Of a DNA stretch of 64,000 nt, positions 1 to 64,000 are shown in pieces. Position 1 is the first letter of the stretch, and every line of letters starts with the position of its first letter. The stretch is from Paramoeba atlantica. Its lineage: Eukaryota; Protista; Discosea. The stretch lies in the NCBI GenBank assembly GCA_977017575.1, contig CDRNVI010000043.1, positions 1 to 64,000 of the forward strand. The letters are read 5' to 3'. The notes under the pieces are model-generated. The model saw only the letters and a list, made by a program, of their open reading frames with translations. It was not told where the DNA came from and did no database searches. The position numbers and the translations under genes were made by a program.

Positions 1-1035
1 AAGAGGGAGGAAGAGGGAGGAAGAGGGAGGAAGAGGGAGGAAGAGGGAGGAAGAGGGAGGAAGAGGGAGAGGAGAGAGGGAGGAAGAGGGAGGAAGAGGG
101 AGGAAGAGGGAGGAAGAGGGAGGAAGAGGGAGGAAGAGGGAGGAAGAGGGAGGAAGAGGGAGGAAGAGGGAGGAAGAGGGAGGAAGAGGGAGGAAGAGGG
201 AGGAAGAGGGAGGAAGAGGGAGGAAGAGGGAGGAAGAGGGAGGAAGAGGGAGGAAGAGGGAGGAAGAGGGAGGAAGAGGGAGGAAGAGGGAGGAAGAGGG
301 AGGAAGAGGGAGGAAGAGGGAGGAAGAGGGAGGAAGAGGGAGGAAGAGGGAGGAAGAGGGAGGAAGAGGGAGGAAGAGGGAGGAAGAGGGAGGAAGAGGG
401 AGGAAGAGGGAGGAAGAGGGAGGAAGAGGGAGGAAGAGGGAGGAAGAGGGAGGAAGAGGGAGGGAGGAAGAGGGAGGAAGAGGGAGGAAGAGGGAGGAAG
501 AGGGAGGAAGAGGGAGGAAGAGGGAGGAAGAGGGAGGAAGAGGGAGGAAGAGGGAGGAAGAGGGAGGAAGAGGGAGGAAGAGGGAGGAAGAGGGAGGAAG
601 AGGGAGGAAAGAGGGAGGAAGAGGGAGGAAGAGGGAGGAAGAGGGAGGAAGAGGGAGGAAGAGGGAGGAAGAGGGAGGAAGAGGGAGGAAGAGGGAGGAA
701 GAGGGAGGAAGAGGGAGGAAGAGGGAGGAAGAGGGAGGAAGAGGGAGGAAGAGGGAGGAAGAGGGAGGAAGAGGGAGGAAGAGGGAGGAAGAGGGAGGAA
801 GAGGGAGGAAGAGGGAGGAAGAGGGAGGAAGAGGGAGGAAGAGGGAGGAAGAGGGAGGAAGAGGGAGGAAGAGGGAGGAGAGGGAGGAAGAGGGAGGAAG
901 AGGGAGGAAGAGGGAGGAAGAGGGAGGAAGAGGGAGGAAGAGGGAGGAAGAGGGAGGAAGAGGGAGGAAGAGGGAGGAAGAGGGAGGAAGAGGGAGGAAG
1001 AGGGAGGAAGAGGGAGGAAGAGGGAGGAAGAGGGA
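1..1035 (+). repeat. 10-bp purine satellite (GAGGAAGAGG)n, open at the window edge
   Basis: Near-perfect tandem 10-mer read directly, with only a few indels. Confidence 0.98.
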
Positions 1036-2478
1036 CTTTCTTCCTCTTTCTTCCTCTTTCTTCCTCTTTCTTCCTCTTTCTTCCTCTTTCTTCCTCTTTC
1101 TTCCTCTTTCTTCCTCTTTCTTCCTCTTTCTTCCTCTTTCTTCCTCTTTCTTCCTCTTTCTTCCTCTTTCTTCCTCTTTCTTCCTCTTTCTTCCTCTTTC
1201 TTCCTCTTTCTTCCTCTTTCTTCCTCTTTCTTCCTCTTTCTTCCTCTTTCTTCCTCTTTCTTCCTCTTTCTTCCTCTTTCTTCCTCTTTCTTCCTCTTTC
1301 TTCCTCTTTCTTCCTCTTTCTTCCTCTTTCTTCCTCTTTCTTCCTCTTTCTTCCTCTTTCTTCCTCTTTCTTCCTCTTTCTTCCTCTTTCTTCCTCTTTC
1401 TTCCTCTTTCTTCCTCTTTCTTCCTCTTTCTTCCTCTTTCTTCCTCTTTCTTCCTCTTTCTTCCTCTTTCTTCCTCTTTCTTCCTCTTTCTTCCTCTTTC
1501 TTCCTCTTTCTTCCTCTTTCTTCCTCTTTCTTCCTCTTTCTTCCTCTTTCTTCCTCTTTCTTCCTCTTTCTTCCTCTTTCTTCCTCTTTTCTTCCTCTTT
1601 CTTCCTCTTTCTTCCTCTTTCTTCCTCTTTCTTCCTCTTTCTTCCTCTTTCTTCCTCTTTCTTCCTCTTTCTTCCTCTTTCTTCCTCTTTCTTCCTCTTT
1701 CTTCCTCTTTCTTCCTCTTTCTTCCTCTTTCTTCCTCTTTCTTCCTCTTTCTTCCTCTTTCTTCCTCTTTCTTCCTCTTTCTTCCTCTTTCTTCCTCTTT
1801 CTTCCTCTTTCTTCCTCTTTCTTCCTCTTTCTTCCTCTTTCTTCCTCTTTCTTCCTCTTTCTTCCTCTTTCTTCCTCTTTCTTCCTCTTTCTTCCTCTTT
1901 CTTCCTCTTTCTTCCTCTTTCTTCCTCTTTCTTCCTCTTTCTTCCTCTTTCTTCCTCTTTCTTCCTCTTTCTTCCTCTTTCTTCCTCTTTCTTCCTCTTT
2001 CTTCCTCTTTCTTCCTCTTTCTTCCTCTTTCTTCCTCTTTCTTCCTCTTTCTTCCTCTTTCTTCCTCTTTCTTCCTCTTTCTTCCTCTTTCTTCCTCTTT
2101 CTTCCTCTTTCTTCCTCTTTCTTCCTCTTTCTTCCTCTTTCTTCCTCTTTCTTCCTCTTTCTTCCTCTTTCTTCCTCTTTCTTCCTCTTTCTTCCTCTTT
2201 CTTCCTCTTTCTTCCTCTTTCTTCCTCTTTCTTCCTCTTTCTTCCTCTTTCTTCCTCTTTCTTCCTCTTTCTTCCTCTTTCTTCCTCTTTCTTCCTCTTT
2301 CTTCCTCTTTCTTCCTCTTTCTTCCTCTTTCTTCCTCTTTCTTCCTCTTTCTTCCTCTTTCTTCCTCTTTCTTCCTCTTTCTTCCTCTTTCTTCCTCTTT
2401 CTTCCTCTTTCTTCCTCTTTCTTCCTCTTTCTTCCTCTTTCTTCCTCTTTCTTCCTCTTTCTTGCTCTTTCTTCCTCT
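1036..2478 (+). repeat. 10-bp pyrimidine satellite (TTTCTTCCTC)n
   Basis: Near-perfect tandem 10-mer with one extra T near 1590. Its reverse complement GAGGAAGAAA matches the left array unit at 8/10 positions. Confidence 0.98.
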
Positions 2479-2482
2479 GCAG

Positions 2483-2735
2483 CAACAACGACAATTTCAG
2501 GAACATCGTCAGCCTGGGCCTTCAGATACTGCTTCGACTCGACCTACTCTTCCCAATAGCGAAACACAGAATTCAGCTCAGATGGGTGCTCAAGCCATGA
2601 GTGAAACGGAACTTCGCACTCGTATTCGGCACATATGTGAACGTTTGGAAAATGAACAATTGGAATTGACCGTTACTTGGTACCCGGAAGAAGCAGGCCC
2701 TAGCAACACATTTACCTGGTTAGGAAACCCACAAC
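2483..2735 (+). pseudogene. Fragment of a retroelement ORF1/gag-like gene, homologous to ORF 14946-15617
   Basis: LRTRIRHICERLENEQLELTVTWYPEEAGPSNTFTWLGNP aligns with LSSKVQEILDKIARYDLEVEVTWFAATSSPSEATTWRGIP. Confidence 0.65.
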
Positions 2736-2802
2736 CGGCCTTTTTAAACCACAACCGGCCTCCAGACACGGCCTCCCACAACCGGCCTCCCACAACCGGC
2801 CT
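2728..2802 (+). repeat. Imperfect (CCACAACCGGCCT) repeats at the 5' junction of the CRE element
   Basis: About 5 degenerate copies lie immediately before the SL sequence. Confidence 0.85.
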
Positions 2803-2838
2803 CTTTAACGATAAAGATACAGTTTCTGTACCTTGTTG
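2802..2838 (+). other. Spliced-leader (SL) exon-like sequence
   Basis: TCTTTAACGATAAAGATACAGTTTCTGTACCTTGTTG is identical at 50834-50870. It has the kinetoplastid SL hallmarks TAACG, CAGTTTCTGTAC and a terminal TTG. Confidence 0.85.
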
Positions 2839-2880
2839 TTGTCTTGTTGATTTGTTTACTATTTTTACCCCCCCCCCGTC

Positions 2881-5544
2881 ATGGGCATGTTTACCCGCAG
2901 CAGGGCGAAGGACACTGGAGTAGCTCCAGAGGTCCTACCGCTGCCACCTTCACGCCGAAAGAAGAAAGCACCCGAGGAGCGACCTCTGCCGCCACCACCG
3001 CCGCCGCCATCCACACCACCAACACCCCCAACACCGCCGCCGCTCGCGCAGTCGCCGCCCTCGTCCGCTTCACCGACATCTCCCCCACCTCCTCCTCCGC
3101 GGCCTCTTCAGTCGCCTCTCCAATCGACGTCACCTTCGACTCCTCCGTCTCTTCCGCCGGCCCCGAAGCCATCGCCGACACCATCGCCGACGCCACTGAT
3201 GCCGCCGGCGCCATCGTCACCGCCACCGCCGCCACCGCCGCCGCCACCATCGTCGCCGCCACCGCCGCCACCGCCGCCGCCGCCACCGCCGCCATCGCCG
3301 ACGAGACCGCCATTGTCACTGAAACTAACACTGCCAACACCACGGGTAACACCGCAAATGGCAACCCCAAAACGGGCAACTGAAATAAGCGAAACGGCGT
3401 CAAAGAAGCCTTCTTGTTACGACACTCTGGCAGCGAACTTTCCGTCAAAGTTTCCGACCAGGTTTAACACACGTCGCCGACTTGAAATCCCTTCGCCGCG
3501 AAGTGAGGTGGATCCAGAACGTGAGGATCTGCCTCCGACATCGCAACAGGAAGATACGGAGACGACGCCTATCATAGTAGCCCCTGTGCCGATAGAAGCA
3601 TCGCAAGCCCCCGCGCCGTCCATAAAGATATTGCAATCGAACGAGGCGGATAATCGGAAAAACAAACAACCTTCTATACCTCAAGCATCTCCAGTGCCAT
3701 CTTTGTCGCAGTTGCCAGCGCCCCTTCCCCCGCCACAGAAATCAAAGAAGAAGGCGTTCGTTTTCCCGACGCAGAGAGTATCTTCGCCGCCAACGCCACC
3801 AGCATTCACGCCAAAGCCTTCATCGCCACAGCCTGTGACATCGTCGCCGAACACAGCTCGCACGCGCCGAGTCAGGATCATTGGTTCGTCGGGCGACTTT
3901 TCGGCGAAAGACTTTCACCGACTGCGGAAGGTGCAGGAAGAGATCGGCAAACAAAATATGCCGCCCAAAGCAGCTACACTAGAGCAACACCTTCCAATCT
4001 CAAGCAGCAAAATTCCACAGAAAGATACAAATGAACCCGGAACATGGAGCAGCAGAATCAGGAAAACGTGTTCCACGGCGGCGGCTGCCATTACAACAAC
4101 GACAAATGCCATATTCAATTCCGAAAGCGCAGCGCAATGTTGTGTTGAAGCTCACCAAGCAATCGACACATCGTCCGATTCTTCAAGAGAGGAAGATGAT
4201 CCACCCGTTGTCTCTGGCAAATCATCGCAATCGCCTATTGAATTGGACGATCAACTCGTGTATGAGTTTCACGACTGCACGTCACCTCACAGCGAAAATT
4301 TTAACGATATTGATATGCAAGAGCCAGGGCAAATGGAGGAACAGGAAACCAGCGCAGGACTGCTAGGAGAACCAGTAAATCAAGAAAATGCAAGTGGGGA
4401 AAGGTTGCTGCAACTGGCGGACAGGCGAGTCGACGCGATTAGATATGTTGGAGAGAATCTAATGACGGAGGATTATGCGGTGACAATTGCTGACTCGATT
4501 AACCCTGCCGCTCAATTTCCCATTCCGGCTGATGAAATTTGGCGCCAATCAAAGCAGATCAAGACAGGAGCCCAGTGCACAGTAGTCTGGACATTTTACC
4601 GTCAGAAGGAACTGAACATATCCAATGGGAAGGTAATAAGGACTTACAGCAAACGCGGGGGCATGGGGAAGCTCACCATAGCCTACACGGGGTATCGGGG
4701 ATACAGAAGAGGAGAGGAGTTCAAAGGTTTTCTTCCGCCACAGGACTGTGTCCGAGTCTATCGTATTTGGTGGCACCAGGCGCCGCCAGCAATCGATGAC
4801 ATCGTGCTTCGGGACTCCTTTCTGGAGAATCAAGAAATACCATTGTCTACCCCTCCAGACTCTGAAGGTATCGACCGTCTCCCTATACCTACCATGCGAG
4901 CCATCGGACCCGAATTCGCGCCATGTGTAATTTCATTGCTTCGCAACATCGTGCAGAATTACTCAACAGCAGATTACCCACTACGAAACCAGATCTGGCA
5001 CCGCCTGCTGTCGGCTATGAAATTATCCCTGGCAACGATCCGGCGCGCCGAATCAAAGGGGAGAAGGCGACGACCCCTAGAAGAAAGAACGTCTGCCACG
5101 CAGGGCAACGAGCAAGCTCAAGACACCCGGGCGATTAAGAAAGCGATGCGCCTGGCTCTGGAATGGTGTACAACAAAAGCATCAAAAACAATGGACCAGG
5201 ATTTCAAACCCAGCGGACTGTCCGATGAGGAGACTTTGGACAAGCTTGCCGAATTGCACCCGCAGAAACCATGTGATTTTAGAGCCCCGGAGGAGGCTCC
5301 GATCATGTCCAGCATATCACAAGAAGAATTACGCAGTGCGGGCAAACGACTCGCAAAGGGCGTTAGCCCAGGTCCGACAGGTATGACGGATATAATCGTG
5401 CGGTTAATGATCGATGATGAAGTATCATGTTTGAATCTTTGCCATATGCTTTGCGACCTCATAAACGGTTTCCTTGTGAAAGACGTAACTAATAGGCTGA
5501 AACGTTCACGGTTGGTGGCGATCCCGAAAGAGAATGGTGGAGTG
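2881..5544 (+). CDS. CRE polyprotein, N-terminal part: basic N-terminus, Pro-rich region, W-rich domain and start of RT
   Basis: ORF track 2881-5571 contains the RT N-terminal motifs LAELHPQ, GVSPGPTG and LVAIPK. The frame is broken by an insertion after ENGGV. Confidence 0.9.
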
Positions 5545-6650
5545 AAGAAGAATCATACAAATGTCGAGTGAGAAAGGCAACTACGAATGGTTACAATCTA
5601 GTGCTAGGTTGGTGCCATCCCTTCAATTCAGTTTAGCGATTCGCCCCCGACTAGGACTACCTTTACAACAACTTCCCGACAGTATTTTATGTCCCGGTTG
5701 TAGGTTAATTCTGGACTCGAGAAAAGCATTAACACATATTCCAGGATGTTCTACATGCCCAGGAAGCAACGCGACAACAAAGCATAATGCGCTTGTTAGG
5801 TATATATACGAGCTATGCTTGAAAGCCGGGATACCGTGTGAACGAGAACCACGACAATTCGCATCGTACCGTTGTTTAGGTTGCTCAGCAACCTTGAACG
5901 ACGAACAACAAAAAGAGCATCACCATAGATGCAAGAACCGCAAACTACAACGGTCAGGACCTGATCTTTTAATCCACTGGGTTTCGGGAGCTGTATTTTA
6001 TGACTTTACGGTCATACATGAATTTTCTCCATCGAATCTAGGGAAAAAGAGCTGGCAACTAATGAAAGACGCGGCGAAAAGAAAAAACGATACGTATGTC
6101 AAAACGAACAAAATCCCTGCTGAACAGTTTGAGTGCTTACCAGTTCTCTCCGGAGGCTTGCTCCACGTGAATACCCGTAATCTGCTACACAATCTCGCGG
6201 ACAGGTGCCAGATAGACCGCGAATTCATATGCCAGGATTTTTGTTTATACATGCAAGAGCTGACAGGATCGACTTTATCAAGCCACCTAAAAAAATATGG
6301 AATTACCACAGCAGCAGATGCGACTTTAGGGATATGATTTTGGGAAATGAATCTAGAATAAAGGAAACAAAAAAAAACTACAGATTAGCTGGAGTAGAAG
6401 TATACGTTTAGAAATTTAGGATGATTGACATAATGGCCCTTCGTGGCACATAAAAAAAACTCTTACAAGTTATTTTATTAGTGTGCAAAAAAAAAAAAAA
6501 AAGTTTGTAGTATGTACTTAGGGGAGACTCTCAAAAAAAAAAAAAAAAAAAAAAAAAATATTGTAAGACCTTTCCTTATTGTAAGACCTTTCCTTATTGT
6601 AAGACCTTTCCTTATTGTAAGACCTTTCCTTATTGTAAGACCTTTCCTAT
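5545..6650 (+). mobile_element. 5'-truncated CRE family A copy with a double poly(A) and an 18-bp repeat tail, flanked by a 7-bp TSD
   Basis: C-terminal ORF to 6337 (CPGC…H…C, KHNAL, REP, RSGPDL…YDF), then poly(A) 6487-6502, a 30-bp spacer, poly(A) 6533-6558 and the 18-mer array. Confidence 0.88.
6559..6648 (+). repeat. 18-bp tandem repeat (TATTGTAAGACCTTTCCT)x5
   Basis: Read directly; it lies between the poly(A) and the right TSD. Confidence 0.95.
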
Positions 6651-8637
6651 TGGAGTGCGCCCAGTCGCAATGGGAGAGGTCCTGTCTAAACTAGCTGGGA
6701 TTGTCCTGATGCAACGCTACGAAGATACCTTGGCGCCCATGTTTGCACCGATGCAGCAGGGAGTGTTTTCAAGAGCGGGATGTGAACGGATCGTTCACAA
6801 ACTTCGCGAGCGGTATACTGAAGGATACTCCATACTATCGGTTGATTCCAAAAACGCGTTCAACTCACCATGCAGGAATCTAATCGCAAAGCATGTATTC
6901 GCGTTTAGCGCACTGCGCCCATTTCAAAGGTATTTCGAAGTTGAGTATGCTGGAGCATCCGAATTATTGTACTATGGCTCGGAAAGTAAACTCGTCGGAA
7001 TTGTCCCAAGTTCGATGGGGCTTAGGCAGGGCTCTCCACTAGCTTCTCTATATTATTGTGCATTTTTACAACCAACGCTGGAAACATTGTCGCAAGAGTT
7101 TCCCGAGGTCGAGTTTCATGCCTATATCGACGATATAACGATGGCTTCGCTGGACGGCAATCGGCTCGAGAAGGCTTTTGCCCGCTTACAGGAGTTAATG
7201 TCAGCTCAGTCCATTGATTTGGCAACCGAGAAATGCATATGGTTTGGAGGCCTGGAAAGACATGACATACCAGCGTCAATGCAAGAAATCGGGGTTAGAA
7301 AGGCCGAAAGCGTGACGAAAATATTGGGTGCACGTATAGGAGAAGAATCTGAGGTGAGGAAGCTTTTGGTGGAACAATTGGAAAAACACGATAACAGTTT
7401 CAGACGGTTGAAGATGATGGGGATCAATAACATCTCGCTAAAGCTCCTGGCTCAAAGCTTGAATGTGAAGCAACAATACGCAATCCGCGTACACCCACCT
7501 TCAGAGACAGGTGAGGCTGCAGAATTGTTTGATGAAAAGGTGGAGGAGGTTATTCAGACGTGGCTGGGACTGCTGACGGCAGAGAAAATCGAGATGGCTC
7601 GCCTTTCTATTAAGAAAGGGGGATTGGGATTAACTTCGTGTAATAATATTAGAGAGGCGGCATATAATACTTCGCTTCATATGGCAAAAGAGCGCCAAAA
7701 TTCCTTTTCTGCTCGTGCCAGTGGAGTGAGGGGCAGTGGAATTCGCAACGTCGGTAACTCTCACGATCTACCACCAACACACGACAAAACGATCGCTGCG
7801 ATACACCACGACGAAGTATTGGAAAAAATAAAGAAGGACCCATTCATCTCTAAGATCCTAAGGGCAACGACCCGAAAAGGCAGCTATGATTGGATCACGT
7901 CTGATGTACGTTTAGTGCCATCCCATCATTTCGAAATTGCTATCATGGCTAGATTGGGAATTGGCCATCCACGACTCCCGGACAGACTGTTATGTCCGGG
8001 GTGCAAAATGGTGCTCACCAATCAGACCGCGTTGTTGCACATTCCAGGCTGCGTGCGGTGTGCGGGTATAAACGCCACGACGAAACATAACGCCCTGGTC
8101 AAGTATATTTTCGATTTATGCGGAAAGGCGGGCATTCCCTGCGAGAGGGAACCTAGAGCGTTCAGCACATGGCGATGCGGTGAGTGTGGTACACAGGTTC
8201 CTCCGGAAAACGAAGCGATCCATGAAAAAACTTGCAAAGGAAGGCAATATTATCGTTCGGGGCCTGATCTGGTGGTATTCTGGAACACGGGCGAAATTTT
8301 CTATAACCTATCGGTAGTCCATGAATTATCATCATCCAACCAAAACAAGACTTGCACGAAACTTCTGCAAGATGTCATCGCACGCAAGAATGAAACGTAC
8401 GTCGCCACTGGAATGATTCCTGATTACGCCTTCCAGTGTCTACCTGTGCTTTCTTGCGGATCTCTTCACCAAAACACGAGGTTCGTACTTCACGCGTTGG
8501 CGGATGCGGCAATGCTGGATCGAGGGAAAGTGGAAATGGAATTCAAATTGATGCTTCAAGACTTAAATGGAAACGAAGTCTATGCCCAGATGCATAGCTA
8601 TTTATCAAATCGGCAGACGCAGAAAATTAGTCTCTAA
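6651..8637 (+). CDS. CRE polyprotein, C-terminal part: RT, CCHC knuckle and restriction-like endonuclease
   Basis: RPVAMGE, DSKNAFNS, GLRQGSPL, AYIDD, KKGGLGL, CPGC-x-H-x-C, KHNALV and SGPDL motifs. Confidence 0.93.
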
Positions 8638-8803
8638 TCATCAGAAAAAAATTAAAGTATTAGCTTATCTCATCTTTAGATTCAGCTTACAAAGACGCGT
8701 AAGCTTACATGTTTACGGATTGAAATTCAGGAGGGATTATTTTTGAATAAAAAAAAAAAAGGAGTTTTCTTGGGTGGGGGGCCCTTTTCTATGATGGGGG
8801 GAT

Positions 8804-9550
8804 GTGGCCAGCGTCCGGATTTCCTTTCTTAGACACCAAAAAAAACCGGCCTTTGCGGAAGACGGTACTCAGATACTGAAAATTGTTTATAGAAATGGGC
8901 AGATTTTCCCTATCCCGAATCCTGGCGTGAAGTTCGTATCGATTGAAGCTGCAAGTATCCGCAACGACGTACCCCTGACTGCCTCATTATTTCAAAGTGA
9001 GTTCCGCAATTACGATGTGGGCACATGGAATGGCTATTTCCGTACAAACAGCGAATTTGCAAAAGAAATCCTCCTACAGCGATTGCGCACGGAGTTCCGA
9101 GTGCCAGTAAACATGCCACAATATCTACAAGAATATTGGGATTCTCTTTACTATTGGGTTTGTGACACATTCGTCCGGCGCGGGGTAGATAAAAACGAAA
9201 ATCCGGCGCACGCGCAGCGCGGCCAGCACGCGGTCGATTCATTACGCATGCGACTAGCTACCATGCGGGGTGGTGACGCAAACTACATTCAGGCCCAATA
9301 TGCAGTATCCCGTGATCCTGCTGATTCCCTCGGAAATATGTTGTACCGAAGCATCGACTATGCACGTACCCATCCTCCTCTTACTCGCCCTACAACTTAC
9401 ACCCCCTATTCTTCTGCACGCGCATATATACCGCAGGGCCGAGGCCGAGGCACATCAGACCTTACATTCCGAAGGGGGCGCTCAGGAACAGGTTTCGAAC
9501 GCCGTCCGGTTTTTCACCGAGGGGGGTATGGCATACAAGGCCGCCAATAG
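8804..9550 (+). CDS. gag-like ORF1 of YR1 (start uncertain, probably 5'-truncated)
   Basis: Lies upstream of the YR gene and has an RG-rich C-terminus. It has no recognisable catalytic motif. Confidence 0.6.
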   Translation: MASVRISFLRHQKKPAFAEDGTQILKIVYRNGQIFPIPNPGVKFVSIEAASIRNDVPLTASLFQSEFRNYDVGTWNGYFRTNSEFAKEILLQRLRTEFRVPVNMPQYLQEYWDSLYYWVCDTFVRRGVDKNENPAHAQRGQHAVDSLRMRLATMRGGDANYIQAQYAVSRDPADSLGNMLYRSIDYARTHPPLTRPTTYTPYSSARAYIPQGRGRGTSDLTFRRGRSGTGFERRPVFHRGGYGIQGRQ

Positions 9551-12362
9551 ACGGCCACCTCCCGCACCCAAGCCAGTTTACAACAAGTATAACTCAAAGC
9601 CAGTGCGTCCTTGGCGCTCATGCAATCGTACCTACGCAACTCAAGCGAACACAGGACCAAAACCAATCCAAGGCAAAACGATTCAAGTTTTTTCCACCTC
9701 AGGCAAATCTAGCCCTATGCCAATTAACACCGGTTCCGCAGTCTCGGTTCCACCCACCGGTCCAAACAAGCAATCCCGCAATTCGGACACAATCCTCGAT
9801 GAACAGAAACATACCACAGACGGAAATCCCAAAACCAATAAATGTCGCGGGGCGACCAGAAGAAAGGGACTGGAGGGATCAAGCCGATTTTCTGTTAAGG
9901 GCAGTGCTCCGGATCACGGATCCAACAATTCGGCAAGCGTTACTAAACCTCTGGTCACCTCGAACATGGGAAACCAGAACGCGCCTAATCAAAGCAATGT
10001 CCCAAAAAGGTTACCCCCTCTCAGAAAGCGGTACCATCGCGTTTATTCGACAAACCTCGGTATCGCTCCAGACCAAGCGAATCTACCTTCGGCACCTTAT
10101 TTCAATTTTAAAAAAATTGAACCATCCAACCCAAAAATCCGAAATGTATTGTCAGGTACTGACGAGGCAAGGGGCAACACAACCGATACATCAAGCTCAT
10201 CCATTACATCCATCCCAGATTCCACGCTTGATAAAAGCCATGTCACGGCCCATGAGCATCGTAACGATGATCGCGTACAAAACAGCATCACGCGCCGGCG
10301 AAATAGCGCATCTCACAAGACAAGACATCATTCTAAACACTCCCACGCGAATAATCATTTATTGGGGGCGCAAAACGAAAACCACCAAAACCCAGCCTTA
10401 TCGGCCAGACAGCTTCACAGTGATCGAAGGCGAGTACACTCAACAGATCTACGAATACATCGCGACCCTCCGGCCGCGCCAACGGATCGCCGATATCACA
10501 ACACAACAAATTACGCGAGTCATGCAACAGGTTCTAGGCCCCAAATACTCCAGCCATTCAATAAAACACGGCGCAACTCATACGCTGATGCAGTCCGTTG
10601 CAGCGGGACAAGCCGATCTGGAGCACGTGATGCGACTGACACATCACAAACATCTCACAACGCTACTTCGTTACTCCGGCGTAAACGAAGCAACCGCAAT
10701 CGCTCTGGGCACGCAAAACGTAACCCGCCTCCTATAAAAAGCGAGCTAGATACGCACAATAGTAAGTTTGAATTTTCGACGAGCATATGGATGCATGATG
10801 ATGATAAAGCAATCTGGGCTCCTCGTCGAAGCATTGGTAGAATACGTCGGAGTACACACAAGCCTACCCCTGGCGAAATGAAATATCCTATCCACACGAA
10901 ACCGGTAAAACCTATGAACATATTAAAGGCCAAAGAAGAAATGTTACCAAGTGTGCGAAAGCGATTCGAATTAATTTATCAATATATAAATCAACCGAAT
11001 GTTTTTCAAAACGAATTGCATGAGTCAAATGAACCGAGTATTAGCTCTATGGATATTAAAGAACTAGTTCGCACGGTCATTATTCAGCAAGTATCAGTGG
11101 AGCAAGAAACCGAAAGACCAACAAAAGGAGTGGTGAAACCTTTTGCTACTCTTGAAGTCCGTGATGATGGCCCCAGACGAAGATTCATAGTCTGGCCGCA
11201 AGCACATAACGAAGCGGTTAAAACATTATACGAAGCACAAGTACCGATTTCGCAACCATATACGTATGTCCCAAGAATCTCACATTCTGGCGCCATCAAG
11301 AGAGATTTGATGTGTGGGTTCTACCAGGTACCGCTGTCATATGAAGCGCGGGCGTTCTACCGATTTAAATATCGCGGTATGGTATACGAAATGGCGCGAT
11401 TGCCAATGGGACATGCATGTGCACCGGAATTGCAACATATTCTTACTGCAGTTCTCGCGGGGCATCCTGATTATGCGCGGAATTCATACCCACAAAAAGG
11501 AGACATTGATATATACCTTGACGGTTTTCGATGGAGTGGTGCGACATGTCAGAGGGATGAGTACGAGACATGGGTTGAAAACAGAGCTAAAAAGCTGGAT
11601 ATGACTTTCAAACCGTCGGAATCTGTCAACGGCACGGCTTACGACTTCCTCGGCGTTTCTTACAATCATAAAGATAAACTATTCCGTCTGTCCCAGCGCT
11701 TTGTTAAAAAATTGCCGAAAGACATGCCCGTAAAACTCCCTTTTCACGAATTGGAGACTCTAACTGCAAGATTAATATACGCAAGTTCAATATTAAACAT
11801 TCACTTATCCCGCTTTTATTGGGCAATTAAGTTTGCAAGGCGCCAAATCGCCCGTGCGAATAAACAATTCATCTGCGATTCTTCTACTATTTTCTTACCG
11901 TCTTGCGTAATCGAACAATTCAGGACCTGGTTGCAACTTGTTGTCCGCAATCCGTGGACACTCTTCACCGCGCCTCGTCAAGGAAAACGTGCAACATTAT
12001 ACACGGACGCCTCGCTATCAGGATGGGGGGCAGTTCTGATGCTTCCCTCAGGAGCAGTATACGCTACAGGTGCCGCATGGCCTCGGAAAATGGAAATAAA
12101 TGAAGGTGAAACCCAGGCTGTGGAACATGCATTGCGACAATTCCAGCAACATTGGAGCAACATTGCGGCCATTGATCTCCGCGTTGACAATACAAGCGCC
12201 GCAGCAGCACTGCGGAAAAAATGGAGAGACTCAGAATCAATTTCACGCGTTCTCGCTCGGATAATGAAATATGCGGAATATTACAAGTTAAAAATCACTC
12301 CATCCTACGTACGTTCAGCCGAAAACCTTGCCGATAAATGGAGTCGGATATACGCAGCATAG
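9270..12362 (+). CDS. RT-RNase H of YR1 (homology begins near 10790; the upstream part overlaps gag/YR)
   Basis: RRRFIVWP, DLMCGFYQVP, LPMGH, IYLDG; RNase H motifs LYTDAS…GWG, E, VDN and NLADKWSR. Confidence 0.9.
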   Translation: MVTQTTFRPNMQYPVILLIPSEICCTEASTMHVPILLLLALQLTPPILLHAHIYRRAEAEAHQTLHSEGGAQEQVSNAVRFFTEGGMAYKAANRRPPPAPKPVYNKYNSKPVRPWRSCNRTYATQANTGPKPIQGKTIQVFSTSGKSSPMPINTGSAVSVPPTGPNKQSRNSDTILDEQKHTTDGNPKTNKCRGATRRKGLEGSSRFSVKGSAPDHGSNNSASVTKPLVTSNMGNQNAPNQSNVPKRLPPLRKRYHRVYSTNLGIAPDQANLPSAPYFNFKKIEPSNPKIRNVLSGTDEARGNTTDTSSSSITSIPDSTLDKSHVTAHEHRNDDRVQNSITRRRNSASHKTRHHSKHSHANNHLLGAQNENHQNPALSARQLHSDRRRVHSTDLRIHRDPPAAPTDRRYHNTTNYASHATGSRPQILQPFNKTRRNSYADAVRCSGTSRSGARDATDTSQTSHNATSLLRRKRSNRNRSGHAKRNPPPIKSELDTHNSKFEFSTSIWMHDDDKAIWAPRRSIGRIRRSTHKPTPGEMKYPIHTKPVKPMNILKAKEEMLPSVRKRFELIYQYINQPNVFQNELHESNEPSISSMDIKELVRTVIIQQVSVEQETERPTKGVVKPFATLEVRDDGPRRRFIVWPQAHNEAVKTLYEAQVPISQPYTYVPRISHSGAIKRDLMCGFYQVPLSYEARAFYRFKYRGMVYEMARLPMGHACAPELQHILTAVLAGHPDYARNSYPQKGDIDIYLDGFRWSGATCQRDEYETWVENRAKKLDMTFKPSESVNGTAYDFLGVSYNHKDKLFRLSQRFVKKLPKDMPVKLPFHELETLTARLIYASSILNIHLSRFYWAIKFARRQIARANKQFICDSSTIFLPSCVIEQFRTWLQLVVRNPWTLFTAPRQGKRATLYTDASLSGWGAVLMLPSGAVYATGAAWPRKMEINEGETQAVEHALRQFQQHWSNIAAIDLRVDNTSAAAALRKKWRDSESISRVLARIMKYAEYYKLKITPSYVRSAENLADKWSRIYAA
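9799..10737 (+). CDS. Tyrosine recombinase of YR1
   Basis: KTASRAGEI (Arg), HSIKHGA and HHKHLTTLLRY (His…Tyr). It is collinear with the YR genes at 13441-14800 and 34009-35423. Confidence 0.9.
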   Translation: MNRNIPQTEIPKPINVAGRPEERDWRDQADFLLRAVLRITDPTIRQALLNLWSPRTWETRTRLIKAMSQKGYPLSESGTIAFIRQTSVSLQTKRIYLRHLISILKKLNHPTQKSEMYCQVLTRQGATQPIHQAHPLHPSQIPRLIKAMSRPMSIVTMIAYKTASRAGEIAHLTRQDIILNTPTRIIIYWGRKTKTTKTQPYRPDSFTVIEGEYTQQIYEYIATLRPRQRIADITTQQITRVMQQVLGPKYSSHSIKHGATHTLMQSVAAGQADLEHVMRLTHHKHLTTLLRYSGVNEATAIALGTQNVTRLL

Positions 12363-12627
12363 ACCAGCACAAGAAAGTATCAAAAGATGCAATAAACTAA
12401 ATAACTCAAAAAATACATGAATCATACATACATGCATATACAAAAAAAAAAAAAAAAATACATCTCCCCCAACCCCCCACAGAACGGACGAGTTCTGTAA
12501 CCATACGCGATCACAGACACTGAAATGAGTTAGACTGTGGGTATTAGGGTGCCTTCGGTCCAGCCCAACAACTGCATACACTATGATTACGATACTAGAC
12601 TCAGCGATTGGACGAACTAGCGAATAG

Positions 12628-13210
12628 GGAGGCTATTGAAGTAGTTTCCCATTCGTTAGTACTGTGAGAAAATGAATTATAGTAGCGCTACTAAGTGACA
12701 TATGTTGTTTTACTTTATACTTTATATATTGTCGTACAAACATATTCGATGGATTTGACGAAGGGTAGGGTTACATTAATGTATTTTACACTTCATTTGA
12801 GTTTTTCAATCTTCACGAATACAATTTTATACGAATGCGCTGATTATGAGAACTTGTGAAAGTAATCTGCGTATTCAATTTAGTTCAATACACACGAATA
12901 TTTCAGCACGTAAAGCATAATATTTTACTATATACCAAGGAAAGTGTTTATATCCACGTTTAAAAAGTTTTTCCCACCCACCCGCCCGGAGGCTATTGAA
13001 GTAGTTTCCCATTCGTTAGTACTGTGAGAAAATGAATTATAGTAGCGCTACTAAGTGACATATGTTGTTTTACTTTATACTTTATATATTGACGTACAAA
13101 CATATTCGATGGATTTGACGAAGGGTAGGGTTACATTAATGTATTTTACACTTCATTTGAGTTTTTCAATCTTCACGAATACAATTTTATACGAATGCGC
13201 TGATTATGAG
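12628..13210 (+). repeat. 223-bp direct repeat pair (12628-12850 and 12988-13210) with a 137-bp spacer
   Basis: The two copies differ at one position by eye. This is either a split-direct-repeat end or a 360-bp SIRE-like unit after YR1. Confidence 0.92.
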
Positions 13211-13440
13211 TTGATGCCATACGTCATCGAAACGATCTTTTGTCTGCGAATTCATTAAAGCTCTTACCTTCTCTAGCTGAATAGCTGAAACCTTGGTAAC
13301 ATGCAGAGGTACAGTGTCCCTCTGTTCTCTTGTTGAGAGTTTTGTTCGCCGATGCATTCTACTTAACGTTCTTTTCTGTGCCGGTAATAGGCTTTCATTC
13401 AAAGCAATCCAATCTCCATTCATCAAATTGTTCGGCTTAT

Positions 13441-14800
13441 TTATAGTCTTCGCGTGGTATTTTGAGTTCCGAGTGCAAGTGCCGTCGCTTCGCTGGGCCC
13501 CGCGTATCTCAAAAGTGTTGCCACCTGCTTGTGATGAGAGAGCCTCATGACTTGTTCGAGGGACTGATGCTCCGTAGCTACGTGGTGCATTAGACTGGTG
13601 ATGGCTCCATGTTTGAGGGAATGGGATGTGTACTGGAGACCCATGTGATGTTTGAGGAAACGGGAAATACTGGTGGTTGTAAGTGTACTGATTTTCTGGT
13701 TCGATTTTATATTCTTCACATAGTTGTAAATAAGGGTCGTACTCGGGCCTTCGATAACAACCATGTTGTCCGGTCGAAAAGTCTGATCTTTGCTAGTCTT
13801 GGTTTTCGCACCCCATTTGATAACTATAGTAAAGGTCTTAATAAAAGTAAAGGTCTTAATAAAAGTAAAGGTCTTAATAAAAGTAAAGGTCTTAATAAAA
13901 GTAAGTAGCATTGTCATGCTTTCCGATTGAGTCAGATTCTTTGGATATTTTTTTTTTTCACATAACTATTCTGTTCGGAGTTCTGACCACAAAATCTCGA
14001 CCCACAAGATTGCAAACCTCGCCAACCCGCGAAGCCGTTTTGAACGCTAAATGCATTACCGCAGCCATCTCCTTTGACATGATCGGTGTAGGCCGTTCTA
14101 TAGCTTGACGATTCATCGGCGCTGCTTGTCTCCGAGGGATAACCGTCCCACGCCTGACCAATGCCTTCGAATACATTTCTGTCTGAGTTGTAGGTCTGCG
14201 CAGTCGGCGGAGTACCGAAATCAAATGTCGCAGGTATACCAATTTGGTTTGAATGGTGGTATGTATTCGTATGATATACAGGACCACACCCTGGTCCGTG
14301 AGCGGCAATCTGCGGCGCCACATGTCCAAAATCAGGCGTGCCCTCGTATTCCATGTTGAGGTGGCCCATATTCCGCGTATTTTCTCTCTGATTTCCGGAT
14401 TCGTGACCTGCAATACGTTGTTGAGGATAAAGTCGGACGAGGCTGTTTGGATTCCAGACGTTCGCATATTTGTTTCTCTGATCGTACCACCGCATCTTTG
14501 GGTGACCTGTGATATCGCATTCTTCGTGACTCGAGATTTCTTCCACACTGTATTGTTCACGTTTGTGGTCTTGGGGCGAACGTTTGGCTTCTTGATCTTC
14601 TGCTTTGGAGCGAGGTTTCCGGTATTTTTCGCTATGGTGTTCGTATTTGACTTGCTTTTGTATTGTTTCCGAATTTGAAGTGAAATTTTTGTTTTTATTT
14701 TTACTGACTTGCAATTTTGCACTGAAATTTTTGTTTTTAGTATCTGTTGCTGACTTTGAATTCTGCTTTTCTGGCATGATAATGCTATTTTCACTGGCAA
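13441..14800 (-). pseudogene. Tyrosine recombinase of YR3, split by a 134-bp insertion
   Basis: FKTASRVGEV, HSLKHGA and HHKQVATLLRY. Removing 13828-13961 plus one TSD joins NRIV to IKWGAKTK. Confidence 0.88.
13828..13961 (-). mobile_element. 134-bp insertion ending in (TTTTATTAAGACCTTTAC)x4, with an 8-bp TSD
   Basis: ATAACTAT at 13820-13827 and 13962-13969. Confidence 0.88.
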
Positions 14801-14945
14801 AGGAAGTTTGTATAGAGACTGATTTTGAACTTTTATATGTTTTGTTTTTAACTGGCTTTGGAGGGGGTGGAGTACTGGGAGTCACATTCGGCGGCCAGCG
14901 CCCCCCGCGGAGAAATCCGATGTGGGTGAGTACTGGGTCTTTCTG

Positions 14946-15617
14946 TTATTGTCCGAGGTGTAAGAGTGAGTTGAGTTTGGGATTAGGAAGGTGGTAGTTT
15001 CCCACATTATTCCTAATAACGACAGTTTTCTGCTCTTCAAATTCACCTTCTTCTATCGGAATACCGCGCCATGTTGTTGCTTCGCTTGGAGAACTTGTGG
15101 CCGCAAACCAAGTTACTTCTACCTCCAAGTCATATCGTGCAATCTTGTCCAAGATCTCCTGCACCTTAGAAGAAAGATTTTCTGGCTTGATGACAGGTAA
15201 GCTTGCGTACAACGCATTGGTAGCACTGTCCACGCAACAACGAAAAGTATTTGTCATGTCTTGGCGATCTTTCCGAACTGAGAAGGGAAAAGTTGAATGT
15301 GGCACTGCTTGTGTAGAGGGAGGTTCCGCCGACGAGGAACGAGACTGAAAAGCCTTCATTTCGTCGCGCACTATCCCTTGTAACTCTTTTCTCAACACTT
15401 CCTGTACATCTTGTCGGATGGTTCGGAGCACATCTTCTTGAACAATCGCCATTCGCGATGTTAAATTTTCTAGCGATTGGTCAAGACGACTTACTCTGGT
15501 GGGTATATCACTGGTGCATTCCAACGAGTCCACACTTTCTACAGGATCGTCCCGACCTGGAGTTTGAAAAACCACTGGAGCTTCTTCCTCGCGTGTGCGC
15601 GCCCGTGTAGATACCAT
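14946..15617 (-). CDS. ORF1/gag-like protein with coiled-coil-like region and W-rich domain, probably of YR3
   Basis: Starts MVSTRARTRE, lies directly upstream of the YR3 recombinase region and is homologous to 2483-2735. Confidence 0.55.
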   Translation of the reverse strand: MVSTRARTREEEAPVVFQTPGRDDPVESVDSLECTSDIPTRVSRLDQSLENLTSRMAIVQEDVLRTIRQDVQEVLRKELQGIVRDEMKAFQSRSSSAEPPSTQAVPHSTFPFSVRKDRQDMTNTFRCCVDSATNALYASLPVIKPENLSSKVQEILDKIARYDLEVEVTWFAATSSPSEATTWRGIPIEEGEFEEQKTVVIRNNVGNYHLPNPKLNSLLHLGQ

Positions 15618-15739
15618 CCCAAAAAATGTAGTATTACAGTAGGAAAACAAGAAAAATTGCTATACGACGAAAAGTATCAATTTATAATACAATTAGTCAC
15701 TGACATTCTATATTTCCCACTTCGGTGAATTATTATCCT

Positions 15740-17080
15740 TAAAGTCTCGTAACCGGCCGAAGGCTTTCGCCAGGAGGGTACTGTTTGCTGAGGCCAAGTT
15801 GATGTCATCAATGAAGGCAAAGATTTTGATTCCAGGAAATTCTTCTGCCAGCGTCTCGAGTATTGGTTGCATCAAAGCGCAAAAGTAGAGCGTCGAGAGA
15901 GGGGAGCCTTGACGCACGCCAGAGGAACTTTGCACCACTCCTGCAAATTTCCCGTCTGCGCCGTAGAAAAGAAGCTCGGATGGATCTGCGTACTCAGCTG
16001 TGAACATCCTTCTGAAAGGTCTCAGTGTGGAAAAACCGAAAACACATCTTGATATGTCGTCGCGGGACGGCGAGTAGAATGCGTTACGGAGGTCTACCGA
16101 AAGAATCGCATGCCCTAAGCGATGTAAGTCAGTTAATTTGTGTATTACTTTTTCGCAACCGCTCTTCATCATTACCCCGTATTGGTATGGCGCGAACAGT
16201 GGGGGTAAAGACTTTTCATAGCGCTGAAGAAGAAGTATTTCCGCGAGTTTCAAGATTACCTCACCCATTGCAATCGGTCTGACACCATTGTCCGGTTTTG
16301 GAAGCGCTAGGAGCCTGGCTCGTTTAATTCGGTGCATGATATCTTTGGACAGATTTCCATTTACCAAATCCCTCATCATGTGGCAGAGGCATGAGCAACA
16401 GATCTCGTCATCGAGAAGAATGCGTAGGATACCGTCCGTCATGCCAGAAGGACCTGGAGCAGCCCCCTTTGCCAGACGTCTGCCTGCTTCTCGCAATTCA
16501 ACGGATGTGACACATGCGATAGCGGGTGCATCGGTGGGGAGTTGGAAACTTCAGGGCAATTGTGGGTGAAGAGTCTCTAACTTTGCAAGAGTTTCAGCGT
16601 CGGATAATCGATCTTTTCTTACCTCTACACTGTATGTCCAGAACCTTTGTTGCTTTGGAGGTGCAACCCTCCAAAGCAAGACGGATAGCTTTTTTTGCCG
16701 CACGTATATCTGCCTTTTCGAGGTTTTCCTCTGCAGGTGAACACTGGGACACCTCATGGGGATGCAGCTTCCGCCGCCGCTTCTTGCCTGCAGTTTCTCG
16801 GATTGTGGCTAATGAATGTTTCGTAGCAGACATCAAACGGTGCCATATTCTATTGCGATACTCGTAATTGCTGTCGGGATAATCTCGAAGTATGTCTCTA
16901 AAAGTCATCACGACTCCAGGAATATATTAGGCAGGTATGGTACGCATGGTGGGCAGCGGCTCGAAATCTAGATCCTGTTCCGTAGTAGAAGTAGTATTAA
17001 GCTGATCTGTGTTATGTAGCTCTTCTTCGACATTCTTTCCAGATAATTTTGTAGACACGGACGTTGTTATGTGGGGACAA
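15740..17080 (-). pseudogene. Truncated, frameshifted CRE family A fragment (RT)
   Basis: GAAPGPSG, RPIAMGE, GVRQGSPL and AFIDD, with a frameshift near 16500-16600. Confidence 0.9.
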
Positions 17081-17082
17081 TA

Positions 17083-17145
17083 AATTACCCCCATTTTGTT
17101 TAATTACCCCCTTTTTGTTTAATTGTCCCCTTTTTGTTTAATTGA
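17083..17145 (+). repeat. 19-bp tandem repeat (AATTACCCCCTTTTTGTTT)x3 at the 5' junction of the minus-strand CRE fragment
   Basis: Read directly. Confidence 0.85.
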
Positions 17146-17850
17146 TTGATTTTAAGGGCATTTATACCATAGGGACGTACCCTCCCGGAGATAGCCGGGC
17201 ACTATAAAATTAGCTGCTTTTAACCGCGCGCGCCAGGCTATGAAAATCATAGCTTTTGCCATGCGTCACAGTTTTTAGGCCGTGGGCATTACAGACTGCA
17301 CAGCGGCCAAGCATCCAATGATTATTAGTTAGTACGTATGGGTATCTACCCTAGTTTCCTAGTGTTTTGTTCTGTTAACACCGGGTAACCCCATACGCGG
17401 GAAAGAATTCTGTCCTAGTTATTTAGTACCTTGATATATTGGTGCCGGGCACACTCTTTCCGCGGCGTTCCTCACACCCTAGTTCTTCGGCGCCTTGTTT
17501 TGTTGGCGCCGGGTGCTAGAATTGCGTTTTGCATTAAAACAATCTCACCGTATTTTCTGCCTCCCGGGGGCGTTCGGTTTTTACCGCCTTCTTTCTCGCC
17601 ACCCTCCGCTCCGGGAACCGGGCTTTCACCTTCTGCCCACTTATTCTGCACGAAAGGCTTTCGCCTTAGGTTTATCATCTCTCGCGTGCAGGTTACTGCG
17701 GTGATTTTGCGTCGTACCGATGTGTCATTTCGTGGAGGCGGATAAGAAGGTGACGGGGACCGTGGCACAGGGGGAGATGACGCACTCGTTGGACGTGGCG
17801 GGGAAATTGGGCATGGCAGCGCAGGAAGGGGTGACGGCCCACGCAACGGC

Positions 17851-17952
17851 AAGCTGAATCTAAAGATGAGATAAGCTAATACTTTAATTTTTTTTCTGAT
17901 GATTAGAGACTAATTTTCTGCGTCTGCCGATTTGATAAATAGCTATGCATCT
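17851..17952 (-). repeat. Inverted near-identical copy of 8588-8688 (end of CRE ORF plus start of 3' UTR)
   Basis: Reverse complement matches except for one homopolymer length difference. Confidence 0.9.
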
Positions 17953-19241
17953 TCGACTGTCAAGAATAGCTAAACGTATCGAAAGGAACAGTCAAAAATG
18001 TGCGAGGAAGAGCTGGAAAAGGAAAAATAAGCCTGGAGTATTTCGGAATACACGGACACAAACAGGGTAAATCATTCAGTGGCTTCCTTCCTCCACAGTC
18101 CAATGTGCGTGTCTATCATCTTGTTTGGAAAAACGGAGAAGGAAACTATGATCTTTCGCAAGCCGCAAGCGATCCAGCACTCAACGATTCCTCGATGGCG
18201 TACAATCACACAACTGCGGACATGAATTTTGAACCAATCCCGACACAACGCAATATAAGTCCCGAATATGCTTCATGCGTTGTCGCCATATTTCGAGGAA
18301 TAATTGGTGACTATAAGGAATGCAATTATGGTGAGAAAAATCTTATATGGAATCGCGCCTTATCAGCCGTTAAGTACTCACTCACAACCGTCCAGATAGC
18401 CGAGGACAAACGCAGACGGCGACGTCCACTGAAAGAAAGCCTTGAATCAACCACATGGCCTCAACAAGAAATCGACAAACGAGCAATTAAAAAAGCTATT
18501 CGATTAGTGCTGGAAGGTGCAGTCTCAAAAGCCACTAAAGTACTAGACAGGAAAATCAAGCCAAACACTCTATCCGACGAAGAAATTTTCTCCCAGCTTA
18601 AAATATTGCATCCGGATGGCCCGATAACATTTCATTTGCCTCATGATGCACCCAAAATCGCATGCATTACAACCGAGGAGCTCCGTTCTGCAGGACGTCG
18701 TTAGGCAAAGGGGGCAGCACCAGTCCCCACAGGACTGACCGACGGCATCATTCGTGTACTGTTAGATGATGAAGTCTGTTGCATAAACTTAAGCCACATG
18801 CTTCTCGATTTAATCAATGGGTGTCTGTCCAAACAGCTCATGACACGCCTGCGACGCGCTCGACTTGTTGCCCTCCCCAAAGCCGGAGGTCGCGTACGGC
18901 CTATTGCGATGGGAGAAATCCTCCTAAAACTTGCTGGCCTTGTTCTGCTACAACGAAACGAAGGGACTCTAGAAAGTCTCTTCAAGCCAATGCAACACGG
19001 CGTAATTATGAACGGAGGATGTGAACAAGTGGTCCATAAACTACACGCTTTGTACAATGACGGACATGCAATTCTTTCTCTGGATGTCAAGAATGCCTTT
19101 AACGTCCCCACCCGCGACGACATTGCGAAAGCAATGTTTGCCTTCCACACGATGAAACCATTCCAAAGGCTGTTTCACAGCGAATATTCAGAGAGCTCGG
19201 AGTTGTTATTCTACGGTTCAAGTGGCAACCTCCATGGAATA

Positions 19242-21266
19242 CAGTGAAGCCAAAATTTAATGTCGCTAATATTCGTGGGACAAAAATTAATGTTTTTTTT
19301 ATTAAAAGTGGTCGTTATTTCGGTTTTCCGGAGTAAAATCTTTTTTTTGTCATTATTTGAACCCTCTGTTATGGATATCCAAAATCACTTCATCACTGCT
19401 AACGCCATCGAACTTGGTAGAAACATGCAGTCGACTGCGAAAAACTTAAATCGCGAAGAGCGCGAGTGGCTTTTCGAGAATACGCGAGGCGAGTGCAAAA
19501 ACGCTCTCGTACATGAGCGATTTTTAGAACGTTTTGGCCGCGTCATTTCTATATCGTGCGTAGGGTTATACAAAGGCATGAAGGATTTAAACGAAATGGG
19601 CTCACGTGGTCTCCATAATATACTGAATGATCAGGAGTCATCTCTTCTCCTGCGAGTATTCGACCAATTACGTGAACAAAGTATCCCTATTTACGCATCA
19701 CTTATAGCAAGCGTCGCCCGAGGAATCAAAGAGGGTTGTTCACCTAGATCCACGACTTTGAATGGGGGTTGTCTAAAGTTTTCTTCCTCTTGGGCAAAGG
19801 ATTGGATGAAAAGAAATAACATACGCGTGCGTCATGCCACAAGCGACCGTACCGTGACTCCAGGCGAAGTAATCGAATCATCTAAGAAATTTTTCTCGCA
19901 ACTTGAGGTCTTCAAAGGTATATGCGATGAAGAGTTTGTATTCAATTCTGACGAATTTTTTGTGTGTTTGGGATTAGGCAGATCGAACGCTACTTGGACA
20001 TGGGAGCGCATTGATCGCGGAGAATCGTGTACAATCTGTTCGTAAAGAAAAACAGGGATTCACTTGCAATGTTTTGTCATCTGCGGCAGGAAGTGTTAAG
20101 ATGTTGCAATTCATTTACCAAGGAACAAGTCGTGTATTTGTAAACACAGGCAATGACCCACGCGTTCTTCAATGTGCCAGAAAAGAATCTCATTTCCAGG
20201 ATTCTTCAACTTGGTCGACTTTTTTAGCGCGTTTTAAAGAAATAGTTTCTTTGGAGCGTGAAGCGCAAAAGAAACCGGAAGCTCGGGCTCTTCTGATCAT
20301 TGATGAAGCGACCCAGCATGGTAGTACAGATTCTATCCTTCAGGATGCGTCTTGTGGAGTAGTTTAAAAAAATGACTCACGTATTTCAGCCAGCGGATCA
20401 GTTCATTATTTCTGGGTTAAAAGAGCGTGCTGTGCAACTTTATAACAGTGATATAGCCCGTATTTTTTCGCGCTCTGAGAACAGCACGGCAGTATCTAAT
20501 ATGGTACGCACATCCCGCACTCTCTGTCGCGAAAAAAAGGTTTCCTATATCATCCAAGCAATGAATGAAATTTCTCCTGCGCAAATTCTTGCCTCTTGGG
20601 AAGTTACAGAAATACCCAAGGTTTTGTTTGGTGAAGTAAAAACGCGCTCTTCTCGCCTTGATGCGTATAAAAACTTACAAACTCAGTTAGGATCATCAGG
20701 GGACAACATATTCGTTGACGCGGATGATCAAGAGCAAACTCCATTGCCTATACCAAACGACGAGATAGCTACCTCCAATTTACCTAGTGAAAGAAGAAAA
20801 CGCGGACGCCATCGGAAAATACTATCGAGTGGGGACCTCGAAACGCAGCGACGCGAAGCCGAAGATATTGCCAATCTGCGCCACCGCCTACGCGGAATGA
20901 CACGTAAGAGTAGAGAGCAATATAAGTCCGCCAAAGAATTGCACATTGACATCCTATGGAATACGGCCGCGCAATTGATCAAACTGGATTCGCTCAATAT
21001 AGTCATGAAAGAAATGATGAGTAATGATTACTTCTTTATTGGTAAACTTTTGAATTTCCAGAGAGCTTTCATTAGTTATTTTGGGGTTTTTTACGCCGTG
21101 TTATGGACATACTGTAATACTTTTTCTCCTCTCGAAATTTTTCTAGCTCTCTGGCATTTTTTGTTTCGCCATACAAATATTAGTGGGACAAAAATTAACA
21201 TTTTTTTAATTAATATTTGCACGGGTCCAACACTAATTAAAAAAACATTAAATTTTGGCGGCAGTG
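19242..21266 (+). mobile_element. pogo/Tc5-like (Tc1/mariner superfamily) DNA transposon, 2025 bp
   Basis: 22-bp TIRs CAGTGAAGCCAAAATTTAATGT and CACTGCCGCCAAAATTTAATGT (3 mismatches). TA TSD at 19240-19241 and 21267-21268. Confidence 0.9.
19371..20950 (+). pseudogene. DDE_1/CENP-B-type transposase with frameshift and stop
   Basis: FSSSWAKDWMKRNNIRVRHAT (Tc5-type HTH), FNSDE, LLIIDEATQH and THVFQPADQFIISGLK. It is split over three ORFs and the 3' end is approximate. Confidence 0.82.
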
Positions 21267-21698
21267 TAGTTAATAGCACAACAGGGGTCCGACAGGGTTC
21301 ATCGTTATCTACGTTATACTTCTGTACATTTTTCCAGCCATTGCTGGAAACGATGGCACATGAATTTCCCGAACTATATATCTACGCATACATCGATGAC
21401 GTAAATTTTGCTTCTAAAGATCTTGCGCTCATTAGCACGGCTTTCCAGCGGTTTAAGGTACTTCTTCAGGAGAAAAGAATAGAGCTGTCATGCCAAAAAT
21501 GCGTTTGGTTCACCGGGAAGAATGACATCGCAATGCCTGATACTCTAGAGTGTCAAGGCACTTCAACAGAAGCTGAAGCCGCCAAATTTCTCGGTGCCTT
21601 TGTTGGAGAGAATCAATCCGTAAGTTCGAAATTAGTTCAACAACTCGAAAAGCATGACACCATTTTCCGGAGGCTGGAGGCCATGGGCGCTAATAATA

Positions 21699-24600
21699 TT
21701 TTCTTTTTTAGGCTCTTCGTTAAACGCGGTGGTTGTTTTCAACTTAGAAGTCACTCATGCTACGCTCTCCGAGTTGAAAACCACCACAGCGTTTAACGAA
21801 GAGCCTAAAAAAGAAAATTTAGCCTGGAAAACGGAAAGATTATAGCCAAAAATAGCCGAATTTCGGGTACAAATGGGATCATTTTCGCATATTTTTGCTC
21901 TCAGAGCACTAAATCCGACATTTGCGCATGGGAAATCACTCGCAGGCATGAATGAAAGTCTACCGAACGTATTGGGTAGAGAATGCGACTCCAACAATAC
22001 CATTCTTTCGACACAAAAATGCCCCTTTAGGTCCGAAAAATACTTTTTCACCTTTTTTAGTCAAAAATGGGTCATTTTGGGGGGCGCACCACAGTTCGAA
22101 GAAGTGATACCTTGCGAAAACAACTGCGTAGAAAGCTAGTGTAGGTCCCAAACTATCAAAATACAATAGGGGAAACGATTTTGGAAAAATATTTTTTTTG
22201 TCATTTTTTTCGCCAAGTTGAATTGTTTTTCAAAAAAACTTGGCGGACCCGTCCTGCGGATACGTGGGGGGGTCAACCCCGGGTAGGGGGGTGGAAAATG
22301 CGCGCCAAGACCCCGGCTACCCTTTCTGCGGTTTTTTTTCGAAAACTAATTTTTTCGAAAAAATTTGCTCGACCATGCCCCCCCCCCTGGCCCCCCCCCT
22401 GGCCCCCCCCCATGGACCCCCCATTTTTTTCAAATTTTTTTTTCAGTTTTGGACCACCGGAGCCCCCTTTTATATTTTTTTCTTCTATTATATTACTGTG
22501 TTCCCCTTTATATTTTCACTGTTTTTGTTCACTGTTTTTTCAATAATCGAGTGTAGAGCGGTAGTTTTACAACCACCGCAATATTTGTTCATACGCAGTC
22601 TTTTTTTGTGTATTACTTATTTTCCTGGGACTCAGGGCTCAACCTGACTGGCTAAAAAAAACAAGAAAAAATAAAAAAAATAAAAAAAAATAACCTTTTC
22701 CAATGGTAATTCAGTCTCGCTTACAATAAAAAACCAAGCTCCGTTCGTCGAGCTTTTTTTTTACAAAAAAAATTGCGTTTTCATTCATCGAACAGGATGT
22801 CCTGTTCGATAAATATTCATCGAACGGACAGTGCGTTCGATGAGTATTCATCGAGTGCCCCCTCTCCCCGAGAAATCTTTGCCATAGTCGCTCCGACCGC
22901 CACCCGGTGTCCGACCGGCAGGCTTTTCTTGGTCGGATGAACCAGCCACCTTCCAGTGGCAAGATACGTGACTCGCATCACGTACCTATGCCGTATGGGG
23001 AGACACCCCATTACAGAGTAGTGCGGGACTTGCTAGGAAGGGCTTTGTCAATTACAAGACGTCCTGTTCCTACCGCTCACCCGCTAAAACTCTACGGCCC
23101 CGGAATGTTAGTCCGGGACGGTCCTGGCTGGAGAAGTGAAGGCTTGTACACCTCCACTCCTCCGGAGATGGGGTGGGATTTTCTTTTTTAGGCTCTTCGT
23201 TAAACGCGGTGGTTGTTTTCAACTTAGAAGTCACTCATGCTGCGCGCTTCGCGTTGAAAACTACCTCCGCGTTTAACGAAGAGCCTAAAAAAGAAAATTT
23301 AGCCTGGAAAACGGAAAGATTATAGCCAAAAATAGCCGAATTTCGGGTAAAAATGGGGTCATTTTCGCGTATTTTTGCTGTCAGAGCACTAAATCCGACA
23401 TTTGCGCGTGGGAAATCACTCGCAGGCATGAATGAAAGTCTACCGAACGTATTGGGTAGAGAATGCGACTCCAACCATACCATTCTTTCGACACAAAAAT
23501 GCCCCTTTAGGTCCGAAAAATACTTTTTCACCTTTTTTAGTCAAAAATGGGTCATTTTGGGGGGCGCACCACAGTTCGAAGAAGTGATAACTTGCGAAAA
23601 CAACTGCGTAGAAAGCTAGTGTAGGTCCCAAACTATCAAAATACAATAGGGGAAACGATTTTGGAATAATATTTGTTTTGTCATTTTTTTCGCCAAGTTG
23701 AATTGTTTTTCAAAAAAAAAATTCCGAAAAAATCCGAACTTGGCGGACCCGTCCTGCGGATACGCGGGGGGGTCACCCCCGGGTAGGGGGGTGGAAAATG
23801 CGCGCCAAGACCCCGGCTACCCTTTCTGCAGTTTTTTTTCGAAAACTAATTTTTTCGAAAAAATTTGCTCGACCATGACCCCCCCCCCTGGACCCCCCCC
23901 CATGGACCCCCCATTTTTCTCAATTTTTTTTTTCAGTTTTGGTCCACCGGAGCCCCCTTTTATATTTTTTTCTTCTATTATATTACTGTGTTTCTCTTTA
24001 TATTTTCACTGTTTTTGTTCACTTTTTTTTCAATAATCGAGTGTAGAGCGGTAGTTTTGCAACCACCGCAATTTTCTTTTTTAGGCTCTTCGTTAAACGC
24101 GGTGGTTGTTTTCAACTTAGAAGTCACTCATGCTGCGCGCTTCGCGTTGAAAACTACCGCCGCGTTTAACGAAGAGCCTAAAAAAGAAAATTTAGCCTGG
24201 AAAACGGAAAGATTATAGCCAAAAATAGCCGAATTTCGGGTACAAATGGGGTCATTTTCGCATATTTTTGCTCTCAGAGCACTAAATCCGACATTTGCGC
24301 GTGGGAAATCACTCGCAGGAATGAATGAAAGCCTACCGAACGTATTGGGTAGAGAATGCGACTCCAACCATACCATTCTTTCGACACAAAAATGCCCCTT
24401 TAGGTCCGAAAAATACTTTTTCACCTTTTTTAGTCAAAAATGGGTCATTTTGGGGGGCGCACCACAGTTCGAAGAAGTGATACCTTGCGAAAACAACTGC
24501 GTAGAAAGCTAGTGTAGGTCCCAAACTATCAAAATACAATAGGGGAAACGATTTTGGAAAAATATTTTTTTTGTCATTTTTTTCGCCAAGTTGAAATTTT

Positions 24601-25015
24601 TTTCAAAAATTTTTTTCCGAAAAAATCCGAACTTGGCGGACCCGTCCTGCGGATACGCGGGGGGGTCACCCCCGGGTAGGGGGGTGGAAAATGCGCGCCA
24701 AGACCCCGGCTACCCTTTCTGCGGTTTTTTTTCGAAAACTAATTTTTTCGAAAAAATTTGCTCGACCATGCCCCCCCCCCCTGGACCCCCCCCCTGGACC
24801 CCCCCCCTGGACCCCCCCCCTGGACCCCCCCCCTGGACCCCCCCCATGGACCCCCCATTTTTTTCAATTTTTTTTTTCAGTTTTGGACCACCGGAGCCCC
24901 CTTTTATATTTTTTTCTTCTATTATATTACTGTGTTCCCCTTTATATTTTCACTGTTTTTGTTCACTTTTTTTTCAATAATCGAGTGTAGAGCGGTAGTT
25001 TTACAACCACCGCAA
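21699..25015. mobile_element. Block of three ~0.9-kb Helitron/Helentron-like non-autonomous units (21699-22581, 23179-24071, 24072-25015) enclosing a 597-bp unrelated spacer
   Basis: Units have identical ends (TTTTCTTTTTTAGG…CAACCACCGCAA) and the block is inserted at A^T with no TSD. Each unit has a 45-bp-arm hairpin at one end, a short hairpin at the other and a variable (CCCCCCCTGGA) core. Confidence 0.6.
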
Positions 25016-25428
25016 TTTCACTACAGTTACTATCGAAAAGCGTTAATGTAAGGCAAAATTACCACATAAGGGTGCACCCCCCACAAGCCTCCCTTGACCT
25101 GACCAGAAATTTTGACGAAAAGGTTAACAGCGTATTACAGTCATGGTTTGGCAAGCTAACTGCCGAGCAAATTTCATGGATGCGGCTGCCACTAAAGAAA
25201 GGTGGCTTAGGCCTGAGTCCGACAGAACCCTTTCGCCAAACGGCATACGAGACCTCTAAAAGCATCTATCTTGAGCACTTTAATCTTAATTCAGCTCGGG
25301 AGTGCTTATTAGCGGCCCCTAAACCCGTCGGCGAGAATTCGATTACGGACTCTAAGGCCAACACTGCGTTATATCACGAAAACATTCGTACACGTCTCAT
25401 GTTGAACCCAAAGACGGCGTCTGCCATC

Positions 25429-26627
25429 CTTTTTTTTTTTTTTTTTTTTTTTTATAGTTTTTTTGTCTTCAAGGAAAGGGATACAGATTTTAGCAGTCTT
25501 TGGTTTCGCCACAATGAAGCGTTCAAGACTGAAAAATTCTTTCTTCTAAAATATATTCTATTTTTTTTTGCAATTAATAGGGGGGAAGAGTATGAGTTCT
25601 AACTTTCTATGAATGTACGGTATCACTTTCTTACTTACTTTCCTACTTACTTTACTTCGCCCTTATCAACTTCGCCCGCTTCTCTCCCTTATCTCCACCC
25701 CTCAAAGAAACCATCCGCGACTTTCCGACTTCACCCGCTTCTTTCCCTCACTTCCCCCCCCCCCGAGCATCCATCCGCGCCTTCCAAACTTTGCCCTCCT
25801 CTTTCCCTCACTTCCCCCCAGAAATCAATCCGCGCGTGCTCCACCCCTTCTTCCAGCAGTGCGCGCTTCGGACCGGGTTTTTTTTTTTTTTTTTTTTTGC
25901 AATTAATAAGGGGGGAGAAGTATGAATCGCGGCATTGCCTCTATAATTTGACCCAGTAGACGAACCAAGTACATAGTAGGTCCATTAGGGGGGTATATGA
26001 ATTTAAAACAAGCAATCAAATTAGCAATTCTTTTCATTTCCACAGAAGTATATTTTCTTTTTCTTTTTTCTCAGCCCAAAACTAGCAATTCAATCTCCCC
26101 TAAGTATATACGACAAATAAGACACAGTAAAAATAAAAACAAGCAATCCGGACCCAATCCATTCGCGCGTTCCGGACCGGGTCTTTTTTTTTTTTTTTTT
26201 TTTTAATAAGGGGGGAGAAGTATGAATCGCGGCATTGCCTCTATATTTTGACCCAGTAGACGAACCAAGTACATAGTAGGTCCATTAGGGGGGTATATGA
26301 ATTTAAAACAAGCAATCAAATTGGCAATTCTTTTTATTTCCACAGAAGTATATTTTCTTTTTCTTTTTTTTTTCTCAGCCCAAAACTAGCAATTCAATCT
26401 CCCCTAAGTATATACGACAAACAAGGCACAGTAAAAATAAAAACGAGCAATCCAGACCCAATCCATTCGCGCGTTCCAGCGGCACGGTCACGAAGTTGGG
26501 TTTTGATCGCCGGATTCGGATGAATGTTCCGAATCCATACCTGTCTCACATTGGGGTACCTTGCTCGTGAAAGCGAGGCGTGAGGATAGGCACTGTCGGC
26601 TCGATCGGCCTCGGGCCGCTCTGGAGG
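25429..26627 (-). repeat. Chain of poly(A)-tailed 3' UTR ends, mostly CRE family B, including a ~290-bp tandem duplication
   Basis: Poly(T) runs near 25429-25452, 25560-25570, 25878-25898 and 26184-26203. The segments are reverse-complement homologues of 62590-62704 and 63860-64000. Confidence 0.8.
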
Positions 26628-28880
26628 CTATTCCTCCAGAGTTGCGATGGGGTCTTCGGAAGGTGAACGAGCAACCATCATGCGCGCTTGAAAGCGCATA
26701 AGGGTTATGTTTAGTTCAGCGAAGATTCGGCTCGTTGCCTCACCTTCCGAAAGTAGACCCCCCGAGGCGTGCGAACACCTCTCACCGACTTTGCGGAGCA
26801 CGGCTGAAGCGCTGGGGCTCCAGGCGCCATAACTTTCGACAACCATGGCCGTAAAGTCGCATCCTGCCTCTACGGCTTCTCGACGCTGCTTGCCCTTCTC
26901 CATTGAGGAATAATGTTCGGCAAATGACCCCGCGGCAACCCAGCTAGCGTTTCGGACTTTGTCCGTATATTTTAATTGCTGAGCATGGGTGACCGCGAAG
27001 TCAAGCACAATGGGATTTCCAAGAAAAAGGCTGGGCAAGTATATGTCGCCAGGTCTGGTGAGGGCCCCGCCTGGGCCCCTGTTCCCGAGACTCTTTTCTC
27101 GTTGAGGGGCGAGGCGGGCTCGACTGCACACGTCCGCGAACTGGTCCGTAACAGCGTTGTGCCTGGTCACAATACCATGGCCATGTTTTCAAGACAGTGC
27201 ATGGTCCCCTTTGCTGTCAAGGGGGAGCGAGCATTTCGGCATGGGGCACGTGCTATCTTCATGGTAGATGTCCACGCCTAACCACCAACGGGCCAAAGTT
27301 CGGAATTGTGTGGGGGTAAAGGCGTGCCCAAGGTCTTTCGAAGGAGTCACAAAGGCCCAGCTGCTCGCTCCCGTGCCACACTGGGAGATCCACCTTGCAC
27401 GGGTTCGTGCGTCAGTTGTCTCATATTCCTGGGAAAAGGCATGGGCTGCAATAGCATAACTGATTACCCGCTGGCGCGGGATCTTCCCTTTGGGCCACTG
27501 TGGGGGTAACATGTCCTGGCATTCTTCAGAACCGTAGAGGGGAGTCGAGAGTGGGTAGGCATCCGTGGGTGTGTTGGCCGTGCGGGAAGTCGTACGAAGA
27601 ATATGTCCCGGAGGCTCGTCCGGGGGGTGAGGATCATTCCCTGGCGGAGGGCGCCTTCTCTTCCGGTAGGAGTACGGCGCGCTCAGGGCCTTCTCGCATG
27701 GGGCGTTGGGAGTTGTGAGAACACGACCTCGGGGATCGAGGAGAGCAGTGCCGGCCTTCTGATTGATGTCGAGGATGGCCTCCGAGAAACCTTCAGCGTC
27801 TGTGGGATCCCAGGAATCTGTGGCAGAGGCAAAGGCGACGGATGCAACGTAAGCCGCGGAGGCGTGGAGAGCTGCGGATCTCAGACCTAATCCCCCATGA
27901 CGCTTCAGTCGCTGTGCTTGAGATTGTGCTGACCTGTCCAGAGGACAGATGATTGCCTCTATAGCGGTCATGAGAAAGTCGTCTAAACGGGAGCAAAGGT
28001 GAATCAGGGACTGTGGGGGCGTGCTTCTCATGGCATACACCATTTGACAGAACCCCGCACATTGACGAATTAGGGCAAGCGCGACCTGGGGGTCCTGAAT
28101 GTTGGTTATGGCATCGAGGGTATCCTCGGCTGGTTCTAGGGCGTGAGAAAGAAGATAAGCAGAGCAGTGGTCGGCGGATCCTACAGGACTCCCTAGTATG
28201 TCAAAGTTCCCCTGCGAATTGATCTTCTCGTCGGGTATGTCTGGGAAGTAATCAGCCTGGTGGGCCGAGCTGGGGGAAGTAATAATTTCGCATTTCGACG
28301 TATTGAGATACAAGCCCCATTGAGGTCCTACTCGGGCGATCGTGTCTCGGGCGTCTCTAACTTCCTGCGCCTGGCCAACGAGGACGCCATCGTCGAGATA
28401 CCAGAGTTGGGCGGGAATATCAGTTTGAAGGTTAATGGCTTCTGAGAGCTCCAGGGCCACTAACGAGAAGAGCAATGGTCCTAGGGGATCGCCCTGTTGT
28501 ACTCCTTCCTCGGAGGAGATGAATCGGGCCCCGTAGGTAAGAGAGCTGGGGTCGGAATAGCACCAATTGATCCAAGGGAAGAGTTCCGGGAAATATTCCT
28601 GTACTAGTGGAAGGAAGGCAGCCCTGCTTACGTTATTGAAAGCGTTACGTAGGTCCACTTTGCACATGACGAAGTTCGGGTTTTCCATATTGGACGACAT
28701 GGCCAGGCGACACATGTGAATGACTCTTTCGGCCCCGGCTGGCGCTGCCACTCCGTACTGTTTGCCTTCAAAGAGCTCGCTCGCTTTGGGTCGGATTGCG
28801 TTGCATACGGCTTTGCTCGCTAATCGCCGAAGGGTTTCACCGGCAGCGATCGGACGAACATCATTTTCGCCCTTTGATAG

Positions 28881-31825
28881 TGTGGGCTTTTGCAAATCAG
28901 GAAAAGATCAATATGGCGTGCGGTAAGGTAGTGCGAACGCATAGCAAGCGTGGAGGGATGGGGAAACTCTCAATGCAATACACGGGGATCTCAGGGTACA
29001 AAGAAGAACAGGAATACACAGGATCTCTGCCGCCCCAAGAAAACGTGAGAATCTTCCGCATTATCTGGCATCAAGCGCCACCTCCGATTGATGTTACCGT
29101 GTTACGTGATAGCACTATCGAGAATCATCTGATCACACTGACCCCAGACGACGTACATGGGGAGGGAGTTGATCTCTTACCAATACCCACCGTTCGGAAT
29201 ATCAGTCCTGACCTTATTCCATGCGTCATCGCAACTTTTCGTGAAATTGTAAAGGATTACATCAATGCCGATCACCAGCAGAGGAATATTATTTGGCATC
29301 GACTGCTGTCGGCGATGAAGCTGTCGCTTGCAGGAGTACGCCGCGCCAGTGGGAGGAGTAGGAGACAAAGACCATATCTTAAAAATAACGATGACAAGGA
29401 AGATCAGGCCGCCTTGAATGACCGGAGAGCTATCAAAAGAGCAACGCGGTTGGTTACTGAAGGGTGCGCGTCAAAAGCAGCCAGAGTATTAGATCAAGCC
29501 TTCACGCCAAGTAATCTTCCGGATGAGGAAACCTTGGACAAGTTGTCAGAATTGCATCCTCAAAAAGAATGCGACTTCAGAATCCCAGCAGACGCGCCAA
29601 TAATGTCTGGGATTGAAATGGAAGAACTCCGTGCTGCTGGAAAGCGCCTGGCGAAAGGGGCCAATCCGGGTCCAACAGGGATGACGGATAGCATTGTACG
29701 GCTGCTGCTTGATGATGAACTTTGCTGCATCAATTTGTGTCACATGATATGTGATCTCATCAACGGTTTCCTGGGCAAGGACGTGATTCGTCGCATCAAC
29801 CGCTCTAGGCTGGTTGCCATTCCCAAAAGTTGTGGAGGGGTTCGCCCAGTCGCAATGGGTGAGGTGCTCAATAAATTGGCCGGCATAGTCCTAATGCAAA
29901 GGTATGAGCATACGCTGGCTCCGTTATTTGCACCCATGCAACAGGGCGTTTTCTCAAAAGCGGGATGTGAGAAAATAGTGCACCAACTTCGGAATCGCCA
30001 CAGCAATGGATATTCCATTCTATCCGTAGACGTTAAAAATGCCTTTAACTCGCCGAGCAGAATGGATATAGCAAAGCACGTTTTAGCCTTCAGTGCACTC
30101 CGCCCTTTCCAGCGATTCTTCGAGGTCGAATACTCGGGGGCCTCTGAATTGCTGTATTATGGTTCAGAAGGAAAATTGGTCGGAACAGTCCTAAGCACAT
30201 CAGGTCTGCGGCAGGGTTCACCATTGGCTTCCATGTATTATTGCGCCTTTTTTCAACCCATGCTGGAAACACTGTCGATGGAATTTCCCGAAGTGGAGTT
30301 TCACGCTTTCATCGATGACGTTACCATGTCCTCCCTAAAAAGTGCTCAAATCGAAAAAGCGTTTCAGAGACTCCAAGAGTTGATGGTTCAATACTCGCTC
30401 ACGCTAGCAACAAAGAAGTGTATATGGTTTGGGGAGGGGTCGGCTCAGCCAATCCCACCAAGCCTGAAGGTACAGGGTGTGCGCAATGAGGAAGAAGCGG
30501 TCAAAGTATTGGGGGCACACATCGGCAAAGAGAATCAGATCAAGAAAAGATTAATGGAAGCAGTGGATAAACAAGATACAAGCTTCCAGAGATTAAAAGC
30601 AATGGGATTAAGCAATGTAGCATTGATACTTCTTTCGCAATGTATCAATGTTAAGCAACAATACGTCATGCGCGTACATCCGCCGTCTGTGACAAAGGAG
30701 GCCTCCACTAAATTCGATGACAATGTCGAGAGCGTATTGAAGAAGTGGCTCGGTCCATTGACGGAAAAGCAGGTGGAGATGGCCCGGCTGCCCATGAAAA
30801 AGGGAGGCCTAGGATTGACGTCTTGTTCAAAGGTTCGTGAAGCGGCATATTTGGCATCACGCTACCAAGCTCTTGAGCGAATAAAATCTTTTACTGCTCG
30901 GGCTTGGTTGCCAAACCAAAACGTCCCTTACACTGGAGAAGAAGAGAATTCAGCTTTGCCACCTATGGATGAAGTTACGACGGCAGCGGTACTTCACGAA
31001 AAAGTGGTTGCGAGGTTAAAACAAGATCCGGAGTATTCTAATATTTTAAGGGTAACAACCCGAAAGGGAAATTATGATTGGCTTAAATCGGAGGTCCGCT
31101 TCGTTCCCTCACATGCCTTTGAAATACCAGTTATGGCACGACTTGGAATTCCTCACCCAAGAATCCCAGCAACGATCCTATGTCCAGGTTGTAAGACTTT
31201 GCTGAACAATAAGACTGCTTTGGTACATATCCCAGGGTGCGCTCAGTGTTCGGGGCAGAACGCTACCGTGAAGCACAATCGTCTCGTCAAATACCTCTTT
31301 GACCTAAGTCAAAAGTCAGGGATACCTTGCGAACGTGAACCTAGGGCCTTCAGTTCCTGGAAGTGCGCCACATGTAAAGTGGCTGTGAATCCGGAAAACA
31401 GGGGAATTCATGAGAAGACATGCTCAGGGCGGCAGTTGTTCAGGTCAGGCCCTGACCTCGTGATTTATTGGTCAACAGGCGAACTGTTTTACGACCTTAC
31501 AGTGATTCACGAGCTTGCGCCGTCGAACATTAGTAAGACATGCGCGAACCTGGCAAAAGAAGCAATAAAACGGAAGCATCAAACATACGTAGAATCAGGA
31601 AAGATCCCTGACGTAGCTTTCCAATGCTTGCCGGTTTTTTCTTGCGGATCCTTGCATCAGAACACCCGATTCCTCATCCATGCTTTGGCGGACGCTGCGT
31701 GCCTTGATCGCCACAGAACAGAGATGGAGTTTAAATTACTGTTGCAAGAACAAAATGGGCTCGAAGTGTATGCGCAGCTTCGTAGTCACCTGGCCGACAG
31801 GAAGGTGCAAGAATTAAGTGTTTAG
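28881..31825 (+). CDS. CRE RT-CCHC-RLE polyprotein lacking its N-terminus
   Basis: GANPGPTG, RPVAMGE, GLRQGSPL, AFIDD, CPGC…H…C and SGPDL. It is closely similar to the 2881-8637 protein. Confidence 0.92.
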
Positions 31826-32114
31826 TGTGATAATCATAATCTATTAATGTCCTTTATTAAGACCTTCACCTTTATTAAGACCTTTAGGTAATACAATAGA
31901 AGTCTACGCATGGAAATTTAACCGAGGGGCTAATATCGGGTCAAATGCCCCGGAAGGGGGTTATAATTTTCAAAAAAAAAAAAAAAAAAAAAAATTCTAA
32001 CACACACTTTCATTCAAATATTTTCATCGCATTCAAACGAACACAGAATTTAGGCTCGTATTCCTCCGACCCATTTCTCTTCTGATACAAAAAAAAAAAA
32101 AAAAAAAAAAAAAA
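28881..32114 (+). mobile_element. 5'-truncated CRE family A element with a double poly(A) (3' transduction) and 6-bp TSD
   Basis: Open frame 28881-31825, poly(A) near 31972-31994, about 95 bp of extra sequence, poly(A) 32089-32114, then TGATAG. Confidence 0.92.
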
Positions 32115-32369
32115 TGATAGGGCGCATAAGCGCGCCCCTGCGAAGTGCGCCTGTACTTCAGAGGGTGCCTTCCCAGCTAGGAAGGGGTACAGACTATGCG
32201 ATATGAAGGAACAATGGCAGGAATGTGTTTCGTTTTTTTTTGTTTTTGTTTTGATTTGAATAGATTGTAGGGTGTAGCGCCAAATTTGTAGTCGGAAGTC
32301 AACGTCCATGCTTGGTGTTGTACGTCCTGCTTGTTGTTGCATTCCTTTTTTCTACTTTTTCTTTTCTTA

Positions 32370-32573
32370 ATGGGCGTGTTCACGCGCGCCAAAGCGAAAG
32401 AGGCTGGTGTAGCACCGGTTATTTTGCCCCTCCCCCCCACCCGGCGGAAAAAGCATTCTCAGAATACGCAGTGTGCTGCGCCGCCATCTCCCGCTGCGCC
32501 GTCTGCTGCGCCGCCATCTCTTTCCCCTGCGCCGTCTGCTGCGCCGCCATCTCCCGCCGCGACGTCTATTTGA
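32370..32573 (+). pseudogene. 5' stub of a CRE family A ORF
   Basis: MGVFTRAKAKEAGVAPVILPLPPTRRKK matches the N-termini at 2881 and 37932. Confidence 0.8.
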
Positions 32574-33141
32574 GCCATAGGCGGGAGCGGATCAAGGTCA
32601 CTCTGACCGTATTCGCATGAGATGTGCTCCGCTTGTTCCTCCAAATTTTGTGTCGGCATCTCGATTTTGAATAACTTAGTGGCTTGGAGGTTACAGATTC
32701 TGATTTTATTGGACGGTGGAAGATAAAGAAAACCGCATGGACCATCGTGACCTAGAGCCGGCTCGTATGAAATCTTGACTTTCACGGTTGATTTTCGCAC
32801 GGTCCTGCCTACAACGATGCCGTTTGACTTGTAGTTTGTAATGTTTAATAGTTCACGTTTTGAAATTTAGCCGAGGGGCGGCTATATATTTGCCTGCTGG
32901 CCCTTCGGGGCACATAATTTTCTCAAATTATGATGTAGTATTCTCTAATTGCATGGAGGGGGGTATTTACTCGTTTGTTATATTCTTGTTAGGTTGTTAT
33001 TTGTTACGTTTAAAGTTATAGTGGGCGGTATGGGAAGAGGAGCCAGATCGAGAGTATCCATTTCCCCACAAAGAGTTAAATTACTATCGCATTGATCTAG
33101 AAGACGGACTGGGACACTCGAGCGAAGGACAAGAGTGTGCG

Positions 33142-33840
33142 TTGGAAGGCGGACGGCCCCTGCCTATTAACGTGCAGCCCTTTGGATCTGTAGCGACCTA
33201 CAAGATTGATCCGTATGAACCTGTGACTTGGCCGGGGCATATAGATCAACGCAACGACGACGGCTTTCGAATTAAGGACCTTTTTCGAGAATTAAAGGAA
33301 GCTCCCGAGTATGGTTTGAGATTGAATCAATATTATCAGGACAAATCATTTCAGATGCAACAGGAGCGGAATTTCGATCAGTTGCTGGGAAAGTGGATAT
33401 TGTTGGCACGCCAAACTCCGGGCTGGAATGAAGGTCCGTTTTTGGAGTTGGGGAAAGCGATAATCCAAAGTCTACGTGATGCTTACTGGCGTGCTTGCAA
33501 GGTAGACGTGGAGGCGGTTCACCGAAAAATGGACAAAGATGATCGGGCGCACGACAAATTCTATCAGCATGTAACAGATCAGTTGAGTGAGCGTGAAAAG
33601 CAACGTAGTCGGTACACTTCTTTCTCTGCGCTACGACGAACAGGGACATATTTCGGAGGAGGATCAACAGGTCAATATTCACAATCGTTTCGCCCCTCGT
33701 ACGGAACTTATCGCGCGCAATGTTACAATTGCAGATCACCAGACCATTTGATTAAAGATTGCCCATACAAACGCACATCACCGCCGGATTTTCGTCAGCG
33801 GACGGCTGGCAACGCCCCCCAGGGCGGAAAGTCGTTATGA
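33142..33840 (+). CDS. gag-like ORF1 of YR2 with CCHC zinc knuckle
   Basis: CYNCRSPDHLIKDC; the frame is open upstream to about 33023, so the start is uncertain. Confidence 0.8.
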   Translation: MEGGRPLPINVQPFGSVATYKIDPYEPVTWPGHIDQRNDDGFRIKDLFRELKEAPEYGLRLNQYYQDKSFQMQQERNFDQLLGKWILLARQTPGWNEGPFLELGKAIIQSLRDAYWRACKVDVEAVHRKMDKDDRAHDKFYQHVTDQLSEREKQRSRYTSFSALRRTGTYFGGGSTGQYSQSFRPSYGTYRAQCYNCRSPDHLIKDCPYKRTSPPDFRQRTAGNAPQGGKSL

Positions 33841-34008
33841 AACGCCCGTCCATTAATCGCCAGTGTTCCTCGAGTCACATACACGCGTATAGATCCAGGA
33901 ACGAACATCTCGCATATAATACCCGCCAAACGCGGCAGAAGCAAAGCAGTCAAATACAAGAGGATACATCCAGGGGATCAAAGGGAAAGTGTAGCGAAGA
34001 GAACGCGA

Positions 34009-35423
34009 GTGATACAAGGGGGTGTAAAAAATGTGAAAGACTCGAATGGAAGATCAATTGCTTGTGGAAATTTGTACCAGGGAACATTGAGCCTGGAATG
34101 CAGGAGTGTGGCTCGGAAAAATCTTTTGAGTCTGTTGATGGGTGTAAGCAGGATTACTCCCGAGGTACGCGTGGCATTGGACGCGATGTCCGGAATGTGG
34201 AGCTCGTCGACGTGGGAGACACGAGCAAGGTTGTGGGAAAGGTTCCTGGTATATTGCACCGGGAATCATATAAGACAGACACCCCTTCACGCAGTGACGT
34301 TCGTGCAACTTCTGCCAGTGTCAATACAAACCAAGGTGTAATAGTTCACGTTTTGAAATTTAGCCGAGGGGCGGCTATATATTTGCCTGCTGGCCCTTCG
34401 GGGCACATAATTTTCTCAAATTATGATGTAGTATTCTCTAATTGCATGGAGGGGGGTGTTTACTCGTTTGTTATATTCTTGTTAGGTTGTTATTTTGTTA
34501 CGTTTAAAGTTTTGTGCCCACCCACCGAGCCCCCAGCCATTTGGCCGAGGGTTCCGGTGGGGGGGAACCCCGTTAACAGAGTGACATTGATTGTGTTGTT
34601 TTATGCAGGCTTGTTTCTTTTCCATCTTTGTGCGTGTGAAATGAATGAATGATATGTTGTGTCATTTTGAATTACGATTGAGCTATTCATAGTTGTTCAT
34701 TTATTCATATATGTTATCAGTGTATATGTTTCCAGGGAGCCCCTCGGCGTGGATTTCTCCTACGGAAGGGGGCTAATGACCTTATTCAACCTGATCGGAT
34801 TAAATACTGTCCCAATAAAATTCTTTTGCAAAGCTCTTCAGGCACAAGGAGCAGAGGAGCCAGTACATCAGATGCAGCCGTTGACACCATTCCTACTGAA
34901 CAAGATACGAAGAAGGTGCGCCCAATCCGAAAGTCAAACATTGCTGATGTGCTGGAAGGCAGCATCCCGTTGGTCCGAAACCGCCAATTTGACCAAGGAC
35001 AAATTCGTGGAAATATCACCGCAAAAGGTTGTAATTGCTTGGGGAAGGGGGACAAAGGCTACAAGGTGCAACCCGTGGCGCGAATCGATGTACACAGTCA
35101 TCCAGGGCCAGGGCACAATCGAATTGGCTCAATACGTACGTACGCTCAGGTCATGGGATCGAATGTGCCGGACAAATGTGAGAGAGATGGACAGGAACAT
35201 AAAGAGGGTTCTGGGAGAGGGTTTCGGCACACATTCCGCCAAGAGAGGAGCGGTAACGCAATTATTCCAGGAAGTTGTCAAGGGGACAGTGGGAATCGAA
35301 GATGTGAAAAAATTAGCGAAGCACCAGCAGATCGAGTCCCTGTTGCGTTACAATTCAAACCCAGTTACCACCGCGCTAGCTCTAGGAACGGGGAAGGCGA
35401 CAGCCAAACTGAGGACGCTTTAG
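34009..35423 (+). pseudogene. Tyrosine recombinase of YR2, split by a 419-bp SIRE-like insert
   Basis: IQTKV|SYGRGL joins in frame; KAASRWSE, HSAKRGA and KHQQIESLLRY motifs. Confidence 0.9.
34339..34757 (+). mobile_element. 419-bp non-autonomous derivative of YR2 (left end plus right end), no TSD
   Basis: 34339-34511 matches 32846-33017 and about 34540-34757 matches about 37589-37805. Termini are identical to YR2. Confidence 0.92.
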
Positions 35424-35425
35424 CA

Positions 35426-37072
35426 ATGAAGGAGTTATTTCGAGAATATTTGCGGGACATGCCGCAGGAAAAGCATCGATACACGATTGTACGTACCAGA
35501 CGTACGACAAAATTGGCCACGGAGGAAGATTTAAAGCTACCACTGCACGTAAAGAAAATTCCCAAAATGGATGTCAATGAAATTGAGAACATGATGAATG
35601 GAAGTACAAGAAACCGGTTTAGAGAAACGTTGAATACTTTGTTGGATCGGAGGAAGAAACCCGATAGTGAGCCAAAGGTAAATCCACGATTGAACATGGA
35701 AGATATTAGTCATTTGCTAGACGCACGTATTGTTTCGCGTGTTTCCCCTGAGGAGGAGAACAAAAGACCATCCAATCAATGGGTGATACCGTTCACAGTA
35801 GTTGAGCCTGCGGACGATAAAGGGGAAACGGAGAGGCGGCGCTTCATAGCCTGGACGAAGGAGGATAATGAGCGAATTAAGAACGAGTACATGCCGCACG
35901 TCCCGTTAAAACACGCGGCTTATTATCTCCATCGAGCGCAGGAAGCTTTTGGTGTGAAGCGTGACCTGACATGTGGATTTTATCAAGTACCGATTCCGGT
36001 AGCAAGTAGAACAAAATTTCGATTTCGCGCAGTAAACGGTGAGTTGTTTGAACTTAATGTGATGCCAATGGGGCACCGGTGCGCCCCGGAACTGATGCAC
36101 ACCATTACATCCACAATCGCAGGAGATCCGGAGTATTGCAGAGCCGAGACGGCGTATACAGAACAGTTTAAGGTCGATGTATATGTGGATGGATTGAGAA
36201 GTGCAGGTTCACTAGACCAAGTTCAGCAGTATACGGAATTTGTGGAAACTCGCGCGGAGAAAGTTAACGCCACGTTTAAGGATAAAGAAAAGGAGCCCAT
36301 GAAGCAGTATGTTTTTAATGGCGTGGAATACAGCCATACCGAAGGTAAGGTAAGAATGGGACCGAGGATCGTGAAAAAGATGCAAGGCGATACTTTTCGG
36401 AATGCAACGTACGGAAAACTAGAATCAGCTGTGGGTAGATTAGTCCATGCATCAGCAGTACTGGGAGAACCCGTTGCCAATTACCACTTCACCTTAAAAT
36501 TAGTGCGGCGCCGTATAAATGCGTTAAACAATGATCCGACATTATTGGATGTGAAGGTTCATCTTCCCCCCAATGTAACCATGGACTTGACGCGATGGAA
36601 GAAAAAGTTGATTTCAAACATATTCGTGGCGCCGCCGCCTCATCCCGACACTGTACCACATAGCCACGTTTTGTATACGGACGCTTCGTCAAAAGGTTGG
36701 GGAGGAATAATATATTTGGACCACGGTTCCGTGATATGTGTGGGAGGTCGCTGGGAAGATGATTTCGATTATGAAGTCAATCGAGCGGAGACGAGGGCCG
36801 TTCGTCTCGCGTTCGAGAAATTGTCGCACCATTTTCAACGAGGTACCTGCGTAGACCTATTTATTGATAATACATCATGCTTAGCTTCCATATGCAAAAA
36901 ATCGACCAAATCGGATGGAATAAATATCGAATTGATAGGTTTACTTAAGTTTTTAAAGAGACAGGGTATAATAGTACAGCCGCATTACATTCCGTCAAAA
37001 CTGAACCCTGCGGATCCAATAAGCCGAGGAGGATGGGATTGCGACAATGTGGCGAAAGGGGTGAAAGATTGA
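35426..37072 (+). CDS. RT-RNase H of YR2
   Basis: RRRFIAW, DLTCGFYQVP, MPMGH, VYVDG; LYTDASSKGWGG, AETRAV, FIDN and NPADPISR. Confidence 0.92.
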   Translation: MKELFREYLRDMPQEKHRYTIVRTRRTTKLATEEDLKLPLHVKKIPKMDVNEIENMMNGSTRNRFRETLNTLLDRRKKPDSEPKVNPRLNMEDISHLLDARIVSRVSPEEENKRPSNQWVIPFTVVEPADDKGETERRRFIAWTKEDNERIKNEYMPHVPLKHAAYYLHRAQEAFGVKRDLTCGFYQVPIPVASRTKFRFRAVNGELFELNVMPMGHRCAPELMHTITSTIAGDPEYCRAETAYTEQFKVDVYVDGLRSAGSLDQVQQYTEFVETRAEKVNATFKDKEKEPMKQYVFNGVEYSHTEGKVRMGPRIVKKMQGDTFRNATYGKLESAVGRLVHASAVLGEPVANYHFTLKLVRRRINALNNDPTLLDVKVHLPPNVTMDLTRWKKKLISNIFVAPPPHPDTVPHSHVLYTDASSKGWGGIIYLDHGSVICVGGRWEDDFDYEVNRAETRAVRLAFEKLSHHFQRGTCVDLFIDNTSCLASICKKSTKSDGINIELIGLLKFLKRQGIIVQPHYIPSKLNPADPISRGGWDCDNVAKGVKD

Positions 37073-37931
37073 CTGGCGAAAGGGTGGTCCCCGCGTGGAC
37101 ACCCGTTCGAGAAAGGGAGGGAAGGGAGTTCTCTCCAGGAAAAAGTTCATGAGGTATATAAAATAGATTTGATACTTACTTCGCGAAGTTGATATTACAG
37201 TACTGGTGAAGATAATGTCTTTTACTCTGTTGTCCATGATGGATGTTATATTTCGGTAGCTCTGTAGTTCTACAGATTAAACATTACAGTTTACATACGC
37301 TTACTATATCTGATTGACTATATGTTTTTCTTCCGGAAGTGCAATTCTAAAAGTTTACGAAAAGAATTGTACAATGGAAATTTTGATTTCTGAGAATTAT
37401 ATTTACGTTAGTTGGCCGACGGGCATTGTACGTTTGTTATTCATAAACTAGTTTATATAGTGACACAAAGCATTATACAGTGAACTGGTAATAGAGCGCG
37501 TTTTTATCCTTTGAAACTTTTTGCCCCACCCACCAACCCCCAAACCACTCCCCGCGTGGACACCCACTATCCCATACCGCCAAGCAGGTTGGCCGAGGGT
37601 TCCGGTGGGGGGGAACCCCGTTAACAGAGTGACATTGATTGTGTTGTTTTATGCAGGCTTGTTTCTTTTCCATCTTTGTGCGTGTGAAATGAATGAATGA
37701 TATGTTGTGTCATTTTGAATTACGATTGAGCTATTCATAGTTGTTCATTTATTCATATATGTTATCAGTGTATATGTTTCCAGGGAGCCCCTCGGCGTGG
37801 ATTTCCTGTCGGAAGCCCCATTCGATCACACATTCTGTACCCTTGCCCCACTTGGAAACGATGTTGTACACTTGGTCGGGCGATTTGTTGCCGGCGATTT
37901 GTTGTTTTTTTTTTACTTTTACTTAATAGGA

Positions 37932-40900
37932 ATGTTCACGCGTAGCAGAGCCAAAGAGACGGGAGTAGCTCCTGTCGTTGAGCCCTTGCCGGCGAATCGT
38001 AGAAAGAAGAAATCCATTGGACAACCGGCGCCACCGCTAGCGCCACCGCCTGCGCCATCACCTGCGCCACCGCCCACGACACCTCCCCCGTCACCGCCGG
38101 CACAACCATCATTCACTGCTCCGCCGTGCGCCACGTCACCCCCTCTTCCCGCTTCGATGGTTACTACGCCGCTTCCTCCGCGCGTTGCGACGTCTCCCAA
38201 TGCACTTCCGCCGCCTCTTCCGCCACCGCCTGCGCCATCGCCCGCGCCATCACCTGCGCCACCGCCCGCGCCACCTCCCCCGTCACCGCCGGCACAACCA
38301 TCTTTCACTGCTCCGCCGTGCGCTACGTCATCCCCTCTTCCCGCTGCGATGGATACTGCATCGTTTCCTCCGCGCATTGCGACGTCTCCCAATGCACCTC
38401 CACCGCCTCTTCCGTTGCTACTTTCACCGCCATCTTCGCCGATACACAGCCAGGCGTCATCTCCACAGTCTCTCGAAACTCCCTCAATGACACGCCCAAG
38501 CATGCACACGTCGGCTAGGCGAGCCCAAACGAGAGCGCTCAATTACCGACGTAGCAGCAACTTAACTGTTGGGGTTACATCGGCAGAGTCTGGGGTTACG
38601 TCGACGACGGATACCACAGCGCTTAGCGTACCGACGGTACCCAGAACAAGGAAAATCCGATTTGCTACCTCGACGAACGGAAAAACTACGAAAGAAGCCG
38701 TAACTACGACAGCAAACGAATCAACAAACGAATCAGAGTGGGGGAATCGTTTGAAGCAAACTTGCGCAGTAGCGGCTTCTGCTCTTGTAACGGCGACCAA
38801 CGCCATGTCCGGAGCGATGTTTAACTATGAAAAATCCCATTACCAGAAGAACGCCACGTATATACCGATACCTTCCAAGGGAGTGTCATTCAACGGCGAA
38901 GGATATGTACACGACGTGCGGGCATTCGACATATTTGCAGACAATCCGTTGCAAGATGACGCGTTCCCATCAGTTAGCAGCGGGACCACACAGCCGCTCG
39001 CACCAAGCCCGCAGACTACACCCGGAAATTCTCGTGGGGAGGTTACAGCGGGAACTTTTAGCAATGCAACCTTGCTCTCAGACACCCCGAACGGTGGAAA
39101 CGTGAGGAATTTGGAAGCATGTACCGTGGAAAGGAACGACGCTAGAATCGTGCCGGGATCTCTTCCATCCCCGGTTCCCATCGCATCCGAGTTCCTGGAC
39201 TGCGAATCGCCAATACATATACTTTCCGACTCTGGAGACAACGCAAATACCAACCTTGTCGAAGATCCAGTACATCAGTTTTTCAGTGAAACGCCAGACT
39301 TTCCAAGAGTCGCGTCACAATTCCGTCATATCGACCCCAAGGTTCATTTTCCTATCCCTCCAGACGAGCTGTACGACGCAACCCTTCACGCAAAAGTGGG
39401 AGACCGATGCATTTTGGCTTGGAGCTTTGATTGTTCGCCAAGCCTCAACATATCACAAGGAATCGTTAAAGCGTCGCAGAAAAGAAAGCACTTGAACAAA
39501 TGGACCATGGAGTATGTGGGGATTGTGGGACACAAGATCGGAACAACCTTCACTGGTCATATTCCCCCGCAAGCAAACGTTCGCGTCTTTAAGATCGTGT
39601 GGGAAAATAACACACATCAGGAAAGTGATCCTGGAAGTATAAAAAGCTGCCGGTCTGAAGAAAGAATTAACCGGGCGCTTCGCGTTAATTATCAACACAC
39701 AGAAAACGACCTAGATCTTGAGCCCATGCCTACTCTGCGATCAGTTGCACCGGAATTCATTCCTTGCGTAGTTGCAATTTACCGAGACATCGTTCGAGAT
39801 TACGCAGAATCCCCATACCCACAAAGGAACCGCATATGGCATCGAACGTTATCAGCCATGAAATATTCTCTTGCCACAATTCGGAAGGCAACGGCGAAAC
39901 GACGTCGACGTCGCCCGCGCGATTTTTCGTCATTGCAAGACGGCGAATCTCAAAACGGACACACCTCCACCGCCAACGGACCACGTCTTATAGATGACAA
40001 ACGGGCCATCAAGAAAGCAACTAGTCTGGCATTAGACGGGTGTGTTTCCAAAGCGTCCCGAGTTATTAACCAGGAAATTACACCACGAACACTCAGCGAC
40101 TCGGAAACCATTGAAAAACTTCGTGCTTTGCATCCAGATCTCCCCACCACATTTCGCCTCCCGCAAGATGCTCCGATGACAGCGTGTATTACGCCTGTCG
40201 AGCTTCGGGAGGCCGGAAGACGCATGGCCAAAGGGGCGGCGCCAGGACCAACAGGCACAACGGATTCAATTTTGCGCATCCTGTTAGACGACGAGGTGTG
40301 CTCGTTAAGTTTGTGTCACATGATTACCGACCTGATTAATGGATCACTGTCTGAAGAAGTAATGAAACGCGTGAAGAGAGCGCGACTTGTAGCGATTCCC
40401 AAACCTGGAAACGGAATTCGTCCAATCGCTGTGGGGGAGGTCTGGTTGAAGCTTGCCGAAATCGTCCTTCTGCAGCGGCACGAGAAACAGCTTGTCCCGC
40501 TCTTTGCGCCTTATCAGTTTGGTGTTATGATAAAGTCTGGCTGCGAGCATGTCGTGCATAAGCTTAACGAGAAATACACAGAGGGATGCGCCATTCTGGC
40601 TATTGATCTCAGAAACGCCTTCAATTCACCAGCCAGGGATGAAATTGCAAGAGCCGTGTTCGGATTCCACGGTCTCCGCCCCTTTCAGCGTCTCTTTAAT
40701 GCCGAATACTCCAGTCCATCAGAACTTCTTTATTACGGGAGCAACGGCAATCTTGGAGCCACCTTGAAAAGTTCAGCCGGGGTGAGGCAGGGGTCGCCGT
40801 TGTCCACGATTATGTTCTGCGCGTTTATGCAACCAATTTTAGAGATCGTTGCTTCAGAATTCCCGGCACTTCGCTTATACGCCTACATCGACGACATCAG

Positions 40901-42158
40901 CTTCGCATCAAAGGACTCAGAACTAATTGCCAACGCTTACAACCGTCTTCGAGTTTTATTGACTGCTAAGCTAGTGGAATTATCCCCAACAAAATGCGTC
41001 TGGTTTGAAGGCATCGAAAGAATCCCCATTCCGCACGTCTTGCAGGAGGCGGGAGTTTTATCCGAAAGCCGGGCTACCAAAATTTTGGGGGCCTTCGTCG
41101 GAGAGAAAGAAAGCGTTAGCGAAAAATTAGTCCAAAAAGTTGTGAAGCATCAAGCAGCTTTCCGGCGCCTACAGCACATGGGGGCCAGCAACGTCTCTAT
41201 CGTTTTACTATCGCACTGCGTGAATATGCGTCACAGGTACGACATACGCGTGCATCATCCTGATGCGTCTTTGGAACTCAGTCGGCAGTTTGATTCCCAG
41301 GTGGCAAACACGCTATGTTCATGGTTCGGGAACCTCAACGAAGACCAAATATCATGGATGAGGCTACCACTGAAGAAAGGAGGACTCGGGCTCACCCCAA
41401 CTGAACCGATTCGCGAGGCAGCGTTCTTCAAATCCAAACGAGCAGCTATGGAGCGACCAATTCATCTTTCAGCTCCCGCTACTCTAATGGATTTGCCAGC
41501 GCTGAACTCGCTCTCCAGCCAACGACCTCTCACTGATGAAGCGGTTACGGAAGAAGTCCACCACAATGCAGTGCGCGAGTCTTTGATGAAAGACAAGGGT
41601 CAGGCTGATATCATTCGTGTGGCCAGTGCGAAAGGGAATTACAATTGGCTCACCGCTTGCACCAAATTCATTCCTTCGCGACTTTTCACGTTGGCGATAA
41701 TGCCCCGTTTCGGAATAGAGCATCCGTTGCTACCATCGAAGGTACAATGTCCTGGGTGCCACGTTCTCCTCACCTCCAGCAGCGCAATTGCTCACGTGTC
41801 CGGATGCGTTAAATGCTCTGGGATTAACGCTACCACAAAACACAACAGAATGGTGCGTCAACTCTATGCGCTATGTATTAAGGCCGGCATTCCCTGCGAG
41901 CTCGAACCTAGACAATTCGCGACATACACCTGCGGAAAGTGCGGTACCACTGTTGACGGTGAAAATAAAGCGTCACACCAAAGGACTTGCGGATCTGGTT
42001 CATTCCACCATTCCGGGCCAGATTTAGTCATCCATTGGGCAGACGGGGACATCTTTTATGATTTTACCGTCATACACGAGCTTTCACAATCCAACATCAA
42101 ACGCAGCGGCGCAATTCTCATGCGAGACGCTATCAAGCGTAAGATTAACCGGTACGTC
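37932..42158 (+). CDS. Nearly full-length CRE family A polyprotein, truncated at the extreme C-terminus by the next element
   Basis: MFTRSRAKE start, Pro-rich region, W-rich domain, RT (GVRQGSPL, AYIDD), CCHC and SGPDL. The upstream ORF-track extension from 37797 lies in unrelated sequence. Confidence 0.92.
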
Positions 42159-42175
42159 GTTTCTGTACCTTGTTG
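42159..42175 (+). other. 5'-truncated SL exon-like sequence GTTTCTGTACCTTGTTG
   Basis: Exact match to the last 17 nt of the copies at 2802 and 50834, located 26 nt before an element ATG. Confidence 0.8.
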
Positions 42176-44385
42176 GTTTTTTTTATAACAATTTAATCAC
42201 TATGACACGCCCTGCTCGGGGAACCGCCAACACACCGAAGAGCATGAGTGTGAAGTCTGGTCGTGTAACTGTAAAAATACGGACGCAAGACGCGAGCAGC
42301 AAAGAAAAGATTGTAAAAAGCGATGCAGTAATTAAGAATTCTTCCACGGAAAAGCCGAAGAAAACACCACGCATCCGAGTCATTGGAGCCGAACCTTTAT
42401 CGAAGAACTGGGTCGATCACGGAACACCCACCATTACCCCGGTAAAGAACATCATCAAAATTACTCCGCAAAAATTTAAAATGGTCTCGAACCAAGAAAA
42501 CTCTGGAAACGCACGCGAAATCAACACACAATTTTCGTTTCCAACAGCTGAAAACGGGCAAGAGAGTGACATCGAAAGTGAGCGTGATCAAATGACGCTA
42601 GACAGTGATTCCGACGCTGATCAGGGAGAAATGGCGATGCGAAACAACAGCACAAAAGCAGCAGATCAAGTTCACAACACCGTAGCGAAATGGGGGAAAG
42701 GCACTGAATGCGTAATAGAATGGGGGTTTCGGCAGAATTCAGAGAGCTACAAGTCGAAAGGGACTGTTGTTGGACGAACCGCGCGAAAAGGCAATGTTAA
42801 AATTAAAGTATCCTACGTACCAGCCTTAGGAAACCAAGGACCCAGCGGCGTCTTATACCTTCCATAGTCGGACAAAATCAAAATCTACAGTCTTCGGGCG
42901 ACGAAACTTCTTCAAGTGGAGACGGCGATCCAGAACCTGGAGGAGGAATCAGAAAATGTCTCGTCTGACGACAGTGGCTGCGATCTCGACCCCCTCCCGG
43001 ACCTTCCCAACATCGAGCCATCCTTCGCGGTGCATGTGGTAGCAATCTTCCGTGCGATTATCCGAGGCTATGCCACTGTTGAACTTGATTCTGAGAAAGC
43101 AGCGATCTGGCACAAATTTATGAATGCGCCGCGAGACTCACTTGCTACAGTGCGGGATGCAATTAGAAGAACCCAAAGAGTGGGACACGTGCGAAAGGAA
43201 CGTAACGAGCTATCAGATGGCATAAATCTAAGTGCAGAACAACGAGCCGAACTAGAAATCGACAGGCGCGCGATCCGAAACGCGTTGCGAACAGCCAAAG
43301 CAGGGAATCTGGGGAAAGCCACTCGAATTCTAGATAACATTTACAAGGACTCCACTCTTTCGGCCGAAGAAAAATTTCAGAAACTACGAGAATTGCATCC
43401 TGTTGGACCCCCTATCCAAATACCGGAAGCTGACTTCCCACGCATCGGAGTTGTTGAAAGTTCGGAACTTCGTCTGGCAGTTGAGAAATTGGCTCGTGGA
43501 GCTTCCCCCGGACCAAGCGGGCTAAGTGAGAGTATGATGCGGTTGCTTGTAGACGATGATGTATCATGCCTTTCACTGTGCCACATGATTCGAGATGTAA
43601 TCAACGGAGAAGTTCCACTAAGCGTCCGGAAGCGCCTTACTCGCTGCAGAATCATCGCCCTACCAAAGCCGCAGAACGGGATACGGCCAGTTGCCATGGG
43701 AGACACTATTTTGAAAATCTGTGGATCTATTCTACTGCAGCGACATGAAACCACCTTGAAGACATTCTTTGCGCCAATTCAACGAGGAGTCCTACACAAA
43801 AATGCCTGCGAATCCATCGTCCACGAACTGCTTCAAGAATACGAGGACGGACATGCGTTGCTTACGGTAGATTTCAGCAATGCGTATAATACCCCGCGAC
43901 GCGATGCCATTGCACAAACACTGGTAAGCAATCCCATATTCAAACCTTTCCTGCGCCTGTTCTACTTTGAGTATGGGCTACCTTCGGAGCTCCTCTTCTT
44001 CGCGCATAATGCCCTCTACGCTGTCTTGGAAAGTTCTTCCGGAATCCGCCAAGGTTCAGCTCTATCCTCCATGTACTTCTGTGCCCTTCTACAAAGCCCA
44101 ATACGAGAAGTAGCCAGCCTATATCCCGACGTAACGATCAGGGCATACCAGGATGACGTGACCCTAAGCTCGAAAAACGTGTTGTCACTTGAGGCAGCGT
44201 TCTTGCACTTGCGCGAACTTACCAGTGATCTTAACCTGCATGTCAAGTTTCAGAAATGTGAATGGTTCCAAAAGAATACTACATTTGATGACGAACTATT
44301 GTCTCTGAACCGCTTAGGCGTTAACTCCCGGAATGATGCGCTTAAAATATTGGGAGCGTACATAGGAGCAAATGAGGTGTTAAAA

Positions 44386-44474
44386 ATTGTAAATTTTATT
44401 AAGCTTGTAAATTTTATTAAGCTTGTAAATTTTATTAAGCTTGTAAATTTTATTAAGCTTGTAAATTTTATTAA
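44386..44474 (+). repeat. 18-bp tandem repeat (GCTTGTAAATTTTATTAA)x~5
   Basis: Read directly between the left TSD and the ORF start. Confidence 0.95.
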
Positions 44475-47400
44475 TGGAAATTGATAAAATTCGGGCGGAG
44501 GCGTCCGGACCCTTTGAATCTTTGCTTTTGATCCAGGACAAACTTCGAAGGGCCACGTTCAAGCGGGGAAACCTCTTTTTGCCTCCTCGGCAGAGAGAGG
44601 GAGTAGCTTTACTCCGGCCGCGGGCCCTGAGCCGGCTGGCTTTATCTTTATCTTCAGGGAAGCGCTTTGCTGTCGCGTGGTGTACTACGTATGATAAGTG
44701 TACGAGGCTATGGGAAGGGACGGTTATATCGTGTGGGAACGGGTCCAGCCTGATCAGATATGATGTAGCTAAGGATTGTCTTTTTCCATTCCCTCCGAAG
44801 GATTCCCGAATTTTAATTCAAGGCGGAAAAGTAGCAACTCTGAAGGTAAAGGTATATCGCAAAAGGTTTAGGAATCGCAAATGCTGCTCTCGGCGCGGCG
44901 TCCGAGAGCAGAAGCCCATGATATCAGCTATGAACGAGGGGTTGAATATCGGTACCTTAAATATTGACACGTTGAAGGTTAAAAGCGCTGATGTAAACGC
45001 TCTGCGGAAGTGTCTCAGATTGCAAAAGGTGGTTGTTTTTATGAAGAGCTGTAAGGCTCCTATCTTTGGATTGCAAGAAACTAGGCTCACTTTTGAAAGC
45101 AGCGAACCGATAGTTCATCGTAAACTCTATATTGAAGGCATTTGGCTACATGTATATCTTATGAGCGCAATAAATGGATATAATGGTATGGCATTTATTA
45201 GCCGCATGCAATTATTTGTTGAAAAGGTCTCTGACAGAATTATGAAAGGGACGGTTCGTTTTGGAAGCACAAAAGCAACGCTATTCAATGTTTATTCCCC
45301 CATTGCTTCTTCAAAACAAGATATTCAGGAGGATTTTAATAAGTCACTGTTTGACGCTTGGCACGAGTCTAATGCAGCACTAAAAATTATCTGTGGTGAC
45401 TTTAATGCTCCTCTACAGAATCCGTCGGGCCGAAAATGCTCGTCAAAGAGAGCTAAGGCTTTAAGAGAGTTTCTTGAGAGTTTGGGTGCGAAATCAGCCC
45501 ACGAGACCTGTACCTCGCCTCGGAAATGGACTTTTCGTTTTCCACCAACCAGAAAAAACCCAGACGGGAAGACAAAACAATTAGATCACATAGTTTTTAA
45601 TTCGCGCTTTTGTTCAGCTGTACGTTTACAACGAGTAATGATGGCCCCTTGTCCGACACCCCATTGTGCAGTCATTGTAAATTTCCAAATTCGTTGGAAA
45701 ACCAAGGCCAGAGAACAGGAGGATAGGCCATATTGGGGCTCTCTTAAAAATTCAGAAACAAGTCAAAAATTTAATGCAAGTGTCAAAGCAGCTATGCGTG
45801 CTCCATGTAAAAGATCCCAGAAAGAATCCGAAGAAACTAATCGATGGGGCAGATTCTCTTCCTCATTGATCGCTGCATCGAAAACTCTTCCAAAACTAGC
45901 TAGCAGCGTTGAGGAAAAGAAATCACCAAATACTCACAATCTCAACTTAGGGTCAATAATACGGCTCGCAAAAAACAAGGAAAAATTTAAGGTATGCGAA
46001 CAACGCTATTCAAATGAAATGAACGAATGTATTATTTCTGAATGCAACAATATCGAGAAAGATTTAAAGCGAAAACCTAAATCCGCTTTTAAAGCAATTA
46101 GAACCATGCTTGGAGAACATAAGAAGGACTTTCCCGTTTTCGGAGATTCTCCACAAAAAGGCTTGATAGCTGTACGAAATCATTTTCACAGTACAGACAC
46201 ACTCTCGATAGCCTCACAATCCTTTGCTTTTACGCCTTCTAGTAAGTGCAAGATTCCTATACTAGACGAAATGTTTACAAAAGTGGAATTAATGGATGCC
46301 ATTTCTAAGATGAAGTATGGAAAATGCCCTGGAGCTGACAATATTCCAGCAGAAGTTTTAAGATCCATCGTTCAAGAAGACGAGCTAGCCAGCATCCTCC
46401 TAGAAATTATGAATGAAATTTACCTCACAGGGGCATCTCCGGATTCATGGAAAACAATTCTTCAAATTCCGATACCTAAGAAGGGGAATCTTAGCGAAAT
46501 CATCAACTGGAGACCTGTTTGTATAGTGAATCACGTCGTAAAATTGCTTAACCGGATGGTGTTAACAAGGATACAACCTGCGGTAGAATCTATGCTGCGT
46601 CCTAATCAATTTGGATTTCGCCCCCATCACTCCACAAATGGGGCACAAGCGGTTTTTAATGAAATTTCGTCCAAGGCGATGAGGGGTAGTGGTGTGGTTG
46701 TCGGGTTTGTGGATTTTAAGCAAGCATTTCCATCGGTTACATGGCAGGCTATTCGAGCAGCTCTGCAAGCTTTTGGTATCCCTGAAAACCTAGAACGAGT
46801 CATAATGTCTATTTACACAGATTTACGAGCATATATCAGGACTCCATACGGAAACACTGAAGAATTTCCAATTTCAACGGGAACACTTCAGGGTGATGTT
46901 CTTGCCCCTTACATATTTATTATGGTTCTTGATCGCGTTCTTGAAACTGCAATTGATAAAAACTCATACGGCTTGGTCACGCACTCTACGGGAACGAAAA
47001 GTCGAGGTGAAAAAGCTATTAGAATTTCGGATGTAAATTATGCAGATGACATTGCTTTATTTGCGCATACAAAGCAGGAACTCGGAAATATGCTTGAAAA
47101 ATTAGCAGAAGTTGCAGGAAAAGTAAATTTAAAAATGAACATGGGAATAAATAAAACTGCATGGATGACAATCGGAAAATGTCCCGATACAAATGAGGAA
47201 CTTGTCTTGCCTTCCCTCGGTCTAATACCAAAAGTGAAGACATATAGGTACTTAGGTAATGCAACAAACCCCGAAGATAACTTATCAACCCCAAGGGACC
47301 GGATTAGACTTGGGTGGTATACTATGCACAGGCTGCGTCCAGTTTGGAACTCACCTCTTTCAATTCTTTGCCGCACTCGTATATTTCAAACTTTAGTTAT

Positions 47401-48742
47401 GCCAGTTATTTCCTATGGTTGTAGCACGTGGAAGATCTCGACCTCCGATTTACTGAAAATGGACACTGAAATTTCTAAAATGAGACGAATAGTGTGCTGC
47501 GTACATAAATCCTGGGACGGTCAACGAAGCATGCGTCTTGAATCATTGTATCAGGGAGAAAACAAGCTCAGTACAGTCTCTAAATGTCAGCGAGCAAGTT
47601 TAATAGGGCATTTAGTACGACATTCACCAGTTTTCTGTAATACAATGTCATGGCGCGATGAAGATTCCAGTAAAAATAGATCAGTCTCCGAATTATGCGC
47701 GGAAGATCTCAATTTAAGTACAGCAGAGATGCTGTATTATCCAGTAAGTCGAACGTCATGGGCAAAGAAAGTTGATCAACTTCGCGATCGGTTGGAGCCA
47801 AGACCTTCATACACACAGTTCAATAAATCTGGATGGGAAAGAAAAATTTCTGCAATCACTAACACAAAAGCGTCACAATTCGTAGAAGAAGGTCCCAAAC
47901 CATACGCTCGGCGTAAAGGTGAATTGCATATATATACAGATGGTTCTCTATCCACAAAGAAAGGTGCATCTGTAGGTGGGTCTGGGTTTTATATTTTGGG
48001 ACAAGGTTTTGATCAAGTCATGGTAAGCAAAAAGCCCCCGGAAGATATTGAAAGTACAATTACAGCGGTTGAACTTTATGCGGTGATTGAGGCACTTCAA
48101 TTTTCCCAAGATTATGGAACAGACATCGTTGTACACACAGATTCGCATTACATATGGGAATTTTTTCACATCCACAGGCACCGCAATAGATTGATAGGGT
48201 TTAGTGACTTTCAAAATCCAGAAATCCTACGAAAGCTGTGCAACATTTGTATCAAAATTGAATCAGGATCGAAAAATTTGTTTTGCGTAAAAGTTCGCGC
48301 CCACGAGGGGAACCCCCATAATGAAATAGCGGATTGGCTTTCCAAGGAAGCAGGAACACTTGATCACACCAACGCCGTCACTTATAGGCGATGCTCCGGA
48401 AATGTGATAGGGAAGAGACTAATTAGCACCCGTGAGGGTATTGACAATCACCCAGCAGGAAAGAGGAACCCCAATCCTTCAAAAGAAAAATATCCTCCAA
48501 AAGAAAAATTTCAAACTAAACGTGACAGCAAAATAAAAACAAAGGAATCATCTAAAAACGACGTGATGAATAATATTCCGAAACGAACGCGAAGCGAAGA
48601 TCCAGAACGTCTAAAACTTCAACGAAACAACAAGAACCAAAAGGCTCAGACAAATATAGACGGGAAAAGTGAAATTAAACCAAAGCTGCGAAGCCCACAA
48701 ACAAAAAGAAAGCATTCTACAGAACGCGTTTCACGTGACTAA
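44474..48742 (+). CDS. 1422-aa single-ORF LINE protein: W-rich domain, AP-like endonuclease, RT, RNase H
   Basis: IGTLN, LQET, GDFN and LDHI; NWRPVC, QFGFRP, GTLQGDVLAP and YADD; YTDGS, VELYA, HTDS and HEGNPHNEIAD. Clade is unresolved (Ingi- or RTE/RTEX-like). Confidence 0.95.
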   Translation: MEIDKIRAEASGPFESLLLIQDKLRRATFKRGNLFLPPRQREGVALLRPRALSRLALSLSSGKRFAVAWCTTYDKCTRLWEGTVISCGNGSSLIRYDVAKDCLFPFPPKDSRILIQGGKVATLKVKVYRKRFRNRKCCSRRGVREQKPMISAMNEGLNIGTLNIDTLKVKSADVNALRKCLRLQKVVVFMKSCKAPIFGLQETRLTFESSEPIVHRKLYIEGIWLHVYLMSAINGYNGMAFISRMQLFVEKVSDRIMKGTVRFGSTKATLFNVYSPIASSKQDIQEDFNKSLFDAWHESNAALKIICGDFNAPLQNPSGRKCSSKRAKALREFLESLGAKSAHETCTSPRKWTFRFPPTRKNPDGKTKQLDHIVFNSRFCSAVRLQRVMMAPCPTPHCAVIVNFQIRWKTKAREQEDRPYWGSLKNSETSQKFNASVKAAMRAPCKRSQKESEETNRWGRFSSSLIAASKTLPKLASSVEEKKSPNTHNLNLGSIIRLAKNKEKFKVCEQRYSNEMNECIISECNNIEKDLKRKPKSAFKAIRTMLGEHKKDFPVFGDSPQKGLIAVRNHFHSTDTLSIASQSFAFTPSSKCKIPILDEMFTKVELMDAISKMKYGKCPGADNIPAEVLRSIVQEDELASILLEIMNEIYLTGASPDSWKTILQIPIPKKGNLSEIINWRPVCIVNHVVKLLNRMVLTRIQPAVESMLRPNQFGFRPHHSTNGAQAVFNEISSKAMRGSGVVVGFVDFKQAFPSVTWQAIRAALQAFGIPENLERVIMSIYTDLRAYIRTPYGNTEEFPISTGTLQGDVLAPYIFIMVLDRVLETAIDKNSYGLVTHSTGTKSRGEKAIRISDVNYADDIALFAHTKQELGNMLEKLAEVAGKVNLKMNMGINKTAWMTIGKCPDTNEELVLPSLGLIPKVKTYRYLGNATNPEDNLSTPRDRIRLGWYTMHRLRPVWNSPLSILCRTRIFQTLVMPVISYGCSTWKISTSDLLKMDTEISKMRRIVCCVHKSWDGQRSMRLESLYQGENKLSTVSKCQRASLIGHLVRHSPVFCNTMSWRDEDSSKNRSVSELCAEDLNLSTAEMLYYPVSRTSWAKKVDQLRDRLEPRPSYTQFNKSGWERKISAITNTKASQFVEEGPKPYARRKGELHIYTDGSLSTKKGASVGGSGFYILGQGFDQVMVSKKPPEDIESTITAVELYAVIEALQFSQDYGTDIVVHTDSHYIWEFFHIHRHRNRLIGFSDFQNPEILRKLCNICIKIESGSKNLFCVKVRAHEGNPHNEIADWLSKEAGTLDHTNAVTYRRCSGNVIGKRLISTREGIDNHPAGKRNPNPSKEKYPPKEKFQTKRDSKIKTKESSKNDVMNNIPKRTRSEDPERLKLQRNNKNQKAQTNIDGKSEIKPKLRSPQTKRKHSTERVSRD

Positions 48743-50833
48743 TGGTATTTGAAATCTTGTGAAATATATTCCCCCCCCCATAATTTCAAATTTTGAGTAG
48801 CAATTTTGTAGCCCGGACAAGGCGAGCAGTTCTTATTCATGTTTTTTCTGTCAGGTTGTTTTTATTCTTATTACTATATTTATTATTTATTGTAGATATA
48901 TAAGGTTATAAGTTTTATGTTCATATTTATATGTTAGTTGTATTGTTTTATTTTAGCGCTCAAGTAGTTGATACCTTCAATTTGCGTTGAACTCTAGGGG
49001 CGTTGGTGGTTCCATTTCCTGGTTTATTGTAATGAAAAGACTCATCATTATGCGAGGACTCATTAAAACAAACATTAAATTTGAGATATGGCAAACAGTT
49101 GTGTGGTCAGTGTTTTTAATCTAAGGTGTGAAGATGTTTAAGGGAAAATATTAACCCCTTAACTGATTATATCAGTGTTGTTGTTGTTGTTGTTGTTGTT
49201 GAGGTGTTAAAAGATCTTCTTCTACGGAAGATGGAAAAACACAAATGCCTCTTCCGTCGACTCCTGCTCATGGGTCCAAGCAATCTCTCCCTCGCAATTC
49301 TACGTCGATGCACGATTCCGCGACAAGATTATCATCTGCGAGTTCATCGTCCGGAAGCAACCACGCGGCTAGCCGAAACCTTCGAAGACCACGTTCAACA
49401 AGTTCTTAAGAAATGGTGCGGAGCTGACACACAAGCCTTGCAACTAGCGGTCCTTCCTCAGAAACTAGGCGGCCTAGGATTGATCTCTTCGACTTTGAAG
49501 CAGAAATACTACTTTGAAACTGCTAGGAAATCTATTGTTGAGCACCCAAAACCCAATAACGCTCCAGTAGGTATAAAAGGTGGAGATAAAGTACACGCCA
49601 ACGGACAAAGTCGTAGTGAAGTCGCCCAGAAGCTTCTGAAAAAGAAGATGAAAGAGGAACACGAAAAGAAGGCTTGCGAGCTACGGAAGAATTCGCAATT
49701 GGAGCTTGTAATGAAACGCACTATGGAGAACAACTTGCATCTCGAAAGCACGAGCAATTATATCAATCCTTATTTATTTCGATACACACTCATGATGCGG
49801 TTAGGAATCAGTTTACCTCAAGCTCCTGCCAAAGTCACATGCCCTGGATGCTGCACCCAAGAATCCCCATCCAGTATCATTCCACATGTTGCAGGCTGCT
49901 CTCGTTGCTCTGGTATGAACTGCACACGCAAACATTCCCACATCGTCCGCTACCTATCAGAGTTATGTTCCAAAGCAGGTCTTCCGAACGTCACTGAACC
50001 GCGCATTCACTCCTCATATTACTGCACCAAATGTAAATGCTCCATCGCCGCCGACGTAGCCGAACAGCATCCATGTAAAGCACGCCGTATCCGCTCGGGA
50101 CCTGATCTCGCCATCATGTGGCCACACATGGGGGAAGTGCTCTATGACTTCACGGTGGTGCACACCTGTTGCAACAGTTACGCGAAACAGACCAGTTCAG
50201 CACTCATACAACAAGCGATCGATCGAAAAATCAAGAAATATGTCTCCGAAAAGGGTGTCGATAGTGAATACTTCCGTTGTCTGGCCACCTCAGACTGTGG
50301 CCTTCTACACAATGACACCAAGGCACTTTTGAAGGCAATAGCGCAGCGCGCAAAAATGAACTACGACAATGTACGACAGGGATTTCAACTTGAGATTGAA
50401 AAGATGTCCGCATACACGGTGGTATCTCAACTACGTGAGTACATTCCGAAGGATAACTGGATAGGTGGACTTCGCTTCTAGAAGGTCACTAAGTGTGTTC
50501 GCATACTCTCCCTCCCCCAGTCTTCTCTCACTTTGCTTCTTCTTTCACTTTGCTTCTTCCACCTAGTTGCTTGCTCTTTCCCAGCCAAAGACGATGCGCT
50601 AGCCGAGCTACTCCCATCCTCCTCTTCCTCCTAATACGCAGATCAGAATATTAGGTTCCTTTATAATATGTAAACTTGTGTAAAATAGTGATTGTATTTC
50701 ATATGTATACCGCAGACTCCCCCTTCAAAAGCGTATGAATGCCGCAGGCATGAGGAAGATTATAAGGAAAAAAAAAAAAAAAAAAAAAAAAAAAAGAATC
50801 TTTATCTTTATCTTTAAAGATAAAGAATCTTTA

Positions 50834-50870
50834 TCTTTAACGATAAAGATACAGTTTCTGTACCTTGTTG
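50834..50870 (+). other. SL exon-like sequence, preceded by scrambled and inverted SL fragments (50797-50833)
   Basis: Identical to 2802-2838. The upstream ATCTTTATC and GATAAAGA pieces are SL sense and antisense fragments. Confidence 0.85.
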
Positions 50871-52829
50871 AATTTTTTTTTACGTAGTATTCTCTCGGGG
50901 CCCAGCTCTTTTATGACGCAAACCAATACTCCTCAGAGCCCCGCACGCTCGAACGAGGACCACTCCTCATTCCATATGAGTGCAAAGGAAGGAGCTCTCA
51001 GCGTAGGCGCTCTCGCCGACGAAGAACGTGCGCACTCTCTCGGCAGTTGGGACCAATTCCAAGGAAACAAGCATTTGATTCGCGCTGTCAGCACATACGA
51101 CGAACAACTCTACACTACACCAATCCCGGCGAATATTCCTAAGGAATGGTTGGAACGCGCACGTCACATCTCCCAGGAAAAGGAAACCCCAGACACGGGC
51201 CACGTAGAGGCCGAAGACGAGGAGATGCAGCACTGTGGGGTGAGAAGGCAGAAAATTACTCACGAGGCTACACCCACATCAAAGATCCCCGATGAAGCTC
51301 GGACGCTCAAATCCGCAGTGAAGGATGCTCTTTCCCACCAAGGTCGAAACACTTCCCCATCGAAAGGAGTGACCAAAGCGGACTCGCGCTCGTCAAGGCG
51401 AACACCGGAGCCCCGGACATATTTCTCTTCACCGCGACACGCCGCAAACCAAAATAACTTCGCTGAAAAGACACAAACAAGAGAAGAGACTCGGGAATGT
51501 CCGGCCATGGGATGCACTTGGAGAAGTCTGCCGCACGGAGGGTCTTGGCAAGCGTTTTATAACCACGTCGCGTGTCGCCACGGAAACGGAGTTCCCGCTA
51601 CCTGGTGGGATGCAGAAGGCCGATTTCTTTGCAACTTATGCGGGCGCCATTATGACATCAACAAAAGGGAAGCTCATCCACAAGCCTGCAAAGGGAACGT
51701 TGCGAACCCCCAAATCCCATCGCGCGCAGCACACTCGAGCGACCCAAGCCACCTTCCGGGGACTCAAACTCATCACTCTGAACTTCCCTCGCTATCCTCT
51801 ATCTGCACGCTGCGCCTGAACACTTGCAAGGACGTGCCTCCACGTTGCCGTCAACTGTGGGGAGAAATTATCACCAAAGCAGCCCAAAACGCAGTCACCG
51901 AAAACTCTACAGCCGCGTGGACCCTATTCGCCATGCTCCCCAAGTGCTTACTACCCGCCCCACACCGAGGAGGACGTAAGAACCACACAACTTACGCATC
52001 ATACGTCCAGAAGTGCATGAACCGATGGCTCGCGCAAGATTATGTCTCCCTATGGAATGAAGCAGTAGACAACGCACTCAAGAAACAATCTGTAGCCCCT
52101 ACAACCGTTCACGACGAAGAGGAAAAGGCAGCTATCCGAGCAGAGCTTCTAGCTCGACAAGGCGAGTACTCTAGGGGTATGGCTGCACTCACGGCGGATG
52201 CTATGGCGCCTGACGACGAAGACACACTCCTCAAACTTCAGAGCAAGCACCCGCCCCGACATCCAGACAGTGACATCATCGACTATACGCCTCCGCCCAC
52301 AGCGCCCCTAATAATGGATGAACCCGTGGTAGCGAAAACTATCAAGAGCTTTCACCGGGGTTCCTCGTCCGGAACCATGGGTTTACGACCCGAGCACTTG
52401 CAAGCTGTACTCCTGGCGCACGTAGATAACACCGTGAAACCCCTTACTGCCCTTAAAAACCTCGTGAATCATCTACTAGCCGGGAAAGCACCCCTAGAGG
52501 TACAACCATATTTTGCGGGAGCCAGACTTTGCGCGCTTGAAAAGGGCGAAAATGACGTCCGCCCCATAGCAGCGGGAGAAACGATACGTCGATTGGTAAG
52601 CAAAGCGGCTTGCAATGCAGTGAGGAGCAAAGCCAGGGAATTTTTTAAGGGACTACAGTTCGGCGTCGCGACACCGGCCGGTTCGGAACGAATAATTCAC
52701 ACTTGCCGGCACGCAATGACAATTCATACGGACAACCCCGACATGGTATTATGTAAAGTCGACCTAAGCAACGCATTCAACAACGTTAGCAGAGCAACTT
52801 TCTTGAAACTTGTAGCTTGTAACTGTTCT

Positions 52830-55800
52830 GATCAACCTTTTTATTAAGATCAACCTTTTTATTAAGATCAACCTTTTTATTAAGATCAACCTTTTTATTA
52901 AGATCAACCTTTTTATTAAGATCAACCTTTTTATTAAGATCAACCTTTTTATTAAGATCAACCTTTTTATTAAGATCAACCTTTTTATTAAGATCAACCT
53001 TTTTATTAAGATCAACCTTTTTATTAAGATCAACCTTTTTATTAAGATCAACCTTTTTATTAAGATCAACCTTTTTATTAAGATCAACCTTTTTATTAAG
53101 ATCAACCTTTTTATTAAGATCAACCTTTTTATTAAGATCAACCTTTTTATTAAGATCAACCTTTTTATTAAGATCAACCTTTTTATTAAGATCAACCTTT
53201 TTATTAAGATCAACCTTTTTATTAAGATCAACCTTTTTATTAAGATCAACCTTTTTATTAAGATCAACCTTTTTATTAAGATCAACCTTTTTATTAAGAT
53301 CAACCTTTTTATTAAGATCAACCTTTTTATTAAGATCAACCTTTTTATTAAGATCAACCTTTTTATTAAGATCAACCTTTTTATTAAGATCAACCTTTTT
53401 ATTAAGATCAACCTTTTTATTAAGATCAACCTTTTTATTAAGATCAACCTTTTTATTAAGATCAACCTTTTTATTAAGATCAACCTTTTTATTAAGATCA
53501 ACCTTTTTATTAAGATCAACCTTTTTATTAAGATCAACCTTTTTATAAAGATCAACCTTTTTATTAAGATCAACCTTTTTATTAAGATCAACCTTTTTAT
53601 TAAGATCAACCTTTTTATTAAGATCAACCTTTTTATTAAGATCAACCTTTTTATTAAGATCAACCTTTTTATTAAGATCAACCTTTTTATTAAGATCAAC
53701 CTTTTATTAAGATCAACCTTTTTATTAAGATCAACCTTTTTATTAAGATCAACCTTTTTATTAAGATCAACCTTTTTATTAAGATCAACCTTTTTATTAA
53801 GATCAACCTTTTTATTAAGATCAACCTTTTTATTAAGATCAACCTTTTTATTAAGATCAACCTTTTTATTAAGATCAACCTTTTTATTAAGATCAACCTT
53901 TTTATTAAGATCAACCTTTTTATTAAGATCAACCTTTTTATTAGATCAACCTTTTTATTAAGATCAACCTTTTTATTAAGATCAACCTTTTTATTAAGAT
54001 CAACCTTTTTATTAAGATCAACCTTTTTATTAAGATCAACCTTTTTATTAAGATCAACCTTTTTATTAAGATCAACCTTTTTATTAAGATCAACCTTTTT
54101 ATTAAGATCAACCTTTTTATTAAGATCAACCTTTTTATTAAGATCAACCTTTTTATTAAGATCAACCTTTTTATTAAGATCAACCTTTTTATTAAGATCA
54201 ACCTTTTTATTAAGATCAACCTTTTTATTAAGATCAACCTTTTTATTAAGATCAACCTTTTTATTAAGATCAACCTTTTTATTAAGATCAACCTTTTTAT
54301 TAAGATCAACCTTTTTATTAAGATCAACCTTTTTATTAAGATCAACCTTTTTATTAAGATCAACCTTTTTATTAAGATCAACCTTTTTATTAAGATCAAC
54401 CTTTTTATTAAGATCAACCTTTTTATTAAGATCAACCTTTTTATTAAGATCAACCTTTTTATTAAGATCAACCTTTTTATTAAGATCAACCTTTTTATTA
54501 AGATCAACCTTTTTATTAAGATCAACCTTTTTATTAAGATCAACCTTTTTATTAAGATCAACCTTTTTATTAAGATCAACCTTTTTATTAAGATCAACCT
54601 TTTTATTAAGATCAACCTTTTTATTAAGATCAACCTTTTTATTAAGATCAACCTTTTTATTAAGATCAACCTTTTTATTAAGATCAACCTTTTTATTAAG
54701 ATCAACCTTTTTATTAAGATCAACCTTTTTATTAAGATCAACCTTTTTATTAAGATCAACCTTTTTATTAAGATCAACCTTTTTATTAAGATCAACCTTT
54801 TTATTAAGATCAACCTTTTTATTAAGATCAACCTTTTTATTAAGATCAACCTTTTTATTAAGATCAACCTTTTTATTAAGATCAACCTTTTTATTAAGAT
54901 CAACCTTTTTATTAAGATCAACCTTTTTATTAAGATCAACCTTTTTATTAAGATCAACCTTTTTATTAAGATCAACCTTTTTATTAAGATCAACCTTTTT
55001 ATTAAGATCAACCTTTTTATTAAGATCAACCTTTTTATTAAGATCAACCTTTTTATTAAGATCAACCTTTTTATTAAGATCAACCTTTTTATTAAGATCA
55101 ACCTTTTTATTAAGATCAACCTTTTTATTAAGATCAACCTTTTTATTAAGATCAACCTTTTTATTAAGATCAACCTTTTTATTAAGATCAACCTTTTTAT
55201 TAAGATCAACCTTTTTATTAAGATCAACCTTTTTATTAAGATCAACCTTTTTATTAAGATCAACCTTTTTATTAAGATCAACCTTTTTATTAAGATCAAC
55301 CTTTTTATTAAGATCAACCTTTTTATTAAGATCAACCTTTTTATTAAGATCAACCTTTTTATTAAGATCAACCTTTTTATTAAGATCAACCTTTTTATTA
55401 AGATCAACCTTTTTATTAAGATCAACCTTTTTATTAAGATCAACCTTTTTATTAAGATCAACCTTTTTATTAAGATCAACCTTTTTATTAAGATCAACCT
55501 TTTTATTAAGATCAACCTTTTTATTAAGATCAACCTTTTTATTAAGATCAACCTTTTTATTAAGATCAACCTTTTTATTAAGATCAACCTTTTTATTAAG
55601 ATCAACCTTTTTATTAAGATCAACCTTTTTATTAAGATCAACCTTTTTATTAAGATCAACCTTTTTATTAAGATCAACCTTTTTATTAAGATCAACCTTT
55701 TTATTAAGATCAACCTTTTTATTAAGATCAACCTTTTTATTAAGATCAACCTTTTTATTAAGATCAACCTTTTTATTAAGATCAACCTTTTTATTAAGAT

Positions 55801-55833
55801 CAACCTTTTTATTAAGATCAACCTTTTTATTAA
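52830..55833 (+). repeat. 18-bp tandem array (GATCAACCTTTTTATTAA)x~167
   Basis: Read directly; only about three variant units were seen (near 53545, 53700 and 53940). Confidence 0.98.
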
Positions 55834-55847
55834 TTTAATTTGATAAA

Positions 55848-58800
55848 ATGGCGGACGCGTCCGGGCCACGAGAGTCCACTGAAATCATGAATCTTCTCTC
55901 GCGTTCCACGCTTGATCGGGGGGTTTTGTTTTATCCTTCCATGGGTAAATCAAGGCCTGCTAAACTCCGCGCGAGGTCGTTGCGCCAACTAGCGCGGCAG
56001 ATGTCTTCTGGGTGCGAACTGGCAGTTGTATGGAGGCTCGAGAATACATCAGATTTTAAGCTATGGGAGGGGGTCGTTGAACGTTGGAGTCCATTCCGTT
56101 CAGGATATCCTCGTAATGATGGTCGTTGGCGAGTGCTCTATGCTCAACGTCCGCGTGAAACACTTCCTTTTCCGCCTTATAATCCAGTAGTAGTACTGTG
56201 TGCAGCACGTCTGCGAGTGCCTAGGGATGTCTGTCGCAAGAAAAAGCGACATCGCAAATCGAGGAAACAGTCTGGCAAACGTTTTCTACGCGACTCGGAG
56301 GGTCCAAGAGACCTCGCTGTGAAGAAAATGCTCAGCATTGCAACATTAAACGTGACTACTCTAAAGCTGAAGGGTGATGATGAATTTTCTCTACGAAAAA
56401 GTGCTCATCTGTATGAGGTGATTGGTTTTATGAATCGGAAAGGAGTTCATATACTATGTATGCAGGAGACGCGCTACAGGTTTTCATCTACCGAAATGGC
56501 TGAAGTCCTACATCGCAAAGTACGTTACCGGAAAACGGATTATCATCTTTACCTCACATCGGCTCGCGCTAAAGACGCATATAATGGAATGGGTGTTATT
56601 AGCAGCACTCCACTGATTAATGTTTCAAAACTGACTGAGCGAATCATGGTAAGCGAATTTGAAATGGAGGACGGAGTTGGACACATTGTCAACGTTTATT
56701 CTCCTACTAGAGACTCTGCCGAGACAGAGATTACAGAGTTCCATGGGGATGTAGAATCCTGCTGCGCAGGAATTCGGGAGAACAATTTACACAGACCTCT
56801 CTTCGTTCTAGGTGACTTTAACTCACCACTTACACTTTTGACCAATAAGGATTTAGATCCACATGCAATTGCACGTTTCAAGGGATTATTGTGTTCAATC
56901 GGATGCAAATCTGCTCATGCTCTCTGTCCAAGCAGCCGAACATGGACATGCGAATTGCCAAACAACACACCAAAGAGTGAAAAACAAACGAACGTCAAGA
57001 AGCCAAAGAGAGTCTTGCGGCAATTGGATCACATATGTATTTGCAACAGATTTGCTTCTGCAATACAACGTCATAAAGTTATTATGGCACCTATTCCCAC
57101 AACGCACTGCTGTGAACAAGCGCTCGTAAAAATCAAGTGGAAATCAAGTACTTCAAAGGCATCAAAAATCATTCCTTGGTTTCAACTTCGTGATGAAACA
57201 AAACGAGCGGAGTACGTCAAGAATGTGCATAAGAAATATGAGCAAAATAGCGATGCACCAACCAAGTGGACAGCTCTCTCAAAATGCATTCTACAAGCAG
57301 CCAGAGAGCTCCACAGACCACAAAAACGGAATTCTGATAGAAAGCCCGCACGAGAGTCCATGGCTCATGGGCTTAGAGAGTTATACCAACAGAGTAAAAG
57401 TATAGCAACTTTTAAGAGCCTGGTTAAGGAGCATAGAGCAGAAGTCGAGACGGAAATCACCAATGAATGTGTAGAGCTCGAAAAAAGTATTAAGAAAAAC
57501 CACTCGAACCCATGGAGAACACTACGGCAAGTGTGCGGAACCTACCGCGTGTCCTTCACTACGCCTGGTAATGCAAAGAAAAATAAGCTCCAAGAGGTAC
57601 GTAAGCACTTTATGAATTTCACAGGGTACGATCGGGGAGACCCCAACATTTCTTTTAATGAAGTACATCTTCCCTTTATACCAATTTCAGATGGCAAGTT
57701 TACTGCCGAGGAGCTCTTTTATTCGCTTTCGCACTTCGGGAAGAATAGAGCCCCAGGGGGGGACGGTATTCCCATGGAGGCCTTACAAGCAATTTCGACA
57801 CATCAGGATTTTAGAGATTTATTGCTGGAGCTAATCAATGAAGTGCATGAAACAGGCGTTACCGAAGCATCATGGAAAGTCATTCTTCAAATACCTATTC
57901 CAAAGAAAGGGGATTTATCGCAGCTTTCAAACTGGCGCCCTATTTGCCTTGTAAACAGTATAGTCAAGCTGATGAATTTTATGATTCTTACTCGCATCCG
58001 CCCCAGCGTTGAACCACTTCTTCGAGACAATCAATACGGTTTTCGTCAAAATAGATCTACCGCTGGTGCGCAAACAATCATGAATGAAATAAAGTCCAAG
58101 GCATTTCGGAATAAAGGTGTTTGTGTAGCGTTCATTGATTTCGCAAAAGCATTCCCATCTGTATCTTTCGCTGCGATAAAAGCGAGTCTGAAAGCATTTC
58201 ACGTGGGCGTTCGTCTATCCGAAATGATCATGTCATTGTACTCAAATCTGAAAGGAGTAGTCCGCACACCTTTTGGTATCACAGATTCTTTTCCGATAAC
58301 TACAGGAATACTCCAAGGGGATGTGTTGGCCCCTTACCTTTTCGTGATGGTTATGGATCGCATTCTTAATAAGTCGCTGGACCTGGAAAATCGCGGATTA
58401 CTTTTGAGTTCAAGCGGGACAAGAAAACGGAACCTACAGGAAAAACGAATTTCTGATATTGATTTTGCAGATGACATTGTATTGTTCAGTGATACAAAGG
58501 AAGGTCTCCAGGAAATGATTGACGAAACGTCAAAGGATGCTTCCTTGGCGAACCTAAAGATAGCTGTAGGTGTTACAAAAACCGCATGGATACCTTTCGG
58601 TAAGGTTGCCGGCTCAAATAAGAATCTCCAGACAAAAGAACTGGAAAAGGTACCTAGAGTAGATTCGTATCGACATCTAGGGCATCTTCAAGACAATGAA
58701 ACATCATCTACAATCAAAGATCGTTTGAAACTTGCTTGGTCCTCATTTGCCCGCATGCGAGGAATATGGATTTCATCTTTAAGCTCTCATCTTAAACTCA

Positions 58801-59981
58801 GACTATACGACGTGCTTATATACCCTATTCTGAACTTTGGTTCAGGCGCATTGCACATTTCTCAAAAAATGTTGCGTTCGATTGATGTCGAAATTAATAC
58901 GATGAGAAGAATTGCATCTCAGTGCAACAAATTGGACGAGTATGGTTTTTGTTATCCTACAGACTCTCTCTACGTAAATACATCACGATTTTCCACCATT
59001 CACAAAGTTCAGAGAGCCAAACTTACCGGACACATGCTGAGACATTCTTCGAACTATCGAGAGCTGGTGCAATGGAGACATAAATCTAATTCGAGACGTC
59101 CTTCTCCAAGCGAAGCATGTATTTCAGACTTGGGTATAACTTTAGAAGAGGCATTGGTTTATGCTACAGATCGAGAACATTGGTTTCGTCTCACCGAAAA
59201 GCTAAAACTTTCACTTGAGCCAGTGGTTGACTACGAGCGTGCTACTACAAAAAAATGGAAAGCATTGAAAGCCACAGCTATCAAGAACAAGAGTTATAAA
59301 GAGCTACAATTTATTGAAGAATCTAGCGTGCCATTCCCCAAACTTAAATCTATACATTTCTACACGGATGGTTCAGTGAGAGTTTTGCGCGGAACACAAA
59401 CGGTGCGTAGCGGTGCTGGCGTTGTTTTCTTGAAGATTAAGGGTGACCCTGATTACTACTCTATTCCGTTGGAGGTGGGAACAAGTGAGAGGGCCGAATT
59501 ATTAGCATTTCGTGAGGCTATTTCGAAAATTCCAGAAGGATCACTCTCTTGCGTTTTTCATACTGATTCTTGTTACGTTTGGCAATATTTTCACAGTTTA
59601 AGATCACGTTTTCGCGTTGTAGGCTACATCGGAATTGCAAATGGAGACTTGATGGATCAAATCGACCATAAATTACGCGCGTTGAAGGGTCAAGGGGTAC
59701 AAATATACATGTGTAAAGTTAAATCTCACTCGGGAAATCCTTGGAACGAGGCAGCAGACTCGCTCGCATTGTCTGCATCTAGAAAGAAAGTAAGCGAACC
59801 TGAAATAAAGAGAAGAAAGTCTTCAAATTCGCAAACCACTGCTCAGCAGTTTGCAAAACGAAACGCGAAAAGTCAGCGTGCAGTGAAAGCCTCATCCGCG
59901 CCTAAACGTGAGGCAGAGGAAAGAGTTGTTATTCGCCAGAAAGTTACGAGAACTGGCGGTGGAAGGGGGACACCAAAGTAA
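55848..59981 (+). CDS. 1377-aa single-ORF LINE protein: W-rich domain, AP-like endonuclease, RT, RNase H
   Basis: IATLN, MQET, GDFN and LDHI; NWRPICL, GILQGDVLAP and FADD; YTDGS, AELLA, HTDS and HSGNPWNEAAD. It is collinear with 44474-48742. Confidence 0.95.
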   Translation: MADASGPRESTEIMNLLSRSTLDRGVLFYPSMGKSRPAKLRARSLRQLARQMSSGCELAVVWRLENTSDFKLWEGVVERWSPFRSGYPRNDGRWRVLYAQRPRETLPFPPYNPVVVLCAARLRVPRDVCRKKKRHRKSRKQSGKRFLRDSEGPRDLAVKKMLSIATLNVTTLKLKGDDEFSLRKSAHLYEVIGFMNRKGVHILCMQETRYRFSSTEMAEVLHRKVRYRKTDYHLYLTSARAKDAYNGMGVISSTPLINVSKLTERIMVSEFEMEDGVGHIVNVYSPTRDSAETEITEFHGDVESCCAGIRENNLHRPLFVLGDFNSPLTLLTNKDLDPHAIARFKGLLCSIGCKSAHALCPSSRTWTCELPNNTPKSEKQTNVKKPKRVLRQLDHICICNRFASAIQRHKVIMAPIPTTHCCEQALVKIKWKSSTSKASKIIPWFQLRDETKRAEYVKNVHKKYEQNSDAPTKWTALSKCILQAARELHRPQKRNSDRKPARESMAHGLRELYQQSKSIATFKSLVKEHRAEVETEITNECVELEKSIKKNHSNPWRTLRQVCGTYRVSFTTPGNAKKNKLQEVRKHFMNFTGYDRGDPNISFNEVHLPFIPISDGKFTAEELFYSLSHFGKNRAPGGDGIPMEALQAISTHQDFRDLLLELINEVHETGVTEASWKVILQIPIPKKGDLSQLSNWRPICLVNSIVKLMNFMILTRIRPSVEPLLRDNQYGFRQNRSTAGAQTIMNEIKSKAFRNKGVCVAFIDFAKAFPSVSFAAIKASLKAFHVGVRLSEMIMSLYSNLKGVVRTPFGITDSFPITTGILQGDVLAPYLFVMVMDRILNKSLDLENRGLLLSSSGTRKRNLQEKRISDIDFADDIVLFSDTKEGLQEMIDETSKDASLANLKIAVGVTKTAWIPFGKVAGSNKNLQTKELEKVPRVDSYRHLGHLQDNETSSTIKDRLKLAWSSFARMRGIWISSLSSHLKLRLYDVLIYPILNFGSGALHISQKMLRSIDVEINTMRRIASQCNKLDEYGFCYPTDSLYVNTSRFSTIHKVQRAKLTGHMLRHSSNYRELVQWRHKSNSRRPSPSEACISDLGITLEEALVYATDREHWFRLTEKLKLSLEPVVDYERATTKKWKALKATAIKNKSYKELQFIEESSVPFPKLKSIHFYTDGSVRVLRGTQTVRSGAGVVFLKIKGDPDYYSIPLEVGTSERAELLAFREAISKIPEGSLSCVFHTDSCYVWQYFHSLRSRFRVVGYIGIANGDLMDQIDHKLRALKGQGVQIYMCKVKSHSGNPWNEAADSLALSASRKKVSEPEIKRRKSSNSQTTAQQFAKRNAKSQRAVKASSAPKREAEERVVIRQKVTRTGGGRGTPK

Positions 59982-62722
59982 GTGTGAGTGCTTGCTGTGT
60001 ATCTCCGTACGTGTGCTAGAATATGCCTTGAGGAAGTTTTTATATTCCATTACTTTATGCGGTTTGTGTGCTCTAGTATTGGAGGCACAAAAACTCTGAA
60101 TTTGGAGGTGATAGAGATGGAAGTGTTTGATGTGAAAGTGCTAAGTATTTTAGCCGACTTTGTCGGTATTTTGGATTGGATTGGATTGGATTGAAACTTG
60201 TAGGCGAACATTTTCCGGAATTGTTCCCCTGGGCTAGCTGGTGCTATACGACAACTAGTGCTTTGACCTATCGTGACCACACACTCCTTTCGGATGAAGG
60301 CGTCCAACAGGGCGATCCCCTGGGACCACTTTTCTTTTCACTGGTCTCCTTGGAACTTGCAAAAGAAATCTATCACCAGGCCGACCTGGACTTGCAGCTA
60401 TGGTACCTAGACGACGGGATTCTCATTGGCAGGGCAGAAGACGTCAGGAATTCGTTGGATACAATCGCCAGAGTAGGTCCGCGATGGGGCCTATATCTGA
60501 ACATGTCCAAGTGCGAAATAATCACCCCCCCTGCCTCGGCTAACGTTGTAACCATATTTCCGGACATACCCGACGCCAAAATAAACGTGTGCGGTAACTT
60601 TAGTGTCCTAGGAAGCCCAATTGGGTCCCCTGAGTACTGTACTGAATATCTGCTGACACACGCGGTTGAGCCCGCTGAAATGGCCCTTGATGCCATAACC
60701 AGAATCCGGGACCCCCAGGTAGCCATGGCGCTAATTCGACAATGTGCTGGATTCTGCAAATTGGTACATGCTCTACGAACGACGCCCCCGCAATCAGTTA
60801 TGAACCTCTGCAAGCGGCTCGACGACTTCCTAATGCACGCGGTCGAATCCACTCTATGTCCTTTGCCTCCCTCCGCACGCGCCCAAATTCAGCGCTTGAA
60901 AAGACACGGAGGTTTCGGTTTAAAATCGGCGACCGTGCACGCATCCTCCGCTTACGCCTCCTCTGTAGTTTTCGCGGCGGCCACGGACTCATGGGATGCT
61001 TCAGAAGTGGAGGGCTTTCTACAATCGATTGAAGACGTGAATTCGAAAGTTGGTATCAGTCTACTCGACTCAAACGGACTCGTGCGTTCCATCCCGCGCC
61101 ATAAATGTGAAGAACTCTCCCCCAAAGCTCGCTTCACCAAGAGATCTCGCGAGGGAGAAACCAGACATCCCTTTGAACCCGCAAATCCGCCTTCCCTTCC
61201 TCGTGACCGCGCATTGCCTCATTCCGAAGACTTTCCACACGATACAAACCCCCTTTACGCATCCGAAGATTGCGTTGACGCGCAGCCACCCGACTGGGCA
61301 AGTAATAGCGTCCCCCGCCAAAAAGACATAAGTTACGCGATCTCTGCCACAGAGTTCTCGCACGCATATGAAAACGCCGACGCCCGGACTCGCGCACGCT
61401 GGGCTTCTCAGTGTGGTAAAGGAGCAAGCAGTTGGGCGTTCGTAACTCCTTCCAGAGACACGGGCCACGCCTTTAACCCCACAGAATTCCGCATCCTATC
61501 CCGCTGGTGGTTAGGTGTGCCCGTGTACGGGGAAGAAGGTACATGTCCCAAGGGGAACTGCACACTCCCATTGGACATACACGGCGATCACGCTCTCACA
61601 TGCAAGCACGGGGACGGTATCATCGGCCGTCACAACGCCTTGGCCGATCACTTTGCCGATACTTGCAGTAACGCACGCCTAGCTCCCCAACGGGAAAAAA
61701 GCCTCGGGAACCGGGGCCCCGGAGGCGCTCTGACTAGGCCCGGGGACGTCTTCCTTCCGAGTCTCTTCCTCGGGAAACCTATCGTGCTTGACTTCGCGGT
61801 CACTCACGCCCAGCAATCTAAATACACGGACACAGTCCGAAATGCTAGCTGGGTGGCCGCGGGGTCCTTCGCAGAGCATTATGCCTCAGAGCAGAAAGTC
61901 CGACAACGCCGTGAATCTGAAGATGCCGGAAGCGATTTCACAGCTATGGTGGTCGAGAGCTATGGCTCTTGGAGTGCCAGTGCTTTAGCCGTTCTCCGGA
62001 AGGTTGGAGAACGAAGGGCAAAAGCGTCCAACGGTATCTTGACAGACGAGGCCTCTACGCTCCGTCTCGTGACCGACATGAACGTAACATTGATGCGTTG
62101 CCAGGCACGCATGATGATTACGCGCCTGCCGGCTGTGGACCCCTTGCCCCCTTTAATCGAGCAATAGCACGATGACGGATGTGCAAGATGGGCCGCTCAG
62201 CCGGAACTCGAACAGCTGGTCCGGATGCTGGTCGATGCCGGCAGGGTCTATGCTCACGCCTAGTCCGCCAGGGCTAGGTACTCCAAGTGAGGTAGGACAT
62301 GGGTAGGGAACTTTGTTCCTCCCCGTCGGCCAGCATCATGCTCCGCGACCGTGCCGCTGTCGGCACAGGCCCATTGCTTGCGCCCTCTCGTACAACAAGA
62401 GAAGGGTTACCAAGGCAAGCTGGGAGAGGTCGAAAGACCCGGTCCGGAACGCGCGAATGGTTCGGGGAAAGTCTGCCCCTCCTAGCCGAGGGAGACCTTA
62501 CCCTCCCTGGAAAGCTGGTAAGATTGGTAAGGGGAAGTGGGTAAGATGGGAAAGCATGTATTTGCTAGTTATATATTTTGCTCGTTTTTAAAATGGGGGG
62601 AAGTGAGGGAAAGAAGTTGAGCAAGTAGGAAAGTAAGTGAGAAAGTCATACCGTACATACATATATAAAGTTAGAACTCGTACTCTTCCCCCCCTATTAT
62701 CTGCAAAAAAAAAAAAAAAAAA

Positions 62723-64000
62723 GGCAGGCTGACCCTCGCACTCGCGCACTGTGGGTTTCAGAGTCGGGTAAGGGAGCAGGTAGCTGGTCTTTCGTGACGC
62801 CCTCTAGGAGCAAAGGATACGCCTTCACACCAACAGAGTTCCGCACGCTGTCCCGCTGGTGGCTGGGATCCGACATATATCAAGAAGATCGCCCTTGCCC
62901 AGCGAAGGGATGCATATTACCTCTGCAGAAAAATGGGGAACATGCATTGTTATGTAAGAACGGACATGGCCTCATCACCCGTCACAACGCGGTCTGTGAG
63001 CAATTCACAGCATTCTGCAGAAAAGCCGACATAGCTCCGCAAAGGGAGAAAAGCCTGGGAAATCGTGGTCCAAGAGGGGGTCTCACCAGACCTGCTGACG
63101 TGTTTCTCCCGAATTACACCCTGGGAAGTGGTATGGTGTTAGACTTCGCAGTCACCCACGCACAGCAACTAAAGTATTTGGACTCTGTCCGGAATGCTAG
63201 CTGGGTGGCTGCGGGATCTTTCGCTGAACACTACTCAGCAACGAAGGATAAACAACGCCAGGAAGCGGAGGAAGCGAAATTACTTTTTACGGCCATGGTA
63301 GTTGAATCCTTTGGCTCGTGGAGTAAAAGCGCGATGGCTGTTTTGTGGAAGGTGGGGGCGTTACGCGCAAACGCGTCAAACGGTCTACTCACAGACACTC
63401 AAGCCCGAAATGACCTTCTCAAAGAGCTGAACGTGGCTCTCATGCGCTCCCAGGCCCGGATGATGGTCTCTAGGATAGTCGTCAGTGACCCTGACGCTCC
63501 CCTGGAAGGGGCCTAAGGGATCTCGGGAATACCCACTGGGACATAAACCGCTGGTCCGGATGCTGGTCGGTGCCGACAGGGTCTATGCTCACGCCTAGTC
63601 CGTCAGGGCTAGGTACCCCAAGTGAGGTAGGACAAGGGTAGGGAACTTTGTTCCTCCCCGTCGGCCAGCATCATGCTCCGCGACCGTGCCGCTGTCGGCA
63701 CAGGCCCATTGCTTGCGCCCTCTCGTACAACAAGAGAAGGGTTAACAAGGCAAGCTGGGAGTGGTCGAAAGACCCGGTTCGGAACATGCATGAGGAAGAT
63801 GGGAGCGCCCTCCCACATAACAAGGGAATGGTTCACAAGTCAGGCCGTGGAGAGGTCGAAAGACCCGGTCCGGAACGCGCGAATGGATTGGGTCTGGATT
63901 GCTTGTTTTTATTTTTACTGTGTCTTGTTTGTCGTATATACTTAGGGGAGATTGAATTGCTAGTTTTGGGCTGAGAAAAAAGAAAAAGAAAATATACTTC
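62723..64000 (+). mobile_element. 5'-truncated CRE family B copy abutting the previous poly(A); ORF remnant to 63516, 3' UTR runs off the window
   Basis: ADPRTRALW…SWSFVTPS, RHNAV and RPADVFL…DF motifs. The UTR is homologous to 62210-62460. Confidence 0.9.

Follow-up and report, generated by a model that had tools for sequence, protein, structure and literature searches.

Tandem 18-nt units at the 5' ends of LINEs resemble a reiterated strand of an HDV-like ribozyme fold

The RNAs of the retrotransposons L1Tc and R2 are freed by HDV-like ribozymes that cut directly upstream of the ribozyme itself (PMC4035085, PMC3185411, PMC3774820). L1TcRz/Pr77 of L1Tc/ingi, like the fold described here, belongs to a kinetoplastid APE-RT-RNase H LINE and takes an HDV-like form from the first nucleotides (PMC3185411, PMC4035085); in both cases cleavage would be expected just 5' of nucleotide +1, with release from read-through transcripts. 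SIDER2 carries two tandem hallmarks (PMC3185411, PMC4035085). The 5' ribozymes of R2 and RTE elements set the RNA 5' end through a nested double pseudoknot, as may be the case here; in these elements a long J1/2 is tolerated and the state of the 5' end affects formation of the 5' junction (PMC3774820, PMC11331408). Unlike the LINEs studied here, R2 is site-specific, with a cleavage site set relative to 28S (PMC3774820, PMC11331408), and no reiterated P1 strand has been described for it. Protein searches with the present elements found no sequence link to L1Tc/ingi. The putative fold is ~160 nt long, overlaps the ORF and has large insertions, whereas the L1Tc hallmark measures 77 nt. Only an 18-nt segment of the 5' strand, and not a whole ribozyme, is reiterated here, up to more than 260 times. 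A light literature search turned up no account of a ribozyme strand that is reiterated, and looking for papers on 5' tandem repeats in LINEs gave nothing relevant.

Three other systems invite comparison. Mouse L1 has tandem 5' promoter monomers of ~200 bp, numbering between a few and a few dozen; the tandem layout and a copy number that varies within one LINE family are all that the two have in common, and the mouse monomers lie in no ribozyme helix. Telomerase and RT template jumping re-copy a short template by realigning the DNA 3' end, and the 3' microsatellite tails of LINEs, of which the (TGT)n and (GGATT)n tails seen here are examples, are usually ascribed to RT slippage. Unlike that of telomerase, reiteration here would take place at the 5' end of the template and in an 18-nt register. 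Retroposed genes of dinoflagellates carry stacks of relict spliced leaders built over cycles of retroposition. The present arrays likewise consist of short units in tandem that head retrocopies in an organism with trans-splicing, but their units are family-specific, unrelated to the host leader and can number in the hundreds.

Anatomy and distribution of the head arrays

The window, the whole stretch of 64,000 nucleotides that was analysed, contains two intact LINEs. Matches to Exo_endo_phos, RVT_1 and RNase_H were obtained in the ORFs of both, and the two ORF proteins are 35% identical. Element 1 consists, in order, of a TSD, an 18-bp array, a short leader, the ORF, a microsatellite tail and the second TSD.

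44373-44385, + strand: 5' TSD of element 1 (TGAGGTGTTAAAA); the same 13-mer recurs at 49200-49212
44386-49199, + strand: body of element 1, bounded by both TSD copies
44386-44474, + strand: array of 4.9 GCTTGTAAATTTTATTAA units at the head of element 1 (TRF and sequence)
44474-48742, + strand: ORF of element 1, 1422 aa, APE-RT-RNase H (ORF list and Pfam domains)
49176-49199, + strand: (TGT)n tail of element 1; the 3' TSD (49200-49212) comes directly after it

TRF reported this array at 44387-44474 (18 bp x 4.9, 100% matches). Its first unit opens at phase +2 with one odd A, and an independent copy of the element on C17 has 6.1 units. In element 2 the TSD is followed by a 14-nt filler, the array, a 14-nt leader, the ORF, a microsatellite tail and the second TSD.

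52803-52815, + strand: 5' TSD of element 2 (TTGAAACTTGTAG); the same 13-mer recurs at 60191-60203
52816-52829, + strand: 14-nt filler between the TSD and the array, missing from the independent copy on C17
52830-55833, + strand: array of 167 GATCAACCTTTTTATTAA units at the head of element 2 (TRF and unit map)
55848-59981, + strand: ORF of element 2, 1377 aa, APE-RT-RNase H (ORF list and Pfam domains)
60171-60190, + strand: (GGATT)n tail of element 2; the 3' TSD (60191-60203) comes directly after it

A preliminary description of this DNA had given both LINEs the layout TSD, array, ORF, tail and TSD, and TRF, the matching 13-mers and the domain matches bear this out. Its counts of 5 and about 167 copies agree with the 4.9 and 167.0 units found by TRF, and the 3-kb array is nearly homogeneous, as it had stated: TRF on the assembled sequence returned 52830-55833, 18 bp x 167.0, with 99% matches. 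The 167-unit array in the window includes three variant units; its duplicate on C69, likewise of 167 units, has none. The array of element 2 does not lie directly inside its TSD as had been described, since the filler intervenes, and TTTTATTAAT, previously listed as a separate part of the layout, is merely the end of the last unit together with the leader.

Head arrays are a general feature of LINEs in this genome and not a peculiarity of the two elements in the window. Nine diverged LINE families in the 45.7-Mb genome, which is of the spliced-leader, kinetoplastid type, have head arrays of 17-19-nt units, numbering from 1 to more than 262, and these adjoin the start codon in LINE copies of all nine. 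For family B, seven of eight heads were recovered in the genome. The pattern TTTTATTAAG-N8-TTTTATTAAG occurs 1652 times genome-wide, compared with 2 occurrences of the reversed control. A LINE on a metagenome contig (L057, 30% identical) has at least 6.5 units of 19 nt and a microsatellite tail. No array is found on a copy that is truncated at its 5' end and flanked by a 10-bp TSD. In protein searches with the LINE proteins the closest matches were environmental sequences with 40-61% identity (53-61% for P0001, P0002, P0040 and P0041), and none was trypanosomatid. Most copies are located in repeat-rich contig ends. Other element families in the genome are headed by the spliced leader, of which there are 763 dispersed copies.

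Arrays also occur away from LINE heads, and two of these are in the window.

6559-6652, + strand: detached array, 5.3 units of GACCTTTCCTTATTGTAA, between an A26 tail and the 3' copy of a 7-bp duplication
13828-13904, - strand: 4.3 units of GACCTTTACTTTTATTAA at the head of a body that is not a LINE, with five genomic copies ~98% identical

The A26 tail belongs to a 5'-truncated insert of an RT element (5551-6558). The ORF of the non-LINE body gave no Pfam match; the ORF at 13441-13917 had looked by eye like part of a tyrosine recombinase, an idea given up because Pfam did not back it. Within the 1.4 kb examined, no TSDs were found around detached short arrays. The preliminary description would have been refuted by arrays lying mainly apart from these LINEs. 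This is partly the case: many short arrays do not adjoin them, and all 12 of those sampled lie away from LINE heads, although nearly all arrays of at least 15 units that were seen do adjoin these LINEs.

The array unit and a ribozyme-like fold

Family B2 and el1b include heads of a single unit, and the unit can therefore be equated with the first 18 nt of the element RNA. Nucleotides 1-6 of the unit covary with a segment of the coding sequence ~100 nt downstream, which is followed by an invariant GGGG. They form the 5' strand of a helix designated P1, while nucleotides 8-18 supply the 5' side of a hairpin that the leader closes just ahead of the start codon. Combined with the first ~45 codons, these strands can be arranged as a nested double pseudoknot whose helices follow each other as P1, P2, P3, P1.1 and P4, with G-C-N-A-A in J4/2. 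The corresponding cores of the two elements in the window are as follows.

44457-44621, + strand: ribozyme-like core of element 1 (alignment A1, row 'el1'; pair counts; hairpins)
55816-55976, + strand: ribozyme-like core of element 2 (alignment A1, pair tables, hairpin folds)

The core of element 1 comprises the last unit, the hairpin with the leader, P2, P3, the 3' strand of P1 (CAAGC, at 44560-44568 together with GGGG), P4, J4/2 and the 3' strand of P2; row 'el1' is copy L047, a 99.7% match to the element in the window. For element 2, the 5' strand of P1 is 55816-55821, or the start of any unit, and its 3' strand is 55912-55917. Nucleotides 8-18 of the unit pair with the leader; P2 is formed by 55850-55856 and 55965-55971, P3 by 55901-55903 and 55909-55911, GGGG lies at 55918-55921, P4 at ~55921-55957 and the invariant G-C of J4/2 at 55959-55960.

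In alignment A1, which covers the nine families, 82.7% of cells pair; sliding the partners lowers this to 40-50%. Both sides change in 18 pairs (5-10 in the slid controls), a result that none of 500 shuffles matched, and compensatory change is seen in five of the six pairs of P1. All nine rows share an invariant CC in L3, GG in P1.1 and G-C in J4/2; invariant pairs give no covariation support. P4 and the leader hairpin both fold in all the families (z from ~-2 to -6), except that the leader hairpin of el1b is weak. A local hairpin CGGA...TCCG at the start motif was considered as the conserved element, but the long-range P2 was preferred because family C breaks the hairpin and yet keeps P2 by compensatory change. 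L057 shows the same helix order with wholly different helix sequences, and has CC, GGGG and GCAAA in matching places.

The order that characterizes HDV-like ribozymes (P1, J1/2, P2, P3, L3, P3', P1', P1.1, P4, J4/2, P2') is thus found in nine families and in L057, as are the two-bp P1.1, which joins L3 to the two nucleotides after P1, and the conserved C of J4/2. The weak points of the fold are P3, which is 70% paired, and P1, which has only 5-7 bp. Large insertions lie in J1/2 and between P2 and P3, and J4/2 of el1 reads C-U-U-U-A. Searches of Rfam gave no match to any ribozyme family, HDV-type families included, at the gathering score or at E up to 10; the HDV-type models score neither pseudoknots nor large insertions. 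The fold extends into coding sequence, and the protein accounts for some of its conservation. As judged from the alignment, the unit looks like one strand of a conserved, covarying fold with the topology of an HDV-like ribozyme. All six TSD-verified insertions open at unit phase 0 to +2, which is the predicted cut site, and we infer that the LINE RNA may cleave itself at the unit start.

Array length, growth and competing explanations

Copies with nearly identical bodies can carry arrays of very different length. L036 and L038 are separated by a single difference in 4301 nt and yet have more than 252 and 55 units, respectively, and element 2, with 167 units, differs by 0.28% in its body from an independent insertion on C17 with 59. 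Pure runs of 99 to ~240 identical variant units are found, and the ancestral unit type adjoins the ORF. In families that have diverged by at most 0.9% the arrays are 98-100% uniform, and in family C, at 1.6-2.7% divergence, they are 95-97% uniform. In diverged duplicates, short arrays are at most one unit apart (L001 and L022). L020 and L028 have the same degenerate pattern, indicating that some arrays pass through RNA without expansion. No convincing variant pattern near the ORF was common to family-B insertions. A comparison of the C43 and C69 loci was discarded as a test of array stability, since their flanks are identical over 9.6 kb and it is uninformative. We favour growth coupled to retrotransposition over slippage in DNA, and put the chance that this is correct at about even.

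Length could instead change in DNA after insertion, by slippage or unequal exchange, in a functional 5' module that the RT copies from RNA as it is. L042 contains duplicated blocks of ~35 units with the same variant pattern and L039 repeats a 'c-a' landmark five times, both of which are also the expected product of unequal exchange; recombination is likely in the contig ends that house most copies, and the diverged duplicates L001 and L022, which have short arrays, are exactly one unit apart. Against this, short and medium arrays are stable or decaying over 1.5-2.7% divergence, array length changes by 100 to 200 or more units between copies that have diverged by only 0.02-0.3%, and rapid turnover should keep old arrays uniform, whereas uniformity of only 95-97% or 83% is observed; we regard this explanation as unlikely. 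As one option, the preliminary description had seen in the array a module for promotion or processing which lengthens once it has been inserted. The covarying, HDV-like fold favours processing, but expansion after insertion is not favoured, because short arrays are stable in diverged duplicates and older arrays decay. Its other proposal, that the RT re-copies the 5'-terminal 18 nt of its template, fits the identity of the unit, the pure runs and the near-identical copies with unlike arrays, and such re-copying may be what generates them. The long arrays are very unlikely to be assembly artefacts with inflated or collapsed copy numbers. Several do reach contig ends or exceed 4.4 kb, and the a and b unit variants differ in homopolymer length, as is typical of long-read errors, so that part of them could be consensus errors. 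However, arrays of 17-167 units at independent loci are flanked on both sides by unique sequence and TSDs, the duplicate loci on C43 and C69 both have 167 units, and the same feature is seen on a metagenome contig of other origin.

The unit might also be a promoter or initiator monomer, comparable to those of mouse L1 though much shorter, with insertions starting where transcription initiates at the G of a unit, and with the downstream pairing serving translation or recognition by the RT instead of cleavage. A TATA-like core followed by a G is present in the unit, the in-phase starts fit equally well, and Pr77 of L1Tc is both promoter and ribozyme (PMC3383444). This leaves unexplained both the covariation of nucleotides 1-6 with the coding segment before GGGG and the HDV-like helix order with its invariant C in ten lineages, and would still need a separate mechanism of expansion, making it improbable. 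We consider it most improbable that the units are stacked acceptors for trans-splicing, a pyrimidine run followed by AG, that capture the spliced leader. An AG does follow a T-rich run at every unit junction, and other families are headed by the leader. The leader, however, is on none of the six TSD-verified LINE insertions, the unit sequence differs from it, and the genome has a single junction of a leader 3' end to a unit (C30:519062). This one junction, and a leader 3' end (ACAGTTTCTGTACCTTGTTG) unlike all units, also led us to reject the units as relics of spliced leaders.

A proposed model for renewal of the 5' end

The account that we prefer, and hold with roughly balanced confidence as a whole, combines a unit that is a ribozyme strand, an in-phase cut, a buffer of spare units and growth tied to retrotransposition. 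The element would be transcribed by read-through, which is usual in kinetoplastids. The candidate ribozyme would cut 5' of the G that opens whichever unit occupies P1, so that the template RNA would begin at a unit boundary with one to many units, and new insertions would start in phase. Because integration often loses 1-2 nt at the 5' end, spare units would keep an intact P1 strand available, and the array would act as a buffer for an essential terminal sequence. Expansion would occur in bursts coupled to retrotransposition. Its likeliest route would be a stutter of the RT, in which the 3' end of the cDNA, being complementary to the start of a unit, would anneal to a unit further downstream in the RNA and the 5'-most unit would be copied once more in the fashion of telomerase; the arrays would afterwards decay through point mutation. 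The LINE RT would then behave like telomerase on the 5' end of its own template, re-copying the terminal 18 nt that form the cleavage-site strand of the ribozyme, and insertions would be born with a renewable cap, with kilobase satellites as a by-product. We put forward this last proposal tentatively, as somewhat less than evenly likely.

LINEs lose 5' sequence, and how their essential 5' signals persist is an old question. In the present elements the P1 strand of the candidate ribozyme is made from the very first nucleotides, which for this reason appear essential and are kept in multiple copies; this suggests terminal redundancy as a solution, comparable to that at chromosome ends. What is new here is a unit that corresponds to the first 18 nt of the RNA, looks like a strand of an HDV-like fold and is reiterated alone. 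As a candidate drawn from sequence, the fold would place a LINE 5' ribozyme in a lineage other than the trypanosomatids, and the arrays link a retrotransposon directly to the birth of satellite arrays of 1-5 kb.

Head arrays in the window and across the genome

Tandem repeat analysis with TRF and inspection of the junction sequences confirmed the layout reported in the preliminary description for the two intact LINEs of the window, in which head arrays of approximately 5 and 167 units lie inside 13-bp target-site duplications (TSDs).

Array and TSD features of the two LINEs (window coordinates)
44387-44474: element 1 array, 18 bp x 4.9 units (TRF)
44373-44385 and 49200-49212: element 1 TSD, 13 bp (junction sequences)
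52830-55833: element 2 array, 18 bp x 167.0 units (TRF)
52803-52815 and 60191-60203: element 2 TSD, 13 bp (junction sequences)

Both arrays are internal to the TSDs, and a 14-nt filler separates the TSD from the array in element 2. Immediately 3' of each array is a long ORF (1422 aa in element 1 and 1377 aa in element 2) with endonuclease/exonuclease/phosphatase, RVT_1 and RNase H domains; the two proteins share 35% identity. The tails are (TGT)n in element 1 and (GGATT)n in element 2, and each element is inserted into another RT-encoding element, whose ORF continues beyond the insert.

The window opens contig C43, covering its first 64 kb, in an assembly of 45.7 Mb and 248 contigs. Genome-wide, the spaced pattern TTTTATTAAG-N8-TTTTATTAAG occurred 1652 times, compared to 2 occurrences of the control, and protein search provided at least 34 scored LINE loci among 1477 candidates, many of them close to contig ends. 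Head arrays were not peculiar to the two LINEs of the window, but general across the families of this genome.

Units at LINE heads, by family
Element 1 family: 4.9 and 6.1
Element 2: 167 (one locus, present on contigs C43 and C69 with 100% identical flanks) and 59 (contig C17, an independent insertion)
Family B (7 of the 8 heads in the genome): 4.2, 16.9, 44.6, 55, >252, >262 and >262
Family C: 2.1, 9.6 and >245
Family E: 87
Family F: 33 and 15
Family G: 2
Families B2 and el1b: single unit

Detached arrays and neighbouring repeats

The possibility that arrays occur mainly unlinked to these LINEs, which the preliminary description had named as contrary evidence, was partly borne out: 12 of 12 short arrays sampled by pattern on contigs C1-C3 were not at LINE heads. 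In the 20 loci examined, arrays adjoin the start codon in full-length heads. Some detached short arrays are followed by A-runs or T-runs. Others lie in the window.

Arrays away from LINE heads (window coordinates)
6559-6652: detached array, 5.3 units of 18-mer, between a poly(A) tail and the 3' duplication
13904-13828: array heading a non-LINE body, the body present in five copies

The former belongs to a composite insert (5551-6652) that interrupts a host RT ORF between the copies of a 7-bp duplication (TGGAGTG) and comprises, in order, the 3' part of a 5'-truncated RT element, A26 and the 5.3-unit array. An array 3' of the poly(A) tail is unexpected under simple target-primed reverse transcription. 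Two copies of one element with a detached array carry identical degenerate units, and arrays therefore do pass through RNA. Possible origins of the detached arrays are retroposition of cleavage products, chimera formation by template switching, and nested insertion.

The 3' end of a kinetoplastid-type spliced leader is dispersed in 763 genomic copies (control, 0). The window contains three RT-only elements with poly(A) tails that begin with this leader end (2823, 42160 and 50855; tails A26 at 6533-6558 and A28 at 50768-50795), arranged tail to head, with elements 1 and 2 nested in two of them. The sole genomic junction found between the leader 3' end and a LINE unit (contig C30, 519062-519089) enters a family G unit at phase +1, which suggests that the AG created where units meet is occasionally used for trans-splicing.

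Reiterated heads may extend beyond APE LINEs. Another retroelement family, with a gag-like zinc knuckle, an RT and the N-terminus MGVFTRAKAKE, has two 19-20-nt direct repeats at its head at 32302-32339, and 1.5 units of LINE-type 18-mer at locus L021 (1540-1600). A 19-mer, (AATTACCCCCTTTTTGTTT) x3.2, lies at 17083-17143, and its reverse complement directly follows an 18-mer array in locus L017 (1585-1610). C-rich 13-mer arrays (CCCCCCCCCTGGA) at 22377-22422, 23873-23912, 24773-24856 and L037:8899-8969 recur inside a repeated segment of approximately 1 kb. Purine-rich 10-bp satellites occupy positions 1-2478, where (AAGAGGGAGG) x103 switches to (CTTTCTTCCT) x144 at 1035/1036; a related satellite, (AAGAGGAAGA) x381, is found at the opposite end of C43, 110 bp away from a LINE array (L050:5925-9685). 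These satellites may mark chromosome ends or centromeres.

Growth of the arrays

A comparison of array uniformity with element age showed that homogeneity tracks age: arrays are 98-100% uniform in families diverged by at most 0.9%, and 95-97% uniform in family C (1.6-2.7% diverged), with one array at 83%. We consider it about an even prospect that growth is coupled to retrotransposition, and RT stutter is a plausible source of the arrays. In favour of such coupling, besides this trend with age, only 1 nt in 4301 separates loci L036 and L038, yet they carry >252 and 55 units, and element 2 copies diverged by 0.28% carry 167 and 59; diverged duplicates with short arrays differ by at most one unit, and a 5'-truncated copy with a 10-bp TSD has no array. 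Uninterrupted stretches of a single unit variant (134, 99 and ~240 units), and the position of the ancestral 18-mer next to the ORF with the 17-mer distal, are predicted by re-copying of the RNA's single 5'-most unit. Two observations count against retrotransposition-coupled growth: unequal exchange would produce duplicated multi-unit blocks (L042) and repeated landmarks (L039) just as readily, and unit variants in homopolymer length may partly be sequencing error. Growth at the DNA level appears the distinctly less probable explanation.

A candidate ribozyme at the LINE 5' end

As the single-unit heads demonstrate, the unit corresponds to the opening 17-18 nt of the element. In all families except el1b, its nt 8-18 and the leader together make a hairpin that ends at the start codon (z-scores of -3.7 to -6.2). 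A coding segment ~100 nt downstream, always followed by GGGG, is the complement of unit nt 1-6; the unit starts GATCAA, GCTTG, GACCT, GACCAC, GAACAC or GACAAC depending on the family, and the paired codons change in step.

An alignment of nine families provided the basis for a pseudoknotted model, in which P1 is formed by unit nt 1-6 and the downstream coding segment, P2 by the conserved start motif GGCGGA and a downstream CTCCGCC, P3 carries an L3 loop ending in CCA, P1.1 pairs the CC of L3 with the GG following P1, P4 is the long hairpin, and J4/2 is G-C-N-A-A. In this alignment, 82.7% of cells were paired under the model, compared to 40-50% with partners slid by 1-3 columns; both sides changed in 18 pairs, compared to 5-10 in the slid controls, and none of 500 shuffles matched the pairing of the model. 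Compensatory changes were seen in 5 of 6 pairs of P1 and 10 of 16 pairs of P4.

The modelled order is that of the nested double pseudoknot of HDV-like ribozymes. L1Tc/ingi and R2 elements are known to begin with such ribozymes, which cleave immediately upstream of themselves (PMC4035085, PMC3185411, PMC3774820, PMC11331408). Against this reading, an Rfam search at gathering score and at E up to 10 gave no relevant match, P3 is weak and the fold carries large insertions. Taken together, the LINE 5' fold is probably an HDV-like self-cleaving ribozyme, a candidate assignment based on modelled pairing.

The predicted cut site fits the 5' ends of the insertions. In all six TSD-verified insertions the start lies at unit phase 0 to +2, independent of array size (5, 17, 45, 55, 59 or 167 units), an outcome that random-phase truncation within arrays would yield with a chance of approximately (3/18)^6. 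Seven further heads without a verified TSD behave similarly: the start is no more than 2 nt from a unit boundary in five, ~3 nt ahead of one in another, and at +8 in the last. Loss of 1-2 nt at the 5' end is common among copies, the first G being missing in two single-unit copies, and because of this we infer that extra units may act as 'spare ends'.

A metagenome contig (L057) encodes a LINE with 30% identity; it begins within an array of 19-nt units (at least 6.5) and terminates in a microsatellite tail with a 7-nt repeat. The parts of the model follow one another in the same order there, inside 128 nt, with different helix sequences (GTCTT/AAGAC, GTGGG/TCCAC, CACC/GGTG, GGGG and GCAAA). As this relative carries a head array, the feature is old and wider than this genome. 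The model partly resolves the mechanism, indicating a conserved ribozyme-like 5' fold of which the repeated unit would be the predicted cleavage-site strand.
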